From: Gammaproteobacteria bacterium
GTDB taxonomy: Bacteria; Pseudomonadota; Gammaproteobacteria; JAABTG01
Length of the DNA: 64,000 bases
Assembly (NCBI GenBank): GCA_017999615.1
Contig: JAGNLM010000002.1
Coordinates: forward strand, 185,633-249,632
Reading direction: 5' to 3'
Part shown: positions 1 to 64,000 of the stretch, one piece after another
How positions within the stretch are numbered: the first letter of the stretch is position 1
Layout of the letters: every line of letters begins with the position of its first letter
The notes under the pieces: generated by a model
The model's input: only the letters and a program-made list of their open reading frames with translations
What the model was told of the DNA's origin: nothing
Database searches by the model: none
Position numbers and translations under genes: made by a program

Positions 1-83
1 GCGGCCCTCGCCCGCATCCGTGTCGGCCGCAGCGGAATGGTATTCTTGGGCCCCGGGCGAGGAGCCGTGACGGAGGTTGGGCG

Positions 84-1043
84 ATGCTGGATCTGCGCGA
101 CGTGGAACGCTTGCCGGTGAGCGCGTTCTCGGTGGTCATGGGCCTCGCGGGACTCGCCCTCGCCCTCGGGGCCCAGGCACAGGGCCTCGGGTTCGGCGCC
201 GGCTGGGCGCTCCTCGTCACCGTCCCGACGAGCCTCCTCTTCCTCGTGCTGGCGACCCTCTACGGGGTCAAGGCCGCGCGCTACCCGGCGGCGGTCCGGG
301 CCGAATGGGCCCACCCCGTCAAGCTGGCCTTCTTCCCCACCGTCGCCATCAGCCTGACGCTGCTCGCCGCGGCCTGGCTGCCCCACGCGCCGACGCTCGC
401 GCGGGCACTGAGCGTCGCGGGCTCCGCCCTGCAGCTGGTGCTCACGCTCGCGGTGCTCTCGGCCTGGCTGTTCCGGGGCCGCTTCGAGCTCGGGCACGCC
501 AACCCGGCCTGGTTCCTGCCCGTGGTCGGGAACATCCTGGTCGCGGTGCCGGGCGCCACGCTGCTGCCGGGCGAGGTGAGCTGGTTCTTCTTCGGGGTCG
601 GGCTCCTCTTCTGGGTCCTGCTCTTCGCGGTGCTGCTCCACCGGGTGGTGTTCCTCCCGGCGCTGCCCGAGAAGCTGATGCCGACCTTCTTCATCTTCAT
701 CGCTCCGCCGGCGCTTGCCTTCCTGGCCTACGTCGGCCTCACCGGTGCCGTGGACCCCTTCGCCCGGGTGACCTACTACACGGCTCTCTTCCTGACCCTC
801 CTCCTCCTCCTGCAGTCGCCGCGTTTCGCGCGCCTGCCCTTCGCCCTGTCCTGGTGGGCCTACTCCTTCCCCGTGGCGGCCGTGACGGTCGCCACCCGCG
901 TGATGCACGCGCGCACCGGGCTCGCGTTCTTCGAAGTCCTCGCGTGGGGGCTGCTGGGGCTGCTCCTGTTCATCGTAGGTGTGCTGGTGACCCGCACGAG
1001 CGCGGTCGTCCGCCGCCACGGGCTCGCGCTCGACGAGGCCTGA
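84..1043 (+). CDS. TehA/SLAC1-family (tellurite-resistance/dicarboxylate transporter family) anion channel-like membrane protein
   Basis: 319-aa polytopic membrane protein (about 10 predicted helices), composition and topology typical of the TDT/TehA family. Confidence 0.65.
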   Translation: MLDLRDVERLPVSAFSVVMGLAGLALALGAQAQGLGFGAGWALLVTVPTSLLFLVLATLYGVKAARYPAAVRAEWAHPVKLAFFPTVAISLTLLAAAWLPHAPTLARALSVAGSALQLVLTLAVLSAWLFRGRFELGHANPAWFLPVVGNILVAVPGATLLPGEVSWFFFGVGLLFWVLLFAVLLHRVVFLPALPEKLMPTFFIFIAPPALAFLAYVGLTGAVDPFARVTYYTALFLTLLLLLQSPRFARLPFALSWWAYSFPVAAVTVATRVMHARTGLAFFEVLAWGLLGLLLFIVGVLVTRTSAVVRRHGLALDEA

Positions 1044-1049
1044 GAGCGC

Positions 1050-1241
1050 ATGCCTGCCGCCGAGCCGACGCCCGAGCTCCGCCCCTGGGATTCCCTGGCG
1101 AAGGACGAGCAGACGCGCCTGCGAATCGACTACGGCCACTACCTCGACTCCCTGCCGCCAACCTGTTCCCTCGAGGAGAAGAACGCCCGCTTCGCGGCAT
1201 GGCTCGCCGAGCGCGGCGTGCTCTACGTGGGGCGGGGCTGA
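1050..1241 (+). CDS. small hypothetical protein (63 aa)
   Basis: ORF tightly packed between the transporter and ppc on the same strand; no recognisable motif. Confidence 0.3.
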   Translation: MPAAEPTPELRPWDSLAKDEQTRLRIDYGHYLDSLPPTCSLEEKNARFAAWLAERGVLYVGRG

Positions 1242-1245
1242 CGGG

Positions 1246-4017
1246 GTGGCCACGCAGACCTCCTATCCCGAGCGCGAGCCGCTGCGGGCGCGGGTGCAGC
1301 GGGTGGGGCAGATCATCGGACGGGTGGTCCGGGAGCAGGCGGGGCCCCGGGTCTACGAAACGGTCGAGGCGCTGCGCCGGGGGTTCCTCGAGGCCCGTCA
1401 GGGCGGAGACGGCGAGCGGCGGCACGCGCTGGGGGAGCTCATCGCAGGGCTGGACCCCGAGACCCTGACGCAGGTCATCCGCGCCTTCTACCTCTTCTTC
1501 GGCGTCATCAACGTGCTCGAGGAGGGAGAGCGTTACGAGAGCCACCGGGAGGGCGCCTGGCCCGGCTCCTTCGAGGAGACGGTGGCGGAGCTGGCGGCCC
1601 GGGGGGTCGGCCGGGAGTCGATGCAGTCCCTGCTCGACCGGCTGAGCTACATGCCCGTCTTCACCGCACACCCGACCGAGTCCCGGCGCCGCACGGTGCA
1701 GGAGGCGCTGCGCCGGGTCGCGGACACCCTCGGCGAGCGCTATGCACCCGGCCGCACCGAGGCCGAGCAGCGCCGCGCCGAGGCAGTCCTGGAGCACCAG
1801 ATCCTGCTCCTCTGGCTCACCGACGAGGTCCGGGGCAGCACCCTCAGGGTTCAGGACGAGATCGACAGCGGCCTCGCCCACTTCCCCAACAGCCTGTTCG
1901 AGGCGGTGCCCCAGTTCTTCCGGGCGGCCGAGGAGGCCCTCGCCCGCCACTACCCGGACTCGGGGCTCGCGGTGCCCTCCTTCCTGCACTTCGGGTCGTG
2001 GATCGGCGGCGACCGCGACGGCAACCCCCACGTGACCCCGGAGACCACCGCGCTCGCCGTGCGCATGCAGGAGCGCGTGGCGTTGACGCTCCACATCGAG
2101 CAGGTCGACCGGCTCGAGCGGGAGCTGGCCCACGCCCGGCGCTTCTGCCGCGGGCTCGACCCCCTGCTGGCGAGCATCGCGCGCGACCGCGTGGACTTCC
2201 CCGAGCTCGCCGAGGAGCTCGCGCACCATCGGGCCGCCGAGCCCTTCCGCCACAAGCTCCTGTACGTGCGCACCCGGCTCGAGCGCCGGCTCGCGGGCGT
2301 ACGCGCGGCCCTGCGGGGCGACCCGCGCCCGACCCTGCCCGGGGCCTACCGGCGCACCGAGGACTTCGTCGCGGATCTGCGCCTCGTCCGCCAGGCCCTG
2401 CACGCCACGGGCGACCACGTCTCCGCCGACGGGCCCATCGCCGACCTCGTGCGCCAGGCCGAGACCTTCGGCTTCCACCTGGCCACGCTCGACATCCGCG
2501 AGGAGGCCGCCGCGCACACCCGCGCGGTCGACGAGATCCTCGCCGCGGCGGGCGAGCCGGGCTACGCCGGGCTGGACGAGGCGGCGCGGGTCGCACGCCT
2601 GGTCCGGGCCCTGGAGGAGGGTCTGCCCGAGGCCTCGGAAGAGCGCCTCGGGGAGGCGACCCGGCGCACCGCGCGGGTCTTCGAGGTGATGGGGCGGGTG
2701 CGGGCCGAGGCCGGCCCGGAGGCCCTGGGGCACTACGTCGTCTCCATGGCCCGCCGGGCGGGCGAGGTCCTCGAGGTCCTGGCCCTCGCCCGCCGCGCGG
2801 GGCTGGTGGGCCGGGAGAACGGGCGCTGGTTCTGCCACGTTCCCGTGAGCCCCCTCTTCGAGACCATCGCCGACCTCGAGGGCTGCGACCGGGTCATGGC
2901 GACGCTGCTGCGCACGCCGGTCTACCGCGCCCTGGTCGCGGCCGCCGGCGGCCGCCAGGAGGTCATGCTCGGCTACTCGGACTCGACCAAGGACGGCGGG
3001 ATGCTGGCCGCGTCCTGGCGGCTCTACCACGCCCAGCAGCGCCTCACCGCGCTCTCCGCCGCCCAGGGCGTGCCGATCCGCTTCTTCCACGGCCGCGGCG
3101 GGACCGTTGGACGCGGCGGCGGCCCGTCCCACAAGGCCATCCTGGGCCAACCGCCGGGGACCGTGGGCGGAGAGCTCCGCGTCACCGAGCAGGGCGAGAT
3201 GCTCGCCTCGAAGTACGGCGCGCCCCAGAGCGCGCTCTACGAGCTGACCATCAGCGCCTCCGCCCTCCTGCGCCGCAGCGACGACCTGCTGCACCCCCCG
3301 GCGCGCGAGCGCCGCGAGTGGCAGGGGGCCATGGACGCCGTAGCCCGGGCCGCCGAGCGCGCCTACCGCCGTCTGGTCGACGAGACTCCGGGCTTCTTCG
3401 AATTCTTCTACCAGGCCACGCCCGTGGAGGAGCTCGCCCATCTGCAGATCGGTTCGCGCCCCTCCCACCGACGCGAGGGCGAGCGGGGCAAGGCCTCCAT
3501 CCGGGCGATCCCCTGGGTCTTCGGCTGGGCCCAGGCGCGCTTCCACCTGCCGGGCTGGTACGGGGTCGGCACTGGCCTCGCCGGCTGGCACGAGGGGGGA
3601 ACGAAACGCCTGGCGCAGCTGCAGCGGATGTACGGCGAGTGGGCGTACTTCCGGAACGTGATCGACAATGTGCAGATGATCCTCTCGAAGACGGACATGG
3701 ACATCGCGGGCGGGTACGCTGCCCTCTGCGACCCGGCGCTCGACCTCTCCCGCATCCTCCCGGCCATCCGAGAGGAGTACGATCGGACCCTGTACGAGGT
3801 GCGGGCCGTGACCCGCACCCACTATTTGCTGGAGAACGACCCGCCGCTCGCCCAGGCCATCGCCCTGCGCAACCCCTACCTGGAGCCGTTGAACCACATC
3901 CAGGTCGGGCTGCTGCGCCGGCGCCGGGCCCGGGCCGGGGACGAGCCGGACCCGTGGCTCGACCCGCTGCTGCGCAGCGTCAACGCGCTCGCATCGGGGC
4001 TGCGGAACACGGGCTGA
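1246..4017 (+). CDS. ppc: phosphoenolpyruvate carboxylase
   Basis: 923 aa; PEPC signatures VFTAHPTE and FHGRGGTVGRGGGP are present; GTG start. Confidence 0.95.
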   Translation: MATQTSYPEREPLRARVQRVGQIIGRVVREQAGPRVYETVEALRRGFLEARQGGDGERRHALGELIAGLDPETLTQVIRAFYLFFGVINVLEEGERYESHREGAWPGSFEETVAELAARGVGRESMQSLLDRLSYMPVFTAHPTESRRRTVQEALRRVADTLGERYAPGRTEAEQRRAEAVLEHQILLLWLTDEVRGSTLRVQDEIDSGLAHFPNSLFEAVPQFFRAAEEALARHYPDSGLAVPSFLHFGSWIGGDRDGNPHVTPETTALAVRMQERVALTLHIEQVDRLERELAHARRFCRGLDPLLASIARDRVDFPELAEELAHHRAAEPFRHKLLYVRTRLERRLAGVRAALRGDPRPTLPGAYRRTEDFVADLRLVRQALHATGDHVSADGPIADLVRQAETFGFHLATLDIREEAAAHTRAVDEILAAAGEPGYAGLDEAARVARLVRALEEGLPEASEERLGEATRRTARVFEVMGRVRAEAGPEALGHYVVSMARRAGEVLEVLALARRAGLVGRENGRWFCHVPVSPLFETIADLEGCDRVMATLLRTPVYRALVAAAGGRQEVMLGYSDSTKDGGMLAASWRLYHAQQRLTALSAAQGVPIRFFHGRGGTVGRGGGPSHKAILGQPPGTVGGELRVTEQGEMLASKYGAPQSALYELTISASALLRRSDDLLHPPARERREWQGAMDAVARAAERAYRRLVDETPGFFEFFYQATPVEELAHLQIGSRPSHRREGERGKASIRAIPWVFGWAQARFHLPGWYGVGTGLAGWHEGGTKRLAQLQRMYGEWAYFRNVIDNVQMILSKTDMDIAGGYAALCDPALDLSRILPAIREEYDRTLYEVRAVTRTHYLLENDPPLAQAIALRNPYLEPLNHIQVGLLRRRRARAGDEPDPWLDPLLRSVNALASGLRNTG

Positions 4018-4250
4018 CGGCCTGACCGCCGGAGGGCCGGGAGCGAGCTCGACGCGAGGGGATTGGCCACCCGCATCGCGGTAGGGAGGATGGCGCGACA
4101 CACCACCCACCGGTGTCGCCGTCGGCCGGCGCGTCACGCGCAAGGGTGGGAAACGCAGTGCATACCCCCAGGACGCCGGGCGACCCGACTCGCCGCGTTG
4201 CGCGTCACACTGGGAAGACCGTCAAAAGTTCGCGAGCGAAGGAGGATGCC

Positions 4251-5519
4251 ATGTCCCGTCAGCCGAACCCCACTGCCGCCCGTCGCCGTTTCGCCGGGCT
4301 CGCCCCCACCCTGGGAGCCGCCGCGCTCCTGGCAGCGTTTCCGGTCCTGGCCCAGGACGTGCCCAGCGCGCCCCCGGTGCCTGTGGCCCCCGCGGCACCC
4401 GCAGCCCCAGCGGCACCCGCGGCCGAGGCGGTGGCCGAGCGCCTGCAGAAGGAGCTCGAGGCCCTCAAACGGCAGATCGGGACCCTGAAGGACGAGGCAG
4501 CGGCGATCGCGGCGAAGCTCACCGGGGAGAAGGACACGCTCGCGAAGGATCTGACCGCGATCAAGAAGGCCCTGGGCCAGGCCGAGGCCGACCGGGACGC
4601 CAAGGCGGCAGCCGCCGCCCAGCTCGAGCAGCAGGCCCGGGACGCGCAGGCCCAGGTGGCCGCCGAGCGGGCCGCTGCCGAGAAGGCCGCCGAGGCCCAG
4701 AAGGCCGCGCAGGCACAGGCCGCCGAGGCCCAGAAGGCCGCTGAAGCGAAGGCCGCCGAGGCCCGGAAGGCTGCGGAGGCGAAGCTCGCCGAGGCGCAGA
4801 AGGCGTGGGCGGACAAGTTGGCCGCCGCGGAGAAGGACTCGGCCGCAAAGTACGCCGCCGCCGAGCAGCACGCGAAGGACCTGAGCGCGCGGGCGGAAGC
4901 CGCGGCGAAGGAGATGACCGAGAAGCTCGAGGCGATGAGGAAGGAGGCGGCCGAGAAGCTCAGCACCGCCGACACCGAGGCGAAGGCCCAGCGTGAGCGT
5001 GCCGCGACCCTGGGCACGGAGCGCGACGCGGCCCTGGCCGCCCGCGAGGCGGCCGACAAGGCGCTGGCGAGCGCCAAGGCAGCAGCAGCGGCGGCGGAGA
5101 GCTCGCTGACCCAGTCGCGGAGCCGCCTCTCGACCCTCGAGGCCTCGCTCGGCGAGTTGCGCGCCCGCGTGCCCGTGGAGGGCGGCGGGACGCTCGCCCT
5201 CGACAAGGCCCAGGGCGCCAGCGCGGAAGCCGCGAAGGCTTACGTCGCCGCGGCCCGTGATGCCAGCGAAAAGCCCTCCGCCGCGACACGCAACACCGCC
5301 AAGGACGCCAGCCAGCGCCTGCGCGCTGCGCAGTACGACGTCGCGCGCATCACCGGCGCCCGGGGCATCTACACCCTGCGCAAGGAGGACACGCTGGCCA
5401 TCGTGGCCGCGCGCTTCTACGGCGACGGCAACCGCTGGCCCACGATCTTCGAGGCCAACAAGGGCGTGCTCGGCAACCCCGACCAGGTCCTCCCGGGACT
5501 CACGGTCGTCGTCCCCTGA
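4251..5519 (+). CDS. secreted Ala/Lys/Glu-rich coiled-coil protein with C-terminal LysM peptidoglycan-binding domain
   Basis: GGAGGA Shine-Dalgarno sequence (SD) before ATG 4251; signal peptide ending in PVLAQ; (AAP)n tract; long AEAKAAEA-type coiled coil; C-terminal LysM-like segment (YTLRKEDTLAIVAARFYGDGNRWPTIFEAN). Confidence 0.7.
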   Translation: MSRQPNPTAARRRFAGLAPTLGAAALLAAFPVLAQDVPSAPPVPVAPAAPAAPAAPAAEAVAERLQKELEALKRQIGTLKDEAAAIAAKLTGEKDTLAKDLTAIKKALGQAEADRDAKAAAAAQLEQQARDAQAQVAAERAAAEKAAEAQKAAQAQAAEAQKAAEAKAAEARKAAEAKLAEAQKAWADKLAAAEKDSAAKYAAAEQHAKDLSARAEAAAKEMTEKLEAMRKEAAEKLSTADTEAKAQRERAATLGTERDAALAAREAADKALASAKAAAAAAESSLTQSRSRLSTLEASLGELRARVPVEGGGTLALDKAQGASAEAAKAYVAAARDASEKPSAATRNTAKDASQRLRAAQYDVARITGARGIYTLRKEDTLAIVAARFYGDGNRWPTIFEANKGVLGNPDQVLPGLTVVVP

Positions 5520-5561
5520 GACCGCGCGAGCTGAGACCGCGCGAGCGCCCCTGGTGATCCC

Positions 5562-5591
5562 GGCGGAGGCCCCCTCGCGGGGGCTTCCGCC
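5562..5591. terminator. GC-rich hairpin between convergent LysM gene and hrpB
   Basis: ggcggaggccccctcgcgggggcttccgcc near-perfect 13-bp stem, directly abutting the hrpB stop. Confidence 0.4.
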
Positions 5592-8219
5592 CTACCGGGG
5601 ACGCGTCCGCGCGGTCGGCGCCGCCCGCCAGGGGTCCTCGGGCCAGGGATGCCTGGGGTACCTTCCGCGCAACTCCCGGCGCACCTCGGGGTAGGTCCGC
5701 TCCCAGAAGCCCTGCAGGTCCCGCGTGACCTGCAGGGGCCGCCCGGCCGGTGAGAGCAGGTGCAGGGTGACCGGCACCTCGCCCCCGCAGACCCGCGGCG
5801 TCTCCCCCAGCCCGAACATCTCCTGAAGCTTCACCGCCAGCACCGGCGGCTCGCCGGGCCCGTAGGCCAGCCGGCGCCGGGCACCGCTCGGCACGGTGAC
5901 GTGGGTCGGGGCGGCCTCGTCCAGGCGCCGCTGCCAGTTGCCGCCCAGGGCGGCGTGCAGGGTCCCCCGCAGCGCGCCCGCCAGGTCGACCCGCCCCAGG
6001 TGCTCCAGCCGGGTCACGCCCCGCAGGTGCGGGCCGAGCCACTCGTCCAGCGTCGCGAGGAGGCGTCCGTCGGAGAGATCCGGCCAGGACTCTGCCGGCC
6101 TCCAGCCCCTCAGGGAGAGCACCCTGGCCTGCAGTTCCCAAGCGGCGTCGGTCCAGGGCAGCACCGCGAGCCCACGCCGGCGCACCCCCTCGAGCAGGGC
6201 GTGGGCCACCCGGTCCGGGTCCGGCTGGGGAAGCGGGCGGGCCGAGAGCAGGAGCGCGCCCAGGCGCTCCTCCGCCCGGGCGATGACCGCTCCCTCCCGG
6301 TCGTCCCACTCCACCACCTCGCGGACCTCCCTGCGCCCCGCCGTCACCTCAACGAGCGTCTCCGGCGCGAGGGCCGCGGCGAGGAAGATGCGTCCGTCCC
6401 CCGTCCCCGCCTCCAGGGAGGCGGCCACCAGGTACTCCTCCCGGCCGAGGGGATCGGCCTCCGGAAGCCTGGCGCCCCGCCCGCTCGCGAGCCGGTACCG
6501 CGCCCCGTCACCGCCCTGGCGTCTCGCGATCCGGTCCGGGTAGGCGAGTGCGAGGAGACGCCCTGCGGCCGAACGTGGATCCTCCCCGACTGCCCGGGGG
6601 CCTCGCCCTGGCCCGCTTGCGCCCGTCGGCCCCCGGTCCCGGCCCCGGGCGCCTCGGGGCACGACGGACCGGGCCCTGTCCCCGTCCGGGGCGATCTGGC
6701 GGGCGGCCCGGTCGACCCGGGCGCAGGCGGCGGGGTCCGCCCCCAGGGCGCGGGCGCCGGCCTCGCCGTCCACCCGCCAGCGGTGGAGGGCCTCCAGCCG
6801 GTCCGCGAGGTCGCTCGTGCGCCCGGGGCCGGAGGCCCGCAGGACGTCGCGCTCGGAGAGGAGCGCGGCGATGTCACCGGCGAGCGGCCCGAGCCCTTCC
6901 CGCCCCGCCTCGACCAGCATCCGGGCGAGGCGCGGCTGCACGGGCAGCCCGGCCATCCGGAGGCCTGCGGCCGTGATGCGCCCGGCCGAGTCCAGGGCGC
7001 CCAGGCCCGCCAGGAGGTCCCGGGCCTGGGCGAAGGCCCCGGCCGGGGGCGGGTCGAGCCAGCGCAGGGCCCCGGGGTCTGCGACGCCCCACTGGGCGAG
7101 CTCCAGGGCCAGGGGCGCCAGGTCCGCCTCCAGGATCTCCGGGGGATTGAACGCGAGAAGCCCCCGATGCACGGACTCGGTCCACAGGCGGTAGGCGCTC
7201 CCTGGGCCGAGCCGCCCCGCGCGGCCGGCCCGCTGGTCCGCCGAGGCCCGGGAGACCCGCACGGTCTCGAGCCGGGTCAGACCGGTCGCCGGGTCGAAGC
7301 GGGGCCGCCGGGCGAGGCCCGAGTCCACCACGGCCCGGACCCCTTCGATGGTGAGGCTGGTCTCGGCGATGGGGGTCGCCAACACCACCCGACGGCGGTG
7401 GGCGATGGGACGCAGCACCCGGTCCTGGGCCTCGGCCGGCAGGTCCCCGTAGAGGGGAAGGACGGCGACCTCGCCGAGGTCCGCCAGGCGCTCCGCGGTG
7501 GCCCGGATCTCGCCGCCCCCCGGCAGGAACGCCAGGACGTCCCCCGGGTGCGCCGCCAGGGCCCGGCGGACCGCATCGGCCACGAGGTCCGGTACCCCGC
7601 GGGACGAGGGGTCGCGGGGCAGGTAGGAGACCTCCACCGGGAACACCCTTCCCCCGCCCGCGAGGACGGGGGCGCCGCCGAGGACCCCCGCCACGGCCCC
7701 CGCGTCGAGGGTCGCCGAAGCCACCAGCAGCCGCAGGTCCTCACGCAGCCCGGCCCGGACGTCGAGGGCGAGCGTCAGGGCGAGGTCCAGGAGGAGGCTC
7801 CGCTCGTGGGCCTCGTCCAGCATCACCAGGCCCACGCCCTCGAGGGCGGGGTCGCCCTGCAGGCGCCGGAGCAGGACGCCCTCGGTGAGCACCTCCACGC
7901 GGGTGCGCGCCGAGACCCTCTGGTCGAAACGCACCCGATAGCCGATCGTCTCGCCGACCGGCTCGCCCAGGATCTCCGCCATGCGGCCGGCCGCCGCCCG
8001 CGCGGCCAGGCGCCGGGGCTCGGAGACGAGGATCGTCCGGCCCGCGAGCCAGGGCTCGCCGAGCAGGGCGAGGGGCACGAGCGTGGTCTTGCCCGACCCC
8101 GGTGGCGCTGTCAGCACCGCGCCGCGCCCGAGCGCCAGCGCCCGGCGCAGCTCGGGCAGGAGCTCGCGCACAGGCAGGTCGGGGAGGGTCGGGGTGCTCG
8201 CGGTGGGGTCCAGGGGCAT
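5592..8219 (-). CDS. hrpB: ATP-dependent RNA helicase HrpB (DEAH-box)
   Basis: 875 aa; Walker A TAPPGSGKTT near the N-terminus, DEAH box (MLDEAHER); HrpB-length C-terminal domain. Confidence 0.9.
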   Translation of the reverse strand: MPLDPTASTPTLPDLPVRELLPELRRALALGRGAVLTAPPGSGKTTLVPLALLGEPWLAGRTILVSEPRRLAARAAAGRMAEILGEPVGETIGYRVRFDQRVSARTRVEVLTEGVLLRRLQGDPALEGVGLVMLDEAHERSLLLDLALTLALDVRAGLREDLRLLVASATLDAGAVAGVLGGAPVLAGGGRVFPVEVSYLPRDPSSRGVPDLVADAVRRALAAHPGDVLAFLPGGGEIRATAERLADLGEVAVLPLYGDLPAEAQDRVLRPIAHRRRVVLATPIAETSLTIEGVRAVVDSGLARRPRFDPATGLTRLETVRVSRASADQRAGRAGRLGPGSAYRLWTESVHRGLLAFNPPEILEADLAPLALELAQWGVADPGALRWLDPPPAGAFAQARDLLAGLGALDSAGRITAAGLRMAGLPVQPRLARMLVEAGREGLGPLAGDIAALLSERDVLRASGPGRTSDLADRLEALHRWRVDGEAGARALGADPAACARVDRAARQIAPDGDRARSVVPRGARGRDRGPTGASGPGRGPRAVGEDPRSAAGRLLALAYPDRIARRQGGDGARYRLASGRGARLPEADPLGREEYLVAASLEAGTGDGRIFLAAALAPETLVEVTAGRREVREVVEWDDREGAVIARAEERLGALLLSARPLPQPDPDRVAHALLEGVRRRGLAVLPWTDAAWELQARVLSLRGWRPAESWPDLSDGRLLATLDEWLGPHLRGVTRLEHLGRVDLAGALRGTLHAALGGNWQRRLDEAAPTHVTVPSGARRRLAYGPGEPPVLAVKLQEMFGLGETPRVCGGEVPVTLHLLSPAGRPLQVTRDLQGFWERTYPEVRRELRGRYPRHPWPEDPWRAAPTARTRPR

Positions 8220-8407
8220 GAGGGCTCGGGGCTCGGGGCTCGGGGGTCAGGGTCAGCGGCCAGCTACTCGGTGACGGGTGAATGGGGCCCAGGGCCCGCC
8301 GAGACTCTGCACGAGTCGCCCCCCGGGCGAAAGCCCGGGGCCGGCTGGTGGCCCGCGACGGCGCTCTCTAGACTGGGGCACACCCCGCCCCCGGCGAGCC
8401 CCCGCGC

Positions 8408-9559
8408 ATGCAAGACCCACCCACCCCCGCCGATCGCAAGACCCGCGAGCACCCCGGGCCGGACCCGCTCTGCGCACTCGCCCGGTTCGTGGTGGACGGG
8501 GAGCCAGCCCACTCGGAGCCCCTGCGGGTCGGCCTCATCCACGAGAGCCACGTGGTGACCTGCCGAACCCCACGCGGCCCCCGCCGCTACCTCCTGCAGC
8601 GCCTGAACACGGCGGTCTTCCCCGCGCCCGGGCCGGTGATGGAGAACGTCCTGCGGGTGACCCGCCACCTCCAGGAGCGTCAGGCGCAGGCCGAGGTCAG
8701 CGACCTCGAACGGCGCGTGCTCACCGTCGTGCCGAGCCACGAAGGCCCCCCCTGGCACGTGGACGACGCCGGCGGGTGGTGGCGGGCCTACGTCTTCATC
8801 GAGGGCGCCACGTCCTTCGACCGCCCGCCCTCCCCTGCGGCCGCCGAGCGCGCCGCCCGCGCCTTCGGGCGCTTCGTGGCCGACCTCACCGACCTGCCCG
8901 GCCCCCGCCTGCACGAGACCCTGCCGGGCTTTCACGACACCCCCGCCCGCTACCGGGCGCTGCGGGCGGCGGCCGAGGCCGATCCCCTGGGGCGCGCCGG
9001 GGCGGCCCGCGCCGAGCTCGCGGCCCTCGAGGCCCGGCGCGAGCAGCTCGGCGCGCTCCACGAGGCGACCGCCCAGGGCCTGGTGCCGGAGCGGGTCGTG
9101 CACAACGACACCAAGCTGAACAACGTCCTCTTCGACACCGGGACCGGGGAGGCGCTCTGTGTCGTCGACCTCGACACCGTGATGCCGGGCCTCGCCCTGC
9201 ACGACTACGGTGACCTGGTCCGCTCAGCCGCGAGCGAGGCCCCGGAGGACGCCCGCGACCTCGGCACCGTGCGTGTGAACCCGGCGCTGCACCGGGCGGT
9301 GACCCGGGGCTGGCTCGCGCCGCTCGCCCCGCTCCTGACGTCGGCCGAAGCCCAGCTCTTGCCCCTCGCGCCCCGCGTAGTGACCCTGGAGCTCGCCGCG
9401 CGGTTCCTCACCGACCACCTGCTGGGCGACCGCTACTTCCGCACCGGATACCCCGGCCACAACCTGGACCGCTGCCGGACCCAGCTCGCCCTCGCCGCCG
9501 ACCTGGAGCGCCAGGAAGGCACCCTCGCCGCGAGCGTGCGCGAAGCCCTGGGGGGCTGA
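8408..9559 (+). CDS. aminoglycoside-phosphotransferase (APH)-family kinase, substrate unknown
   Basis: APH/Mak-type catalytic loop HNDTKLNNVLF and metal-binding VVDLDT motif. Confidence 0.6.
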   Translation: MQDPPTPADRKTREHPGPDPLCALARFVVDGEPAHSEPLRVGLIHESHVVTCRTPRGPRRYLLQRLNTAVFPAPGPVMENVLRVTRHLQERQAQAEVSDLERRVLTVVPSHEGPPWHVDDAGGWWRAYVFIEGATSFDRPPSPAAAERAARAFGRFVADLTDLPGPRLHETLPGFHDTPARYRALRAAAEADPLGRAGAARAELAALEARREQLGALHEATAQGLVPERVVHNDTKLNNVLFDTGTGEALCVVDLDTVMPGLALHDYGDLVRSAASEAPEDARDLGTVRVNPALHRAVTRGWLAPLAPLLTSAEAQLLPLAPRVVTLELAARFLTDHLLGDRYFRTGYPGHNLDRCRTQLALAADLERQEGTLAASVREALGG

Positions 9560-9640
9560 GCCTCCCCGTTCCCGAACGGCGCGGCTCCCCGCAATACCCC
9601 TTGCGGAGGTCCTCGCCACGGGGACCACCCACCACCGAGC

Positions 9641-9654
9641 TTGACCAGGATCAA
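9641..9654 (+). promoter_or_regulatory. putative FNR/CRP-family box (TTGAC-N4-ATCAA) upstream of nrdD
   Basis: ttgaccaggatcaa matches the FNR consensus TTGAT-N4-ATCAA; anaerobic nrdDG is FNR-activated in E. coli. Confidence 0.35.
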
Positions 9655-9687
9655 ATCCAGAGGATTTGCGCCGGTCTAGACTCTGGA

Positions 9688-9703
9688 CCACAATATGTAG
9701 TGT
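9688..9703 (+). promoter_or_regulatory. putative NrdR box
   Basis: ccacaatatgtagtgt resembles the 16-bp NrdR palindrome consensus acaCwAtATaTwGtgt; lies about 85 nt upstream of the nrdD start. Confidence 0.4.
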
Positions 9704-9787
9704 CCGCAAGCACGAGAGCCCCATCATCCTGTAGTCGCGAGGAAAATCCGCGGCTTACAGCGAGGCCCAGGGGCCGCCCCCGGGAGG

Positions 9788-12766
9788 ATGTCCATGAGTG
9801 CCGTCACCGCCCCGCGTCCCCCGACGCAGCCGTCCCGTATCGTCAAGCGCGACGGGACCCAGGTCCCCTTCGACGCCGAGCGCATCTACTCGGCGATCCT
9901 GCGCGCGGGCCAAGCGACCGGCGACTTCGCGGAGGACGAGGCGCGGTTGCTGACGGCGCAGGTGGTGAAGTTCGTCAGCCACCGCTTCAGCGCCGAGGAG
10001 CCGCCCACCATCGAGCGTGTTCAGGACGTGGTGGAGCAGGTGCTCATCAGCGCCAATCACCTGCAGACCGCGCGCGCGTACATCGTCTACCGCGAGCAGC
10101 ACAAGCGCCTGCGCGACGACCGCCGCACCCTGGTGGACGTGGAGAGCTCCATCCGCGAGTACCTGGACCGCTCGGACTGGCGCGTGTCGGCCAACGCCAA
10201 CCAGGGCTACTCCCTCGGCGGGCTCATCCTGAACACCGCCGGCAAGGTCGTCGCCAACTACTGGCTCTCCCACGTCTACCCCCCCGAGATCGGCAACGCC
10301 CACCGGGAGGGCGACGTGCACATCCACGACCTCGACATGCTCGCGGGGTACTGCGCCGGCTGGTCGCTGCGCACGCTCCTCACCGAGGGCCTGAACGGGG
10401 TTCCCGGCAAGGTGGAGGCAGGTCCCCCGAAGCACATGTCGAGCGCGGTCGGCCAGATCGTCAACTTTCTCGGCACGCTGCAGAACGAGTGGGCGGGCGC
10501 GCAGGCCTTCAGCTCGTTCGACACCTACATGGCGGCGTTCGTGCGCAACGACGGGCTCGGCTACCCCGAGGTGAAGCAGTACGTCCAGGAGCTCATCTAC
10601 AACCTGAACGTGCCCTCGCGCTGGGGGACACAGTGCGTCGACGCCGAGACCGAGTGCCTGACCGACAGGGGCTGGCGGCGCTACGACGAAATCACGGCCG
10701 GCGACCGCATCCTGACGTTTGACTGCGAGCGGAACGCGTTCGAGTACCTGGCGCCGCTCGCGGTCACCGCGTACGACTTCGACGGCGAGATGTACGTCCT
10801 GGAAAATCGGACCCAGGAGCAGTGGATCACACCGGGACACCGGGTCGTACGCAAGCTCTTCCATACGGAGAGCCGCTGGGTGCTCGAGCCGATCGAGGAC
10901 GTGCTCAAGCTGAAATCGCCCTTCATCGTTCCGAATGCCGGCGAGACCCCGGCGACGGTGGAGATGGACGACCGGATGGTCGAGCTGCTGGCCTGGACCG
11001 TCGCGGAGGGGAACTTCGATACCAGCGAGAGCCGCACTCGCGTCTCCCTCTTCCAGTCCACCGTGAACGAGGACAACGTCAGCGCGATCCGCCAGACCCT
11101 GGAGGATCTCGCTTACTCCTATCACGAGCGCCAGGCCGTGGGCGGGTTTTCGCGTCACCCGACCTATCGATTCCGGCTGAACCGCGACGGAAGCGAGGCG
11201 ATTGCGGCGCACACGGACCGCAAGGTCGTGCCCCCCGTGATCCGCACATTGTCGGCCCGGCAGATCCGTCTCTTCCTCGAAACCTACACCAAGGGCGACG
11301 GCAGCACCGAGCCGAGCGGGCGCATCCGCCTCTACACCCGGGACCGCGAGAACCTGGATGCCCTGCAAGAGCTCTGCGTGCTCGCCGGCTGGGGCAGCAC
11401 AGTCCACCGGCGTCAGGACTCCGGCGTCTACGTGCTGAACATCGTTCGCAATCGCGAGACCTACATCCAGAGCGTCACCCGTCGCCCCTACCGGGGCAAG
11501 GTGTGGTGCCCGACGACCCGAAACGGAACCTTCGTGGCCCGCCGTCACGGCAAGACCTTCGTGACCGGGAACACCCCGTTCACGAACTTGACCTTCGACT
11601 GGGTCTGCCCCGAGGACCTGCGCCCGCAGGTGCCGGTCATCGGCGGGAAGGAGATGCCGTTCACCTACGGTGAGCTGCAGCCCGAGATGGACCTGATCAA
11701 TCGGGCCTACATCGAGGTGATGACCGCGGGCGACGCGAAGGGCCGCGTGTTCACCTTCCCGATCCCGACCTACAACGTCACGCCGGACTTCCCCTGGGAG
11801 AGCGAGAACGCGGACCGGCTCTTCGCCATGACGGCGAAGTACGGCCTGCCCTACTTCCAGAACTTCCTGAACTCGGAACTGAAGCCGAACATGATCCGAT
11901 CCATGTGCTGCCGCCTGCAGCTCGATCTCCGCGAGCTGCTCAAGCGCGGCAACGGGCTCTTCGGGTCGGCCGAGCAGACCGGGTCGGTGGGCGTCGTCAC
12001 CATCAACTGCGCGCGCCTCGGGTATCTCTTCCCCGGCGACGAGGCGGGGCTCTTCGCGCGCATGGATCAGCTCCTCGAGCTCGCCCGCAACAGCCTCGAG
12101 ATCAAGCGCAAGGTGATCCAGCGCCACATGGACGCGGGGCTCTTCCCCTACACCAAGCGCTACCTCGGCACGCTGCGCAACCACTTCTCGACCATCGGCG
12201 TGAACGGCATCAACGAGATGATCCGCAACTTCACCGCGGGTGCCGAGGACATCACGACCCCCTGGGGCGAGGAGCTCGCGTCGCGCTTCCTCGACCACAT
12301 CCGCGCGCGGATGGTGGAATTCCAGGAGTCGACGGGCCACCTCTACAACCTCGAGGCGACGCCCGCCGAAGGCACGACCTACCGGTTCGCAAAGGAGGAC
12401 CGCAAGCGCTTCCCGGGGATCCTGCAGGCCGGCAGCCCCGAGGCCCCGTACTACACCAACTCCTCGCAGCTTCCGGTGGGCTTCACCGACGACCCGTTCG
12501 AGGCCCTGGAGCGCCAGGAGAAACTGCAGAAGAAGTACACCGGCGGCACGGTGCTGCACCTCTACATGAGCGAGCGCATCTCGAGCGCCGATGCCTGTCG
12601 GCAGCTCGTCAAACGGGCGCTGGAGCGCTTCCGTGTCCCGTACATCACGGTGACGCCCACGTTCTCCATCTGCCCCAAGCACGGGTACCTGTCCGGTGCC
12701 CACGAGTTCTGTCCCTTCTGCGACGAGGAGGCCCTCGCCCGCAAGCAGGCCGGGGCGTTGCATTGA
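9788..12766 (+). CDS. nrdD: anaerobic ribonucleoside-triphosphate reductase large protein NrdD (class III), intein-containing, lacking the C-terminal glycyl-radical domain
   Basis: N-terminal ATP-cone; conserved NrdD core; Zn-ribbon CPKHG...CPFC at the C-terminus; about 313 extra residues bounded by intein motifs; protein stops before the RVxGY glycyl-radical motif. Confidence 0.9.
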   Translation: MSMSAVTAPRPPTQPSRIVKRDGTQVPFDAERIYSAILRAGQATGDFAEDEARLLTAQVVKFVSHRFSAEEPPTIERVQDVVEQVLISANHLQTARAYIVYREQHKRLRDDRRTLVDVESSIREYLDRSDWRVSANANQGYSLGGLILNTAGKVVANYWLSHVYPPEIGNAHREGDVHIHDLDMLAGYCAGWSLRTLLTEGLNGVPGKVEAGPPKHMSSAVGQIVNFLGTLQNEWAGAQAFSSFDTYMAAFVRNDGLGYPEVKQYVQELIYNLNVPSRWGTQCVDAETECLTDRGWRRYDEITAGDRILTFDCERNAFEYLAPLAVTAYDFDGEMYVLENRTQEQWITPGHRVVRKLFHTESRWVLEPIEDVLKLKSPFIVPNAGETPATVEMDDRMVELLAWTVAEGNFDTSESRTRVSLFQSTVNEDNVSAIRQTLEDLAYSYHERQAVGGFSRHPTYRFRLNRDGSEAIAAHTDRKVVPPVIRTLSARQIRLFLETYTKGDGSTEPSGRIRLYTRDRENLDALQELCVLAGWGSTVHRRQDSGVYVLNIVRNRETYIQSVTRRPYRGKVWCPTTRNGTFVARRHGKTFVTGNTPFTNLTFDWVCPEDLRPQVPVIGGKEMPFTYGELQPEMDLINRAYIEVMTAGDAKGRVFTFPIPTYNVTPDFPWESENADRLFAMTAKYGLPYFQNFLNSELKPNMIRSMCCRLQLDLRELLKRGNGLFGSAEQTGSVGVVTINCARLGYLFPGDEAGLFARMDQLLELARNSLEIKRKVIQRHMDAGLFPYTKRYLGTLRNHFSTIGVNGINEMIRNFTAGAEDITTPWGEELASRFLDHIRARMVEFQESTGHLYNLEATPAEGTTYRFAKEDRKRFPGILQAGSPEAPYYTNSSQLPVGFTDDPFEALERQEKLQKKYTGGTVLHLYMSERISSADACRQLVKRALERFRVPYITVTPTFSICPKHGYLSGAHEFCPFCDEEALARKQAGALH
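10634..11572 (+). mobile_element. intein with LAGLIDADG-type homing-endonuclease domain, inserted in-frame in nrdD
   Basis: Starts CVDAETECLTDRG, which aligns with intein block A of Sce VMA (CFAKGTNVLMADG). Two degenerate LAGLIDADG-like motifs (LLAWTVAEGNFD, LFLETYTKGDGS). Ends NGTFVARRHGKTFVTGN followed by Thr (+1). Flanking exteins join as SRWGTQ-TPFTNLTFDW. Confidence 0.75.
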
Positions 12767-12882
12767 CGAAGGGAAACCGCAGAGGCGCGAAGGCGCAGGG
12801 AAGATTTGCCGTGTCGAATCTTCCGATTGCCTCGTGCCTCGGTAGTGAGTGACTGAGAACAGGACTTCAGGAGGAGAAACCG

Positions 12883-13050
12883 ATGCGTGAAGATGGAATC
12901 GATCTGAACGAGAACGAGCGCACGCGCTGCGAGGTGTGGACGCGGGTGATGGGCTACCACCGCCCGGTGACCGCGTTCAACCCCGGCAAGCAGTCCGAGC
13001 ACCGGGAACGCACCCCGTTCCTCGAGAGCCGCTGCGCGCCGCGCTGCTGA
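12883..13050 (+). CDS. stand-alone glycyl-radical domain protein (NrdD C-terminal module encoded separately, 55 aa)
   Basis: AGGAGG SD 8 nt before ATG; contains TRVMGYHRPVTAFNPGKQSEHRER, matching the NrdD glycyl-radical signature RVxGY...FNxGKxxExxER; ends in the Cys pair CAPRC. Confidence 0.6.
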   Translation: MREDGIDLNENERTRCEVWTRVMGYHRPVTAFNPGKQSEHRERTPFLESRCAPRC

Positions 13051-13069
13051 TTGCGGCCAGGGCCTTCTT

Positions 13070-13108
13070 CCCCTGCGGCAGGGGGCTTCTTTCCCCTGCC
13101 GCAGGGGG
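13070..13108. terminator. two tandem GC hairpins between the convergent glycyl-radical gene and the BT1 transporter
   Basis: cccctgcggcaggggg and cccctgccgcaggggg, each a 7-bp stem, embedded in a 22-bp imperfect direct repeat. Confidence 0.35.
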
Positions 13109-13118
13109 TTGCCTCCCC

Positions 13119-14825
13119 TCAGGCGCTGCGCAGCCGGGCCAGGCGGACGACGGCGACAGCGGCGAGGGGCGCGAGCAGCCCGATCAGCATGGCGGTGAGC
13201 ATCAACTCGCCAAGGGCGCTGTAGTCCGCGGGCACCTGCACTGCCCCGGTTGCGGCGTCCTTCACCTCCCGCGTCACCACGAACCACTCGTTCAGATACT
13301 TCGTGCCCAGCTGACTCGCCGACAGGGCGAGGTTCGTGAACGAGGCCATCACCGCGAAGAACGTCGCCTTCAGGCCTGCCGGCGCGGAATTCGCGATCCA
13401 CGCGAGCATGGGCACCATCGCCACCTGACCGAGCGGTGACTCAAGGGCGGTGTCCACCAGCGCGATGAAGCGCGCGTCCACCACCCCACCGGTGAGCGCC
13501 GCCGCCCACTCGTGCAGCCCATGGTACATGCCGATGATCGGCAGGTAGAGGGCGCTCGCCACGAGGGTCAGCACCACCACCACGACGGCGATCGAGCGCT
13601 CGGCCATGAACCGCCGGAACAGGAACAGCCCGACGAGCGCCAGGGCGCTGCTGATGAGCGAGAGCACCGCGAGGAACTGCTGGTCGAAGCCGAGCCGGTC
13701 GATCATCCACCAGGTCTGCCCCGCCCCGGGGGTCGGCATCGCGCGGTAGACGAAGATCACGATCGCCGTTCCCAGGAGCACGCGCCGCGCGGGCGCGTCG
13801 AGCACGAGGACCAGCCGGTACATCAGGAACAGCACGATCGCCATGGACCCGGCAAAGACGATCTCCTGGTCGTAGGGCACGTCGCTCAGGCCGATCACGA
13901 CCGTGAAGAAAACGAACACGATGCTGCCGCCCAGGATCCAGAGGTTCGGCTCGGTGCGCGTGACCTCGCCCTCGAGGAGCCGGTGCGCCGCCCGCGCCTC
14001 GATCCCGCCACCCGTCAGGCGGCGGACCGCCCGGCGCTTGAGGTAGGCCGCGAGCACCACGCCGAGCACGGAGACGACCGGGATGAGGAGCGCCCACTCG
14101 TAGATCCGCACGTACGCGGAGAGCTTCGCCCCATCCGACATGTTCGCCACGCCCTCGAACACGTACACGTTCAGGAGTGAGACGAACACGCCGCCGCCGA
14201 TGATGGCGATGCGCCCGAGGGTCTGCATCGTCGTGTGCATGAGCTTGCGGGCGGCGGAGTCGATGGGCTCGCCCGCCGCGTCCACGCGGGGCACCGCCTC
14301 CACCGTCATGGCGTCGGCGACCACGTCCTGCAGCACGTACCCGATCGGGGCGAGCAGCACGCTCGCCACGTACCAGGCATCCACCGGCATCACCGCCTCC
14401 ATGACGGCACGTTCGGTGAGCAGCGCGAGCATGATGGAGAGGCTCGCGGTGATGAGTCCGGCGCCCCCGAACACCAGCACGCCCTTGAAGCGCCAGAGGA
14501 GGTCCACGAGGTGCCCGAGGGGCATCTTGAGCGCCCAGGGGATCCCCGCCCAGAAGCCGAGCGCGGCGAGGAACGCCGCCGAGAGTCCGAGGTACTCCTT
14601 GACGAAGAAGGTGCCGACGATGCCGGTCAGCCCCGACACCCCCGCTGCCACGTAGACCATGAGCGGCGGCAGGTACGACCAGCGCATCTGCCTCCCGAGG
14701 TCCACCACGTTGCGGTCGAGCCAGGCCCGGAGGCCGCTCGGCGTGCTTTGTCCCTGCAAGACGTCGCCCTCCTCTCCTGGTGCCGGCGGGAAGCGGCGCG
14801 GGCGCTGCGTGCGCGCCGGGAGCAC
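13119..14825 (-). CDS. folate-biopterin transporter (BT1) family MFS membrane protein
   Basis: About 12 TM helices with BT1-like composition; start uncertain (alternative Met 46 codons downstream at 14687). Confidence 0.65.
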   Translation of the reverse strand: MLPARTQRPRRFPPAPGEEGDVLQGQSTPSGLRAWLDRNVVDLGRQMRWSYLPPLMVYVAAGVSGLTGIVGTFFVKEYLGLSAAFLAALGFWAGIPWALKMPLGHLVDLLWRFKGVLVFGGAGLITASLSIMLALLTERAVMEAVMPVDAWYVASVLLAPIGYVLQDVVADAMTVEAVPRVDAAGEPIDSAARKLMHTTMQTLGRIAIIGGGVFVSLLNVYVFEGVANMSDGAKLSAYVRIYEWALLIPVVSVLGVVLAAYLKRRAVRRLTGGGIEARAAHRLLEGEVTRTEPNLWILGGSIVFVFFTVVIGLSDVPYDQEIVFAGSMAIVLFLMYRLVLVLDAPARRVLLGTAIVIFVYRAMPTPGAGQTWWMIDRLGFDQQFLAVLSLISSALALVGLFLFRRFMAERSIAVVVVVLTLVASALYLPIIGMYHGLHEWAAALTGGVVDARFIALVDTALESPLGQVAMVPMLAWIANSAPAGLKATFFAVMASFTNLALSASQLGTKYLNEWFVVTREVKDAATGAVQVPADYSALGELMLTAMLIGLLAPLAAVAVVRLARLRSA

Positions 14826-14872
14826 CCCGGGGGGCGCCGCCTCCCCGGCGAGGCGCGAGTATACTTGCCCCC

Positions 14873-15571
14873 ATGCTGGAAATCGGCGGCCTCACGCCGC
14901 TCACCACCATCGACTTCCCCGGTCGCCTCGCCGCCGTGGTCTTCTGCCAGGGCTGCCCCTGGCGCTGCGGCTACTGCCAGAACGCGCACCTGATCCCGCC
15001 CTCGGCCGAGAAGGCGGTCCCGTGGGTGGACGTCCTCGCGTTCCTCGAGCGCCGCCGCGGCCTCCTCGAGGGGGTGGTGTTCAGCGGCGGCGAGCCGACC
15101 CTGCAGTCGGGACTGCCGGAGGCCCTGCGTCAGGTCCGGGGCCTCGGCTTCGCCACCGGACTGCACACGGCGGGCCCCTATCCCGAGCGGCTCGCGGCGG
15201 TGCTGCCCCTCCTCGACTGGGTCGGGCTCGACGTGAAGGCGAAGGCCGCGGCCTACCCCGCGCTCACTGCGGGAGGTCCTGCGAGCGGCGAGCGGGCCTG
15301 GCAGAGCCTGCGCCGGGTGCTCGCGAGCGGGGTCGCCTGCGAGGTGCGCACCACCATCCACCCGGACCTCCTCCCCGAGGCCGACCTCCTCTCCCTCGCC
15401 AGCGTGCTCGCCGAGGCCGGGGTGACGGACTACGCGCTGCAGGAATGCGTGACCGGGCGCTGCCTCGACCCGGCGCTCGCCCGCCCCTCGCGGCCTGCGA
15501 GGGTCTCGGCGGCGCTCTCCGCAGCCCTCGCAGGCCTGTTCCCGCGGTTCACGGTCCGGCGGGAGTCCTGA
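14873..15571 (+). CDS. nrdG: anaerobic ribonucleotide reductase activating protein NrdG (radical SAM)
   Basis: CQGCPWRCGYCQN radical-SAM cluster motif right after the start MLEIGGLTP; glycine-rich SAM motif GGEP. Confidence 0.85.
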   Translation: MLEIGGLTPLTTIDFPGRLAAVVFCQGCPWRCGYCQNAHLIPPSAEKAVPWVDVLAFLERRRGLLEGVVFSGGEPTLQSGLPEALRQVRGLGFATGLHTAGPYPERLAAVLPLLDWVGLDVKAKAAAYPALTAGGPASGERAWQSLRRVLASGVACEVRTTIHPDLLPEADLLSLASVLAEAGVTDYALQECVTGRCLDPALARPSRPARVSAALSAALAGLFPRFTVRRES

Positions 15572-15722
15572 AGCCCCTGAGGCCGGCCCTGGCCAGAAGG
15601 GCCGGAAGCCCCCCGGCGACCGCTGCCGATTGACTTAACCTATGTTATCATGTACCAGGTAGACGCTCGTGTATTCTGGGTTACTTTCAATTGGATGCCC
15701 TCGACGGGCAGGCGGACTTGGG

Positions 15723-16913
15723 ATGGACAGCAACGCGCCGATTCAATCGGCCTTTCCGCGTTTGAAGATCCGGGACTTCAGCCTCCTGCCGGTGGTGCAG
15801 GGGGGCATGGGGGTCGGGATCTCCGGACATCGGCTGGCGGGTTCCGTGGCCCGGGAGGGCGCGGTCGGCACGATTGCCTCCGTGGAGCTGCGCCGGCTGC
15901 ACCCCGACCTGATGGAGCGGGCCGGAAAGTCGCGGGACCACGGGGCCATCGCGGCCACCAACCTCGAGGCGCTCGACCGTGAGGTGCAGGCCGCACGGGA
16001 GATCGCCGGGCCCGGCGGCTTCATCGCCGTCAACGTCATGCGCGCGGTCAAGCACTACGCCGACCTCGTCCGCCAGGCCTGCCGCAGCGGCGCCAACGCC
16101 ATCGTCATGGGCGCGGGCCTGCCCATGGACCTCCCCGAGCTCGCCGAGGGCCACGGCGACGTGGCGCTCATCCCGATCCTGTCCGAGGAGCGTGGCGTGC
16201 GCGCCGTGCTCAAGAAGTGGATGCGCAAGGGCGTCCTGCCGGACGCGATCGTCCTGGAACACCCCCGCTATGCCGGGGGCCATCTCGGTGCGACCCGGAT
16301 CGAGGAAGTGAACGATCCGCGTTTCGACTTCTCTCGGGTGCTGGACGCCGTGCGCGACGTCTTCAAGACGCTCGGCCTGGCGACGGACCGCATCCCGCTC
16401 ATCCCGGGCGGGGGCATCAACGCCTTCGAGCGGGTGAAGGAGCTGTTCGCGTGGGGCGCCTCCGCGGTCCAGGTCGGCACCCCCTTCGCGGTGACCCGGG
16501 AATCCGATGCCCACATCAACTTCAAGCGGGTTCTCGCCGAGGCCGGCCCCGAGGACATCGTGACCTTCATGAGTGCGGCGGGACTGCCCGCGCGGGCGGT
16601 GCTCACCCCCTGGCTAAAGCGCTACCTGGCGCGGGAAAAGGACCTGCGGGCTCGAGCCAAACCGGACCGGTCCCACTGCGGGCGCCAGGTGGAGTGCCTT
16701 AACTTCTGCGGGCTCAAGGACGGCGACGGCGCGGCAGGGCAGTTCTGTATCGAGACCCAGCTCGCGGCGGCACAGCGCGGCGACGTCAATCTGGGGCTCT
16801 TCTTCCGCGGGTCCGAGAGCCTGCCCTTCGGGCGGGAGATCCGCTCGGTGCACGAGCTCCTGACCTATCTGCTGAGCGGGGTCCGGCCCACGGCTCCTGC
16901 AGCGGCGGCCTGA
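15723..16913 (+). CDS. nitronate monooxygenase / 2-nitropropane dioxygenase (NMO, FabK-like) family flavoprotein
   Basis: TIM-barrel FMN-type GGMGVG motif, internal GAG and PGGGI motifs. Confidence 0.75.
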   Translation: MDSNAPIQSAFPRLKIRDFSLLPVVQGGMGVGISGHRLAGSVAREGAVGTIASVELRRLHPDLMERAGKSRDHGAIAATNLEALDREVQAAREIAGPGGFIAVNVMRAVKHYADLVRQACRSGANAIVMGAGLPMDLPELAEGHGDVALIPILSEERGVRAVLKKWMRKGVLPDAIVLEHPRYAGGHLGATRIEEVNDPRFDFSRVLDAVRDVFKTLGLATDRIPLIPGGGINAFERVKELFAWGASAVQVGTPFAVTRESDAHINFKRVLAEAGPEDIVTFMSAAGLPARAVLTPWLKRYLAREKDLRARAKPDRSHCGRQVECLNFCGLKDGDGAAGQFCIETQLAAAQRGDVNLGLFFRGSESLPFGREIRSVHELLTYLLSGVRPTAPAAAA

Positions 16914-17821
16914 CCTGCCAGGCCGACCGACTCCCGCCGGGCCAGCTCGGCCTCGATGGCGTTCAGCACGCGCCACTTCCAGGCGCACCACTCCGGGGCG
17001 AGGAGCACGGAGCGTGGCGCCGTGCCCGTGAGCCGGTGGAACTCCACCTCCGGCGGGGTGGCCTCGACGATGTCACAGGCCGCCTCCACGTACTCCTCCA
17101 GGGTGAGGGGCCGGTAAGCGCCCCTGCGCCACTCCACGGCAAGGCGGGTGCCCCGCACCACGTGCAGCGGGTGCACCTTGAGACCGTCCACCCCCAGTTC
17201 CAGCACCCGCTCGAGGCTGGTCCGGGCGTGCCAGGGGGACTCCCCGGGCAACCCGACGATCAGATGAGTGCAGAGCGCGAGCCCCCGGGAGTGGATCGCG
17301 TGCGCGGCCGCCCGGTACTCAGCAAAGCCGTGGCCGCGACGGACCCGGCGCAGGGTCTCGTCGAAGGCCGACTGCAGCCCGAGCTCGATCCAGACTTCGC
17401 GGCCCTCGTCCCGGTAGCCCGCCAGGAGGTCGAGCACGCCGTCCTCCAGACAGTCGGGGCGCGTCCCCACCGCCAGCCCCACCACGTCCGGCTCGGCCAG
17501 CGCCTCCCGGTAGAGCCGGTCCAGGTGCTCCACGGCCCCGTAGGTATTGGTGTACGCCTGGAAATAGGCGATGTAACGCCGCGCCCCGGTGCGCCGGCGG
17601 ATGACCGCCCGGCCGGCGTCGATCTGCTCGGCCACGCTGCGGGGCTCCCGGTCGTTCGGGCTGAACGAGGCGTTGTTGCAGAAGGCGCAGCCGCCCCTAC
17701 CGAGCGTCCCGTCCCGGTTCGGGCAGGTGAACCCCGCGTCGATCGCCACCTTGTGGACACGCTCGCCATACCGGCGCAGGAGCGCCTGGCCGAACGTGTT
17801 GACGTGCTGGGCGAGGGTCAT
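16865..17821 (-). CDS. radical SAM protein, TIGR01212 (YhcC-like) family
   Basis: N-terminal CPNRDGTLGRGGCAFC cluster motif of the TIGR01212 family, about 318 aa. Confidence 0.85.
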   Translation of the reverse strand: MTLAQHVNTFGQALLRRYGERVHKVAIDAGFTCPNRDGTLGRGGCAFCNNASFSPNDREPRSVAEQIDAGRAVIRRRTGARRYIAYFQAYTNTYGAVEHLDRLYREALAEPDVVGLAVGTRPDCLEDGVLDLLAGYRDEGREVWIELGLQSAFDETLRRVRRGHGFAEYRAAAHAIHSRGLALCTHLIVGLPGESPWHARTSLERVLELGVDGLKVHPLHVVRGTRLAVEWRRGAYRPLTLEEYVEAACDIVEATPPEVEFHRLTGTAPRSVLLAPEWCAWKWRVLNAIEAELARRESVGLAGQAAAAGAVGRTPLSR

Positions 17822-17893
17822 CGAGATGACGCAAAGACCCCGCGCGGTTTCCCGGCGGGGTCCTTGCAGACTGCTTTGCGGTCGGGCGACTGC

Positions 17894-18454
17894 TTACTTC
17901 ACGATGACCGCGTCGACGTCCACCTCGGCGCGGCGGTTCTTCGCACGGCCTTCCGCGGTCTTGTTCGAGGCGACCGGCTGCGACTCACCGAAGCTCTTGG
18001 TGGTGACCTTGGAGGAGGCCACGCCCTTGGAGACCAGGTAGTCCTTCACCACGTCGGCGCGGCGCTGACCGAGCTTCACGTTGTACGCGTCGGAGCCGAC
18101 GCTGTCGGTGTGGCCGGAGACCGCTACGGCGGTGACGTCCGCGCCCTTCAGGCGCGCCAGGAGGTCGTCCAGGATCTGCTTGCCGGCGGGCTTCAGCTGG
18201 GACTTGTCGAAGTCGAAGTGCAGGTTGCCCTCGAGCACCGCCTTGTCCTTGATCTTCTCGACCTTCTTGGCAGCCTCGCACTCCGGATATGCATCCTTCT
18301 GGCGGTAGACGCTCTTCACGCACTCGCCCCAGGTGTCCTTCGCCGGCTTGCCGTAGGTGTCATAAGCATAACCCGGCAGCTGCTGCGCGCCCGCCGTGCC
18401 GACGGCCAGCATGGAAGCGGCCAGAACGCTGATCGCCATCAGATGTTTATGCAT
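17894..18454 (-). CDS. OmpA-family periplasmic/outer-membrane protein
   Basis: Signal peptide MHKHLMAISVLAASMLAVGTAGA; OmpA C-terminal domain motifs GHTDSVGSDAYNVKLGQRRA; alternative start at 18493. Confidence 0.7.
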   Translation of the reverse strand: MHKHLMAISVLAASMLAVGTAGAQQLPGYAYDTYGKPAKDTWGECVKSVYRQKDAYPECEAAKKVEKIKDKAVLEGNLHFDFDKSQLKPAGKQILDDLLARLKGADVTAVAVSGHTDSVGSDAYNVKLGQRRADVVKDYLVSKGVASSKVTTKSFGESQPVASNKTAEGRAKNRRAEVDVDAVIVK

Positions 18455-18660
18455 TTGTATGCTCCGTTCCCAGATGTAGAAGACTTTCACCATCGGAAGC
18501 AGCCACCGCCGTCCGTCGCCCGGACTCTCAGGCGACCTCGCAGACCCAACGCCTAACGGTGGCCTGCAGCCCCCCGGCACAGCTCCGATAGTGCAACTAC
18601 CGGCCTAAAGAATATACAGCTTCCAGCGTGCAGGCAAGCTTAGCGCTGCAAGTTAACACG

Positions 18661-20040
18661 TCACGTATCGTCAAGTCCACCCGCCGGCTTGAACAGGGCG
18701 GGGTCGAGCTGGTGCCGGCGCAACAGCTTGTAGAAGTCGGTGCGGTTGCGGTCCGCCAACCGGGCAGCCTGACTCACGTTGCCCTGAGTGATCTTGAGCA
18801 GGCGGCTCAAATACTCACGCTCGAAATCCGCCCGCGCCTCCTCCAGCGACGGGAGATCCGCCGGTTGGGAGCGCAGGGCCCTCTGGACCAGGGTCGCGGG
18901 GATGAGCGGGGTCGTGGTGAGCGCAAAGGCCTGCTCCACCACGTTGGCCAGCTGGCGAGCGTTGCCAGGCCACGGGGCGCTCACCAGCAGCTCCATCGCG
19001 TCCGGCGCAAAACCTTCGACCTGCTTGCGGCTCGCCCCGCGGAACCGGGAGAGGAAGTGCGAAGCGAGCAGAGGGATGTCCTCCCGGCGCTCCGCCAGGG
19101 GGGGGATGTCGAGGACCACCACGTTCAGGCGGTAGAACAGGTCCTCCCGGAACCGCCCTGCCCGGACCTCCTCCTCGAGGTCCCGGTGAGTCGCGGAGAC
19201 GACCCGCACGTCCACCGGCACGGACCGGGTGCTGCCCACCGGCCGCACCTGCCGCTCCTGCAGCACCCGCAGCAGTTTCGCCTGGAGCGAGGCCGGCATG
19301 TCCCCGATCTCGTCCAGCAGGAGGGTTCCCCCGTGGGCCGCCTGGAAGAGCCCGGGCGTGTCGCGGGCCGCCCCCGTGAACGCCCCCTTGGCGTAGCCGA
19401 AGAGCTCGGACTCCATCAGCGTCTCGGGGATGGCGGCGCAGTTGAAGGCGACGAAAGGCTGGTCGCGGCGCTCGCTCGCCCGGTGGATCGCCTTCGCGAG
19501 CATCTCCTTGCCGGTGCCGCTCGCACCGCGGATGAGCACGCTCGCCCCACTGTCCGCCACCAGCCGTGCCTGGCAGAGCAGCTCCTCCATCACCGGACTG
19601 CGGGTGACCAGCTCCCGCCGCCACTCTTGACCCTCGTCGCAGGGGACCACCTCCTTGCCGGCACCGCCGCCTACCCGGATCGCCCGCTCCACCTGCTCGA
19701 TCACCTCGCGCCCGTCGAAGGGCTTGGTGAGGAAGGCGAACACGCCGCCCCGGGTGGCCGCGACCGCGTCCGGGATGGTCCCGTGGGCCGTCAGCATCAG
19801 CACGGGCAGCGCGGGCCGGCGCTCGTGGATCGCCTCGAAGAGCTCCAGCCCATCCATGCCCTCCATGCGCAGGTCGGTCAGCACCGCCTGCGGCCGGTCC
19901 ACCTCGAGCCGGGCGAGGGCCTCCACCCCGCTCGCCGCGGTGACCGTCTCGAAGCCGGCGGCCTTCAGCCGCAATTCCAGCAGCTTCAGGACGTCCGGGT
20001 CGTCATCGACCAGCAGGACTCTGCCTTTGTTCCGGCTCAT
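18661..20040 (-). CDS. sigma54-dependent response regulator (NtrC family; GlrR/QseF-like)
   Basis: Receiver VLLVDDD...D; AAA+ sigma54-interaction domain with GASGTGKE and the GAFTGA motif; C-terminal Fis-type HTH. Confidence 0.9.
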   Translation of the reverse strand: MSRNKGRVLLVDDDPDVLKLLELRLKAAGFETVTAASGVEALARLEVDRPQAVLTDLRMEGMDGLELFEAIHERRPALPVLMLTAHGTIPDAVAATRGGVFAFLTKPFDGREVIEQVERAIRVGGGAGKEVVPCDEGQEWRRELVTRSPVMEELLCQARLVADSGASVLIRGASGTGKEMLAKAIHRASERRDQPFVAFNCAAIPETLMESELFGYAKGAFTGAARDTPGLFQAAHGGTLLLDEIGDMPASLQAKLLRVLQERQVRPVGSTRSVPVDVRVVSATHRDLEEEVRAGRFREDLFYRLNVVVLDIPPLAERREDIPLLASHFLSRFRGASRKQVEGFAPDAMELLVSAPWPGNARQLANVVEQAFALTTTPLIPATLVQRALRSQPADLPSLEEARADFEREYLSRLLKITQGNVSQAARLADRNRTDFYKLLRRHQLDPALFKPAGGLDDT

Positions 20041-20722
20041 CGGGGCGGGGCACGGGGTTCGTAGGGGACGCCGGGGCCGCGGCGGGCAAGACGCCACGCG
20101 ATTCCAGGCTGCTCTCGATCTTGCGCAGCTCCTCCAGCTGGCGCTGACGCTCGGCTCCTTCCGTCTGCTCCCGGGCGAGCAGCCGGTGCAGGTAAAGCAT
20201 GCGCTGCTCGAGCTCCCGGCCACGGGACTGCGCCTGTTTCAGGTCACGCTCGAGGGTGGCGACCCGCTGGCGATTCTCTTTCTGTTCCTCCGCCGCGGCC
20301 TGCAGGCGCGCGTCGCGCTCCAGCGCCGAGCCCAGAAGGACCTCGAGCAACTGGCAGAGTTGGCGCACCTCGGGCTGCGTCGCCCGGGCTCGCTCGCCCT
20401 GGAAGAGCGCCATCGCACGCCGCTCGTCCGGTGCGGGCCCGCCCGGCAGCGCCAGGAGCAGGGCCAACTGCATGCGCTGCTCGCTGCTCGGCTCGGCGGT
20501 GGACGCGGCCCGCAGCCGCTCGAGCTCCTTCTGGAGCTCCGGGCGCTTCATGGCGCGCAAGCGGGCGAAGTAGGCGAGGGCGTCGGCCACGTCCTCGGAG
20601 CAGACCTCTCCCCGCAGCACCTCGGGCACCACGGGCGACAGGATGGGACCACCCCCCGCGGCGCAGCCCGCCAGCGTGGGCAGCGCCACCAGCACGACTG
20701 CGAGCGCGATTCTCGGTCTCAT
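20003..20722 (-). CDS. lipoprotein between the HK and RR (QseG/YfhG-like position)
   Basis: Lipobox LAGC after a signal peptide; charged coiled-coil-rich 239-aa protein; overlaps both neighbours. Confidence 0.5.
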   Translation of the reverse strand: MRPRIALAVVLVALPTLAGCAAGGGPILSPVVPEVLRGEVCSEDVADALAYFARLRAMKRPELQKELERLRAASTAEPSSEQRMQLALLLALPGGPAPDERRAMALFQGERARATQPEVRQLCQLLEVLLGSALERDARLQAAAEEQKENRQRVATLERDLKQAQSRGRELEQRMLYLHRLLAREQTEGAERQRQLEELRKIESSLESRGVLPAAAPASPTNPVPRPDEPEQRQSPAGR

Positions 20723-22179
20723 GGGGCCCTGGCGGTGACGAGCGCCGACGGAAGGGTGACCCGGAAGTGAGTCCCGGGGGCCAACCCGTCAATGATGCGG
20801 ATTTCTCCGCCGTGCGCAATGGCGCACTCCCGCGCGATGGCGAGACCGAGCCCGGTTCCCTGCACCGGGCCGCCCGGCTGGTTGCGGCCCTGGTAGAAGG
20901 CGTCGAAGACCCGGGGGCGGTCCTCCGGCGGGATGCCCGGCCCCTCGTCGTCGACCTCCAGGGCGACGCCTTCGGTGTCCTCGCCCACCCGGATGTCGAT
21001 CTTCCCCCCGCGGGGCGAGTACTTGACCGCATTCGAGACCAGGTTGTCGAGAAGTGCACGCAGCCGCGCCCGGTCCCCCTGCACGGTGATGGGGTCGACG
21101 CTCAGGCGGAAGCGCAGTCCCCGGGCGAGCGCCCCCACCCGGTGGTCGGTCACGACCGAGCGGGCGAGCTGGTCCAGGCGCACCGGCTCCCGGCGCACCT
21201 CGGCGCTGCGCACTTCGGGCATGCGGCTGAAGGCGAGCAGGTCCTCGATGAGCTTCTGCAGGCGCAGGGCGTTGTTGTGGAGGATGTCGGTGACCTCGCG
21301 CTGCTCCTCGGTGAGCGGCCCGAGGACCTGCTCGGCCAGCAGCTCGGCGCCCTCGCGCAGGGCCGTCAGGGGCGTCTTCAACTCGTGGGAGACGTGGCGC
21401 AGGAACGACTTCTTCTCTTCCTCGAGCTCCAGCAGACGGGTACGCAGCCAATCGAGGCGCTCCCCGAGGGTCTCCAGGTCCTGGGGACCTTGCACGTGGA
21501 TGGGGGTGTAGAGCTCGCCGTCGCCCAACAGGCGGATGGCGTGGTCGAGCTGCCCGAGGGGGCGCGCGATGAGGAAAAGGAAGAGAGCCGCCAGGCCCAC
21601 CACGAGCGGCACCAGGGCGGCGGCCTGCCAGACCAGGAAGCGCTGGGACTGGCCCGCCATCTGCCGCAGGACCTCGACCCCCTGCCCCACGCTGGCATTG
21701 GCCTCGGCCAGGGTCTGGCGGGCCAGCTCGGCGAGCGGCACGAACTCCGCCACCACGGCCTCGCTGGCCGCGGCATCGAGACGCTGCCCGCGCAGGGTCT
21801 CGAACAGGTGGCGCTCGCGCTCGGCGAGCTCGTACAGGCGCCGGCGTGCCGGCGGGTCGCTCTCCAGGGCGAGCATGTAGGTCACCGTGCCCTGGAGCTC
21901 CGCGTGGGCTTTGTCGTAGGCCGCAAGCCGCGCCTCGTCCTTGAGGACCAGGTACTGACGCATGTTGCGCTCCATCCCGGTCAGCTGGTCCACGAGATTG
22001 CGGCCCCCGTGGGTGAGCTGCACCGTCCGGTAGACGGCCCGCTCGCTCTGCCCCGCGAGCCGTTCCACCTGGAGCGACGCGAACAGGATCGCCACGAGCA
22101 GCGGCAGCGCGACGGCGAGGAAGCCGACGAAGACCAGGGTGAGGAAGGAGCGCGGCCGGATGGACCGGATAGCTGGCAT
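20719..22179 (-). CDS. sensor histidine kinase (GlrK/QseE-like)
   Basis: Two TM helices plus HAMP; H-box HELKTPL; HATPase motifs (N, G1 DDEGPGI, G2 GTGLGLAI); start chosen at the Met preceding the first TM helix. Confidence 0.85.
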   Translation of the reverse strand: MPAIRSIRPRSFLTLVFVGFLAVALPLLVAILFASLQVERLAGQSERAVYRTVQLTHGGRNLVDQLTGMERNMRQYLVLKDEARLAAYDKAHAELQGTVTYMLALESDPPARRRLYELAERERHLFETLRGQRLDAAASEAVVAEFVPLAELARQTLAEANASVGQGVEVLRQMAGQSQRFLVWQAAALVPLVVGLAALFLFLIARPLGQLDHAIRLLGDGELYTPIHVQGPQDLETLGERLDWLRTRLLELEEEKKSFLRHVSHELKTPLTALREGAELLAEQVLGPLTEEQREVTDILHNNALRLQKLIEDLLAFSRMPEVRSAEVRREPVRLDQLARSVVTDHRVGALARGLRFRLSVDPITVQGDRARLRALLDNLVSNAVKYSPRGGKIDIRVGEDTEGVALEVDDEGPGIPPEDRPRVFDAFYQGRNQPGGPVQGTGLGLAIARECAIAHGGEIRIIDGLAPGTHFRVTLPSALVTARAP

Positions 22180-22427
22180 CACGAGTCGATGAGCGCCGCC
22201 CGCGCCGTGCGGACGGGCGCCTCTGGCGGCTGCACGCACAGTATAGGGCCTCGGCGGGGCCGCGAGCCCGCTGGCGCCCACCGACTTCAAGTACCCCCGG
22301 GCAGGGCCGATAAGACCAGGGCGAGACGAGCATCTCGCGGATCCCCGAGAGACCCCGAGTCCGCCCCGGGCGGCGACGGGGCGAGGGCCTGTTGACCAGC
22401 ACGAGGTTGGATCGGCCCCACCGGCGC

Positions 22428-24869
22428 ATGGTCGCACCCGCAACCGACCCCATTCGAGCGTTGCCGGAGACGACGCGGACGTCCGCGGCTCGCCGGGATC
22501 CTGCCGAGTTTCGCCCGGAGCAGGTCCGGCTCCTCTACGCCCAGTCCCCTGCCCCGCTCCTCGCCAGCGTGTTCATCGCCGCGGTCACCGCGGGCGTGCT
22601 GGCCGGTCCAGGGCCGGCCCTGCCGCTCCTTGCCTGGTGGGTGACGCTCACGGTGATCACGGTGCTCCGGCTCTGGCTGTTCACCGCATTCCGGCGCCAG
22701 GAACCGGCCCAACAGCTGAGTGGACGCTGGCTCACGGCCTACCGGCTCGGGGGGCTCGCCGCCGGCGTTGCCTGGGGATCGCTCGCCCTCTTTCTCGACT
22801 TCGGCTGGCCGCTGTCCTACCAGCTGCTCGTCTATGCCATGCTGGTGGGCGTCGCCACCGCAGCGGTCTCCAACAACGGCGCGGTCGGCTCCGTCTACAC
22901 CGCCTTCCTCGTGCCCTGTCTGCTGCCCCTCACGGTACGCTCGCTGCTCGCCCCGGAGGCCGTGCTCGTCAGCATGGGGGTGATGCTGCTCATCCTCGGG
23001 GTGGTGCTGTTCTCCGTTTCCGGCAGCTTCGAGCACACCCTGCTACGCTCCTTTGCCCTCGCGAGCGACCGGGCGCGGCTGCTCGAGCGCGTCTCGCGCG
23101 TGAACCGGGAGCTCGAGTCCGAGACCGGCGACCGCATGCGCGCCGAGGCGGAGCTGCTGCGCGAGAAGGAGCGCGCGCAGGTCACGCTGCACTCGATCGG
23201 CGACGGCGTCGTCACCACGGACACTTGCGGCTGCGTCGACTACCTGAACCCGAGCGCCGAGCGCCTGACCGGGTGGAGCCTGGAGGAGGCGAAGGGGCAA
23301 CCCCTGGGGAAGATCTACACCCTGCTCGACGAGGCCACCCGGGAGCCCGTCGGCGGGCTGGGGGAGACCGCCTGCCAGGTCGATCTGGTGCTGCAGACCC
23401 GCGAGCCGCAGCTCCTGCGCCGGCGCGACGGCGAGGAGTTCTCGGTGACCCAGACGGTGACCCCGATCCGCGGCCCCCGCGGGGACACGCTCGGGTCGGT
23501 GCTGGTGTTCCGCGACGTGACCGAGACCCGGAGCCTCGCGCGGCGCCTCGCCTACCAGGCGAGCCACGACACCGTGACCGGGCTCCTCAACCGGCGGGAG
23601 TTCGAGAACCGCCTGGCCCACGCGCTGGCGGTCGCGCAGAGCGAGTCGCGTCAGCACATCTGCCTCTACATGGACCTCGACCAGTTCAAGATCGTCAACG
23701 ACACCTGCGGACACGCCGCGGGCGACGATCTGCTGCGCCAGCTGGCGGCGCTCATGCACGGGCGCCTGCGCGAGTCTGACGCCCTCGCACGCCTCGGGGG
23801 CGACGAGTTCGGCGTACTGCTCGAGGGCTGCCCGCTGCCCCAGGGCATCGAGATCGCCGAGGCCCTGCGTGCGTCGGTGCGCGACTGCCGGTTCCTGTGG
23901 GAGGACAAGACGTTCGAGATCGGGGTCAGCATCGGCATCGTGGCGGTCACGGGCGAGCGCGAGACCGTGGGCAGCATCCTCAGCGCGGCGGACGTCGCCT
24001 GCTACGCCGCAAAGGACCTCGGCCGCAACCGGATCCACGTCTACCAGGATTCCGACCTCGACCTGGCGCGCCGCCACGGCGAGATGCAGTGGGTGTCGCG
24101 GATCACGCAGGCGATCGGCGAGGACCGGCTCGAGCTCTTCTGCCAGGACATCGTCGCCGTGCAGACCGAGGACAACCTCCGGCACTCGGTGGAGATCCTG
24201 GTGCGCATGCGCGACGAGCGCGGCGAGCTGGTCTCCCCGGCGGCGTTCCTGCCGGCGGCCGAGCGCTACAACCTGATGCCGACCATCGACCGGTGGGTGG
24301 TGCACCACTGCTTCCGCTGGCTCGCGAGCCAGCCGAGCCTCGAGGGCGTGCTGCTCAGCATCAACCTGTCGGGGACGACACTGAGCGACGACAACTTCCT
24401 CGCCTTCATCCGCGAGCAGTTCGAGCGCTTCCGGGTGCCCCACGACACGGTGTGCTTCGAGATCACGGAGACCGCCGCCATCGCCAATCAGGCGACCGCC
24501 TCGCAGTTCATCCGGGAGCTGCGGGCGATGGGCTGCTGGTTCGCGCTCGACGACTTCGGCAGCGGACTGTCGTCCTTCGCCTACCTGAAGAACCTCCCCG
24601 TCGACTACCTGAAGATCGACGGCAGCTTCGTGCGCGACATGCTCCACGACCCCTACGACCGGGCGATGGTCGCCGCCATCAACGAGGTGGGCCACCGGAT
24701 GGGGATCCGCACGATCGCGGAATTCGTCGAGAACCGCGAAACGCTGCACGCGCTCGCTGACCTCGGCGTCGACTACGCCCAGGGCTGGGCCCTCGGCAAG
24801 CCCGCCCCCCTGCGCGAAGCCTCCGCCGCCGCGTTCCGCGGCGCAGCCGACCAGCAGCTCTCCGCCTGA
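22428..24869 (+). CDS. membrane-anchored PAS-GGDEF-EAL diguanylate cyclase/phosphodiesterase
   Basis: N-terminal multi-TM sensor; PAS; GGDEF motif (RLGGDEFGVLL); EAL domain (EITE...DDFGSG); alternative TTG start at 22392. Confidence 0.85.
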   Translation: MVAPATDPIRALPETTRTSAARRDPAEFRPEQVRLLYAQSPAPLLASVFIAAVTAGVLAGPGPALPLLAWWVTLTVITVLRLWLFTAFRRQEPAQQLSGRWLTAYRLGGLAAGVAWGSLALFLDFGWPLSYQLLVYAMLVGVATAAVSNNGAVGSVYTAFLVPCLLPLTVRSLLAPEAVLVSMGVMLLILGVVLFSVSGSFEHTLLRSFALASDRARLLERVSRVNRELESETGDRMRAEAELLREKERAQVTLHSIGDGVVTTDTCGCVDYLNPSAERLTGWSLEEAKGQPLGKIYTLLDEATREPVGGLGETACQVDLVLQTREPQLLRRRDGEEFSVTQTVTPIRGPRGDTLGSVLVFRDVTETRSLARRLAYQASHDTVTGLLNRREFENRLAHALAVAQSESRQHICLYMDLDQFKIVNDTCGHAAGDDLLRQLAALMHGRLRESDALARLGGDEFGVLLEGCPLPQGIEIAEALRASVRDCRFLWEDKTFEIGVSIGIVAVTGERETVGSILSAADVACYAAKDLGRNRIHVYQDSDLDLARRHGEMQWVSRITQAIGEDRLELFCQDIVAVQTEDNLRHSVEILVRMRDERGELVSPAAFLPAAERYNLMPTIDRWVVHHCFRWLASQPSLEGVLLSINLSGTTLSDDNFLAFIREQFERFRVPHDTVCFEITETAAIANQATASQFIRELRAMGCWFALDDFGSGLSSFAYLKNLPVDYLKIDGSFVRDMLHDPYDRAMVAAINEVGHRMGIRTIAEFVENRETLHALADLGVDYAQGWALGKPAPLREASAAAFRGAADQQLSA

Positions 24870-24886
24870 GCCCTGAGCCCTGAGCC

Positions 24887-26158
24887 CTACGCCGCGGCGA
24901 GGGCCTGGTCGATGTCCGCGAGGATGTCGTCGATGTGCTCGATCCCGATGGAGAGCCGCACGAGGTCGGGCGTCACCCCCGCCCGGGCGAGCTCCGCCGG
25001 CGAGAGCTGGCGGTGGGTCGTGGTCGCCGGGTGGCAGGCGAGCGACTTCGCGTCCCCGATGTTCACGAGGCGCACGACCAGCCTCAGGGCGTCGATGAAG
25101 CGCGCACCGGCCGGCGCCCCGCCCAGGATCCCGAAGCTCAGGATGCTCGCGGCCCGCCCGCCCATGTAGCGCTGCAGCACGCCGTGGTCGGGGTGGTCCT
25201 CGAGCCCCGCGTACCGCACCCAGCTCACCCGGGGGTGGCCCTGCAGGTAGCGCGCGACGGCGAGCGCGTTCTCGCAGTGCCGGTCCATGCGCACCGGCAG
25301 CGTCTCGATCCCCTGCAGGATGAGGAAGGAGTTGAAGGGCGAGATCGCCGCGCCCATGTTGCGCAGCGGCACCACCCGCGCGCGGCCGATGAAGGCCGCA
25401 GGCCCGAAGGCCTCGGTGTAGACGACGCCGTGGTAGGAGGCGTCCGGCTCGTTCATGCGCGGGAAGCGCCCCCGCTGCTCGGCCCAGGGGAAGCGGCCCC
25501 CGTCGACGATGGCGCCCCCGAGCGTGGTGCCGTGTCCGCCCATGTACTTGGTGAGCGCGTGCACCACCACGTCCGCGCCGTGCTCGAGGGGCCGGCACAG
25601 GTAGGGCGTGGGCACCGTGTTGTCCACGATGAGCGGGACGCCGCGCGCGTGCGCCACCTCGGCGAGCGCCCCGAAGTCGACCACGTTCCCCGCGGGGTTG
25701 CCGATCGACTCGCAGAAGACCGCCTTCGTGCGCCCGTCGATGAGCCGCGCGATGCCCTCGACGTCCCGGTAGTCCGCGAAGCGCGCCTCGATCCCGAAGC
25801 GCGGGAGGGTGTGTGCGAAGAGGTTGTAGGTGCCGCCGTAGAGCTGCGAGGTCGTGACGATGTTGTCGCCCGCCTCGGCGAGGGTGAAGATGGCGTAGGT
25901 GATCGCCGACATCCCCGAGGCCACCGCGAGCGCCCCCACTCCCCCCTCCATCTCCGCCACGCGCTGCTCGAGCACCGCGGTGGTGGGGTTCATGATCCGC
26001 GTGTAGATGTTGCCCGGGACCTTGAGATCGAAGAGATCGGCCCCGTGCTGGGTGTCGTCGAAGGTGTAGGAGGTAGTCTGGTAGATGGGCACGGCCGCGG
26101 CCCGCGTGGTGGGCTCCGGCATGTAGCCGCCGTGGATGGCGATCGTCTCTATCTTCAC
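24887..26158 (-). CDS. metY: O-acetylhomoserine sulfhydrylase (aminocarboxypropyltransferase)
   Basis: PLP-dependent Cys/Met-metabolism fold, starts MKIETIAIHGG, with the PLP-lysine motif TKYMGGHG; GTG start with AGGAGA SD. Confidence 0.9.
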   Translation of the reverse strand: MKIETIAIHGGYMPEPTTRAAAVPIYQTTSYTFDDTQHGADLFDLKVPGNIYTRIMNPTTAVLEQRVAEMEGGVGALAVASGMSAITYAIFTLAEAGDNIVTTSQLYGGTYNLFAHTLPRFGIEARFADYRDVEGIARLIDGRTKAVFCESIGNPAGNVVDFGALAEVAHARGVPLIVDNTVPTPYLCRPLEHGADVVVHALTKYMGGHGTTLGGAIVDGGRFPWAEQRGRFPRMNEPDASYHGVVYTEAFGPAAFIGRARVVPLRNMGAAISPFNSFLILQGIETLPVRMDRHCENALAVARYLQGHPRVSWVRYAGLEDHPDHGVLQRYMGGRAASILSFGILGGAPAGARFIDALRLVVRLVNIGDAKSLACHPATTTHRQLSPAELARAGVTPDLVRLSIGIEHIDDILADIDQALAAA

Positions 26159-26244
26159 TGTGCCCTCTCCTCTGCCCTGCGCCCGTCGTCGGGCCTGCGG
26201 CGTATTAGACTATCAGGCTGGAACTCAACCGACAGGTGCCCCGC

Positions 26245-26988
26245 ATGGACTGGCTCCTCCAACCCGAGGCCTGGGTCGCGCTCCTGACGCTGACCGCCCT
26301 CGAGATTGTGCTCGGGATCGACAACATCATCTTCCTCTCCATCCTGGTGGGCCGCCTGCCCCCGGAGCGCCGGCAGTCCGCCCGTGTGCTCGGCCTCGGG
26401 CTCGCCATGGGCTCCCGGATCGCGCTCCTGCTCTCCCTCACCTGGCTGATGAGCCTGACCGCCCCCATCGTCACGGTCCTCGGGCACGGGGTCTCCTGGC
26501 GCGACGTCATCCTCATCGGCGGCGGCGCGTTCCTGCTGGCGAAGGCGACCCTCGAGATCCACAACAGCCTCGAGGGGGCGGACGAGGGCCCGAAGGCGGT
26601 GCAGGCGGCGAGCTTCGGGGCCGTGCTGATCCAGATCGCCCTCATCGACATCGTCTTCTCCCTCGACTCGGTCATCACCGCGGTCGGCCTGGTGCAGCAG
26701 GTCTCGATCATGGTGCTCGCCATCGTCGTCGCGGTCCTCGTGATGATGGTCGCAGCGAAGTCCATCAGCGACTTCATCGACACCCACCCGACCGTGAAGA
26801 TGCTTGCACTCAGCTTCCTCATCGTGGTCGGCGTCGCCCTCATCGGCGAGGGCTTCGAGTTCCACATCCCGCGCGGTTACATCTACTTCGCGATGGCCTT
26901 CTCGGTGGTGGTGGAGATGCTGAACCTCCAGGTCCGCAAGCGCGCCGCGGTGCCGGTCCACCTGCACCGCCAACTGCCGGAGTCCTGA
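26245..26988 (+). CDS. TerC-family integral membrane protein
   Basis: Conserved TerC motifs LEIVLGIDNIIFLS and FSLDSVITAVG. Confidence 0.8.
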   Translation: MDWLLQPEAWVALLTLTALEIVLGIDNIIFLSILVGRLPPERRQSARVLGLGLAMGSRIALLLSLTWLMSLTAPIVTVLGHGVSWRDVILIGGGAFLLAKATLEIHNSLEGADEGPKAVQAASFGAVLIQIALIDIVFSLDSVITAVGLVQQVSIMVLAIVVAVLVMMVAAKSISDFIDTHPTVKMLALSFLIVVGVALIGEGFEFHIPRGYIYFAMAFSVVVEMLNLQVRKRAAVPVHLHRQLPES

Positions 26989-27050
26989 GAGGTCCCGGGA
27001 CGGCGAAGCGTTCGGGACGGTGGAGGCCCCCGGCGCCGGGGGCCTCCACG

Positions 27051-27120
27051 CCCCGGCCCTCACAGCCGGCCCCTCACAGCCGGCCCTCACATCCGGCCCT
27101 CACATCCGGCCCTCACGGCC
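27051..27120. repeat. five imperfect tandem copies of a 13-14-nt unit (CGGCCCTCACAKC) spanning the mtfA stop codon
   Basis: Direct reading of ccggccctcacagc / ccggccctcacatc units; each unit carries TCA (TGA on the coding strand). Confidence 0.7.
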
Positions 27121-27882
27121 CAGCCGCCGACCCGGGTCCTGGCGGTAGAACGCCACGAGCTGCCCGTACACCTCGGGGTAGGTCTCCTGCACGTCACGGG
27201 GGTGGAGGAAGAAGGCCTCCGACATCACCGCGAAGAACTCGCCCGGGTCGTCCGCGGCGTAGTCGTCGATGAGGACCTCCTCTCCCCGCTCGACCCTCTC
27301 CGAGAAGTCCTCGAAGGCGCTCGAGAAGGCCGCGGTCCAGGCGGAGCGGGACATCCCGGGGTGCAGGGGCGGCATGCCGTTGGCCTCGCCGTTCAGCAGA
27401 TCGAGCTTGTGGGCCATCTCGTGGACGACCACGTTGCCCCAGTCCTCGCCGTCGGCCCCGAGCTCCACGTCCGTCCAGGAGAGGATCGCGGGGCCCTCGG
27501 GCCAAGCTTCCCCCGAGAGCTCGCGCTCGGCCTCGTGGGCCACGCCGTCCTCGTCGACCCACTCCTGGCGGGCGACGAACTCGTCCGGATAGACGATGAC
27601 CGACACCCACCCCGAGTACCCGTCGAGCCCCAGGTGCAGGACCGGCACGCAGGCCTGCACCGCGACGAGCCGGCGCATCGTGTCGTCGACCTCGAGGCCG
27701 CCCGCGCCCTGGATCACCTTGCGCCGCAGGAAGTCCCCGGCGAGCGCCCGCAGGCGGGCGAGGTCCTCCGCCGACCAGCCCTCGAGGAGCGGCAGACGCC
27801 CGGCGAGCGAGTCCCACTCGCCGTCTTCGAAGGCCTCACCCCCCCGGGATCCCTGCCACCAGCGCCTCAGCCGCGCGAGCAC
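27100..27882 (-). CDS. mtfA: MtfA-family zinc-dependent peptidase (Mlc titration factor A-like)
   Basis: HEMAH zinc-binding motif and overall MtfA/DUF980 similarity; C-terminus GREGRM encoded in the tandem repeat. Confidence 0.75.
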   Translation of the reverse strand: MLARLRRWWQGSRGGEAFEDGEWDSLAGRLPLLEGWSAEDLARLRALAGDFLRRKVIQGAGGLEVDDTMRRLVAVQACVPVLHLGLDGYSGWVSVIVYPDEFVARQEWVDEDGVAHEAERELSGEAWPEGPAILSWTDVELGADGEDWGNVVVHEMAHKLDLLNGEANGMPPLHPGMSRSAWTAAFSSAFEDFSERVERGEEVLIDDYAADDPGEFFAVMSEAFFLHPRDVQETYPEVYGQLVAFYRQDPGRRLGREGRM

Positions 27883-27939
27883 GGGGCCTCCGCCGGCTTC
27901 ACCGCCGGCGGACTGCCCCCTCGCCAGGCCCTGCCCGCC

Positions 27940-28959
27940 CTAGGCACGGGGCGGGGGCGGCGGGGAGTCCGGCCGGAGCACGCCGCCCAGCTCCTCCTCG
28001 ACGACGTAGCCGGGGCGGGCCTTCACCTCGTCGTAGATGCGGGCCACGTACTCGCCGAGGATGCCGAGGCTGATCATGACCGAGCTGCCGATGAGGAGCA
28101 GCGTGATCTCGACGGTCGCGTAGCCCGAGACCGCGGTCCCCGTGAACCAGGACCACAGCGTCTCGGCCATCAGGAGCCCCGCGAACACCAGGGTGGCAAA
28201 CCCGAGGAAGGTCACCAGGCGCAGCGGCAGGCTGGTGAACGACACGATGCCGGTCGCGGCCAGGTCGATCAGCCGCGTCGAGGACCAGGCGCTGCTGCCC
28301 TTCTCCCGCGGCGGTACGTCGAAGACCACGCTCTCCTGGCGGAAGCCGACCCAGCGGGTCAGCGCCCGGTAGAAGCGCTTGCGCTCCGGGAGCTCGCGCA
28401 CGACGACGTCGGCCGCCACCCGGTCCAGCAGCGTGAAATCGGAGGCACGCCGCATCTCGATCCCGGCGAGGTAGCGCATCAGGCGGTTGAACGCGGAGGA
28501 GGCGAAGCGGTCCCGGCGCCTCGCGCCGGAGGGCCGGCTCTTGACCCCGTGGACCACCTTCGCCCCGGCCCGCCAGCGGGCGACCATCTCCGGGATGACC
28601 GCCGGGGGGTGCTGCAGGTCGGCGTCCATGGTGATGACGGCGTCGCCCGTCGCGGCCCGCAGGCCGGCGAGCAGCGCCGCCTCCTTGCCGAAGTTCCGGC
28701 TGAGCCGCACCCCGCGCAGGCCCGGGTAGCGCGGCAGGAGCTCCCGCAGCCGCTCGAAGGTGCCGTCGCGGCTGCCGTCGTCCACGAGGATGACCTCGTG
28801 CTCGAGACCGCCGCACGCGCCGAGGGCCGCGTACACCGCGGCGAAGAGCGCCTCGAGGCCCTCCCGCTCGTCCTTGGCCGGAATGACCACGCTCAGGCGC
28901 CGGCGTCCCCCCTCCGGCGCGCCGGGGACCGGGGACACGGCAGACGACGACTCGCTCAT
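27940..28959 (-). CDS. family 2 glycosyltransferase, polyprenyl-phosphate sugar transferase type (ArnC/GtrB/DPM1-like; possibly HpnI-like)
   Basis: GT-A fold with DDGSRD and DADLQH motifs; two C-terminal TM helices; start at MSESSS. Confidence 0.8.
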   Translation of the reverse strand: MSESSSAVSPVPGAPEGGRRRLSVVIPAKDEREGLEALFAAVYAALGACGGLEHEVILVDDGSRDGTFERLRELLPRYPGLRGVRLSRNFGKEAALLAGLRAATGDAVITMDADLQHPPAVIPEMVARWRAGAKVVHGVKSRPSGARRRDRFASSAFNRLMRYLAGIEMRRASDFTLLDRVAADVVVRELPERKRFYRALTRWVGFRQESVVFDVPPREKGSSAWSSTRLIDLAATGIVSFTSLPLRLVTFLGFATLVFAGLLMAETLWSWFTGTAVSGYATVEITLLLIGSSVMISLGILGEYVARIYDEVKARPGYVVEEELGGVLRPDSPPPPPRA

Positions 28960-29855
28960 GGCATCCTCCCGATGGGGTCTTCCCGGGACTGCCCCGGGCC
29001 GCCTTCCAGGTCCCGGAACCGCACCAGGCGCACGCCCCGGGCCGCGCACAGGGTCCGCAGCCCCGGGCCGGTGAGCAGCTCGCGCTCCTCGTCCCAGCCG
29101 TGGAAGGCGAGCAGCGCGGGGTCGCCCACCTCCTCCGGGTCCCGATAGCCGGGGTGGCACATCAGCTCGTAGTCCCGCCCGGGCGCCAGGTGGGCGAGGC
29201 GCGCCTCCAGGGCCTCCCGGGTCAGGCGCCCGCTCACCCCGGCGCCGAGGAGGGTCGGCCCACCACCGGGGCGCGAGCCGCGCTGCAGCAGCGCGAGGGC
29301 CTGCAGGACGGCGTTGCGCGCCAGCGGCCCCGGGGCGAGGCCCCCGGTCCGCCACTCCGGGGTGACGAAGCGCACGTGGGGGATTCCGTATTCCGCGGCG
29401 AGCGCCCCCACCCGGGGCAGGATGCCGGGGAGCATGTGCACGTGCTCGTGGCCGTTCAGGAAGCGCGGGGCGAGCCCGAGGGCGAGGCAGAGCTCGACCT
29501 GGGCCCGGAGCTCCGCCACCACGTCGGCGAGCGGGAACCGCCCCGTCGCCAGGGCCGCAAGGAGGCCGGCCCGCCCGGCGAAACGCCCGCCGCTCGCGCC
29601 GAGGCGCCTGCGCAGGCCCGCGGTGAGGGGCTCGCCGAGCGTGAGGTTCAGGTGCACGCCCACGTCGACCCCGGGGCGCTCGCGCAGCGCCCCGGCGTAC
29701 TGCGCGAGGGCCGGGCCGTTGGCGAGGACCCCGGTCGCCGTGACCGACCCCGCGTCGAGGGTCTCCAGGATCCCCCGGGTCACCGCGGTGAAATAGCCGT
29801 AGTCGTCGGCGTTGACCACGAGCCGCGGCGGCTGCAAGGGTGCGGCGGGGAGCAT
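28956..29855 (-). CDS. ChbG/HpnK (YdjC) family carbohydrate deacetylase
   Basis: N-terminal VVNADDYG motif and a His pair (HEHVH) typical of YdjC-like deacetylases. Confidence 0.75.
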   Translation of the reverse strand: MLPAAPLQPPRLVVNADDYGYFTAVTRGILETLDAGSVTATGVLANGPALAQYAGALRERPGVDVGVHLNLTLGEPLTAGLRRRLGASGGRFAGRAGLLAALATGRFPLADVVAELRAQVELCLALGLAPRFLNGHEHVHMLPGILPRVGALAAEYGIPHVRFVTPEWRTGGLAPGPLARNAVLQALALLQRGSRPGGGPTLLGAGVSGRLTREALEARLAHLAPGRDYELMCHPGYRDPEEVGDPALLAFHGWDEERELLTGPGLRTLCAARGVRLVRFRDLEGGPGQSREDPIGRMP

Positions 29856-29985
29856 CGGCCCTATCCTAAGGCGGCGGATCGGCGGCGCTCAATACCGGCC
29901 TGCCCCCGCGCGGGTCGCGCCCCCGGGCTTTGCGTTATGATGGCGTCCTGCCGCCGGCCCGCCTGGGGCCGGTGAACCTGGGGGA

Positions 29986-30522
29986 GTGGGGGAGCGGGCC
30001 TTGGACCGACTGATCCGCGTCTTTCTCGAGATGCTCCTGCTGCGCAAGGGACCCCAGGACCTTCCCCTCGCCCCGTTCCTGCTCTACCTGACCCTCGCGC
30101 TCCACGCCCTCTCGGGCTTCGTGCTGGCGCTCGCCTACCAGCCGCCGCTCGCCGCGCTCGCGCTCGGGGTCGCCGACACCGCGCTGCTCGCCCTGCTGAC
30201 CACGTCGCTGCTCTACCTCCAGAGCCGCCAGTCGCGCCTGACGCAGACGCTCTCGGCCCTCGGCGGAACGGGATTCCTCATCGCGGTCCTCGCCATCGTC
30301 CCCACCTGGTGGCTCGCCCACGAGCAGGTCGACAGCGCGGGGGCGACGGCGGGCCTCCCGGCGTTTGCGCTCCTCGGCCTCGTCATCTGGAGCCTGGTGG
30401 TCACCGGGCACATCCTGCGCCGCGCCCTCTCGGCGCCGCTCATCGTCGGGGTGCTGATCGCCATCGTCTTCTACTGGGTCGCCGTCAGCGTCCAGGACGC
30501 CCTGTTCCCCCTCGCCGAGTAG
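29986..30522 (+). CDS. hypothetical membrane protein (about 5 TM helices)
   Basis: Hydrophobicity only. Confidence 0.45.
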   Translation: MGERALDRLIRVFLEMLLLRKGPQDLPLAPFLLYLTLALHALSGFVLALAYQPPLAALALGVADTALLALLTTSLLYLQSRQSRLTQTLSALGGTGFLIAVLAIVPTWWLAHEQVDSAGATAGLPAFALLGLVIWSLVVTGHILRRALSAPLIVGVLIAIVFYWVAVSVQDALFPLAE

Positions 30523-30526
30523 CCGG

Positions 30527-31888
30527 GTGCACCTCCACATCCTGGGGATCTGCGGGACCTTCATGGGCGGCGTCGCGCTCCTCGCCCGCGCGCGCGGCCA
30601 CCGGGTAACCGGCTCGGACGCCAACGTGTACCCCCCCATGAGCGACCAGCTCGCCGCCGCGGGCATCGCGCTCACGGAGGGCTGGGACCCCGCGGCGCTC
30701 ACACCCGCGCCGGACGTGGTCGTGGTGGGCAACGCGCTCTCCCGGGGCAACCCCATGGTGGAGCACGTGCTCGACCAGGGCCTGCCCTACACCTCCGGCC
30801 CCCAGTGGCTCGCCGAGCAGGTCCTGCGCGAGCGCTGGGTGCTCGCCGTCGCCGGCACCCACGGCAAGACCACCACCAGCAGCATGCTCGCGCGGATCCT
30901 GGACGAGGCGGGGCTCGACCCCGGCTTCCTCATCGGGGGCGTGCCGGTCGACTTCGGGGTCTCGGCGCGCCTCGGTGGCGGGCGCTGCTTCGTGGTGGAG
31001 GCGGACGAGTACGACACCGCCTTTTTCGACAAGCGGTCCAAGTTCGTGCACTACCACCCGCGGACCGCGGTCCTGAACAACCTCGAGTACGATCACGCGG
31101 ACATCTTCCCGGATCTCGCCGCGATCGAGCGCCAGTTCCACCACCTCGTGCGGACCGTTCCGGGCACCGGGCGGATCATCCGCCCCGCCGGCGACGCCGC
31201 CCTCGACCGGGTGCTCGCCATGGGCTGCTGGACCGCGGTCGAGGAGACCGGCACCCCGCAGGGCTGGGAGGCGCACCTCCTGGACCCGGATGGCAGCCGG
31301 TTCGAGGTCCTCTGGGCCGGACAGCCAGTCGGGCGGGTGGCGTGGGACCTCCTCGGGGACCACAACGTCGCGAACGCGCTGTCGGCCATCGCCGCGGCCC
31401 GCCACGCCGGGGTGGACCCCGCGCGCGCCTGCGCCGCGCTCGCGGGCTTCCGCAACGTGCGCCGTCGGCTCGAGGCCCGGGGCCGGGTGAACGGCGTCAC
31501 CGTCTACGACGACTTCGCCCACCACCCCACGGCCATCCGGACCACACTCGAAGGCCTGCGCCGGCACGTGGGCGGCGCGCGGGTCGTCGCCGTCCTCGAG
31601 CCGCGCTCGAACACCATGCGCCTCGGCGTGCACCGCGACCAGCTCGCCCGGGCCCTCGGGGTCGCGGACCTCGTGGTGCTCTACGCCCCAGCGGACCTCG
31701 GCTGGGACGCCGGGGCGGCGATCGCCCCGCTCGGGGAGCGGGGGAGAGTCTTCGGGGATCTGGAGGCCATCGTCCAGCATCTGGTCGAGATCGCGCGTCC
31801 CGGGGACCACCTCGTCGTGATGAGCAACGGCGCCTTCGGGGGCCTGCACGGCAAGCTCCTCGAGGCCCTCGGCAAGAAGGGTCCGTGA
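30527..31888 (+). CDS. mpl: UDP-N-acetylmuramate:L-alanyl-gamma-D-glutamyl-meso-diaminopimelate ligase (murein peptide ligase)
   Basis: MHLHILGICGTFMGG N-terminus and a GTHGKTTTSSM P-loop, essentially as in E. coli Mpl. Confidence 0.9.
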   Translation: MHLHILGICGTFMGGVALLARARGHRVTGSDANVYPPMSDQLAAAGIALTEGWDPAALTPAPDVVVVGNALSRGNPMVEHVLDQGLPYTSGPQWLAEQVLRERWVLAVAGTHGKTTTSSMLARILDEAGLDPGFLIGGVPVDFGVSARLGGGRCFVVEADEYDTAFFDKRSKFVHYHPRTAVLNNLEYDHADIFPDLAAIERQFHHLVRTVPGTGRIIRPAGDAALDRVLAMGCWTAVEETGTPQGWEAHLLDPDGSRFEVLWAGQPVGRVAWDLLGDHNVANALSAIAAARHAGVDPARACAALAGFRNVRRRLEARGRVNGVTVYDDFAHHPTAIRTTLEGLRRHVGGARVVAVLEPRSNTMRLGVHRDQLARALGVADLVVLYAPADLGWDAGAAIAPLGERGRVFGDLEAIVQHLVEIARPGDHLVVMSNGAFGGLHGKLLEALGKKGP

Positions 31889-32559
31889 CCCGGCACCGGC
31901 ACCTCCGGGCCCGCGAGGTCCTCGACCGCCGCCAGCCCGACCTGACGGTGCTGCTCGACAACGTCCACAAGCCCCACAACTTCTCGGCGATCCTGCGGAC
32001 CTGCGACGCGGTGGGGGTGTTCGAGGCGCACGCCGTGTGGCCCTCGGCGCGGCTGCGGCCCCACCAGGGGCGGGCGGCCGGGACCGACCGCTGGGTGTAC
32101 GTGCGCACCCACCCCAGCGTGGAGGCCGCCATCGCCCACCTGAAGGCGAGCGGGCACGCCATCGTCGCGGCGCACCCCGCCGCGGGGGCGACCGACTTCC
32201 GCGCCATCGACTACACGCGCCCCACCGCGCTCCTGCTCGGGGCCGAGCTCCTGGGGGTGAGTGAGGAGGCCCTGGCCCTGGCCGACGCGACCGTCCTCAT
32301 CCCGCTCGCGGGCATGGTCCCGTCGCTCAACGTCTCGGTCGCCGCCGCCGTCCTCCTCTACGAGGCCCAGCGCCAGCGCGCCGCGGCCGGGCTCTACGAC
32401 GCGCCCCGCCTCGACCCCCGCCTGCGCCACGAGACCCTCGTGGAGTGGCTCCAGCCCGACGTGGCCGACTACTGCCGCAGGATGGGCCTGCCGTTCCCCG
32501 AGGTGGAGGAGGACGGCACCATCGCCCAGCAACCGCACCCGCCGCTCCTCCCGGGGTAG
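31885..32559 (+). CDS. trmH: tRNA (guanosine-2'-O)-methyltransferase, SpoU/TrmH family
   Basis: SPOUT motifs (LLDNVHKPHNFSAILRTCDAVGV, LLLGAELLGVS, IPLAGMVPSLNVSVAAAVLLYE); GTG start overlapping the mpl stop (GTGA). Confidence 0.85.
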   Translation: MTRHRHLRAREVLDRRQPDLTVLLDNVHKPHNFSAILRTCDAVGVFEAHAVWPSARLRPHQGRAAGTDRWVYVRTHPSVEAAIAHLKASGHAIVAAHPAAGATDFRAIDYTRPTALLLGAELLGVSEEALALADATVLIPLAGMVPSLNVSVAAAVLLYEAQRQRAAAGLYDAPRLDPRLRHETLVEWLQPDVADYCRRMGLPFPEVEEDGTIAQQPHPPLLPG

Positions 32560-32562
32560 GCG

Positions 32563-33582
32563 CGCGAGCTCGCGCACCGCCCGATAGAACCCCGGAAGGT
32601 CGCCCCCCTGCCGCTCGAGGAGCGCGCGGAAGGCCGGGACCAGCTCGTGATAGGTGGAGATCGCGGCGACGCGGGCGTTGTTCGGGACCTCCGAGCACCA
32701 GCGCCGGTAGCGCGCCCGCTCCCACTCGGTGAGGGCGAGCCGCCCACAGGCCGCGTGCAGCTCCGCGAACACCGCCGCCTTTTCGCGCCGCATGGCCTCG
32801 GGCGGGGCGCCGGAGGCGTAAATCCCCGCGAGCCGCCCCCGCGCGGCGAAGACCTCCCCCAGGAACGCCCGGCGCCGCTCCCGGGACTCATCGAACGCCC
32901 GGACCGCCTCCCCCGCGCCCGCAGCGGCGAGCCAGCGGCGCACCCCCTCCTCCTCCACGGTCACCGCGAAGGCCTCGTTGAAGGCGGTGTCGTCGCGCAC
33001 GTACACCACCTGGTGCGCCAACTCGTGGAAGATGAGCCCCGCGAGCTCGGCGTCCGGCCAGTCCACGACCCCGCTCGGCAGGGGGTCGTCGAACCAGCCG
33101 AGCGTCGAGTAGGCGGCCACGCCGCCGACGTGGACGTCCTGCCCCCCGGCCCGCAGCCCCTCGGCAAAGCGCAGTGCCTCGGCCTCCTCGAAGTAGCCCC
33201 GGTAGGCCACGCAGCCCGCCACGGGGAAACACCAGGACCGGGGCGTCAGGGAGAGCTCGGGGGTGGCGACGACGGCCCAGGCGACGTGGCGCCGGCCGAG
33301 GTCGGCGTACGTGCGGTAGCTGCCGTTGTCGGGCAGGCCGAGGGCCCCGCTCGCGAAGTCCCGCGCCGACGACGCATACTCGAGCCGGGCGCGGAGCCGC
33401 TGCGGGGTCGCCGGGTCGGAGACGAGCCAACCGATGGGCTCGCGTGCGGCCAGGAGAGCACCGTGCCCGGAGACTGAGCCAGCGTAGTAGGAGAGCTCGG
33501 CGCAGCCGCAGGCGAGGAGGCCGAGCAGGGCCACGCCCACGGGCCGGGACCACCCGCGGACGCGGCGGACGGGATGCGCCAA
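32563..33582 (-). CDS. predicted aminopeptidase (DUF2265 family) lipoprotein; 3' end unresolved
   Basis: Lipoprotein signal (LLGLLACGC) and HELAHQ zinc motif. Conserved region ends at about 32563, but the reading frame continues without a stop to 31681, antisense through trmH. Start assigned to TTG 33582 (a candidate immediately upstream of the signal peptide; the ORF tool offers an in-frame alternative at 33744). Confidence 0.45.
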
Positions 33583-33708
33583 CCCATCGGAGCCCACGGG
33601 CGAAGCTTGACCGAACGGGCAGGCGGGGACAACGGCCACCCTGGGCGCAGCTCGGCCGAGCCCCGGGGGAGCCTCGGCACGACGGCCCCCACCTGAGGGA
33701 AATCCCCG

Positions 33709-35658
33709 GTGGGCCGATACGTTTCGAAGGGCAGGACGGACCATGGGAGACCTGACACCGTGAACTGGCTGTGCGGATTCTTCGAGGGCGGGTCGGCGGA
33801 GGCCGCCCGGGGACGGCTCACCGCGATGGCCGCCGAGGCGCCACCGGCGCTCTCAGGCCTCGACTCGATCATCGACGGGGCCAGCGCCGTCACCGGACGC
33901 TGGACCGCGCAGGTCGACGGCGTCCTGGTCGCCCTCTCCGGATGGCCCTATTGGGCCGACGGCGCCCCCGCCGGGGCCCGCGCAGGGGCCACCCCCGGCG
34001 CCGGGGGGACGGTTGCGAGCCCTTCGGACCGCACGGCGCCCGAGGACCCCGCCGTCCGCGCCGCGAGACTCTATCGCCAGGAGGGCCCGCGCCTCCTCGA
34101 GCGCCTGCGCGGCGCCTTCACGCTCGCCGTCTACGACAGCGCCGCGCGCGCGGGGCTCCTCGCCATCGACCGCATCGGCCAGCACCACCTCTACTACGCC
34201 CGGGTCGGCGACGCCCTCGCCTTCGGCTCCTCGGCGGACGCCGTGGTCGCCTTCCCCGGCGTGCCGCGCGCGCTCTCCCACGACGCCCTCTTCCAGTACC
34301 TCTACTTCCACATGATCCCGAGCCCCGGCACCGTGTACGCCGGGGTCACCAAGCTCGAGGGCGCCCACTACCTCGCCTTCCGCCCGGGCTCGGTGGAGGT
34401 CCGGCCCTACTGGCGGCCCACCTTCCTCGAGACCTGGGACCGCCAGGGGCAGACGAGCCTCGACGCCTCGCTGCGGCAGGCCGGCGAGGAGCTGCTGGGG
34501 CACCTGCAGACCGACGTCGCCCGCTACTGCGACCTCCCCGCGGTCGGGGCGTTCCTCAGCGGCGGGCTCGACAGCTCCACCGTCGCCGGCCTCCTCGCCC
34601 GGGTCCGGCCCGGGGCGGCACACACCTATTCGGTCGGCTTCGCCGAAGAGCGCTACAACGAGCTGCCCTACGCGCACATCACCGCGGACTGGTTCCGCAC
34701 CACCCAGCACGACGTCATCGTCTCGCCCGACGACGCGCTCACCGCCATCACCACCGTCGCCGAGCACTGTGACGAGCCCTTCGGCAACTCCTCGGCCCTC
34801 GCCGCCTACTTCTGCGCCCGCGCGGCGCGCGCCGACGGCGTCACCCGCCTCATCGCGGGCGACGGCGGCGACGAGCTCTTCGCCGGCAACGAGCGCTACG
34901 GCAAGCAGATGGTCTTCGAGGCCTACTTCCGGCTGCCGGAGGCGCTGCGCCGGGGCCTCCTCGAGCCGCTGCTCCTCGGCGTCCCGCTCTTCGAGCGCGT
35001 CCCGCTCCTCAAGAAGGGCGTGAGCTACGTGCGCCAGGCCCTGGTCCGGCTTCCGGATCGCTTCGACACCTACAGCTATCTCAACCGCCACCCTCTGGCC
35101 GAGATCTTCCAGCCCGAGTTCCTGGCGAGCGTCGACGTCGAGGCGCCGTCCCGGGCCATGCACGCGCTCTGGGACGCGGTGCCCGGCGCCAGCACGGTGA
35201 ACCGCATGCTCTTCCTCGACTGGAAGAAGACCCTCCAGGACAACGACCTGGTCAAGGTCAACCGCATGTGCGAAGCGGCCGGCGTCGAGGTCGTCTACCC
35301 GATGCTCGACGACGCGGTGGTGGAGCTCTCCTGCCGGGTTCCGAGCCACCTCAAGCTCAAGCCCGGGCGGCTGCGCTACTTCTACAAGGAGGCGATGCGC
35401 GGGTTCCTGCCGCCCGAGACCCTGGCCAAGAAGAAGCACGGCTTCGGGCTGCCCTTCGCGGTCTGGATCACGAGCCACCGCGCGCTGCAGGAGATGGCCT
35501 ACGACAGCGTGCTCGCCCTGCGCAACCGGCCCTACGTCCGCGCCGATTTCCTCGAGCGGGCGATCGATCTGCACCGCAACGACACGCCCGTCTTCTACGG
35601 CGAGCTGCTGTGGATCCTGATGATGCTCGAGCAGTGGCTGCGCTCGCGGGGGCTCTAG
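33709..35658 (+). CDS. asparagine synthetase (glutamine-hydrolysing) family amidotransferase, exosortase/PEP-CTERM-associated type
   Basis: AsnB C-terminal synthetase domain (SGGLDSS PP-loop); N-terminal Ntn-type Cys in LCGFFEGG; start ambiguous (GTG 33709 with GAGGGA SD, GTG 33760 or CTG 33769). Confidence 0.8.
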   Translation: MGRYVSKGRTDHGRPDTVNWLCGFFEGGSAEAARGRLTAMAAEAPPALSGLDSIIDGASAVTGRWTAQVDGVLVALSGWPYWADGAPAGARAGATPGAGGTVASPSDRTAPEDPAVRAARLYRQEGPRLLERLRGAFTLAVYDSAARAGLLAIDRIGQHHLYYARVGDALAFGSSADAVVAFPGVPRALSHDALFQYLYFHMIPSPGTVYAGVTKLEGAHYLAFRPGSVEVRPYWRPTFLETWDRQGQTSLDASLRQAGEELLGHLQTDVARYCDLPAVGAFLSGGLDSSTVAGLLARVRPGAAHTYSVGFAEERYNELPYAHITADWFRTTQHDVIVSPDDALTAITTVAEHCDEPFGNSSALAAYFCARAARADGVTRLIAGDGGDELFAGNERYGKQMVFEAYFRLPEALRRGLLEPLLLGVPLFERVPLLKKGVSYVRQALVRLPDRFDTYSYLNRHPLAEIFQPEFLASVDVEAPSRAMHALWDAVPGASTVNRMLFLDWKKTLQDNDLVKVNRMCEAAGVEVVYPMLDDAVVELSCRVPSHLKLKPGRLRYFYKEAMRGFLPPETLAKKKHGFGLPFAVWITSHRALQEMAYDSVLALRNRPYVRADFLERAIDLHRNDTPVFYGELLWILMMLEQWLRSRGL

Positions 35659-35903
35659 AGGGCGACGCCCCACCCCCGGGCCCACCGCCAGGGCGTGGGG
35701 CCGTGGGGGGGAGGCGCGAGCGGGCGGGCTGGTGTCACGAAATGCCTGACCTTTCACAACACCTGCAGAAAAGCCTCACGCCCCCTGGCGGGGGCGCCGA
35801 CACTCCCCCCTGAGACACCCCCCTCGCGCGCCCGAGCCCGGAGCCAACCGGCCCCCCCCCGGGCGAGCAGGGGAGACCCGATTTCTATCCCCAGGAGTGA
35901 CTC

Positions 35904-36635
35904 GTGGATCACTGGAACCGATATCACTGGAACCGATTGGGTATTACCGCCGCGCTGGCCTGCGCGGTGCTGCTCACCCCCGCCCATGCGGCCACCGCCC
36001 GCCCCGTTCTCGACCCGGGCGTCACCACCCCGGACACCGGTTGCTCGGGCGCGTGCCTCGAGGGCGACGCCCTGAAGGTCGCCACGAGCGGAGTGGTCTG
36101 GGCGGAATTCCTCGGTGGCGACGCGGACTTTTTCGATCGCCTCTACCTGTACGTCGGCGGACAGGTCCAGCGGCCGGTCTTTCCGAACCACCCGAAGCCC
36201 TCGCAGACGGTGGCCCTCGGCCACTTCGACGCCGGCACCGAGATCTTCCTCCGGCTCGACGGGGACGGGACCCGGCACGATTTCCGCACGGGGCCCGTGG
36301 AGACGGAGTCGAGGGGCCAGGGCCGCGGAGACAAGCCTGCAGCGCCGCAGGTCTACGCGACGACCGTCGGCTTCGAGACCTCGCCGGACGGGAGGGGGAA
36401 GGACTTCGACGACTTCCGGGTCCGCCTGACCAATGTCGTCGACCTGGCCACCTTCGCCTCGCTGGACGGTGCCTCCGAGCAGGCCCCGCAGCGGGGGGCG
36501 GCAACCGCAGGGAACACGAACGCGGAGCCATCGCAGTCCGTCCCCGAGCCGGCTGCCCTCACGCTCCTCGCGGCCGGCCTCATCGCCCTGGCCGCCACCC
36601 GCCGGCGTGTCCGGCGTCCCTCACACTTCATGTAA
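35904..36635 (+). CDS. PEP-CTERM sorting-domain secreted protein
   Basis: AGGAG SD 6 nt before GTG; signal peptide; C-terminal VPEPAALTLLAAGLIALAATRRRVRR (PEP motif plus TM plus Arg cluster). Confidence 0.75.
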   Translation: MDHWNRYHWNRLGITAALACAVLLTPAHAATARPVLDPGVTTPDTGCSGACLEGDALKVATSGVVWAEFLGGDADFFDRLYLYVGGQVQRPVFPNHPKPSQTVALGHFDAGTEIFLRLDGDGTRHDFRTGPVETESRGQGRGDKPAAPQVYATTVGFETSPDGRGKDFDDFRVRLTNVVDLATFASLDGASEQAPQRGAATAGNTNAEPSQSVPEPAALTLLAAGLIALAATRRRVRRPSHFM

Positions 36636-36652
36636 TTTCACACGTCACCGGG

Positions 36653-36679
36653 GTAATGTCCCCCGGTGACGGAGGAATC
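36653..36679 (+). terminator. perfect 10-bp-stem hairpin after the PEP-CTERM gene
   Basis: gtcaccgggg-taatgt-ccccggtgac. Confidence 0.4.
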
Positions 36680-36968
36680 CGGAACTGTCCACAATTCCTG
36701 TGGATAACTCTGTGGATCGTCTGTCGGAAAGCCTCTGTGAACCGCGTCACAATTCGCTTCGTTTCAGTTTGATGGATCCGCGACCATTTTCTCTAGAATT
36801 TCTTTTAATTCAGTAAGTTAATTCACAATTCCTGCAGTGTGATCACACGCCTCGCCGCGGCGGCCGCGCGCTTCCTGCGCGCCCGTCGCGGCGATTCCGG
36901 ACTGTGGATGAATCCCAATCCGGGGCTTGACAGTCAAGGCCTCCCCGTGGAGCGGATCGCCCCCCGGC

Positions 36969-39900
36969 TCACCCCGGGGGCGCCCCTTCCGGGGGCCGGC
37001 GCCGCCCCGGCAGCACACGGAACGGGCGCCAGAGGCCCCCGGTGCGAAACGCCTCCCACCCCCAGCGCAGCCAGCCGAGCAGCGCGAAGGCGAGCCAGAG
37101 CGCCCAGGCCAGCATCAGCGCCCGGTAGAGCCAGAGCGGCGCGCTCAACACCGACGCCCGGGGCAGCTCCGGACCGGACCGGTCCTGGTACCAGCGCAGC
37201 AGGTACCCGTTCGAGCCATTGCCCTCCACCTGCATCTCGGGCAGGCCCAGGAGGCCGTTGCGCACCGCGTCGAAGAGCAGGCCGAGCGCGCTCAGGGTCA
37301 GGAGCACGAGGCCGACCTGCATCAGGTCGAAGCGCGCACGGGGCAGGTCCGCCGGGGCGCGGGCCCGGGCCCCGAGGGCCAGGAGCCAGCCCACCACCAG
37401 CACGGCCGACCAGGCCGGCGCCTGGGTCAGGCCCACCCCGAGGAGCGCCCACTGCCAGGTCCGGAGGGGCGTCAGGCGCAAGCGCCCGAGCCCCGCGGCC
37501 GCCCCCAGGAAGACCAGCAGCACGCCCCAGAGGAGCACCGCCGGCCCGAGCGCCGGCCCGCCGGTGAGGAGCACCCAGCGGCTGCGCGGCACCTCCACGG
37601 TGACGACGGCGTTGACCAGCGGGTGCCCCACGTCGACCCGCGGGGTCTCGAAGCGGCTGCCCATCCCGTCCGGCGTGCGCCAGGCCACCGACATCCGCTG
37701 CTCGCCCGGGCGCACGGGCAGCACCACGCGGTCACCGTCCTGGCGCACCGGCTGGGCGACCCCGTCCACCGTCACGGAGCGGAGCTCCGCGCCTGCGGGC
37801 AGGCGCACCACCGTCTGCCCGCCCTGGCTGCTGCGCACCACGAGCCCCAGGTCGGCGTCGGTCGAGCGCTGCCCCGGCACCACCTTGAGCGCCGCCCGGT
37901 CGATGGTCAGGGTCGGGCCGGGCACCCCCTCGGGGCGCGAGACCGCGAGCTCCAGGCGCTCGCCTGGCCAGGGCCGCCACTCGGGCAGCCAGCGCTCCCC
38001 CACCGGGCGGTGCACGGGGGCGATCCCCGCCGGCTCCACGTGCCAGGTGGGTCCGGCGTCGAGACGCCAGGTCTCCGTCCAGGCGGTCGTCACGGGCGCC
38101 TCCAGCACCACCCGGTCCGCCTTCGCGAGCGTCGACGACCACCCGAGCTCCCGGTCGTTGGGGCCGAGGCTCACGGGCACGCGGGCGTTCTCCACCCGCA
38201 CGCCCGCGCTGGTCACCGCCTCCCCGGCGAGGAGGGGGACCTCCACGACCAGCCCTGCGCCGGTCGGCGAGAGGCGCACCACCCGCGTGTCCACCTGCCA
38301 CTCGAGCCCGAGCCGCAGGGTCCGCTCGACCCGCAGCAGCGGCGGGAGCGCGGTGGGCGCCAGCGCGTCCGCCGCACCCTCGGTCGCGCGCTCGCGCACC
38401 AGGCGGACCACCCCCTCGGGCTGCCCGTCCGGCCCGAGGCCGTCCACCCGCCAGCCCTCGGCCCGCACCTCCACCCGCCGCGGACGCAGGGGGAGCGTCA
38501 GCTCGAGCCCGGCGCGGGCGGCGGAGAGCGCCCCCTCGAGCACGATCCGGTGCCCGCCCGGGCCGACCCGGGTCCAGAGCACGCCCGCTTCGTCCCGGGC
38601 CAGAGCCGGCGCGGCCCGCCCGTCCACCAGCACCTGCCGCGGCACCCAGCGGGTCCCCCCGCCCGGGAGCGGCACCGCCACGTCGGCGAGCGCCAGGACC
38701 TCGAGGTCGAGGCGCAGGGCATCACCCGCGATCTCCAGCCCCATGCGCGGGGCCTCGGCACAGCGGGGCGCGCACTCGGGCGGCGCGAGCAGGCGGACCC
38801 GCAGGTCCTCGAGGAGCTTCGGCGGCGGGAACTCCGCCCGGGCCTCGGGCGCGAGCGCCAGGCCCACGGCCAGCAGCGCCACGAGGGAGCCCACCGGGAG
38901 GGCCACGGAGCCTGCGAGGGCCCCGGAGGGTGCAACGGAGGCCGAGGTCCCCGCGGAAGCGGGCGCGCCGCCGGAGACGGACTGCCCACCCGGGGGCGTC
39001 GCCGGCCTTGCGCGAAGCCCTCCCCGCGCCGGCCGGTCCGGCCAGCCGAGCCGCCCCGCGAGCGCCACCAGCAGGAGCGCCACCAGCAGGTGCCAGAGGA
39101 GGCTCCCGGCGGGCGGCACCAGCCAGAGCCGGATCTCCCCTCCCCGCTCCACCGGCCCGCTGAAACCGAGCCGCGCCCGGTCCCAGTTCCAGGCGGGAAG
39201 CCCGGGGCCGGTCTGGATGGCGGCCTTCGGGTCGTAGCCCTCGAGCGCGCGCTTCAGGGGCAGGGGTGCGGAGGCAGCCGCCACCGCGCCTGCAGCCGCC
39301 CGCAGACGCGCCGACTGGGGCGCCTTCGCCGCGGGGGCGACGGCCTCCTCCAGGACTTCGGCCGGCTCCATCATCAGGGCGACGTCGGACTCGGCCTCCT
39401 CCCGCGCCTGGACCGGCGCCTCGTGGACCACCTGCCAGGGCCGCTCGAGCACGGGGAAGAGGGCGATGCGGACCTGGGCGACGACGAACGGGATCGTCAG
39501 CACCGCGAGCCCGGCGAGGGCCGCCCAGCGCAGGAAGCCAACCGCGGAGCGCAGGCGCCCCTCGGGCAGCACCCGCAGCAGCGCCACCGCCGCCAGCAGG
39601 TAGAGCCAGGGCGAGAGCGGCATCCCCGGCTCGTGGTACCCGAGCCCGAGGGCCGCGAGCGCGAGCAGGCCCCAACCCCAGCCCCAGAGCTTGCCCACCG
39701 CGGCGCTCACCACGAGCAGCAGGAAGAGGTCGAAGAGCGTCCAGCGGTAGAGCCAGGCCTCGGGCGCCTGGTCCACGCCCCCCACGGCGAAGAGCCGCCA
39801 GCCGGGCGGAAGGTGCAGCGTCGCCCCCACCCGCTGGAACCCCTCGGCCCAGCCGAGCGACGGCAGGCGGGAGACGTTCCCCTCGATCCGGCCCTCGGCC

Positions 39901-41165
39901 GTGAGGTCGAGCCGCCCGCCCCGCACCTCGACCCCCTCGCGCGCGGCGCCGGGCAACCGGGTGATGAGCTGGTCGCGCCCGTCCGCCACGACCCGTCCGA
40001 GGTGCAGGGAGGGCTCGGCCTCGAGCCGCCAGCCGCGGGTCACGGTGCCCGCGATGCGGTCCCGGACCGTCGCGCCCCCGCCGTCGAAGTCGAGCCAGAG
40101 GGTTCGCTCCAGGGTGAGGCGGTTCGGGTCGGGCTCAGGGTCGCCGCGCCGGCGCTCCACCAGCTCGAGCCGGTCCCCGGGCCGCGCCCGGTAGGCCGGC
40201 AGCCCCTGCCAGTCGCCGGGCAGGGAGGTCTGCCGGGGGTCCAGGGCCTCGAGCCCCCGCGGCTCGACCACGCGCAGGGTCGGCCGGGCGTCGAGCACCC
40301 AGACCTCCTCGGCGGGCCAGGGGGCCTCGGCCACCGGGCGGACCAGACCCGCCACCGGGCCGGGCAGCCGGTGCGTCACCTGGACCGACCAGCGCCCCGG
40401 GCGCACCTGCACCCGCAGCCGGCCGTCGGCCTCGAGCCGGGCCGGCAGGGGGCCTTCCAGCGCCATGGGGATGGCGTCGGCCGGGGGCAGGGGCCCGAGG
40501 AGCAGTTCTCGCGGGTCTCCGGCCACCTCCAGCTCGACCCGGGTCACGACCTGGAACGGCACCTCGTCCACCAGGCGCCGGAAGACGCGGACCTGCAGCC
40601 CGTCGTCACCCTTGCCCGTGGGGCGCTCGCGCGCGAGCCAGAGCCGCCCGTCGGGCTCCACCTCAGGCACCTCCCGGGCCACCCCCTCGAAGGTGAGGCG
40701 GACCAATCCCGCGTCCCGGGGCAGCTGCAGGGCCTCGGGCATCCGCGCCCACGCGAAGGCCCCGGTGATCCGGTGCGTGCCCGCGCCGAGCCGGACCGCG
40801 GGGGCGCCGTCACGCTCCACCACCGCGACGGGGGCGCCGTCGGCCTCGGCGCCCTGGGGCCAGTGGCGCGCCGAGCCCGGCAGGGTCACCCAGGCCTCGG
40901 CAAAGGTCTCCACGACCTGCTCGAAGGTCCCGCCCTGCGGGCCGAGGTCGAGCGCGAGGCTCGAAGGCCACACGCAGCGCCGGGTCTCGGCGCCCTGGAC
41001 CCGCGGGCAGTCCCGGTCCTCGTGCCCGTGGAGGACCCACGGCACCCAGGCCTTCAGGGGATCCGGGACCGCCTCCGGCGCGAGCGGCGCCCCGAGCGCA
41101 CCCGACCCAGCCGCCACGAGCAGCAGCGCCACGACCCAACGGTGCCATGTCCCCGCGCGATTCAT
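36969..41165 (-). CDS. very large (1398 aa) internally duplicated polytopic membrane protein of unknown function
   Basis: GGAGG SD 9 nt before ATG 41165 and a signal peptide. Two homologous periplasmic modules of about 450-600 aa are each followed by a TM cluster. The upstream 542 codons of the listed ORF are intergenic or antisense to the ABC gene and are excluded. Confidence 0.65.
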   Translation of the reverse strand: MNRAGTWHRWVVALLLVAAGSGALGAPLAPEAVPDPLKAWVPWVLHGHEDRDCPRVQGAETRRCVWPSSLALDLGPQGGTFEQVVETFAEAWVTLPGSARHWPQGAEADGAPVAVVERDGAPAVRLGAGTHRITGAFAWARMPEALQLPRDAGLVRLTFEGVAREVPEVEPDGRLWLARERPTGKGDDGLQVRVFRRLVDEVPFQVVTRVELEVAGDPRELLLGPLPPADAIPMALEGPLPARLEADGRLRVQVRPGRWSVQVTHRLPGPVAGLVRPVAEAPWPAEEVWVLDARPTLRVVEPRGLEALDPRQTSLPGDWQGLPAYRARPGDRLELVERRRGDPEPDPNRLTLERTLWLDFDGGGATVRDRIAGTVTRGWRLEAEPSLHLGRVVADGRDQLITRLPGAAREGVEVRGGRLDLTAEGRIEGNVSRLPSLGWAEGFQRVGATLHLPPGWRLFAVGGVDQAPEAWLYRWTLFDLFLLLVVSAAVGKLWGWGWGLLALAALGLGYHEPGMPLSPWLYLLAAVALLRVLPEGRLRSAVGFLRWAALAGLAVLTIPFVVAQVRIALFPVLERPWQVVHEAPVQAREEAESDVALMMEPAEVLEEAVAPAAKAPQSARLRAAAGAVAAASAPLPLKRALEGYDPKAAIQTGPGLPAWNWDRARLGFSGPVERGGEIRLWLVPPAGSLLWHLLVALLLVALAGRLGWPDRPARGGLRARPATPPGGQSVSGGAPASAGTSASVAPSGALAGSVALPVGSLVALLAVGLALAPEARAEFPPPKLLEDLRVRLLAPPECAPRCAEAPRMGLEIAGDALRLDLEVLALADVAVPLPGGGTRWVPRQVLVDGRAAPALARDEAGVLWTRVGPGGHRIVLEGALSAARAGLELTLPLRPRRVEVRAEGWRVDGLGPDGQPEGVVRLVRERATEGAADALAPTALPPLLRVERTLRLGLEWQVDTRVVRLSPTGAGLVVEVPLLAGEAVTSAGVRVENARVPVSLGPNDRELGWSSTLAKADRVVLEAPVTTAWTETWRLDAGPTWHVEPAGIAPVHRPVGERWLPEWRPWPGERLELAVSRPEGVPGPTLTIDRAALKVVPGQRSTDADLGLVVRSSQGGQTVVRLPAGAELRSVTVDGVAQPVRQDGDRVVLPVRPGEQRMSVAWRTPDGMGSRFETPRVDVGHPLVNAVVTVEVPRSRWVLLTGGPALGPAVLLWGVLLVFLGAAAGLGRLRLTPLRTWQWALLGVGLTQAPAWSAVLVVGWLLALGARARAPADLPRARFDLMQVGLVLLTLSALGLLFDAVRNGLLGLPEMQVEGNGSNGYLLRWYQDRSGPELPRASVLSAPLWLYRALMLAWALWLAFALLGWLRWGWEAFRTGGLWRPFRVLPGRRRPPEGAPPG

Positions 41166-41211
41166 GCCTGCCACCTCCGGGACCGCAGCCGCGGCCCGCT
41201 TTTTCGTGAAC

Positions 41212-41277
41212 CGCAGAGACGCAGAGACACAGAGGATGATCAAAATTTCTGTCCTCTGCGCCTCTGCGTCTTCGCGG
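41212..41277. other. long imperfect hairpin in the ABC-exporter / large-membrane-protein intergenic spacer
   Basis: gacgcagagacacagagga ... tcctctgcgcctctgcgtc, about 19-bp stem with a 15-nt AT-rich loop; contains a tandem gcagagac unit. Confidence 0.4.
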
Positions 41278-41293
41278 TGAATCCCCCTGCACC

Positions 41294-43123
41294 TCACCCC
41301 TGCTGCCGACCGTACAGCCGGCTGTAGAGCCCGCCATTCCCGATCAGCGTCTCGTGGGCGCCTTCCTCGATGATCTTCCCCGACTCGAACACGTACACCC
41401 GGTCGGCCTGGCGGACCGCCGAGAGCCGGTGGGCCACGATGAGCGTGGTCCGCCCGGCGAGGAACTCCCGCAGGGCGTCGTGCAGGCGCCCCTCGGTCTC
41501 GGCGTCGAGCGCCGAGGTCGCCTCGTCGAGGATGACCACGCTGGGGTTCGCGAGCACCATCCGGGCGACCGCCAGGCGCTGGCGCTGCCCGCCCGAGAGG
41601 CGCACGCCCTGGCGCCCGACCACGGTGTCGAGGCCGCTCGCGAGCGTCTTCACGTCCGCCGCGAGCTGGGCGACCTCGAGGGCCTTCCACACCGCCCCGT
41701 CGGGCACCTCGCGCCCGAGGGTCACGTTGCTGCGCACGGTGTCGTTGAAGAGCGCCGGGTGCTGCAGGACGGTCGCCACGTGCTCGCGGACCACGTCGAG
41801 CCCGATGGAGGTGATGGGCACGCCGCCGTAGGCGAGCGTCCCGCACTCCGGGGGGTAGAGCCCCAGGAGCACTTGGACCAGGGTCGACTTGCCGCCGCCG
41901 CTCGCGCCCACCAGCGCGACCTTCTCCCCCGGGGCGATGACGAGCGAGAGGTGGTCCAGCACGAGCGGGCCGCCGGCGTAGCGAAAGCACACGTCCCGCA
42001 CCTCCACCCCGACCGTCGGCCGGCCGGCGAAGGGGTCCTCGACGTGGGGGTAGCGCGGCTCCTGTTCCAGGGCGAGGAGCCGGTTGATGCGCCCGAGCGC
42101 GGCATTCGCGCTGAAGTAGGAGTACTGGATCCCCAGCACCTCCTGCACCGGACCCATCATGAACCAGAGGTAGCCGAACACCGCCATCATCCCGCCGACC
42201 GTCAGGTCCGAGAACGCCACCAGCAGCATGCTGACCCCCCGGAACACCTCGAAGCCGGTGAGGAAGGTCAGGAACGACAGCCGGTTCGCGGCGTCGCTGC
42301 GCCAGGCGTAGCGCCCGGCGTTGTCGCGGACCTCGCGCGCCCGCTGCATCACCCGCCCGAGGTAGTGGCCCTCGCGATTGGCGGCGCGGACCTGCTGGAT
42401 CGCGTCGAGGGTCTCGGTGAGGGCCTGCTGGAACACCTCGAAGGCCTGGTTCTCCCGGCGCTTGAGCTCCTTCACCCGCTTGCCCAGCGCAATGGTGAGG
42501 TAGACCACGAAGGGGTTCGTGAACAGGATGAAGAGCGCGAGAGGCCAGTGCATCCAGAGGAGCACCGCGGCGACGCCCACGAGCGAGAGCACCGCCACCA
42601 GGAACTTGCCCACCGAGCTCGCGATGAACTGGTCGAGCGCCTCCATGTCGGTGACGAAGTGCGAGGCCACCGCGCCGCTGCCGAGCGATTCGTACTCCGC
42701 CATCGACACCCGCTCGAGCCGCCCCAGCAGGTCCCGGCGCATGCGGTAGGTGGCGTCCTTGGCGATGGTCGTGAACTCCCGCGTCTGCCACACGCCGAGC
42801 GCGGTCGAGCCCGCCCGCAGGGCGATGGTCACCAGCATCATCACGCCGATGTAGAGCGCAGGGCCGTGCCAGGCCGCCGGGAAGATGCGGTCGAGCACGC
42901 CGACGAGCCAGCCGGGGCGCCCCAGCAGCACCTCGTCCACCAGGAGCGGCATCAGGAGCGGGATAGGCACCGAGACCAGCGCCCCGGCAAGCGCGATCAG
43001 GTTCGCGGTGACGAGCTCCCGGCGGTGCGCGAGCGCCACCGTGAGGAGCGTGCGCCAGGTGTAGCGGTCGGGTGCGGGCGGTGACGCGCCGCCCCCCCGC
43101 GACTCCCTCGGCTGGTCTGACAC
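41294..43123 (-). CDS. ABC exporter, fused permease/ATPase (MsbA-like type I exporter)
   Basis: Six-TM N-terminal domain; Walker A GASGGGKST; signature LSGGQRQR; Walker B ILDEATSALD; H-loop. Confidence 0.9.
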   Translation of the reverse strand: MSDQPRESRGGGASPPAPDRYTWRTLLTVALAHRRELVTANLIALAGALVSVPIPLLMPLLVDEVLLGRPGWLVGVLDRIFPAAWHGPALYIGVMMLVTIALRAGSTALGVWQTREFTTIAKDATYRMRRDLLGRLERVSMAEYESLGSGAVASHFVTDMEALDQFIASSVGKFLVAVLSLVGVAAVLLWMHWPLALFILFTNPFVVYLTIALGKRVKELKRRENQAFEVFQQALTETLDAIQQVRAANREGHYLGRVMQRAREVRDNAGRYAWRSDAANRLSFLTFLTGFEVFRGVSMLLVAFSDLTVGGMMAVFGYLWFMMGPVQEVLGIQYSYFSANAALGRINRLLALEQEPRYPHVEDPFAGRPTVGVEVRDVCFRYAGGPLVLDHLSLVIAPGEKVALVGASGGGKSTLVQVLLGLYPPECGTLAYGGVPITSIGLDVVREHVATVLQHPALFNDTVRSNVTLGREVPDGAVWKALEVAQLAADVKTLASGLDTVVGRQGVRLSGGQRQRLAVARMVLANPSVVILDEATSALDAETEGRLHDALREFLAGRTTLIVAHRLSAVRQADRVYVFESGKIIEEGAHETLIGNGGLYSRLYGRQQG

Positions 43124-43562
43124 TTCGCCCTCCCGGTGGGCGGGACCCAGGTCATTTGCCCGTGTCGCCCGAACTTACATTCGCGCCGACACCATTACCA
43201 GCGGCGGCGGAGGCCGTGGTGGCGGGGTGCGGCCGTGGGGGGTGTCGGGAAACCGACTCCTTGCTGTCGGGAGTCTTTACAGGCGGCCTCCAGTGCCCTT
43301 CGCTGGGAACGCGCGTGGCTCGTTAACCCTTTGACGGGCCAGCCCATGGCGCACCGTGGCGCGAATCGTGCTTGATCTGAGGCAAAGTTTCGTGCGGCGG
43401 CCATCCGGGGCTGAGACCGGGCGCACACTCGCCGGGCATCGGCAGACCCGGGCAAGCGGGACCCGCGTGGTAGACTCGGAGCCGTATGGGGGACCCGGAA
43501 CCCCTGCCGGCTCAAGGTGGAACAAGGCCTGCCGCTTGAATCAGGTATCAGGCTACGGAGCG

Positions 43563-44063
43563 ATGGCAGTCATGAAAGCGAAGGACGAGAGTTCGACCCC
43601 TGTGGGCACCTCTCCCACGGCGGCTGACGGACCCACCACGGAAATTCGCGACGGGACAGACCGCCATCGGCGCCGCCTGATTCGGGGCGCGTCTGCCCTG
43701 CCGATGCTGTTAACCCTGCGGAGCAAGGGCCTGGCGGCGCAGAGTTGCACGGGGGCCCGGTATGAGCAGGACAAGAACGTATATCCACCAAACAATGCGT
43801 TTACGCTAGGCGAAAATGATGTTGCCCTAAAGAGTCTGGAGCGCTGTCAGGTAGGCGGTCTGACCGATGACCACGAAAAAATCTACCGTGGCACTGAAGT
43901 AGCGCTTGGAACCGACTGCTGGAACGCAAAAGTGACCGCCAACGGCGAGACGATTACCTGTGACGGAACCAACAACCCCGACAAGGGATACTACTGCTGT
44001 AACGTTGAGATTGCTGTCGTCAGTGGCGCGGCGTGGGCCTCGATCGTAGAGAGAGGACCCTGA
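43563..44063 (+). CDS. Cys-rich secreted protein, lower-GC, candidate substrate of the downstream PqqD/kinase/nucleotidyltransferase genes
   Basis: 167 aa; hydrophilic N-terminal region, then an RHRRRLIRGASALPMLLTL signal-like segment; 8 Cys including a CC pair; GC visibly lower than neighbours. Confidence 0.5.
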   Translation: MAVMKAKDESSTPVGTSPTAADGPTTEIRDGTDRHRRRLIRGASALPMLLTLRSKGLAAQSCTGARYEQDKNVYPPNNAFTLGENDVALKSLERCQVGGLTDDHEKIYRGTEVALGTDCWNAKVTANGETITCDGTNNPDKGYYCCNVEIAVVSGAAWASIVERGP

Positions 44064-44116
44064 TCCGTTCCAAATTACCTGCAGCAACTGTTCCTGAGTT
44101 ATGTGCTGAAAGTCTT

Positions 44117-44428
44117 GTGACATCGGATGCGGCTGTAGCTCCCCGAGACCACGTGCAGCAAGCGCAGCGCCACCCCCTGATGTGGTTCGACTGGCCGGAC
44201 GGCCATGCCGTTTATCAGCGCAGTTCTGGGGAAACCCATTTCCTGAACGACATCGGAGGCCCACTCCTTCGCTGCCTTTCCGAGGAGGAGGCAGACAACA
44301 CAACGGTCTGGCGCTGTGTTGAGAAGGTCTTGGGAGAACCAAGGACCGACGCCCTGTCCGCTCAGGTCAGGCCACTGCTAGAGCGCTTCGACGAACTGGG
44401 ACTTGTCAGAAGAACTGCCCCCCGCTGA
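44117..44428 (+). CDS. PqqD-family protein (RRE-like peptide-binding domain; HPr-rel-A system type)
   Basis: About 85-100-aa protein with PqqD-like composition (WFDWPDGHAVYQRSSGETHFLNDIGGPLLRCL); overlaps the downstream kinase gene by 26 nt; alternative start ATG 44180. Confidence 0.5.
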   Translation: MTSDAAVAPRDHVQQAQRHPLMWFDWPDGHAVYQRSSGETHFLNDIGGPLLRCLSEEEADNTTVWRCVEKVLGEPRTDALSAQVRPLLERFDELGLVRRTAPR

Positions 44429-45353
44429 TTTGCCTTCCACGTTCTCCGGCTGGCCACCCGGTCGTTTGCACGAGCAGTTGGGCCACGCTGGGCTCGTGGC
44501 CAGGATGGGGCCGTTCGCCATCCGCCTCCGTGTCCCCTTCGCGCCTCTCGTCGACTGGCTGCAACAGCTCTACGCCGACTACCCGGTCCTGGATGACGAG
44601 GCCCTCGTGGACCTGCACGTGGGTCTCGGCCCCCCGAGTCCCCTGAGGCGCTGGGTCAAACCGACCGTTCGCTTCACCATCGACGGCCGGTCACCCTTTC
44701 CCGACAGTCCAGCAAACCACGCCCCCCCCACGTTGGAGTGGGGCATCAACTGGGGTATCGCCACCCGCGCGAACCACCTGCTGATGCTGCACTGCGCCGC
44801 GATCGAGCGGGACGGGCGGGCGATGCTCTTCCCGGCCTGGCCGGGGCACGGCAAGTCGACGCTCTGCACCGCGCTCGTCCACTCCGGCTGGCGGCTCCTC
44901 TCGGACGAGTTCGGGCTGGTGCGCCCCGAGGACGGCGCTATCCTTCCGATCCCGCGGCTCATCCCGTTGAAGAACGAGTCGATCGAGGTGATCCGGAGCT
45001 TCGCCCCCCAGGCCTTCATCGGCCCTTCGTTCTACGGCACCCGCAAGGGCACCGTGGCCCACGTGCGCCCGCCGGCGGAGAGCGTGGAGCGCCAGGACGA
45101 GGTGGCGCGGCCGGGGTGGCTCGTCTTTCCCCGCTGGGTCAAAGACGCGCCGCTCAAGCTGGAGCCCATGCCGAAGGCGCAGTCCTTCCTGATGGTCGCG
45201 ACCAACGCCTTCAACTACGAGGTCCTCGGCGAGACTGCCTTCCGGCTCGTGGGCGACATGGTCCGGACCTGCGAGTGCTTCTCGCTGACCTACTCCGATC
45301 TCGACGAGGCGGTGACCGCGCTGGACCGGCTCACCCGCGGCGCCCATGGGTGA
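44403..45353 (+). CDS. HprK-related kinase A (HPr kinase/phosphorylase C-terminal-domain homolog)
   Basis: P-loop GHGKSTL preceded by LHCAA, as in the HprK catalytic domain; lacks the HprK N-terminal domain. Confidence 0.75.
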   Translation: MSEELPPADLPSTFSGWPPGRLHEQLGHAGLVARMGPFAIRLRVPFAPLVDWLQQLYADYPVLDDEALVDLHVGLGPPSPLRRWVKPTVRFTIDGRSPFPDSPANHAPPTLEWGINWGIATRANHLLMLHCAAIERDGRAMLFPAWPGHGKSTLCTALVHSGWRLLSDEFGLVRPEDGAILPIPRLIPLKNESIEVIRSFAPQAFIGPSFYGTRKGTVAHVRPPAESVERQDEVARPGWLVFPRWVKDAPLKLEPMPKAQSFLMVATNAFNYEVLGETAFRLVGDMVRTCECFSLTYSDLDEAVTALDRLTRGAHG

Positions 45354-46536
45354 GGCGAGCGCCCAGGCCGCGCGGGCCCGCCGGCTGCTGCTGGGCGCGC
45401 TGAAGGCGCCCGGGGATCTGCCTGCGCTCCCCCTCGCGGACTGGGACCTGCTCCTGCGGGTCGCGCGCCGCGCCCGGCTGCTCGGGCGCATCGAGGCCGA
45501 CCTCGCGGCGGCGGACCTGCTGGGCGCCATCCCGGAGCGGGCCGGCAATCACCTGCGGGCCGCGCGCAACGTCGTCGCCCACCGCCACACCCTGACCACC
45601 TGGGAGGTGGACCGGATCCTCTGGGGGCTCGAGGGCGTGGACGTCCGGCCGGTCCTCCTGAAGGGCGTCGCCTACGTGATGGCCGGGCTGCCGCCCGCGC
45701 GCGGAAGGCTCTTCGCCGACGTGGATCTGATGGTGCCCGAGGCCCGCATCGAGGAGGTCGAGAAGACCCTCCTGGGACGGGGCTGGTTCCGCAAGGCGCT
45801 CGACCCCTACGACGAGCGCTACTACCGGGTCTGGAGCCACGAGATCCCGCCGCTCCGCCACCGGGAGCGCGAGACTGAGATCGACATCCACCACACGATC
45901 CTGCCCCGCACGAGCCGGCTGAAGCCGGACCCGGCGCTGCTCTTCGCGGCCGCCCGACCGCTCCCGGCGCTCGCCGCCCGTTCGGGGGCAAGCCCTGACC
46001 CGCTTCTGCCGGCCGACCCCCGGCTCCAGGTGCTCGCCCCCGCGGACATGGTCCTGCACTCCCTGGTCCACCTCTTCCTGGAGGGCGACCCCCAGGACGG
46101 GCTGCGTCTGCGGGACCTGGTGGACGCCCACGACCTGCTCCGGCACTTCGGCGCGGAACCCGACTTCTGGGGCAGCCTCGTGCCCCGGGCCCGGGAGCTG
46201 GGCCTGACCCGGCCCCTGTACTACGGGCTGCGCTACGCCCGGCGGCTCCTCGGCGCCGACGTGCCCCACGCGGTGCGGGCCGCGGCGAAGAAGGCCGCAC
46301 CGCCCGCGCCCGTTCGGGCCCTGATGGACCGCCTCGTCCCGCTCGCCCTCTTCCCCGAGCACCCCGATTTCCCCCGCCGGCGCGCGGCCCGCGCCCGGCT
46401 CCTCATCTACGTCCGCTCCCACTGGCTGCGCATGCCGCCGCTGCTCCTGGCGCGGCACCTGGGGTACAAGGCGTGGCTGCGGGTGCGGCGGGTCCCACGC
46501 AAGGTGGAGCTGACGCAGCTCGACCTGAAACAGTAG
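45346..46536 (+). CDS. nucleotidyltransferase-family protein (NTP_transf_5-like), coupled to the HprK-related kinase
   Basis: 395 aa; putative nucleotidyltransferase catalytic acidic pair FADVDLMVP; 8-nt overlap with the upstream kinase gene. Confidence 0.65.
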   Translation: MGEASAQAARARRLLLGALKAPGDLPALPLADWDLLLRVARRARLLGRIEADLAAADLLGAIPERAGNHLRAARNVVAHRHTLTTWEVDRILWGLEGVDVRPVLLKGVAYVMAGLPPARGRLFADVDLMVPEARIEEVEKTLLGRGWFRKALDPYDERYYRVWSHEIPPLRHRERETEIDIHHTILPRTSRLKPDPALLFAAARPLPALAARSGASPDPLLPADPRLQVLAPADMVLHSLVHLFLEGDPQDGLRLRDLVDAHDLLRHFGAEPDFWGSLVPRARELGLTRPLYYGLRYARRLLGADVPHAVRAAAKKAAPPAPVRALMDRLVPLALFPEHPDFPRRRAARARLLIYVRSHWLRMPPLLLARHLGYKAWLRVRRVPRKVELTQLDLKQ

Positions 46537-46619
46537 GCGCCGCCGCCGGCCCACACGCCGGGCCCCCAGCCTTCGCCCTGTGTTATGTTGGTCGCGGGAC
46601 CACCAAGGGGGGAACGACA

Positions 46620-46817
46620 ATGAGAGTCCTGTTGTCTCTGATGGGGAGCGTGGCCGGCTGGGCCGGGATCCTGGTCTGCCTCGCCGCAGGTGCCCTGCGG
46701 GTGGGGGGGAGCTTCCATTTCGGGGGCTATGAGCTGAACACGATCTTCCTCGCCGGGCTGGCGCTGCTCGTCGCCGGCGCATTCGTGAAGCTCGAGGCGC
46801 TCGCCATCAGCAAGTGA
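46620..46817 (+). CDS. small two-TM membrane protein (65 aa)
   Basis: GGGGGA SD-like stretch before ATG; two hydrophobic helices. Confidence 0.4.
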   Translation: MRVLLSLMGSVAGWAGILVCLAAGALRVGGSFHFGGYELNTIFLAGLALLVAGAFVKLEALAISK

Positions 46818-46841
46818 GAATCGCACGAGGGTAGGAATCGC

Positions 46842-63647: not shown

Positions 63648-64000
<353 letters not shown>

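Follow-up and report, generated by a model that had tools for sequence, protein, structure and literature searches.

A probable bifunctional LAGLIDADG intein in the class III ribonucleotide reductase gene nrdD of a purple-sulfur-type gammaproteobacterium

The nrdD gene in the window (the whole stretch of 64,000 nucleotides that was analysed) encodes the catalytic subunit of a class III ribonucleotide reductase (RNR) and is interrupted by a precise in-frame insertion of 939 bp. We consider this insert to be, with a probability of roughly 0.85, a bona fide and intact bifunctional intein, in which a LAGLIDADG homing endonuclease is nested within a HINT splicing domain. The original prediction of a LAGLIDADG-type intein inside nrdD is borne out by the exact absence of the segment from closely related alleles, by the intein blocks, by a LAGLIDADG_3 match, by a HINT plus LAGLIDADG fold and by homology to the Bethlehem RDF intein, and by analogy with that homologue we infer self-catalysed excision and ligation of the exteins. 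Translation of nrdD would yield a 992-residue precursor, from which self-excision of the intein would join Gln282 to Thr+1 and produce an NrdD large chain of 679 residues, whose sequence matches the protein of intein-free strains at 99% identity. Inteins in class III RNR have precedents, having been reported in NrdD of Clostridium phage c-st and, in the form of a remnant, of Lactococcus phage 949 (PMC3653736). The host protein is the same in those cases, but they are phage genes, whereas the gene in the window is chromosomal and belongs to a purple-sulfur-type gammaproteobacterium. Pectobacterium phage CB7 was considered as a further NrdD intein case and discarded, its inteins lying in the helicase, NrdA and NrdB and not in NrdD.

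The insertion in nrdD and its junctions

The nrdD open reading frame including the intein spans positions 9788-12766 of the forward strand (992 codons in the ORF list); the start codon in nrdD homologues is the second Met, at 9794. The N-extein (9788..10633, +) covers the ATP-cone together with the initial portion of the NrdD barrel, ends in ...NVPSRWGTQ and matches Pfam ATP-cone and NRDD as well as NCBIfam NF006126 in profile searches. The intein runs from Cys1 to Asn313 (10634..11572, +), a stop-free, in-frame stretch of 313 residues reading CVDAETECLTDRG...FVARRHGKTFVTGN. It is followed by the C-extein from Thr+1 (TPFTNLTFDW; 11573..12766, +), which carries a CPFC zinc-site motif shortly before the TGA stop codon at 12764-12766. 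The NrdD match of the reading frame is broken in two at the insert (PF13597, 1.8e-165; NF006126, 1104 bits), with 594-985 forming the C-terminal stretch of the NF006126 match.

The predicted interruption by 313 codons between SRWGTQ and TPFTNLTFDW is confirmed by near-identical alleles without exactly these bases. In two metagenomic contigs with about 97.5-98.7% DNA identity to the window (L001 and L002), RWGTQ/TPFTNLTFDW is uninterrupted; the upper value, 98.7%, is that of the nrdD N-extein against L001. The blastn alignments of the window with both contigs break exactly at 10633|11573, and at that break the subject coordinates are contiguous (5840|5841 in L001, 2235|2236 in L002). Two intein-less NrdD proteins of 677 aa (P0005 and P0006), 99% identical to the spliced exteins, read RWGTQTPFTNLTFDW across the site, so that the comparison with intein-less homologues suggested alongside the original prediction confirms the exact boundaries at both the protein and the DNA level. 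The reservation that the same 313 residues might be native to homologous NrdD proteins is answered by these alleles of the same species, from which the segment is missing. The insertion site lies in a conserved core motif, TQ|TPFTN, which aligns to QSPYTN of the T. maritima NrdD when the full intein-less protein is used as query; a phmmer search of a 173-residue extein fragment against the PDB returned no match.

The combination of an intein with a split nrdD had been regarded as unusual. The glycyl-radical loop of NrdD is indeed encoded by a separate reading frame of 55 codons (CEVWTRVMGYHRPV...NPGK; 12883..13050, +), apart from the intein, which matches Pfam NRDD positions 531-561 of 562 (3.4e-08) and has a ribosome-binding site, aggagg, 8 nt upstream. 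However, this reading frame accompanies nrdD in every relative that was looked at, whether the intein is present or not (called in L001-L003 and present in L004-L014), and an unsplit NrdD (P0125) contains an intein of the same family at the same site. The split characterises the whole lineage and has nothing to do with the intein, and this part of the original prediction does not hold. Alongside nrdD, nrdG is intact. On the opposite strand, a reading frame of 1002 aa (9755-12763) appears to be a shadow ORF of the kind common in DNA with 71% GC, in which stop codons are rare.

Splicing and endonuclease domains and the intein family

Intein blocks A, B, F and G are all present in the insert. The N-terminal splicing (HINT) half, residues 1-104 (10634..10945, +), supported by column conservation and the AceL NrdHF profile match, opens with block A, CVDAETECLTDRG (10634-10672, +). 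Its first residue is the Cys that had been predicted at the intein start in a block-A context. Block B contributes the TxxH motif T66-P-G-H69 (10829-10840, +; translation and family alignment), followed by Arg70 at B:11 (10841-10843, +) and Val71 at B:12 (10844-10846, +). In the C-terminal splicing half, residues 276-313 (11459..11572, +; profile alignment and family conservation), block F, KVWCPTTRNGTFVARR, places Cys292 at F:4 (11507-11509, +), and block G, KTFVTGN, ends with Thr311 (G:5), Gly312 (G:6) and Asn313 (G:7) at 11564-11572 (+). The C-terminal Asn is followed by Thr at +1, and the penultimate position, where His is common but not obligatory, is occupied by Gly. Cys292 aligns in the profile alignment with the Asp of IYDLTV in the Mja KlbA intein, which is Asp147 at block F position 4 (Tori et al., PMC2807308); the F:4 assignment is based on this alignment because a phmmer search of the C-terminal 49 residues against the PDB, intended to align blocks F and G to 6zgq, gave chance matches only.

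The LAGLIDADG homing-endonuclease domain occupies residues 105-275 (10946..11458, +), as supported by LAGLIDADG_3 and fold matches. Pfam LAGLIDADG_3 (PF14528) matches the insert with 33.8 bits (cut-off 22.5; 4e-08), and PI-PkoII gives a sequence match within the nuclease domain (1.2e-05). Two LAGLIDADG helices each end in a catalytic acidic residue: motif 1, VELLAWTVAEGN (residues 116-127; 10979-11014, +), carries Glu125 (11006-11008) in the context VELLAWTVAE125GN, and motif 2, RLFLETYTKGDGS (residues 212-224; 11267-11305, +), carries Asp222 (11297-11299) in RLFLETYTKGD222GS. Both motifs are present as predicted, but they are not degenerate; the acidic residue is kept at position 125 (E/D) in 149 of 151 relatives and at position 222 (D/E) in 147 of them.

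The AlphaFold (AF2) model of the insert (pLDDT 94.5, pTM 0.91) adopts a HINT fold, in agreement with its Foldseek matches to inteins and with the profile matches. The top Foldseek matches are the TliVMA and PhoVMA inteins, PI-PfuI, PI-SceI and PI-PkoII, with E values of 1e-16 to 1e-11 and query-normalised TM scores of 0.57-0.70 for endonuclease-bearing inteins; 6zgq is also matched, and the nuclease domain matches the I-DmoI fold (E about 1e-7). These five inteins have the two-domain architecture and fold in common with the intein in the window, although they are just 9-14% identical to it in the Foldseek alignments and are larger, with additional DNA-recognition regions. They have the canonical Asp at F:4 and end in His-Asn. 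When the splicing-domain profile was compared with the PDB, the best sequence match was the AceL NrdHF intein 6zgq (2.7e-13), and the Mja KlbA, Spl DnaX and Mtu RecA inteins were matched as well. The profile check proposed earlier gave a mixed outcome: the blocks and LAGLIDADG_3 were found, the latter as the sole match inside the insert in Pfam and PADLOC-type libraries, but Pfam Intein_splicing (PF14890), which does match some relatives (P0137, P0141), had no match to the insert at E <= 1. PHROGs returned only weak matches to intein-containing phage proteins.

A full HMMER scan recovered more than 10,000 family hits among cluster representatives, and the family is visible only by such a scan; a word-indexed protein search with the intein alone returned just 4 hits. 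Its hosts include NrdD, phage portal proteins, DNA methylases and a phosphoesterase. The insertion site used in the window is also occupied by inteins at 10 further loci, from Chromatiales and other gammaproteobacterial genomes, and 25 of the 150 distant representatives have their intein there as well. Conservation was counted by column in an alignment of 151 relatives: on the N-terminal side Cys1 is invariant (151) and T66, H69 and R70 are kept in 128, 151 and 113 sequences, respectively, and on the C-terminal side the counts are 140 for C292, 107 for T311, 145 for G312 and 149 for N313. The Gly-Asn terminus is the rule for the family and not a quirk of this copy. The penultimate Gly, from which the original prediction had suggested an atypical splicing variant, is non-canonical, but it is shared by almost the entire alignment and has been published.

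Two characterised relatives carry this terminus. The mycobacteriophage Bethlehem RDF intein (whose phosphoesterase is numbered gp52 in the GenBank record and gp51 in the paper) aligns with the insert end to end at 27% identity (E 2e-18) and shares the signature VWC...TGN|S. Both are full-length LAGLIDADG inteins (317 and 313 aa) with Cys1, the block B pattern IT.xHRVV, VWC in block F and TGN before Ser/Thr. They differ in their hosts, a phage recombination directionality factor versus a bacterial NrdD, from different phyla, and the comparison is between proteins only about 27% identical, with the role of the F:4 Cys outside the scope of the Bethlehem study. For the Bethlehem intein, splicing is complete and the endonuclease is toxic to E. 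coli; the Gly-to-His variant G316H accumulates precursor and splices more slowly (Kelley et al. 2016, PMC5050341). In the AceL NrdHF intein, which ends in TGN|S, Arg69 at B:11 is hydrogen-bonded to the C-scissile carbonyl, and the G145H substitution, in which His would clash with Arg69, kills splicing (Hoffmann et al. 2021, PMC7891396). Gly-bearing relatives splice efficiently and putting His back harms splicing (PMC5050341, PMC7891396). AceL NrdHF-1-1 (6zgq) offers a structural rationale for splicing without the penultimate His, and it resembles the intein in the window in Arg at B:11, a hydrophobic residue other than Trp at B:12 (Met versus Val), Cys at F:4, a terminal Thr-Gly-Asn (G:5 to G:7) followed by a hydroxyl-bearing +1 residue, and the lack of His at both F:13 and G:6. 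It is, however, naturally split, with a GIY-YIG gene between its halves and no LAGLIDADG domain, and it resides in the class Ib RNR beta subunit of a probable phage, whereas the intein in the window is contiguous, starts with Cys1 and contains a LAGLIDADG domain. The nrdD intein is a further member of an already known and studied family; it is an ordinary find, since that family is very large and normally ends in Gly-Asn.

Occupancy of the site and homing

Within the same population, the site is empty in L001 and L002 and occupied in the window and in L003. On a contig of the sister species (L004), an intein that is otherwise 94% identical has an in-frame endonuclease deletion of 42 residues, corresponding to residues 146-187 (11069..11194, +; blastn and protein alignment). 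The occurrence of an empty site, a full intein and an endonuclease-deleted copy in close relatives fits a homing cycle. The freed intein would act as a LAGLIDADG endonuclease whose expected target is the TQ|TPF-coding site of intein-less nrdD alleles, and repair of the cut allele would copy the intein in. This expectation draws on the polymorphism, on a cluster of four synonymous differences from the empty alleles within the first 16 nt of the C-extein, and on dN/dS values below 1, which in five species pairs were 0.16-0.19 for the splicing domain and 0.15-0.42 for the endonuclease domain. The 3' flank, ACCCCGTTCACGAACTTG, is identical in an intein-bearing Halochromatium locus (L014).

A less probable, though still credible, reading is that splicing has been retained while the endonuclease is inactive, the intein passing on by vertical descent only and the empty alleles stemming from recombination or loss. 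The intein would then persist because its loss needs a precise deletion. The deletion in the sister-species copy demonstrates that nuclease decay occurs in this lineage, and a scan of viral contigs for a close vector copy found none, with two distant relatives at 27-36% identity. Between the window and the sister-species copy, dS of the intein (0.20) is similar to that of the exteins (0.15-0.16), so recent inheritance may have been vertical, with the polymorphism arising from loss and not from fresh homing. Against an inactive enzyme stand the intact helices with both catalytic acidic residues, the high confidence of the modelled nuclease domain and its dN/dS well below 1. The presence/absence difference at 98.7% nrdD identity, with the synonymous cluster right at the junction, likewise speaks against it.

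Splicing route and implications

As the most likely route for the bifunctional intein, we propose that the N-terminal thioester forms at Cys1 with activation by Thr66 and His69 and that the N-extein is then transferred to the hydroxyl of Thr+1, with the active-site residues Cys292 (F:4) and Thr311 (G:5) assisting or possibly acting as a relay. Asn313 would cyclise without a penultimate His, Arg70 (B:11) polarising the scissile carbonyl as in AceL NrdHF. The residues required for class 1 splicing are present (C1, T66, H69), and a thioester is predicted from them. Class 1 initiation is favoured by the invariance of Cys1, which is retained even by the 11 of 151 relatives that have Ser, Gly or Asp at F:4.

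The same intein might instead follow a class 3-type route, which we regard as less likely, with Cys292 as the nucleophile at the N-terminal junction; the resulting block F branched thioester would be handed on to Thr+1, and Cys1 would be a dispensable relic. The insert carries Cys292 at F:4 and Thr311 at G:5 and is followed by Thr+1, all of them class 3 marks in the definition of Tori et al. 2010 (PMC2807308), which has Ser/Thr at +1, and Cys292 falls on block F position 4 in the profile alignment. Throughout the family, two of the three class 3 marks (Cys F:4, Thr G:5) accompany the invariant Cys1: 140 of 151 relatives have Cys at F:4 and 131 have Thr or Ser at G:5, while +1 is Ser in 90, Thr in 50 (Ser/Thr in 140) and Cys in 10. 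The nearest solved splicing domain, AceL NrdHF, with its MCT/TGN signature and non-Trp B:12, is proven class 3 (PMC7891396), obligately so because it starts with Ala1, and at least one intein that combines an N-terminal nucleophile with WCT, MP-Catera Gp206, is counted as class 3 (PMC3196547). The canonical class 3 inteins (MP-Be DnaB, Msm/Mch DnaB-1, Dra Snf2) share Cys F:4, Thr G:5 and Ser/Thr +1 with the intein in the window, their F:4 Cys lying between both splice junctions (PMC2807308, PMC6195587, PMC7664689). Unlike the intein in the window, they combine Trp at B:12 and a penultimate His with the lack of an N-terminal nucleophile, and they match the family profile weakly at most (E 0.27-0.64). 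An N-terminal Cys, Ser or Thr nucleophile is absent by definition in class 3, whereas the insert starts with Cys1, whose presence in 151/151 relatives would be unexpected of a dispensable residue; the 11 relatives without the F:4 Cys, two of which have Gly, which is not a nucleophile, retain Cys1 and all else. In addition, B:12 is Val71 and not Trp (Val 42, Met 30, Trp 30, Ile 15 and Cys 15 among the 151 relatives), B:7 is a class 1-type Thr, and the Bethlehem RDF relative was handled as class 1 by Kelley et al., without a mechanistic test (PMC5050341).

More speculatively, the combination of the invariant Cys1 with Cys F:4, Thr G:5, Gly G:6 and Arg B:11 raises the slim prospect that the family bridges class 1 and class 3, both mechanistically and in evolution, through a relay from Cys1 to Cys292 to Thr+1 or through a Cys1-Cys292 disulfide acting as a redox trap. 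Redox control through a disulfide switch at the F:4 Cys has a precedent in Msm DnaBi1 (PMC2807308, PMC6195587, PMC7664689). If such a trap existed, oxidising conditions would delay NrdD maturation until anoxia returned.

That the 313 residues are instead a native, lineage-specific NrdD domain or a foreign-DNA pseudogene, staying in the protein, can be rejected: beyond the missing PF14890 match and the knowledge of splicing here by homology it has nothing specific in its favour, and it is contradicted by same-species alleles, 99% identical, that lack precisely this segment, by its occurrence in a phage portal protein, a DNA methylase and a phosphoesterase, by the intact reading frame under purifying selection with all splicing residues conserved, by the difficulty of squaring an unremoved block in a core motif with a working enzyme, and by the intact nrdG and glycyl-radical reading frames alongside.

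For annotation, nrdD should be read as encoding a single functional product after the predicted splicing, and not a 992-residue enzyme, and the Gly-Asn terminus should not be taken as a defect. The current understanding of inteins stays unchanged unless experiments on the cysteines and on redox give an unexpected answer; the pairing of Cys1 with the F:4 Cys poses the question of which cysteine starts splicing, and whether the two together make up a redox switch in an oxygen-sensitive enzyme. The locus provides a clean natural series of empty, full-length and endonuclease-deleted alleles within one species-level population and its sister species, which is usable for studying the homing cycle in uncultured sulfur bacteria.

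Position and precision of the insertion in nrdD

The insertion at 10634-11572 (+) comprises 313 codons without a stop (translation CVDAETECLTDRG...KTFVTGN) and lies in frame within a 992-codon ORF (9788-12766) that encodes the catalytic subunit of a class III ribonucleotide reductase with an N-terminal ATP-cone (Pfam PF13597, 1.8e-165; NCBIfam NF006126, 1104 bits). In Pfam and NCBIfam alike, the NrdD match is broken into two stretches flanking the insert, and LAGLIDADG_3 is the sole family match within it (4e-08; 33.8 bits, cut-off 22.5). Coordinates, flanks and quoted motifs of the original prediction were all correct when checked against the sequence.

Intein-less homologues were sought using the exteins joined in silico as the query. 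Two 677-aa NrdD proteins (P0005 and P0006) are 99% identical to these computationally spliced exteins and read ...RWGTQTPFTNLTFDW... across the junction, while a 990-aa protein found with the same query (P0007) bears the same insert. The metagenomic contigs encoding the intein-less proteins (L001 and L002) share the gene order of the window, i.e., HrpB helicase, APH-family kinase, nrdD, a 55-codon NRDD ORF, BT1 transporter and radical-SAM activase. By blastn they are 97.3–98.0% identical to the window, with an alignment that breaks exactly at 10633|11573 of the window and subject coordinates that are contiguous across the break (5840|5841 and 2235|2236); the empty site of L001 reads CTGAACGTGCCCTCGCGCTGGGGGACACAG|ACTCCGTTCACAAATCTGACCTTCGACTGG. 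The contig encoding P0007 (L003) is 98.9% identical to the window along its entire 6405 bp. Thus, exactly 939 bp have been inserted, and the insertion is polymorphic in what amounts to a single species; the extein junction that had been predicted is confirmed at both the protein and DNA levels. Alignment with T. maritima NrdD places the insertion point between Gln and Ser/Thr of TQ(S/T)P(F/Y)TN, a motif common to both proteins.

Splicing residues, predicted fold and route of initiation

Residues expected for splicing and DNA cleavage are conserved in a family alignment of 151 sequences (intein residues numbered Cys1 to Asn313). Cys1 (block A:1) and His69 (B:10) are invariant, and the remaining block positions are Thr66 (B:7, 128/151), Arg70 (B:11, 113/151), Cys292 (F:4, 140/151), Thr311 (G:5, 107/151), Gly312 (G:6, 145/151) and Asn313 (G:7, 149/151). 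At +1, the first C-extein residue, 90 sequences have Ser, 50 have Thr and 10 have Cys. Glu125 and Asp222, the acidic residues of the first and second LAGLIDADG motifs, are matched by Asp or Glu in 149 and 147 sequences, respectively. An AlphaFold2 model of the intein built with 22 relatives (mean pLDDT 94.5, pTM 0.91) has endonuclease-bearing inteins as its top PDB matches (TliVMA at 1.4e-16, PhoVMA, PI-PfuI, PI-SceI and PI-PkoII), and also matches I-DmoI over the nuclease domain and the AceL NrdHF intein (6zgq).

The original prediction had read the penultimate Gly, in place of His, as a sign of an atypical splicing variant. Gly312 is indeed present but is no peculiarity of this copy, since Gly is the rule in the family. 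Two characterized inteins share this terminus. The phosphoesterase/RDF intein of mycobacteriophage Bethlehem (317 aa, CSWTN...EVWCLRVPNGRFF...GKIHLTGN|S) aligns with the window intein from end to end (27% identity, E 2e-18). It splices completely, and replacement of its Gly316 by the canonical His leads to accumulation of precursor; its endonuclease is toxic, such that just an inactivating mutant was recovered (Kelley et al., PMC5050341). The best PDB match of the splicing-domain profile is the AceL NrdHF split intein (2.7e-13), which lacks the F:13 and G:6 histidines and carries Arg69 at B:11, Met70 at B:12, Cys124 at F:4 and Thr144-Gly145-Asn146|Ser at the C-terminal junction (PMC7891396). 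In that intein Arg69 contacts the C-scissile carbonyl, R69A splices more slowly, and G145H, predicted to clash with Arg69, abolishes splicing (PMC7891396). The equivalent positions of the window intein are Arg70, Val71 (instead of Met), Cys292 and Thr311-Gly312-Asn313|Thr (instead of Ser).

Splicing could be initiated by Cys1 (class 1) or by the F:4 Cys (class 3). In a profile alignment Cys292 corresponds to the Asp of IYDLTV in the Mja KlbA intein, which is Asp147 at block F position 4 (Tori et al., PMC2807308). Class 3 inteins are marked by F:4 Cys, G:5 Thr, a +1 hydroxyl residue, B:12 Trp and the lack of an N-terminal nucleophile (PMC2807308). Of these marks, the first three are present in the window intein, which lacks B:12 Trp and has Cys1; as two defining features are thus missing, it is not class 3 by the published definition, although its active site is class 3-like. 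The class 3-type residues, Cys292 among them, had gone unnoticed in the original prediction. AceL NrdHF, a proven class 3 intein, has Ala1 (PMC7891396); Cys1 is present in the window intein and in each of the 150 relatives compared. We favor class 1 initiation by Cys1 because this residue is invariant and because the 11 relatives among the 150 with Ser, Gly or Asp at F:4 all retain it. A class 3-type start or a relay from Cys1 to Cys292 may operate instead; the F:4 Cys, G:5 Thr and +1 hydroxyl residue speak for the class 3-type start, and the same invariance of Cys1, also in the eleven F:4-substituted relatives, speaks against it.

Family distribution and mobility

When 1.84 billion cluster representatives were scanned in full with HMMER, the E ≤ 0.001 threshold was passed by 10,167 proteins, with 4,284 at ≤ 1e-10 and 126 at ≤ 1e-30. 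Among the best 150 of the 10,167, most match across residues 1–313, many bear several such inteins, and 25 are occupied at the same NrdD site (R..xQ|[ST]PFxN). One of these 25 (P0125, 1227 aa) is an unsplit NrdD, with the Pfam NRDD match extending to position 562 of 562, and carries a same-site intein at 46% identity. Another protein from the scan (P0141, 1443 aa) is an NrdD with an N-terminally fused NrdR-type zinc ribbon and intein matches in two separate regions (residues ~369–653 and 746–1058). Same-site copies that are 65–82% identical to the window intein occur in an Ectothiorhodospiraceae MAG, Chromatiales and other gammaproteobacterial MAGs, Thiohalocapsa, Lamprobacter modestohalophilus DSM 25653 and Halochromatium. 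Outside NrdD, the family inserts into phage portal proteins and into N6/N4 DNA methylases; 370 matching records were found among GenBank phages, chiefly mycobacteriophage genes for DNA methylase, portal protein and phosphoesterase. In this phage collection, full-length relatives were observed in 83 Rheinheimera phage records and about 20 Escherichia phage records. Inteins in NrdD have been reported previously (PMC3653736), and the window intein belongs to a large, already characterized family that ends in Gly-Asn; the NrdD site it occupies is one in common use.

Among close relatives, the insertion point is empty (L001, L002), occupied by the full-length intein (window, L003) or occupied by an endonuclease-deleted copy (L004:5902-6714). 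The latter, on a sister-species contig (CALMKJ010000037.1, from an Ectothiorhodospiraceae MAG) with about 92% identity to the window overall and 98% identity in the extein protein, is 94% identical to the window intein apart from a 126-bp in-frame deletion of residues 146–187 (42 residues; window 11069-11194). The deletion lies between the LAGLIDADG motifs, both of which are kept along with all splicing blocks, and the copy resembles a naturally occurring intermediate on the way to a mini-intein. Comparison of the window intein with five other same-site copies (Nei-Gojobori) yielded dN/dS of 0.16–0.19 for the splicing domain and 0.15–0.42 for the endonuclease domain, which indicates purifying selection on the predicted splicing and endonuclease activities alike. 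GC3 is slightly lower in the intein (0.89) than in the exteins (0.95–0.96). Since intein dS relative to L004 (0.20) is near that of the exteins (0.15–0.16), vertical descent may account for most of its recent transmission in this lineage. Intein-bearing (window, L003) alleles are set apart from intein-less (L001, L002) ones by four synonymous changes at C-extein +3, +12, +15 and +16 (window 11573-11590; ACC..ACG AAC TTG in the intein-bearing alleles); the 135 nt on the upstream side contain none. The 18 nt 3' of the window intein match the Halochromatium intein-bearing allele (L014) exactly. These junction substitutions, from one population pair, would fit a tract co-converted during homing or an altered target site, and are suggestive rather than proof of either.

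The split nrdD gene and implications

The large nrdD ORF ends shortly past the CPFC zinc-site motif (stop at 12764-12766), and the glycyl-radical loop (CEVWTRVMGYHRPV..NPGK; RVMGY; Pfam NRDD positions 531–561 of 562) is encoded by a small ORF of 55 codons (12883-13050) with its own ribosome-binding site. Homologues of ~677–690 aa all terminate just past CPxC, and the two-gene layout occurs in every Chromatiales-type relative examined (L001-L014), whether the intein is present or absent. The split of nrdD is a trait of the lineage and not linked to the intein, and the view that the two form an unusual combination does not hold. The layout suggests that the radical-bearing peptide is encoded separately and is perhaps replaceable, by analogy with GrcA/YfiD for pyruvate formate-lyase; a term search of a review on glycyl radical enzymes from 2026 gave no mention of split NrdD. 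Two adjacent GC-rich hairpin-like repeats (13060-13120; cccctgcggcaggggg and cccctgccgcaggggg) between the small ORF and the convergent BT1-family transporter gene (minus strand) may represent bidirectional terminators. Long ORFs of up to 1002 aa within 8000-15000, such as 9755-12763 (-), overlap nrdD and its neighbors on the opposite strand or in other frames and are taken not to be genes but shadow ORFs of DNA with 71% GC, in which stop codons are rare.

Overall, the precise insertion, conserved splicing residues, LAGLIDADG_3 match, intein-like modelled fold and homology to the splicing Bethlehem intein bear out the proposed LAGLIDADG intein inside nrdD. The insert is a real and intact intein, for which splicing and DNA cleavage are predicted by homology. 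Its points of note are the sequence in which the nucleophiles would act and a redox role that Cys1 and Cys292 may have as a pair in this oxygen-sensitive enzyme, for which the disulfide switch of Msm DnaBi1 provides a precedent of Cys-based redox control (PMC6195587). The split NrdD layout is perhaps worth a separate study.

Follow-up and report, generated by a model that had tools for sequence, protein, structure and literature searches.

In the oligosaccharyltransferase of eukaryotes and archaea, Ost1/ribophorin I is a non-catalytic subunit built of a signal peptide, a non-cytoplasmic ectodomain of stacked beta-sandwiches and a C-terminal anchor, and without a catalytic motif. OST1 has been reported solely for eukaryotes and the TACK/Asgard archaea (PMC11417166); in bacteria, HMM searches yielded no convincing homologue (PMC4973528). 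Membrane proteins with large periplasmic domains include RND/SecDF proteins (tandem duplications whose halves each consist of an initial hydrophobic segment, one large periplasmic domain and then five helices, with a conserved membrane-embedded acidic residue), MacB/FtsX-type (type VII) ABC permeases, duplicated ones among them (a single helix before a large periplasmic domain, and a cluster of helices at the C-terminus), and the DUF2339/DUF3999 gene pairs (large bacterial membrane/periplasmic proteins of unknown function). Here, we report a 1398-aa internally duplicated protein that shares features with each of these and belongs to a large, widespread, undescribed and unannotated family of bacterial membrane proteins. 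It is encoded in a 64,000-nucleotide stretch of gammaproteobacterial DNA (contig JAGNLM010000002.1), hereafter the window.

Results and Discussion

The coding sequence, stop included, occupies 36969..41165 on the minus strand, as placed by third-position GC, the Shine-Dalgarno sequence and homologue N-termini. Between the ATG at 41165 and the stop codon at 36969, GC at the first, second and third codon positions is 0.83/0.55/0.96, the typical coding pattern in a host genome of 72-78% GC. A longer open reading frame (1940 aa; 36969..42791, minus strand) overlaps an ABC exporter gene (41294..43123, minus strand), which lies in another frame; upstream of its Met543, third-position GC is 0.46 and first-position GC 0.95, so its 5' part is in the wrong frame. 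The preliminary description of the locus, made from the sequence alone, had dismissed this 5' extension as spurious, as the codon-position GC and the overlap with the ABC gene confirm, and had set the start at ATG 41165. That start also stands: a GGAGG ribosome-binding site is read directly from the sequence 8 nt 5' of the ATG (41174..41178, minus strand), and the N-termini of 36 homologues line up at this Met in the family alignment. High-GC DNA yields long open reading frames in several frames, for example 36927..41327 on the plus strand, the translation of which is Arg/Pro/Gly-rich nonsense, and the 1398-aa frame might itself be such an artefact or a frameshifted pseudogene; that reading is refuted by the third-position GC of the proposed frame, by thousands of full-length homologues (40-95% identity over 97-100% of length) and by confident AlphaFold 2 (AF2) models.

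The protein arose when one module was duplicated in tandem and fused. A BLASTP comparison of residues 1-700 with residues 700-1398 aligned residues 63-354 (40104..40979, minus strand) with residues 801-1090 (37896..38765, minus strand) at 31.7% identity (309 columns, E 2.5e-11), and hhalign of the family profiles of both halves matched 63-339 to 801-1077 (96% probability, E 2.7e-9). The helical regions gave a weak collinear hhalign match (E 0.01), and the secondary-structure strings taken from the AF2 models parallel each other over the whole length of the halves. Two homologous modules, each a periplasmic domain plus a helix cluster, had been proposed beforehand; BLASTP, hhalign and AF2 all bear this out, and the halves are significantly similar on self-alignment.

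Modeled separately, the two halves gave confident structures (pLDDT 84.5 and 88.5) with the same architecture: a signal peptide, an all-beta ectodomain of some 430 aa, four helices and, after a beta-hairpin, a fifth helix, each module opening with a signal-peptide-like segment. Two earlier estimates are revised accordingly, from ectodomains of 450-600 aa to about 430-440 aa each, and from clusters of three to four transmembrane helices to five helices each, with the beta-hairpin before the last; two of the five are just 11-16 residues long. The N-terminal signal peptide had been recognized correctly (about aa 1-27; 41085..41165, minus strand; family alignment and AF2 helix 4-20) and has a basic n-region, a hydrophobic core of 12-15 aa and small residues at -3/-1, followed by xPL. 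Ectodomain 1 (aa 30-470; 39756..41078, minus strand; all-beta, pLDDT mostly >90) comprises about three sandwiches and has conserved Cys53/Cys64. Membrane region 1 (aa 475-569; 39459..39743, minus strand; AF2 and conservation) consists of four helices (477-494, 496-509, 517-532 and 537-569), with an invariant Asp479 and a conserved WHEPG loop (His511/Glu512). It is followed by a variable loop (aa 570-660; 39186..39458, minus strand) that is modeled with low confidence (pLDDT 40-60) and poorly conserved, and by the beta-hairpin (strands 662-667 and 677-683) and last helix (685-707) of module 1 (aa 661-707; 39045..39185, minus strand), which carry invariant residues and the conserved TGPGLPxWxW...NGPV.

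A variable basic linker (aa 708-753; 38907..39044, minus strand; mean charge +2.4 in 36 members), predicted to be cytoplasmic, leads to the internal signal-peptide-like segment (aa 754-777; 38835..38906, minus strand; family alignment) and to ectodomain 2 (aa 778-1205; 37551..38834, minus strand; all-beta, pLDDT mostly >90), with conserved Cys798/Cys802; the Cys pair in each ectodomain is of the disulfide type. Membrane region 2, beta-hairpin included (aa 1206-1374; 37044..37550, minus strand; AF2 and conservation), is conserved more strongly than any other part of the protein (GPAVLFWG, GLSQxP, LLGLPEMQIAGNGS and YRLLMLAWALWLAFALLxWLRWGW), and an Arg-rich C-terminal tail (aa 1375-1398 plus stop; 36969..37043, minus strand; net charge +3.8), predicted to be cytoplasmic, ends it. 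Polar residues are invariant in the membrane helices of both modules (Asp479, His511/Glu512, Arg531, Gln1248, Asn1316 and Asp1328). By charge distribution and the positive-inside rule, both ectodomains would be periplasmic and the linker and C-terminus cytoplasmic; predicted cytoplasmic stretches are limited to the variable basic linker and the short basic tail, and the family has no sizeable conserved cytoplasmic part.

The internal segment ends in a conserved AxA motif, and a signal peptidase I site is predicted between Ala777 and Glu778. Among 36 members, position -1 is Ala in 34, position -3 is a small residue in at least 33, position -6 is Pro in 24, position +1 is Asp or Glu in 29, and position +3 is Pro throughout; across 121 sequences Ala777 is kept in ≥90% and Pro780 is invariant. 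One-module relatives begin with the same segment, there as the N-terminal signal peptide. Signal peptidase I may cut the precursor at this AxA, giving two chains.

At 90% identity, homologues of about 1360 aa form more than 2266 clusters, and at 50% identity (E≤1e-3) the family has 2525 clusters. At least 579 species representatives from several phyla carry the family, among them Methylococcales, Chromatiales, Thiotrichales, Polyangiales, Desulfobacterota, Nitrospinales and Acidobacteria, and full length and 40-50% identity are preserved across several phyla. Relatives encoding the two modules as separate genes had been envisaged; some relatives encode a single module (626-649 aa) in a solitary stand-alone gene, in three separate contexts. 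The 1398-aa protein had no match in Pfam/NCBIfam or PADLOC, the 36 members had no consistent Pfam match at E≤10, six unusually long members had no extra Pfam domain, and a PDB sequence search with the family profile gave 0 matches at E≤10. A kinship with DUF2339/DUF3999 that had been suggested is not upheld (neither model matched at E≤10 in 36 members), whereas the statement that no catalytic motif is recognizable agrees with the lack of any Pfam/NCBIfam enzyme-family match (36 members, E≤10).

By fold, the top Foldseek PDB match was Ost1 for the half with ectodomain 1 (6ezn_A, E 1.6e-7) and Ost1/ribophorin I for the half with ectodomain 2 (6c26_1, E 7e-9; 8pn9_E, E 7e-8); integrin legs and PIG-T were also among the matches. 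TM-scores against Ost1 are low (0.12-0.29) and the rmsd is 15-25 Å over long alignments; therefore, the likeness may be that of generic stacked beta-sandwiches only. The predicted protein resembles the plan outlined above for Ost1 (signal peptide, sandwich ectodomain, C-terminal anchor, no catalytic motif), but the anchor here has five helices and a beta-hairpin where that of Ost1 has one helix, there are two tandem copies of the module, and sequence similarity is absent (PF04597, ribophorin I/Ost1, had no Pfam match at E≤10 in 36 members). If the likeness reflects common ancestry, this would be the first bacterial relative of the non-catalytic oligosaccharyltransferase subunit. The next fold match for both halves was the N-domain of M1 aminopeptidases (about 165 columns; about 150-175 residues of each module, rmsd 4-7 Å); the N-terminal beta-domain of M1 zinc aminopeptidases/leukotriene A4 hydrolase superposes at a Foldseek probability of 1.00. 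Unlike those enzymes, the 1398-aa protein lacks a thermolysin-like catalytic domain, HExxH and GxMEN, and is predicted to be membrane-anchored and periplasmic.

The ABC gene upstream encodes a fused permease and ATPase of 609 aa (ABC_membrane and ABC_tran; Pfam and NCBIfam), with MsbA as its best NCBIfam match (331 bits, below the 602-bit cut-off). Also nearby are a PEP-CTERM protein gene (35904..36635, plus strand), adjacent to the 1398-aa gene region, an AsnB-family gene (33709..35658, plus strand; 273 bits against the 817-bit cut-off of TIGR03108, XrtA/PEP-CTERM amidotransferase), and a divergently transcribed cassette of an HprK-related kinase A and an HPr-rel-A PqqD chaperone (44033..45353, plus strand). 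The cassette is real (TIGR04352/TIGR04353; 390 bits against a cut-off of 200, and 55 against 35) and, among the loci of the 1398-aa gene examined, was seen only in close relatives of the window; the 1398-aa gene does not count as a member of the conserved HPr-rel-A unit of HprK-related kinase A, PqqD and nucleotidyltransferase. The preliminary description thus placed the gene correctly beside the exporter and near the PEP-CTERM/AsnB and HPr-rel-A genes; the role in envelope or exopolymer export that it suggested from this gene order is not supported. No MsbA-like exporter lies within 10 kb in any of 84 distant loci of relatives from many phyla, and no neighbor family is found in more than 14 of the 84 loci, the most widely present being a generic histidine kinase; conserved neighbors, an STT3/PglB-type partner included, are absent from these loci. 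Orthologues of the ABC exporter (67-72% identity, n=3) are solo genes elsewhere, without the 1398-aa gene or HPr-rel-A genes.

That the 1398-aa protein is a periplasmic or membrane accessory of the ABC exporter, with an exopolymer, PEP-CTERM or HPr-rel-A peptide as cargo, is accordingly improbable. It draws on the shared strand, the 128-bp spacer in which no promoter-like site was found, the closeness of the PEP-CTERM, AsnB-family and HPr-rel-A genes, and the gene order kept in relatives at 93%, 67% and 58% identity. But the order of ABC gene and 1398-aa gene occurs only in these three to four close relatives, where it is part of a longer syntenic block that includes an unrelated suf operon; the downstream side is not kept (L085, the relative at 93% identity, lacks the PEP-CTERM gene, and L086 and L087 lack AsnB), linkage to exosortase, PEP-CTERM or XrtA-type amidotransferase was not seen in related loci outside the window lineage, the one-module relatives also lack the exporter, and two strong hairpins separate the genes. 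The adjacency appears to be lineage-level synteny without a functional link, and we judge the exporter not to be in the same functional unit. The layout of MacB/FtsX-type permeases is similar, and an ABC ATPase-containing gene lies next door; that gene, however, encodes a complete exporter that already includes a six-helix permease domain, and its position beside the 1398-aa gene is not conserved. FtsX (PF02687) had no match in 36 members.

We tentatively favor a stand-alone envelope protein that serves as a membrane-anchored, periplasm-facing, non-catalytic binding or scaffold platform, pseudo-dimeric and possibly cleaved at A777/E778. The module pair would be the working unit, a pseudo-heterodimer when fused and, where there is one module only, presumably a homodimer, and would most likely bind or scaffold an envelope polymer or polypeptide rather than act as an enzyme or an ATP-driven exporter. 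We infer the functional part of this reading because there is no nucleotide-binding or catalytic motif and because the ectodomains resemble non-catalytic Ost1 and the M1 N-domain. The membrane helices, the best-conserved part of the protein, carry invariant polar residues, which would suit a transporter, a channel or a membrane-embedded enzyme no less than a passive anchor. The platform has rivals, foremost a transporter or mechanical transducer coupled to the proton motive force, which we consider unlikely. Its RND/SecDF-like layout (two successive sets of a hydrophobic segment, one large periplasmic domain and five helices), the membrane-embedded acidic residue (invariant Asp479 in the first helix after ectodomain 1), further invariant polar helix residues, the high conservation of the helical region and the lack of a conserved ATPase partner all speak for it. 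Charge pattern and AF2 helices would allow a 6+6 layout like that of RND/SecDF proteins, which have 12 helices and large loops after helices 1 and 7, but segments 1 and 7 have canonical signal-peptidase sites and short hydrophobic cores; the first hydrophobic segment of each half resembles a cleavable signal peptide and not a stable helix. Unlike RND/SecDF proteins, moreover, the ectodomains are all-beta, some helices are short (11-16 residues) and a beta-hairpin lies between helices 4 and 5; no RND chain was among the top PDB fold matches, and no transporter model (ACR_tran, MMPL, SecD_SecF, Patched or any other) matched at E≤10 in 36 members.

Next in likelihood, and unlikely too, is a membrane-bound enzyme of the periplasm, be it a hydrolase, peptidase or transferase, that would act on an envelope polymer through an active site so far unrecognized. 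Conservation is very strong, ectodomains and membrane surface alike holding many invariant Trp, Asp, Glu, Arg and His residues (WHEPG, RRGDPEPEPD and EWRPWPGE are conserved examples), Trp-rich beta-sandwiches are common in carbohydrate-binding proteins, and the M1 domain to which the fold bears a likeness lines the peptidase substrate pocket; yet no known catalytic motif or enzyme-family match is present, and neither of the matched domains, M1 or Ost1, is catalytic itself. Ranked after the enzyme, and something of a long shot, would be a class of envelope machine not recognized before, in which a two-module precursor cut by signal peptidase I at the internal AxA would yield two related chains, each with an Ost1-like ectodomain on a five-helix core that bears invariant polar residues, pairing as a heterodimer or, in one-module species, as a homodimer.

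The spacer between the ABC gene and the 1398-aa gene was said to hold a long imperfect hairpin with an AT-rich loop, and it does, at 41217..41271 (minus strand; 20-bp stem, 15-nt A/U-rich loop), with a second, GC-rich hairpin directly after it (41189..41216, minus strand; RNA folding). The long hairpin needs G-U pairs and therefore forms best in minus-strand RNA; lacking a T-tract, it does not qualify as a canonical intrinsic terminator. The folding energy of the spacer is -69.9 kcal/mol (z = -5.6), which none of 200 shuffles equalled. The 41217..41271 hairpin is unique within the window, and similar hairpins of GCAGAGG repeats occur in the equivalent spacers of relatives L085 and L086.

Gene model and duplication

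GC content around the locus is 72 to 78%, and long open reading frames (ORFs) therefore occur in several frames. The listed 1940-aa ORF (36969..42791, minus strand) overlaps the ABC exporter gene (41294..43123, minus strand) in a different frame. Codon-position GC was 0.95/0.70/0.46 in the 542 codons upstream of MNRAGTWHRW, where the ORF therefore runs in the wrong frame; between ATG 41165 and the stop codon at 36969 the values were 0.83/0.55/0.96, the signature of real genes in this genome. GGAGG lies 8 nt ahead of ATG 41165, the N-termini of homologues align at the corresponding Met, and a plus-strand ORF overlapping the gene gives an Arg/Pro/Gly-rich nonsense translation. On these grounds the gene was placed at 41165..36969 (minus strand; 1398 aa), as the preliminary description had proposed.

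The same description read the protein as two homologous modules, which self-alignment and structure models bear out. BLASTP of the two halves aligned residues 63-354 with 801-1090 (31.7% identity; E value, 2.5e-11), and profile-profile comparison of half-profiles built from 36 family members aligned them with 96% probability (E value, 2.7e-9), with a weak collinear match between the helical parts. Models of each module (AlphaFold2, 120 homologues; pLDDT, 84.5 for module 1 and 88.5 for module 2) share one order of elements. An N-terminal helix leads into about 34 strands, which make up roughly three beta-sandwiches; four helices follow, of which two are short, and after a beta-hairpin each module closes with a long helix. 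The duplication therefore spans whole modules, beyond the stretch visible to BLAST, and the initial structural interpretation was largely right overall.

Family and database searches

At 90% identity the family falls into more than 2266 clusters, almost all of them unnamed and 1330 to 1410 aa long; at 50% identity, 2525 clusters were found with E values of ≤1e-3, and 1454 with E values of ≤1e-30. At least 579 species representatives carry it, including Methylococcales, Chromatiales, Thiotrichales/Beggiatoaceae, Burkholderiales, Zetaproteobacteria, Polyangiales/Myxococcales, Desulfobacterota, Nitrospinales, Acidobacteria, and one Elusimicrobia MAG. Identity of 40 to 50% is retained over Gammaproteobacteria, Myxococcota, Desulfobacterota, Nitrospinota, and Acidobacteria. 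A 1360-residue protein conserved to this extent over such a range is under strong selection. Mean column identity was 56% (36 sequences). Trp, Pro, and Gly are invariant at many positions, as are several polar residues within or close to the membrane (Asp479, His511/Glu512, Gln1248, Asn1316, and Asp1328).

The 1398-aa protein had no match in Pfam-A, NCBIfam, or PADLOC. Pfam and NCBIfam scans of 36 members (E value, ≤10) gave no consistent match, and stray matches such as Alkyl_sulf_C, GspH, and glyco_rpt_poly, each in only one or two of the 36, were set aside as noise. The family profile had no match among PDB sequences at E values of ≤10, and the six unusually long members (1494 to 1593 aa) carry no fused recognizable domain. 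Two homologues bear NCBI names, "YkgJ family cysteine cluster protein" (P0008) and "lysostaphin resistance A-like protein" (P0040), which look like misannotations because NCBIfam scans of the same sequences do not support them. Literature searches, including work on ScmC/PqqD, HPr-rel-A, and bacterial ribophorin/Ost1, found no account of the family. Every membership test against known families failed, and the protein was therefore rated outside known kinds; newness here means those failed tests only, and a remote tie to a known superfamily could still emerge. Neither Pfam nor NCBIfam models the family, none of its relatives has a solved structure, and "hypothetical protein" is the only name it has; its description would fill a sizeable annotation gap in methanotrophs, sulfur oxidizers, and myxobacteria.

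Predicted topology and possible processing

Mean net charge across 36 members was +1.5 at the N-terminal tip, +2.4 in the intermodule linker, +3.8 in the C-tail, and +2.2 in the loop that follows the first module 2 helix; the ectodomains and the WHEPG loop (His511/Glu512) are acidic. This pattern fits a predicted topology in which both ectodomains and both hairpins are periplasmic and the linker and C terminus cytoplasmic; the conserved Cys pairs 53/64 and 798/802 agree with the periplasmic location.

Both the N terminus and the segment preceding module 2 resemble type I signal peptides, with a basic n-region, a hydrophobic core of 12 to 15 residues, a helix-breaking Pro, and AxA. An internal signal peptidase I site is predicted at Ala777/Glu778 (window 38835/38834, minus strand). 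In the alignment of 36 members, Ala occupies −1 in 34 and Asp or Glu +1 in 29; at least 33 have a small residue at −3, and Pro is invariant at +3. Pro at −6 (24 members) also belongs to the site, and among 121 sequences Ala777 was conserved in at least 90% and Pro780 did not vary. Exactly the same segment forms the N-terminal start of one-module relatives. Given the canonical site and these N termini, cleavage of a fused precursor at Ala777/Glu778 into two chains is a reasonable possibility, and the idea that a bacterial membrane protein undergoes internal signal-peptidase processing is specific and testable.

The one-module relatives emerged from a module 2 search of representative clusters, which returned mostly full-length members plus short proteins. 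One of these (P0362, 649 aa), from an organism with 39% GC, is a complete gene found mid-contig on two contigs; it carries a signal peptide of its own, matches module 2 at 39% identity, and lies near no module 1 sequence. Among its closest relatives are many proteins of 626 to 650 aa, including those of "Candidatus Magnetoglobus multicellularis" and "Ca. Magnetomorum." Two loci besides that of P0362 also hold solitary one-module genes, again lacking conserved neighbors. The solitary genes, encoding 626 to 649 aa, are located at L091 (4090-6039), L093 (7001-8881), and L094 (4662-6545), one of them in "Candidatus Magnetoglobus multicellularis," each with its own signal peptide, 39 to 44% identity to module 2, and no module 1 gene nearby. 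The preliminary description raised as a check whether relatives encode the modules separately; some encode a single module only, in a solitary gene. A single module is therefore viable alone, presumably as a homodimer, and in the 1360-aa form two modules, diverged to about 30% identity, are fused.

Genomic context

A role in envelope or exopolymer export had been suggested from adjacency to the ABC exporter, the PEP-CTERM and AsnB genes, and the HPr-rel-A cluster; comparison across loci does not support these links. Gene tables of three distant homologues showed unrelated neighbors and no ABC exporter. A tblastn search of 84 loci (up to 10 kb per side) with the window ABC protein returned only unrelated ATPase domains several kilobases away, leaving 0 of 84 with a related exporter. 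Clustering of flanking ORFs in the 84 loci (6 kb per side) gave, as its largest family, a generic histidine kinase in 14 loci, the other clusters being generic ABC-ATPases and synteny internal to Methylococcales. Orthologues of the ABC gene with 67 to 72% identity (Sulfuricella and others) are solo genes in housekeeping surroundings. Only close relatives of the window protein (93%, 67%, and 58% identity) keep the gene order, which runs from the suf operon through the HPr-rel-A cassette on the opposite strand to the ABC gene and then the membrane protein gene; their downstream sides differ. The gene order is shared ancestry of related genomes and not an operon maintained by function, and annotation of the window should not assign the gene to the ABC exporter, PEP-CTERM, or HPr-rel-A systems. 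In one distant relative only (L001), a squalene/phytoene synthase gene (8775-9893) precedes the membrane protein gene on the same strand, at a distance of 108 bp.

The PEP-CTERM protein gene (35904-36635, plus strand) stands between the membrane protein gene and an AsnB-family gene that scores under the XrtA-amidotransferase cutoff. It is missing from L085, the locus with 93% identity, where the two flanking genes are 418 bp apart, so that the difference reflects a recent insertion or deletion.

The HPr-rel-A cassette (44033-46536, plus strand) is complete, with a PqqD-family peptide chaperone (TIGR04353), an HprK-related kinase A (TIGR04352; 390 bits against a 200-bit cutoff), and an NTP_transf_5 nucleotidyltransferase; we found no literature on this system. 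It is transcribed divergently from the ABC exporter. In the close relatives' loci L085 to L087 it has the suf operon on one side and the ABC gene on the other, and among the membrane protein gene loci compared it was seen only in such close relatives. The ABC gene encodes a complete exporter (ABC_membrane plus ABC_tran; Pfam, NCBIfam), nearest to MsbA and far under every equivalog cutoff. Its reading as the peptide exporter of the divergent PqqD/kinase/nucleotidyltransferase cassette was dropped because close orthologues elsewhere lack such neighbors.

Fold comparison and function

Among the fold matches, integrin alpha legs and PIG-T ranked next after Ost1/ribophorin I, followed by the N-terminal beta-domain found in M1 aminopeptidases and LTA4 hydrolase (about 165 columns; root mean square deviation, 4 to 7 Å; Foldseek against PDB), all with low TM-scores (0.12 to 0.29). 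The modeled likeness to Ost1/ribophorin is a lead, with homology unproven. OST1 is known from eukaryotes and TACK/Asgard archaea (PMC11417166), and HMM searches did not find convincing prokaryotic homologues of noncatalytic OST subunits (PMC4973528); our literature searches found nothing bacterial on "ribophorin-like" or similar proteins. That the family may supply a bacterial counterpart to the Ost1/ribophorin ectodomain is likewise a specific, testable idea.

Architecture, duplication, conservation, and independence from neighbors are established for the gene. The protein contains no known catalytic or nucleotide-binding module and no sizeable conserved cytoplasmic part, the cytoplasmic stretches being limited to a linker, basic and variable, and a short tail, also basic. 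Its two modules would work as one unit on the periplasmic side. Ost1 and the M1 N-domain each hold substrates for a catalytic partner, and by analogy the protein may be a noncatalytic binding or scaffolding platform; that statement as a whole falls slightly short of probable, and its functional part alone is much more doubtful. One of its two main rivals is a transporter or transducer coupled to the proton motive force, for which the invariant Asp479 and an RND-like layout speak; the other is an unrecognized periplasmic enzyme. An accessory role to the ABC exporter is the weakest of the real alternatives.

Spacer and other window features

The 128-bp spacer between the ABC and membrane protein genes folds, as minus-strand RNA, into a hairpin with a 20-bp stem and a 15-nt A/U-rich loop (41217..41271), immediately followed by a second, GC hairpin (41189..41216). 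Fold energy of the spacer RNA was −69.9 kcal/mol (z = −5.6). The stem needs G-U pairs and is therefore strand specific at the RNA level. The spacer has neither a U-tract nor a sigma-70-like promoter, and the hairpin reached the gathering score of no Rfam family; a REP-like repeat was rejected, the hairpin being single copy in the window. The window hairpin consists of GCAGAGG-type repeats, and similar hairpins built of such repeats occur in the equivalent spacers of L085 (about 9890-9960) and L086 (about 9860-9940). The hairpin may be a factor-dependent terminator, a 3' stabilizer of the ABC mRNA, or a processing site.

Elsewhere in the window, a 687-aa ORF (31681-33744, minus strand; Aminopep, PF10023, at residues 85-404) is probably overextended: its L085 counterpart is 434 aa long, and the beginning of the AsnB-family gene falls within the long form. 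An rRNA operon (60044-64000, minus strand) comprises 5S (60044-60159), 23S (60312-63196), tRNA-Ala (63406-63481), tRNA-Ile (63497-63573), and 353 nt of the 16S 3' end, the 16S gene continuing past the window end; this operon accounts for the drop in window GC to 56%.
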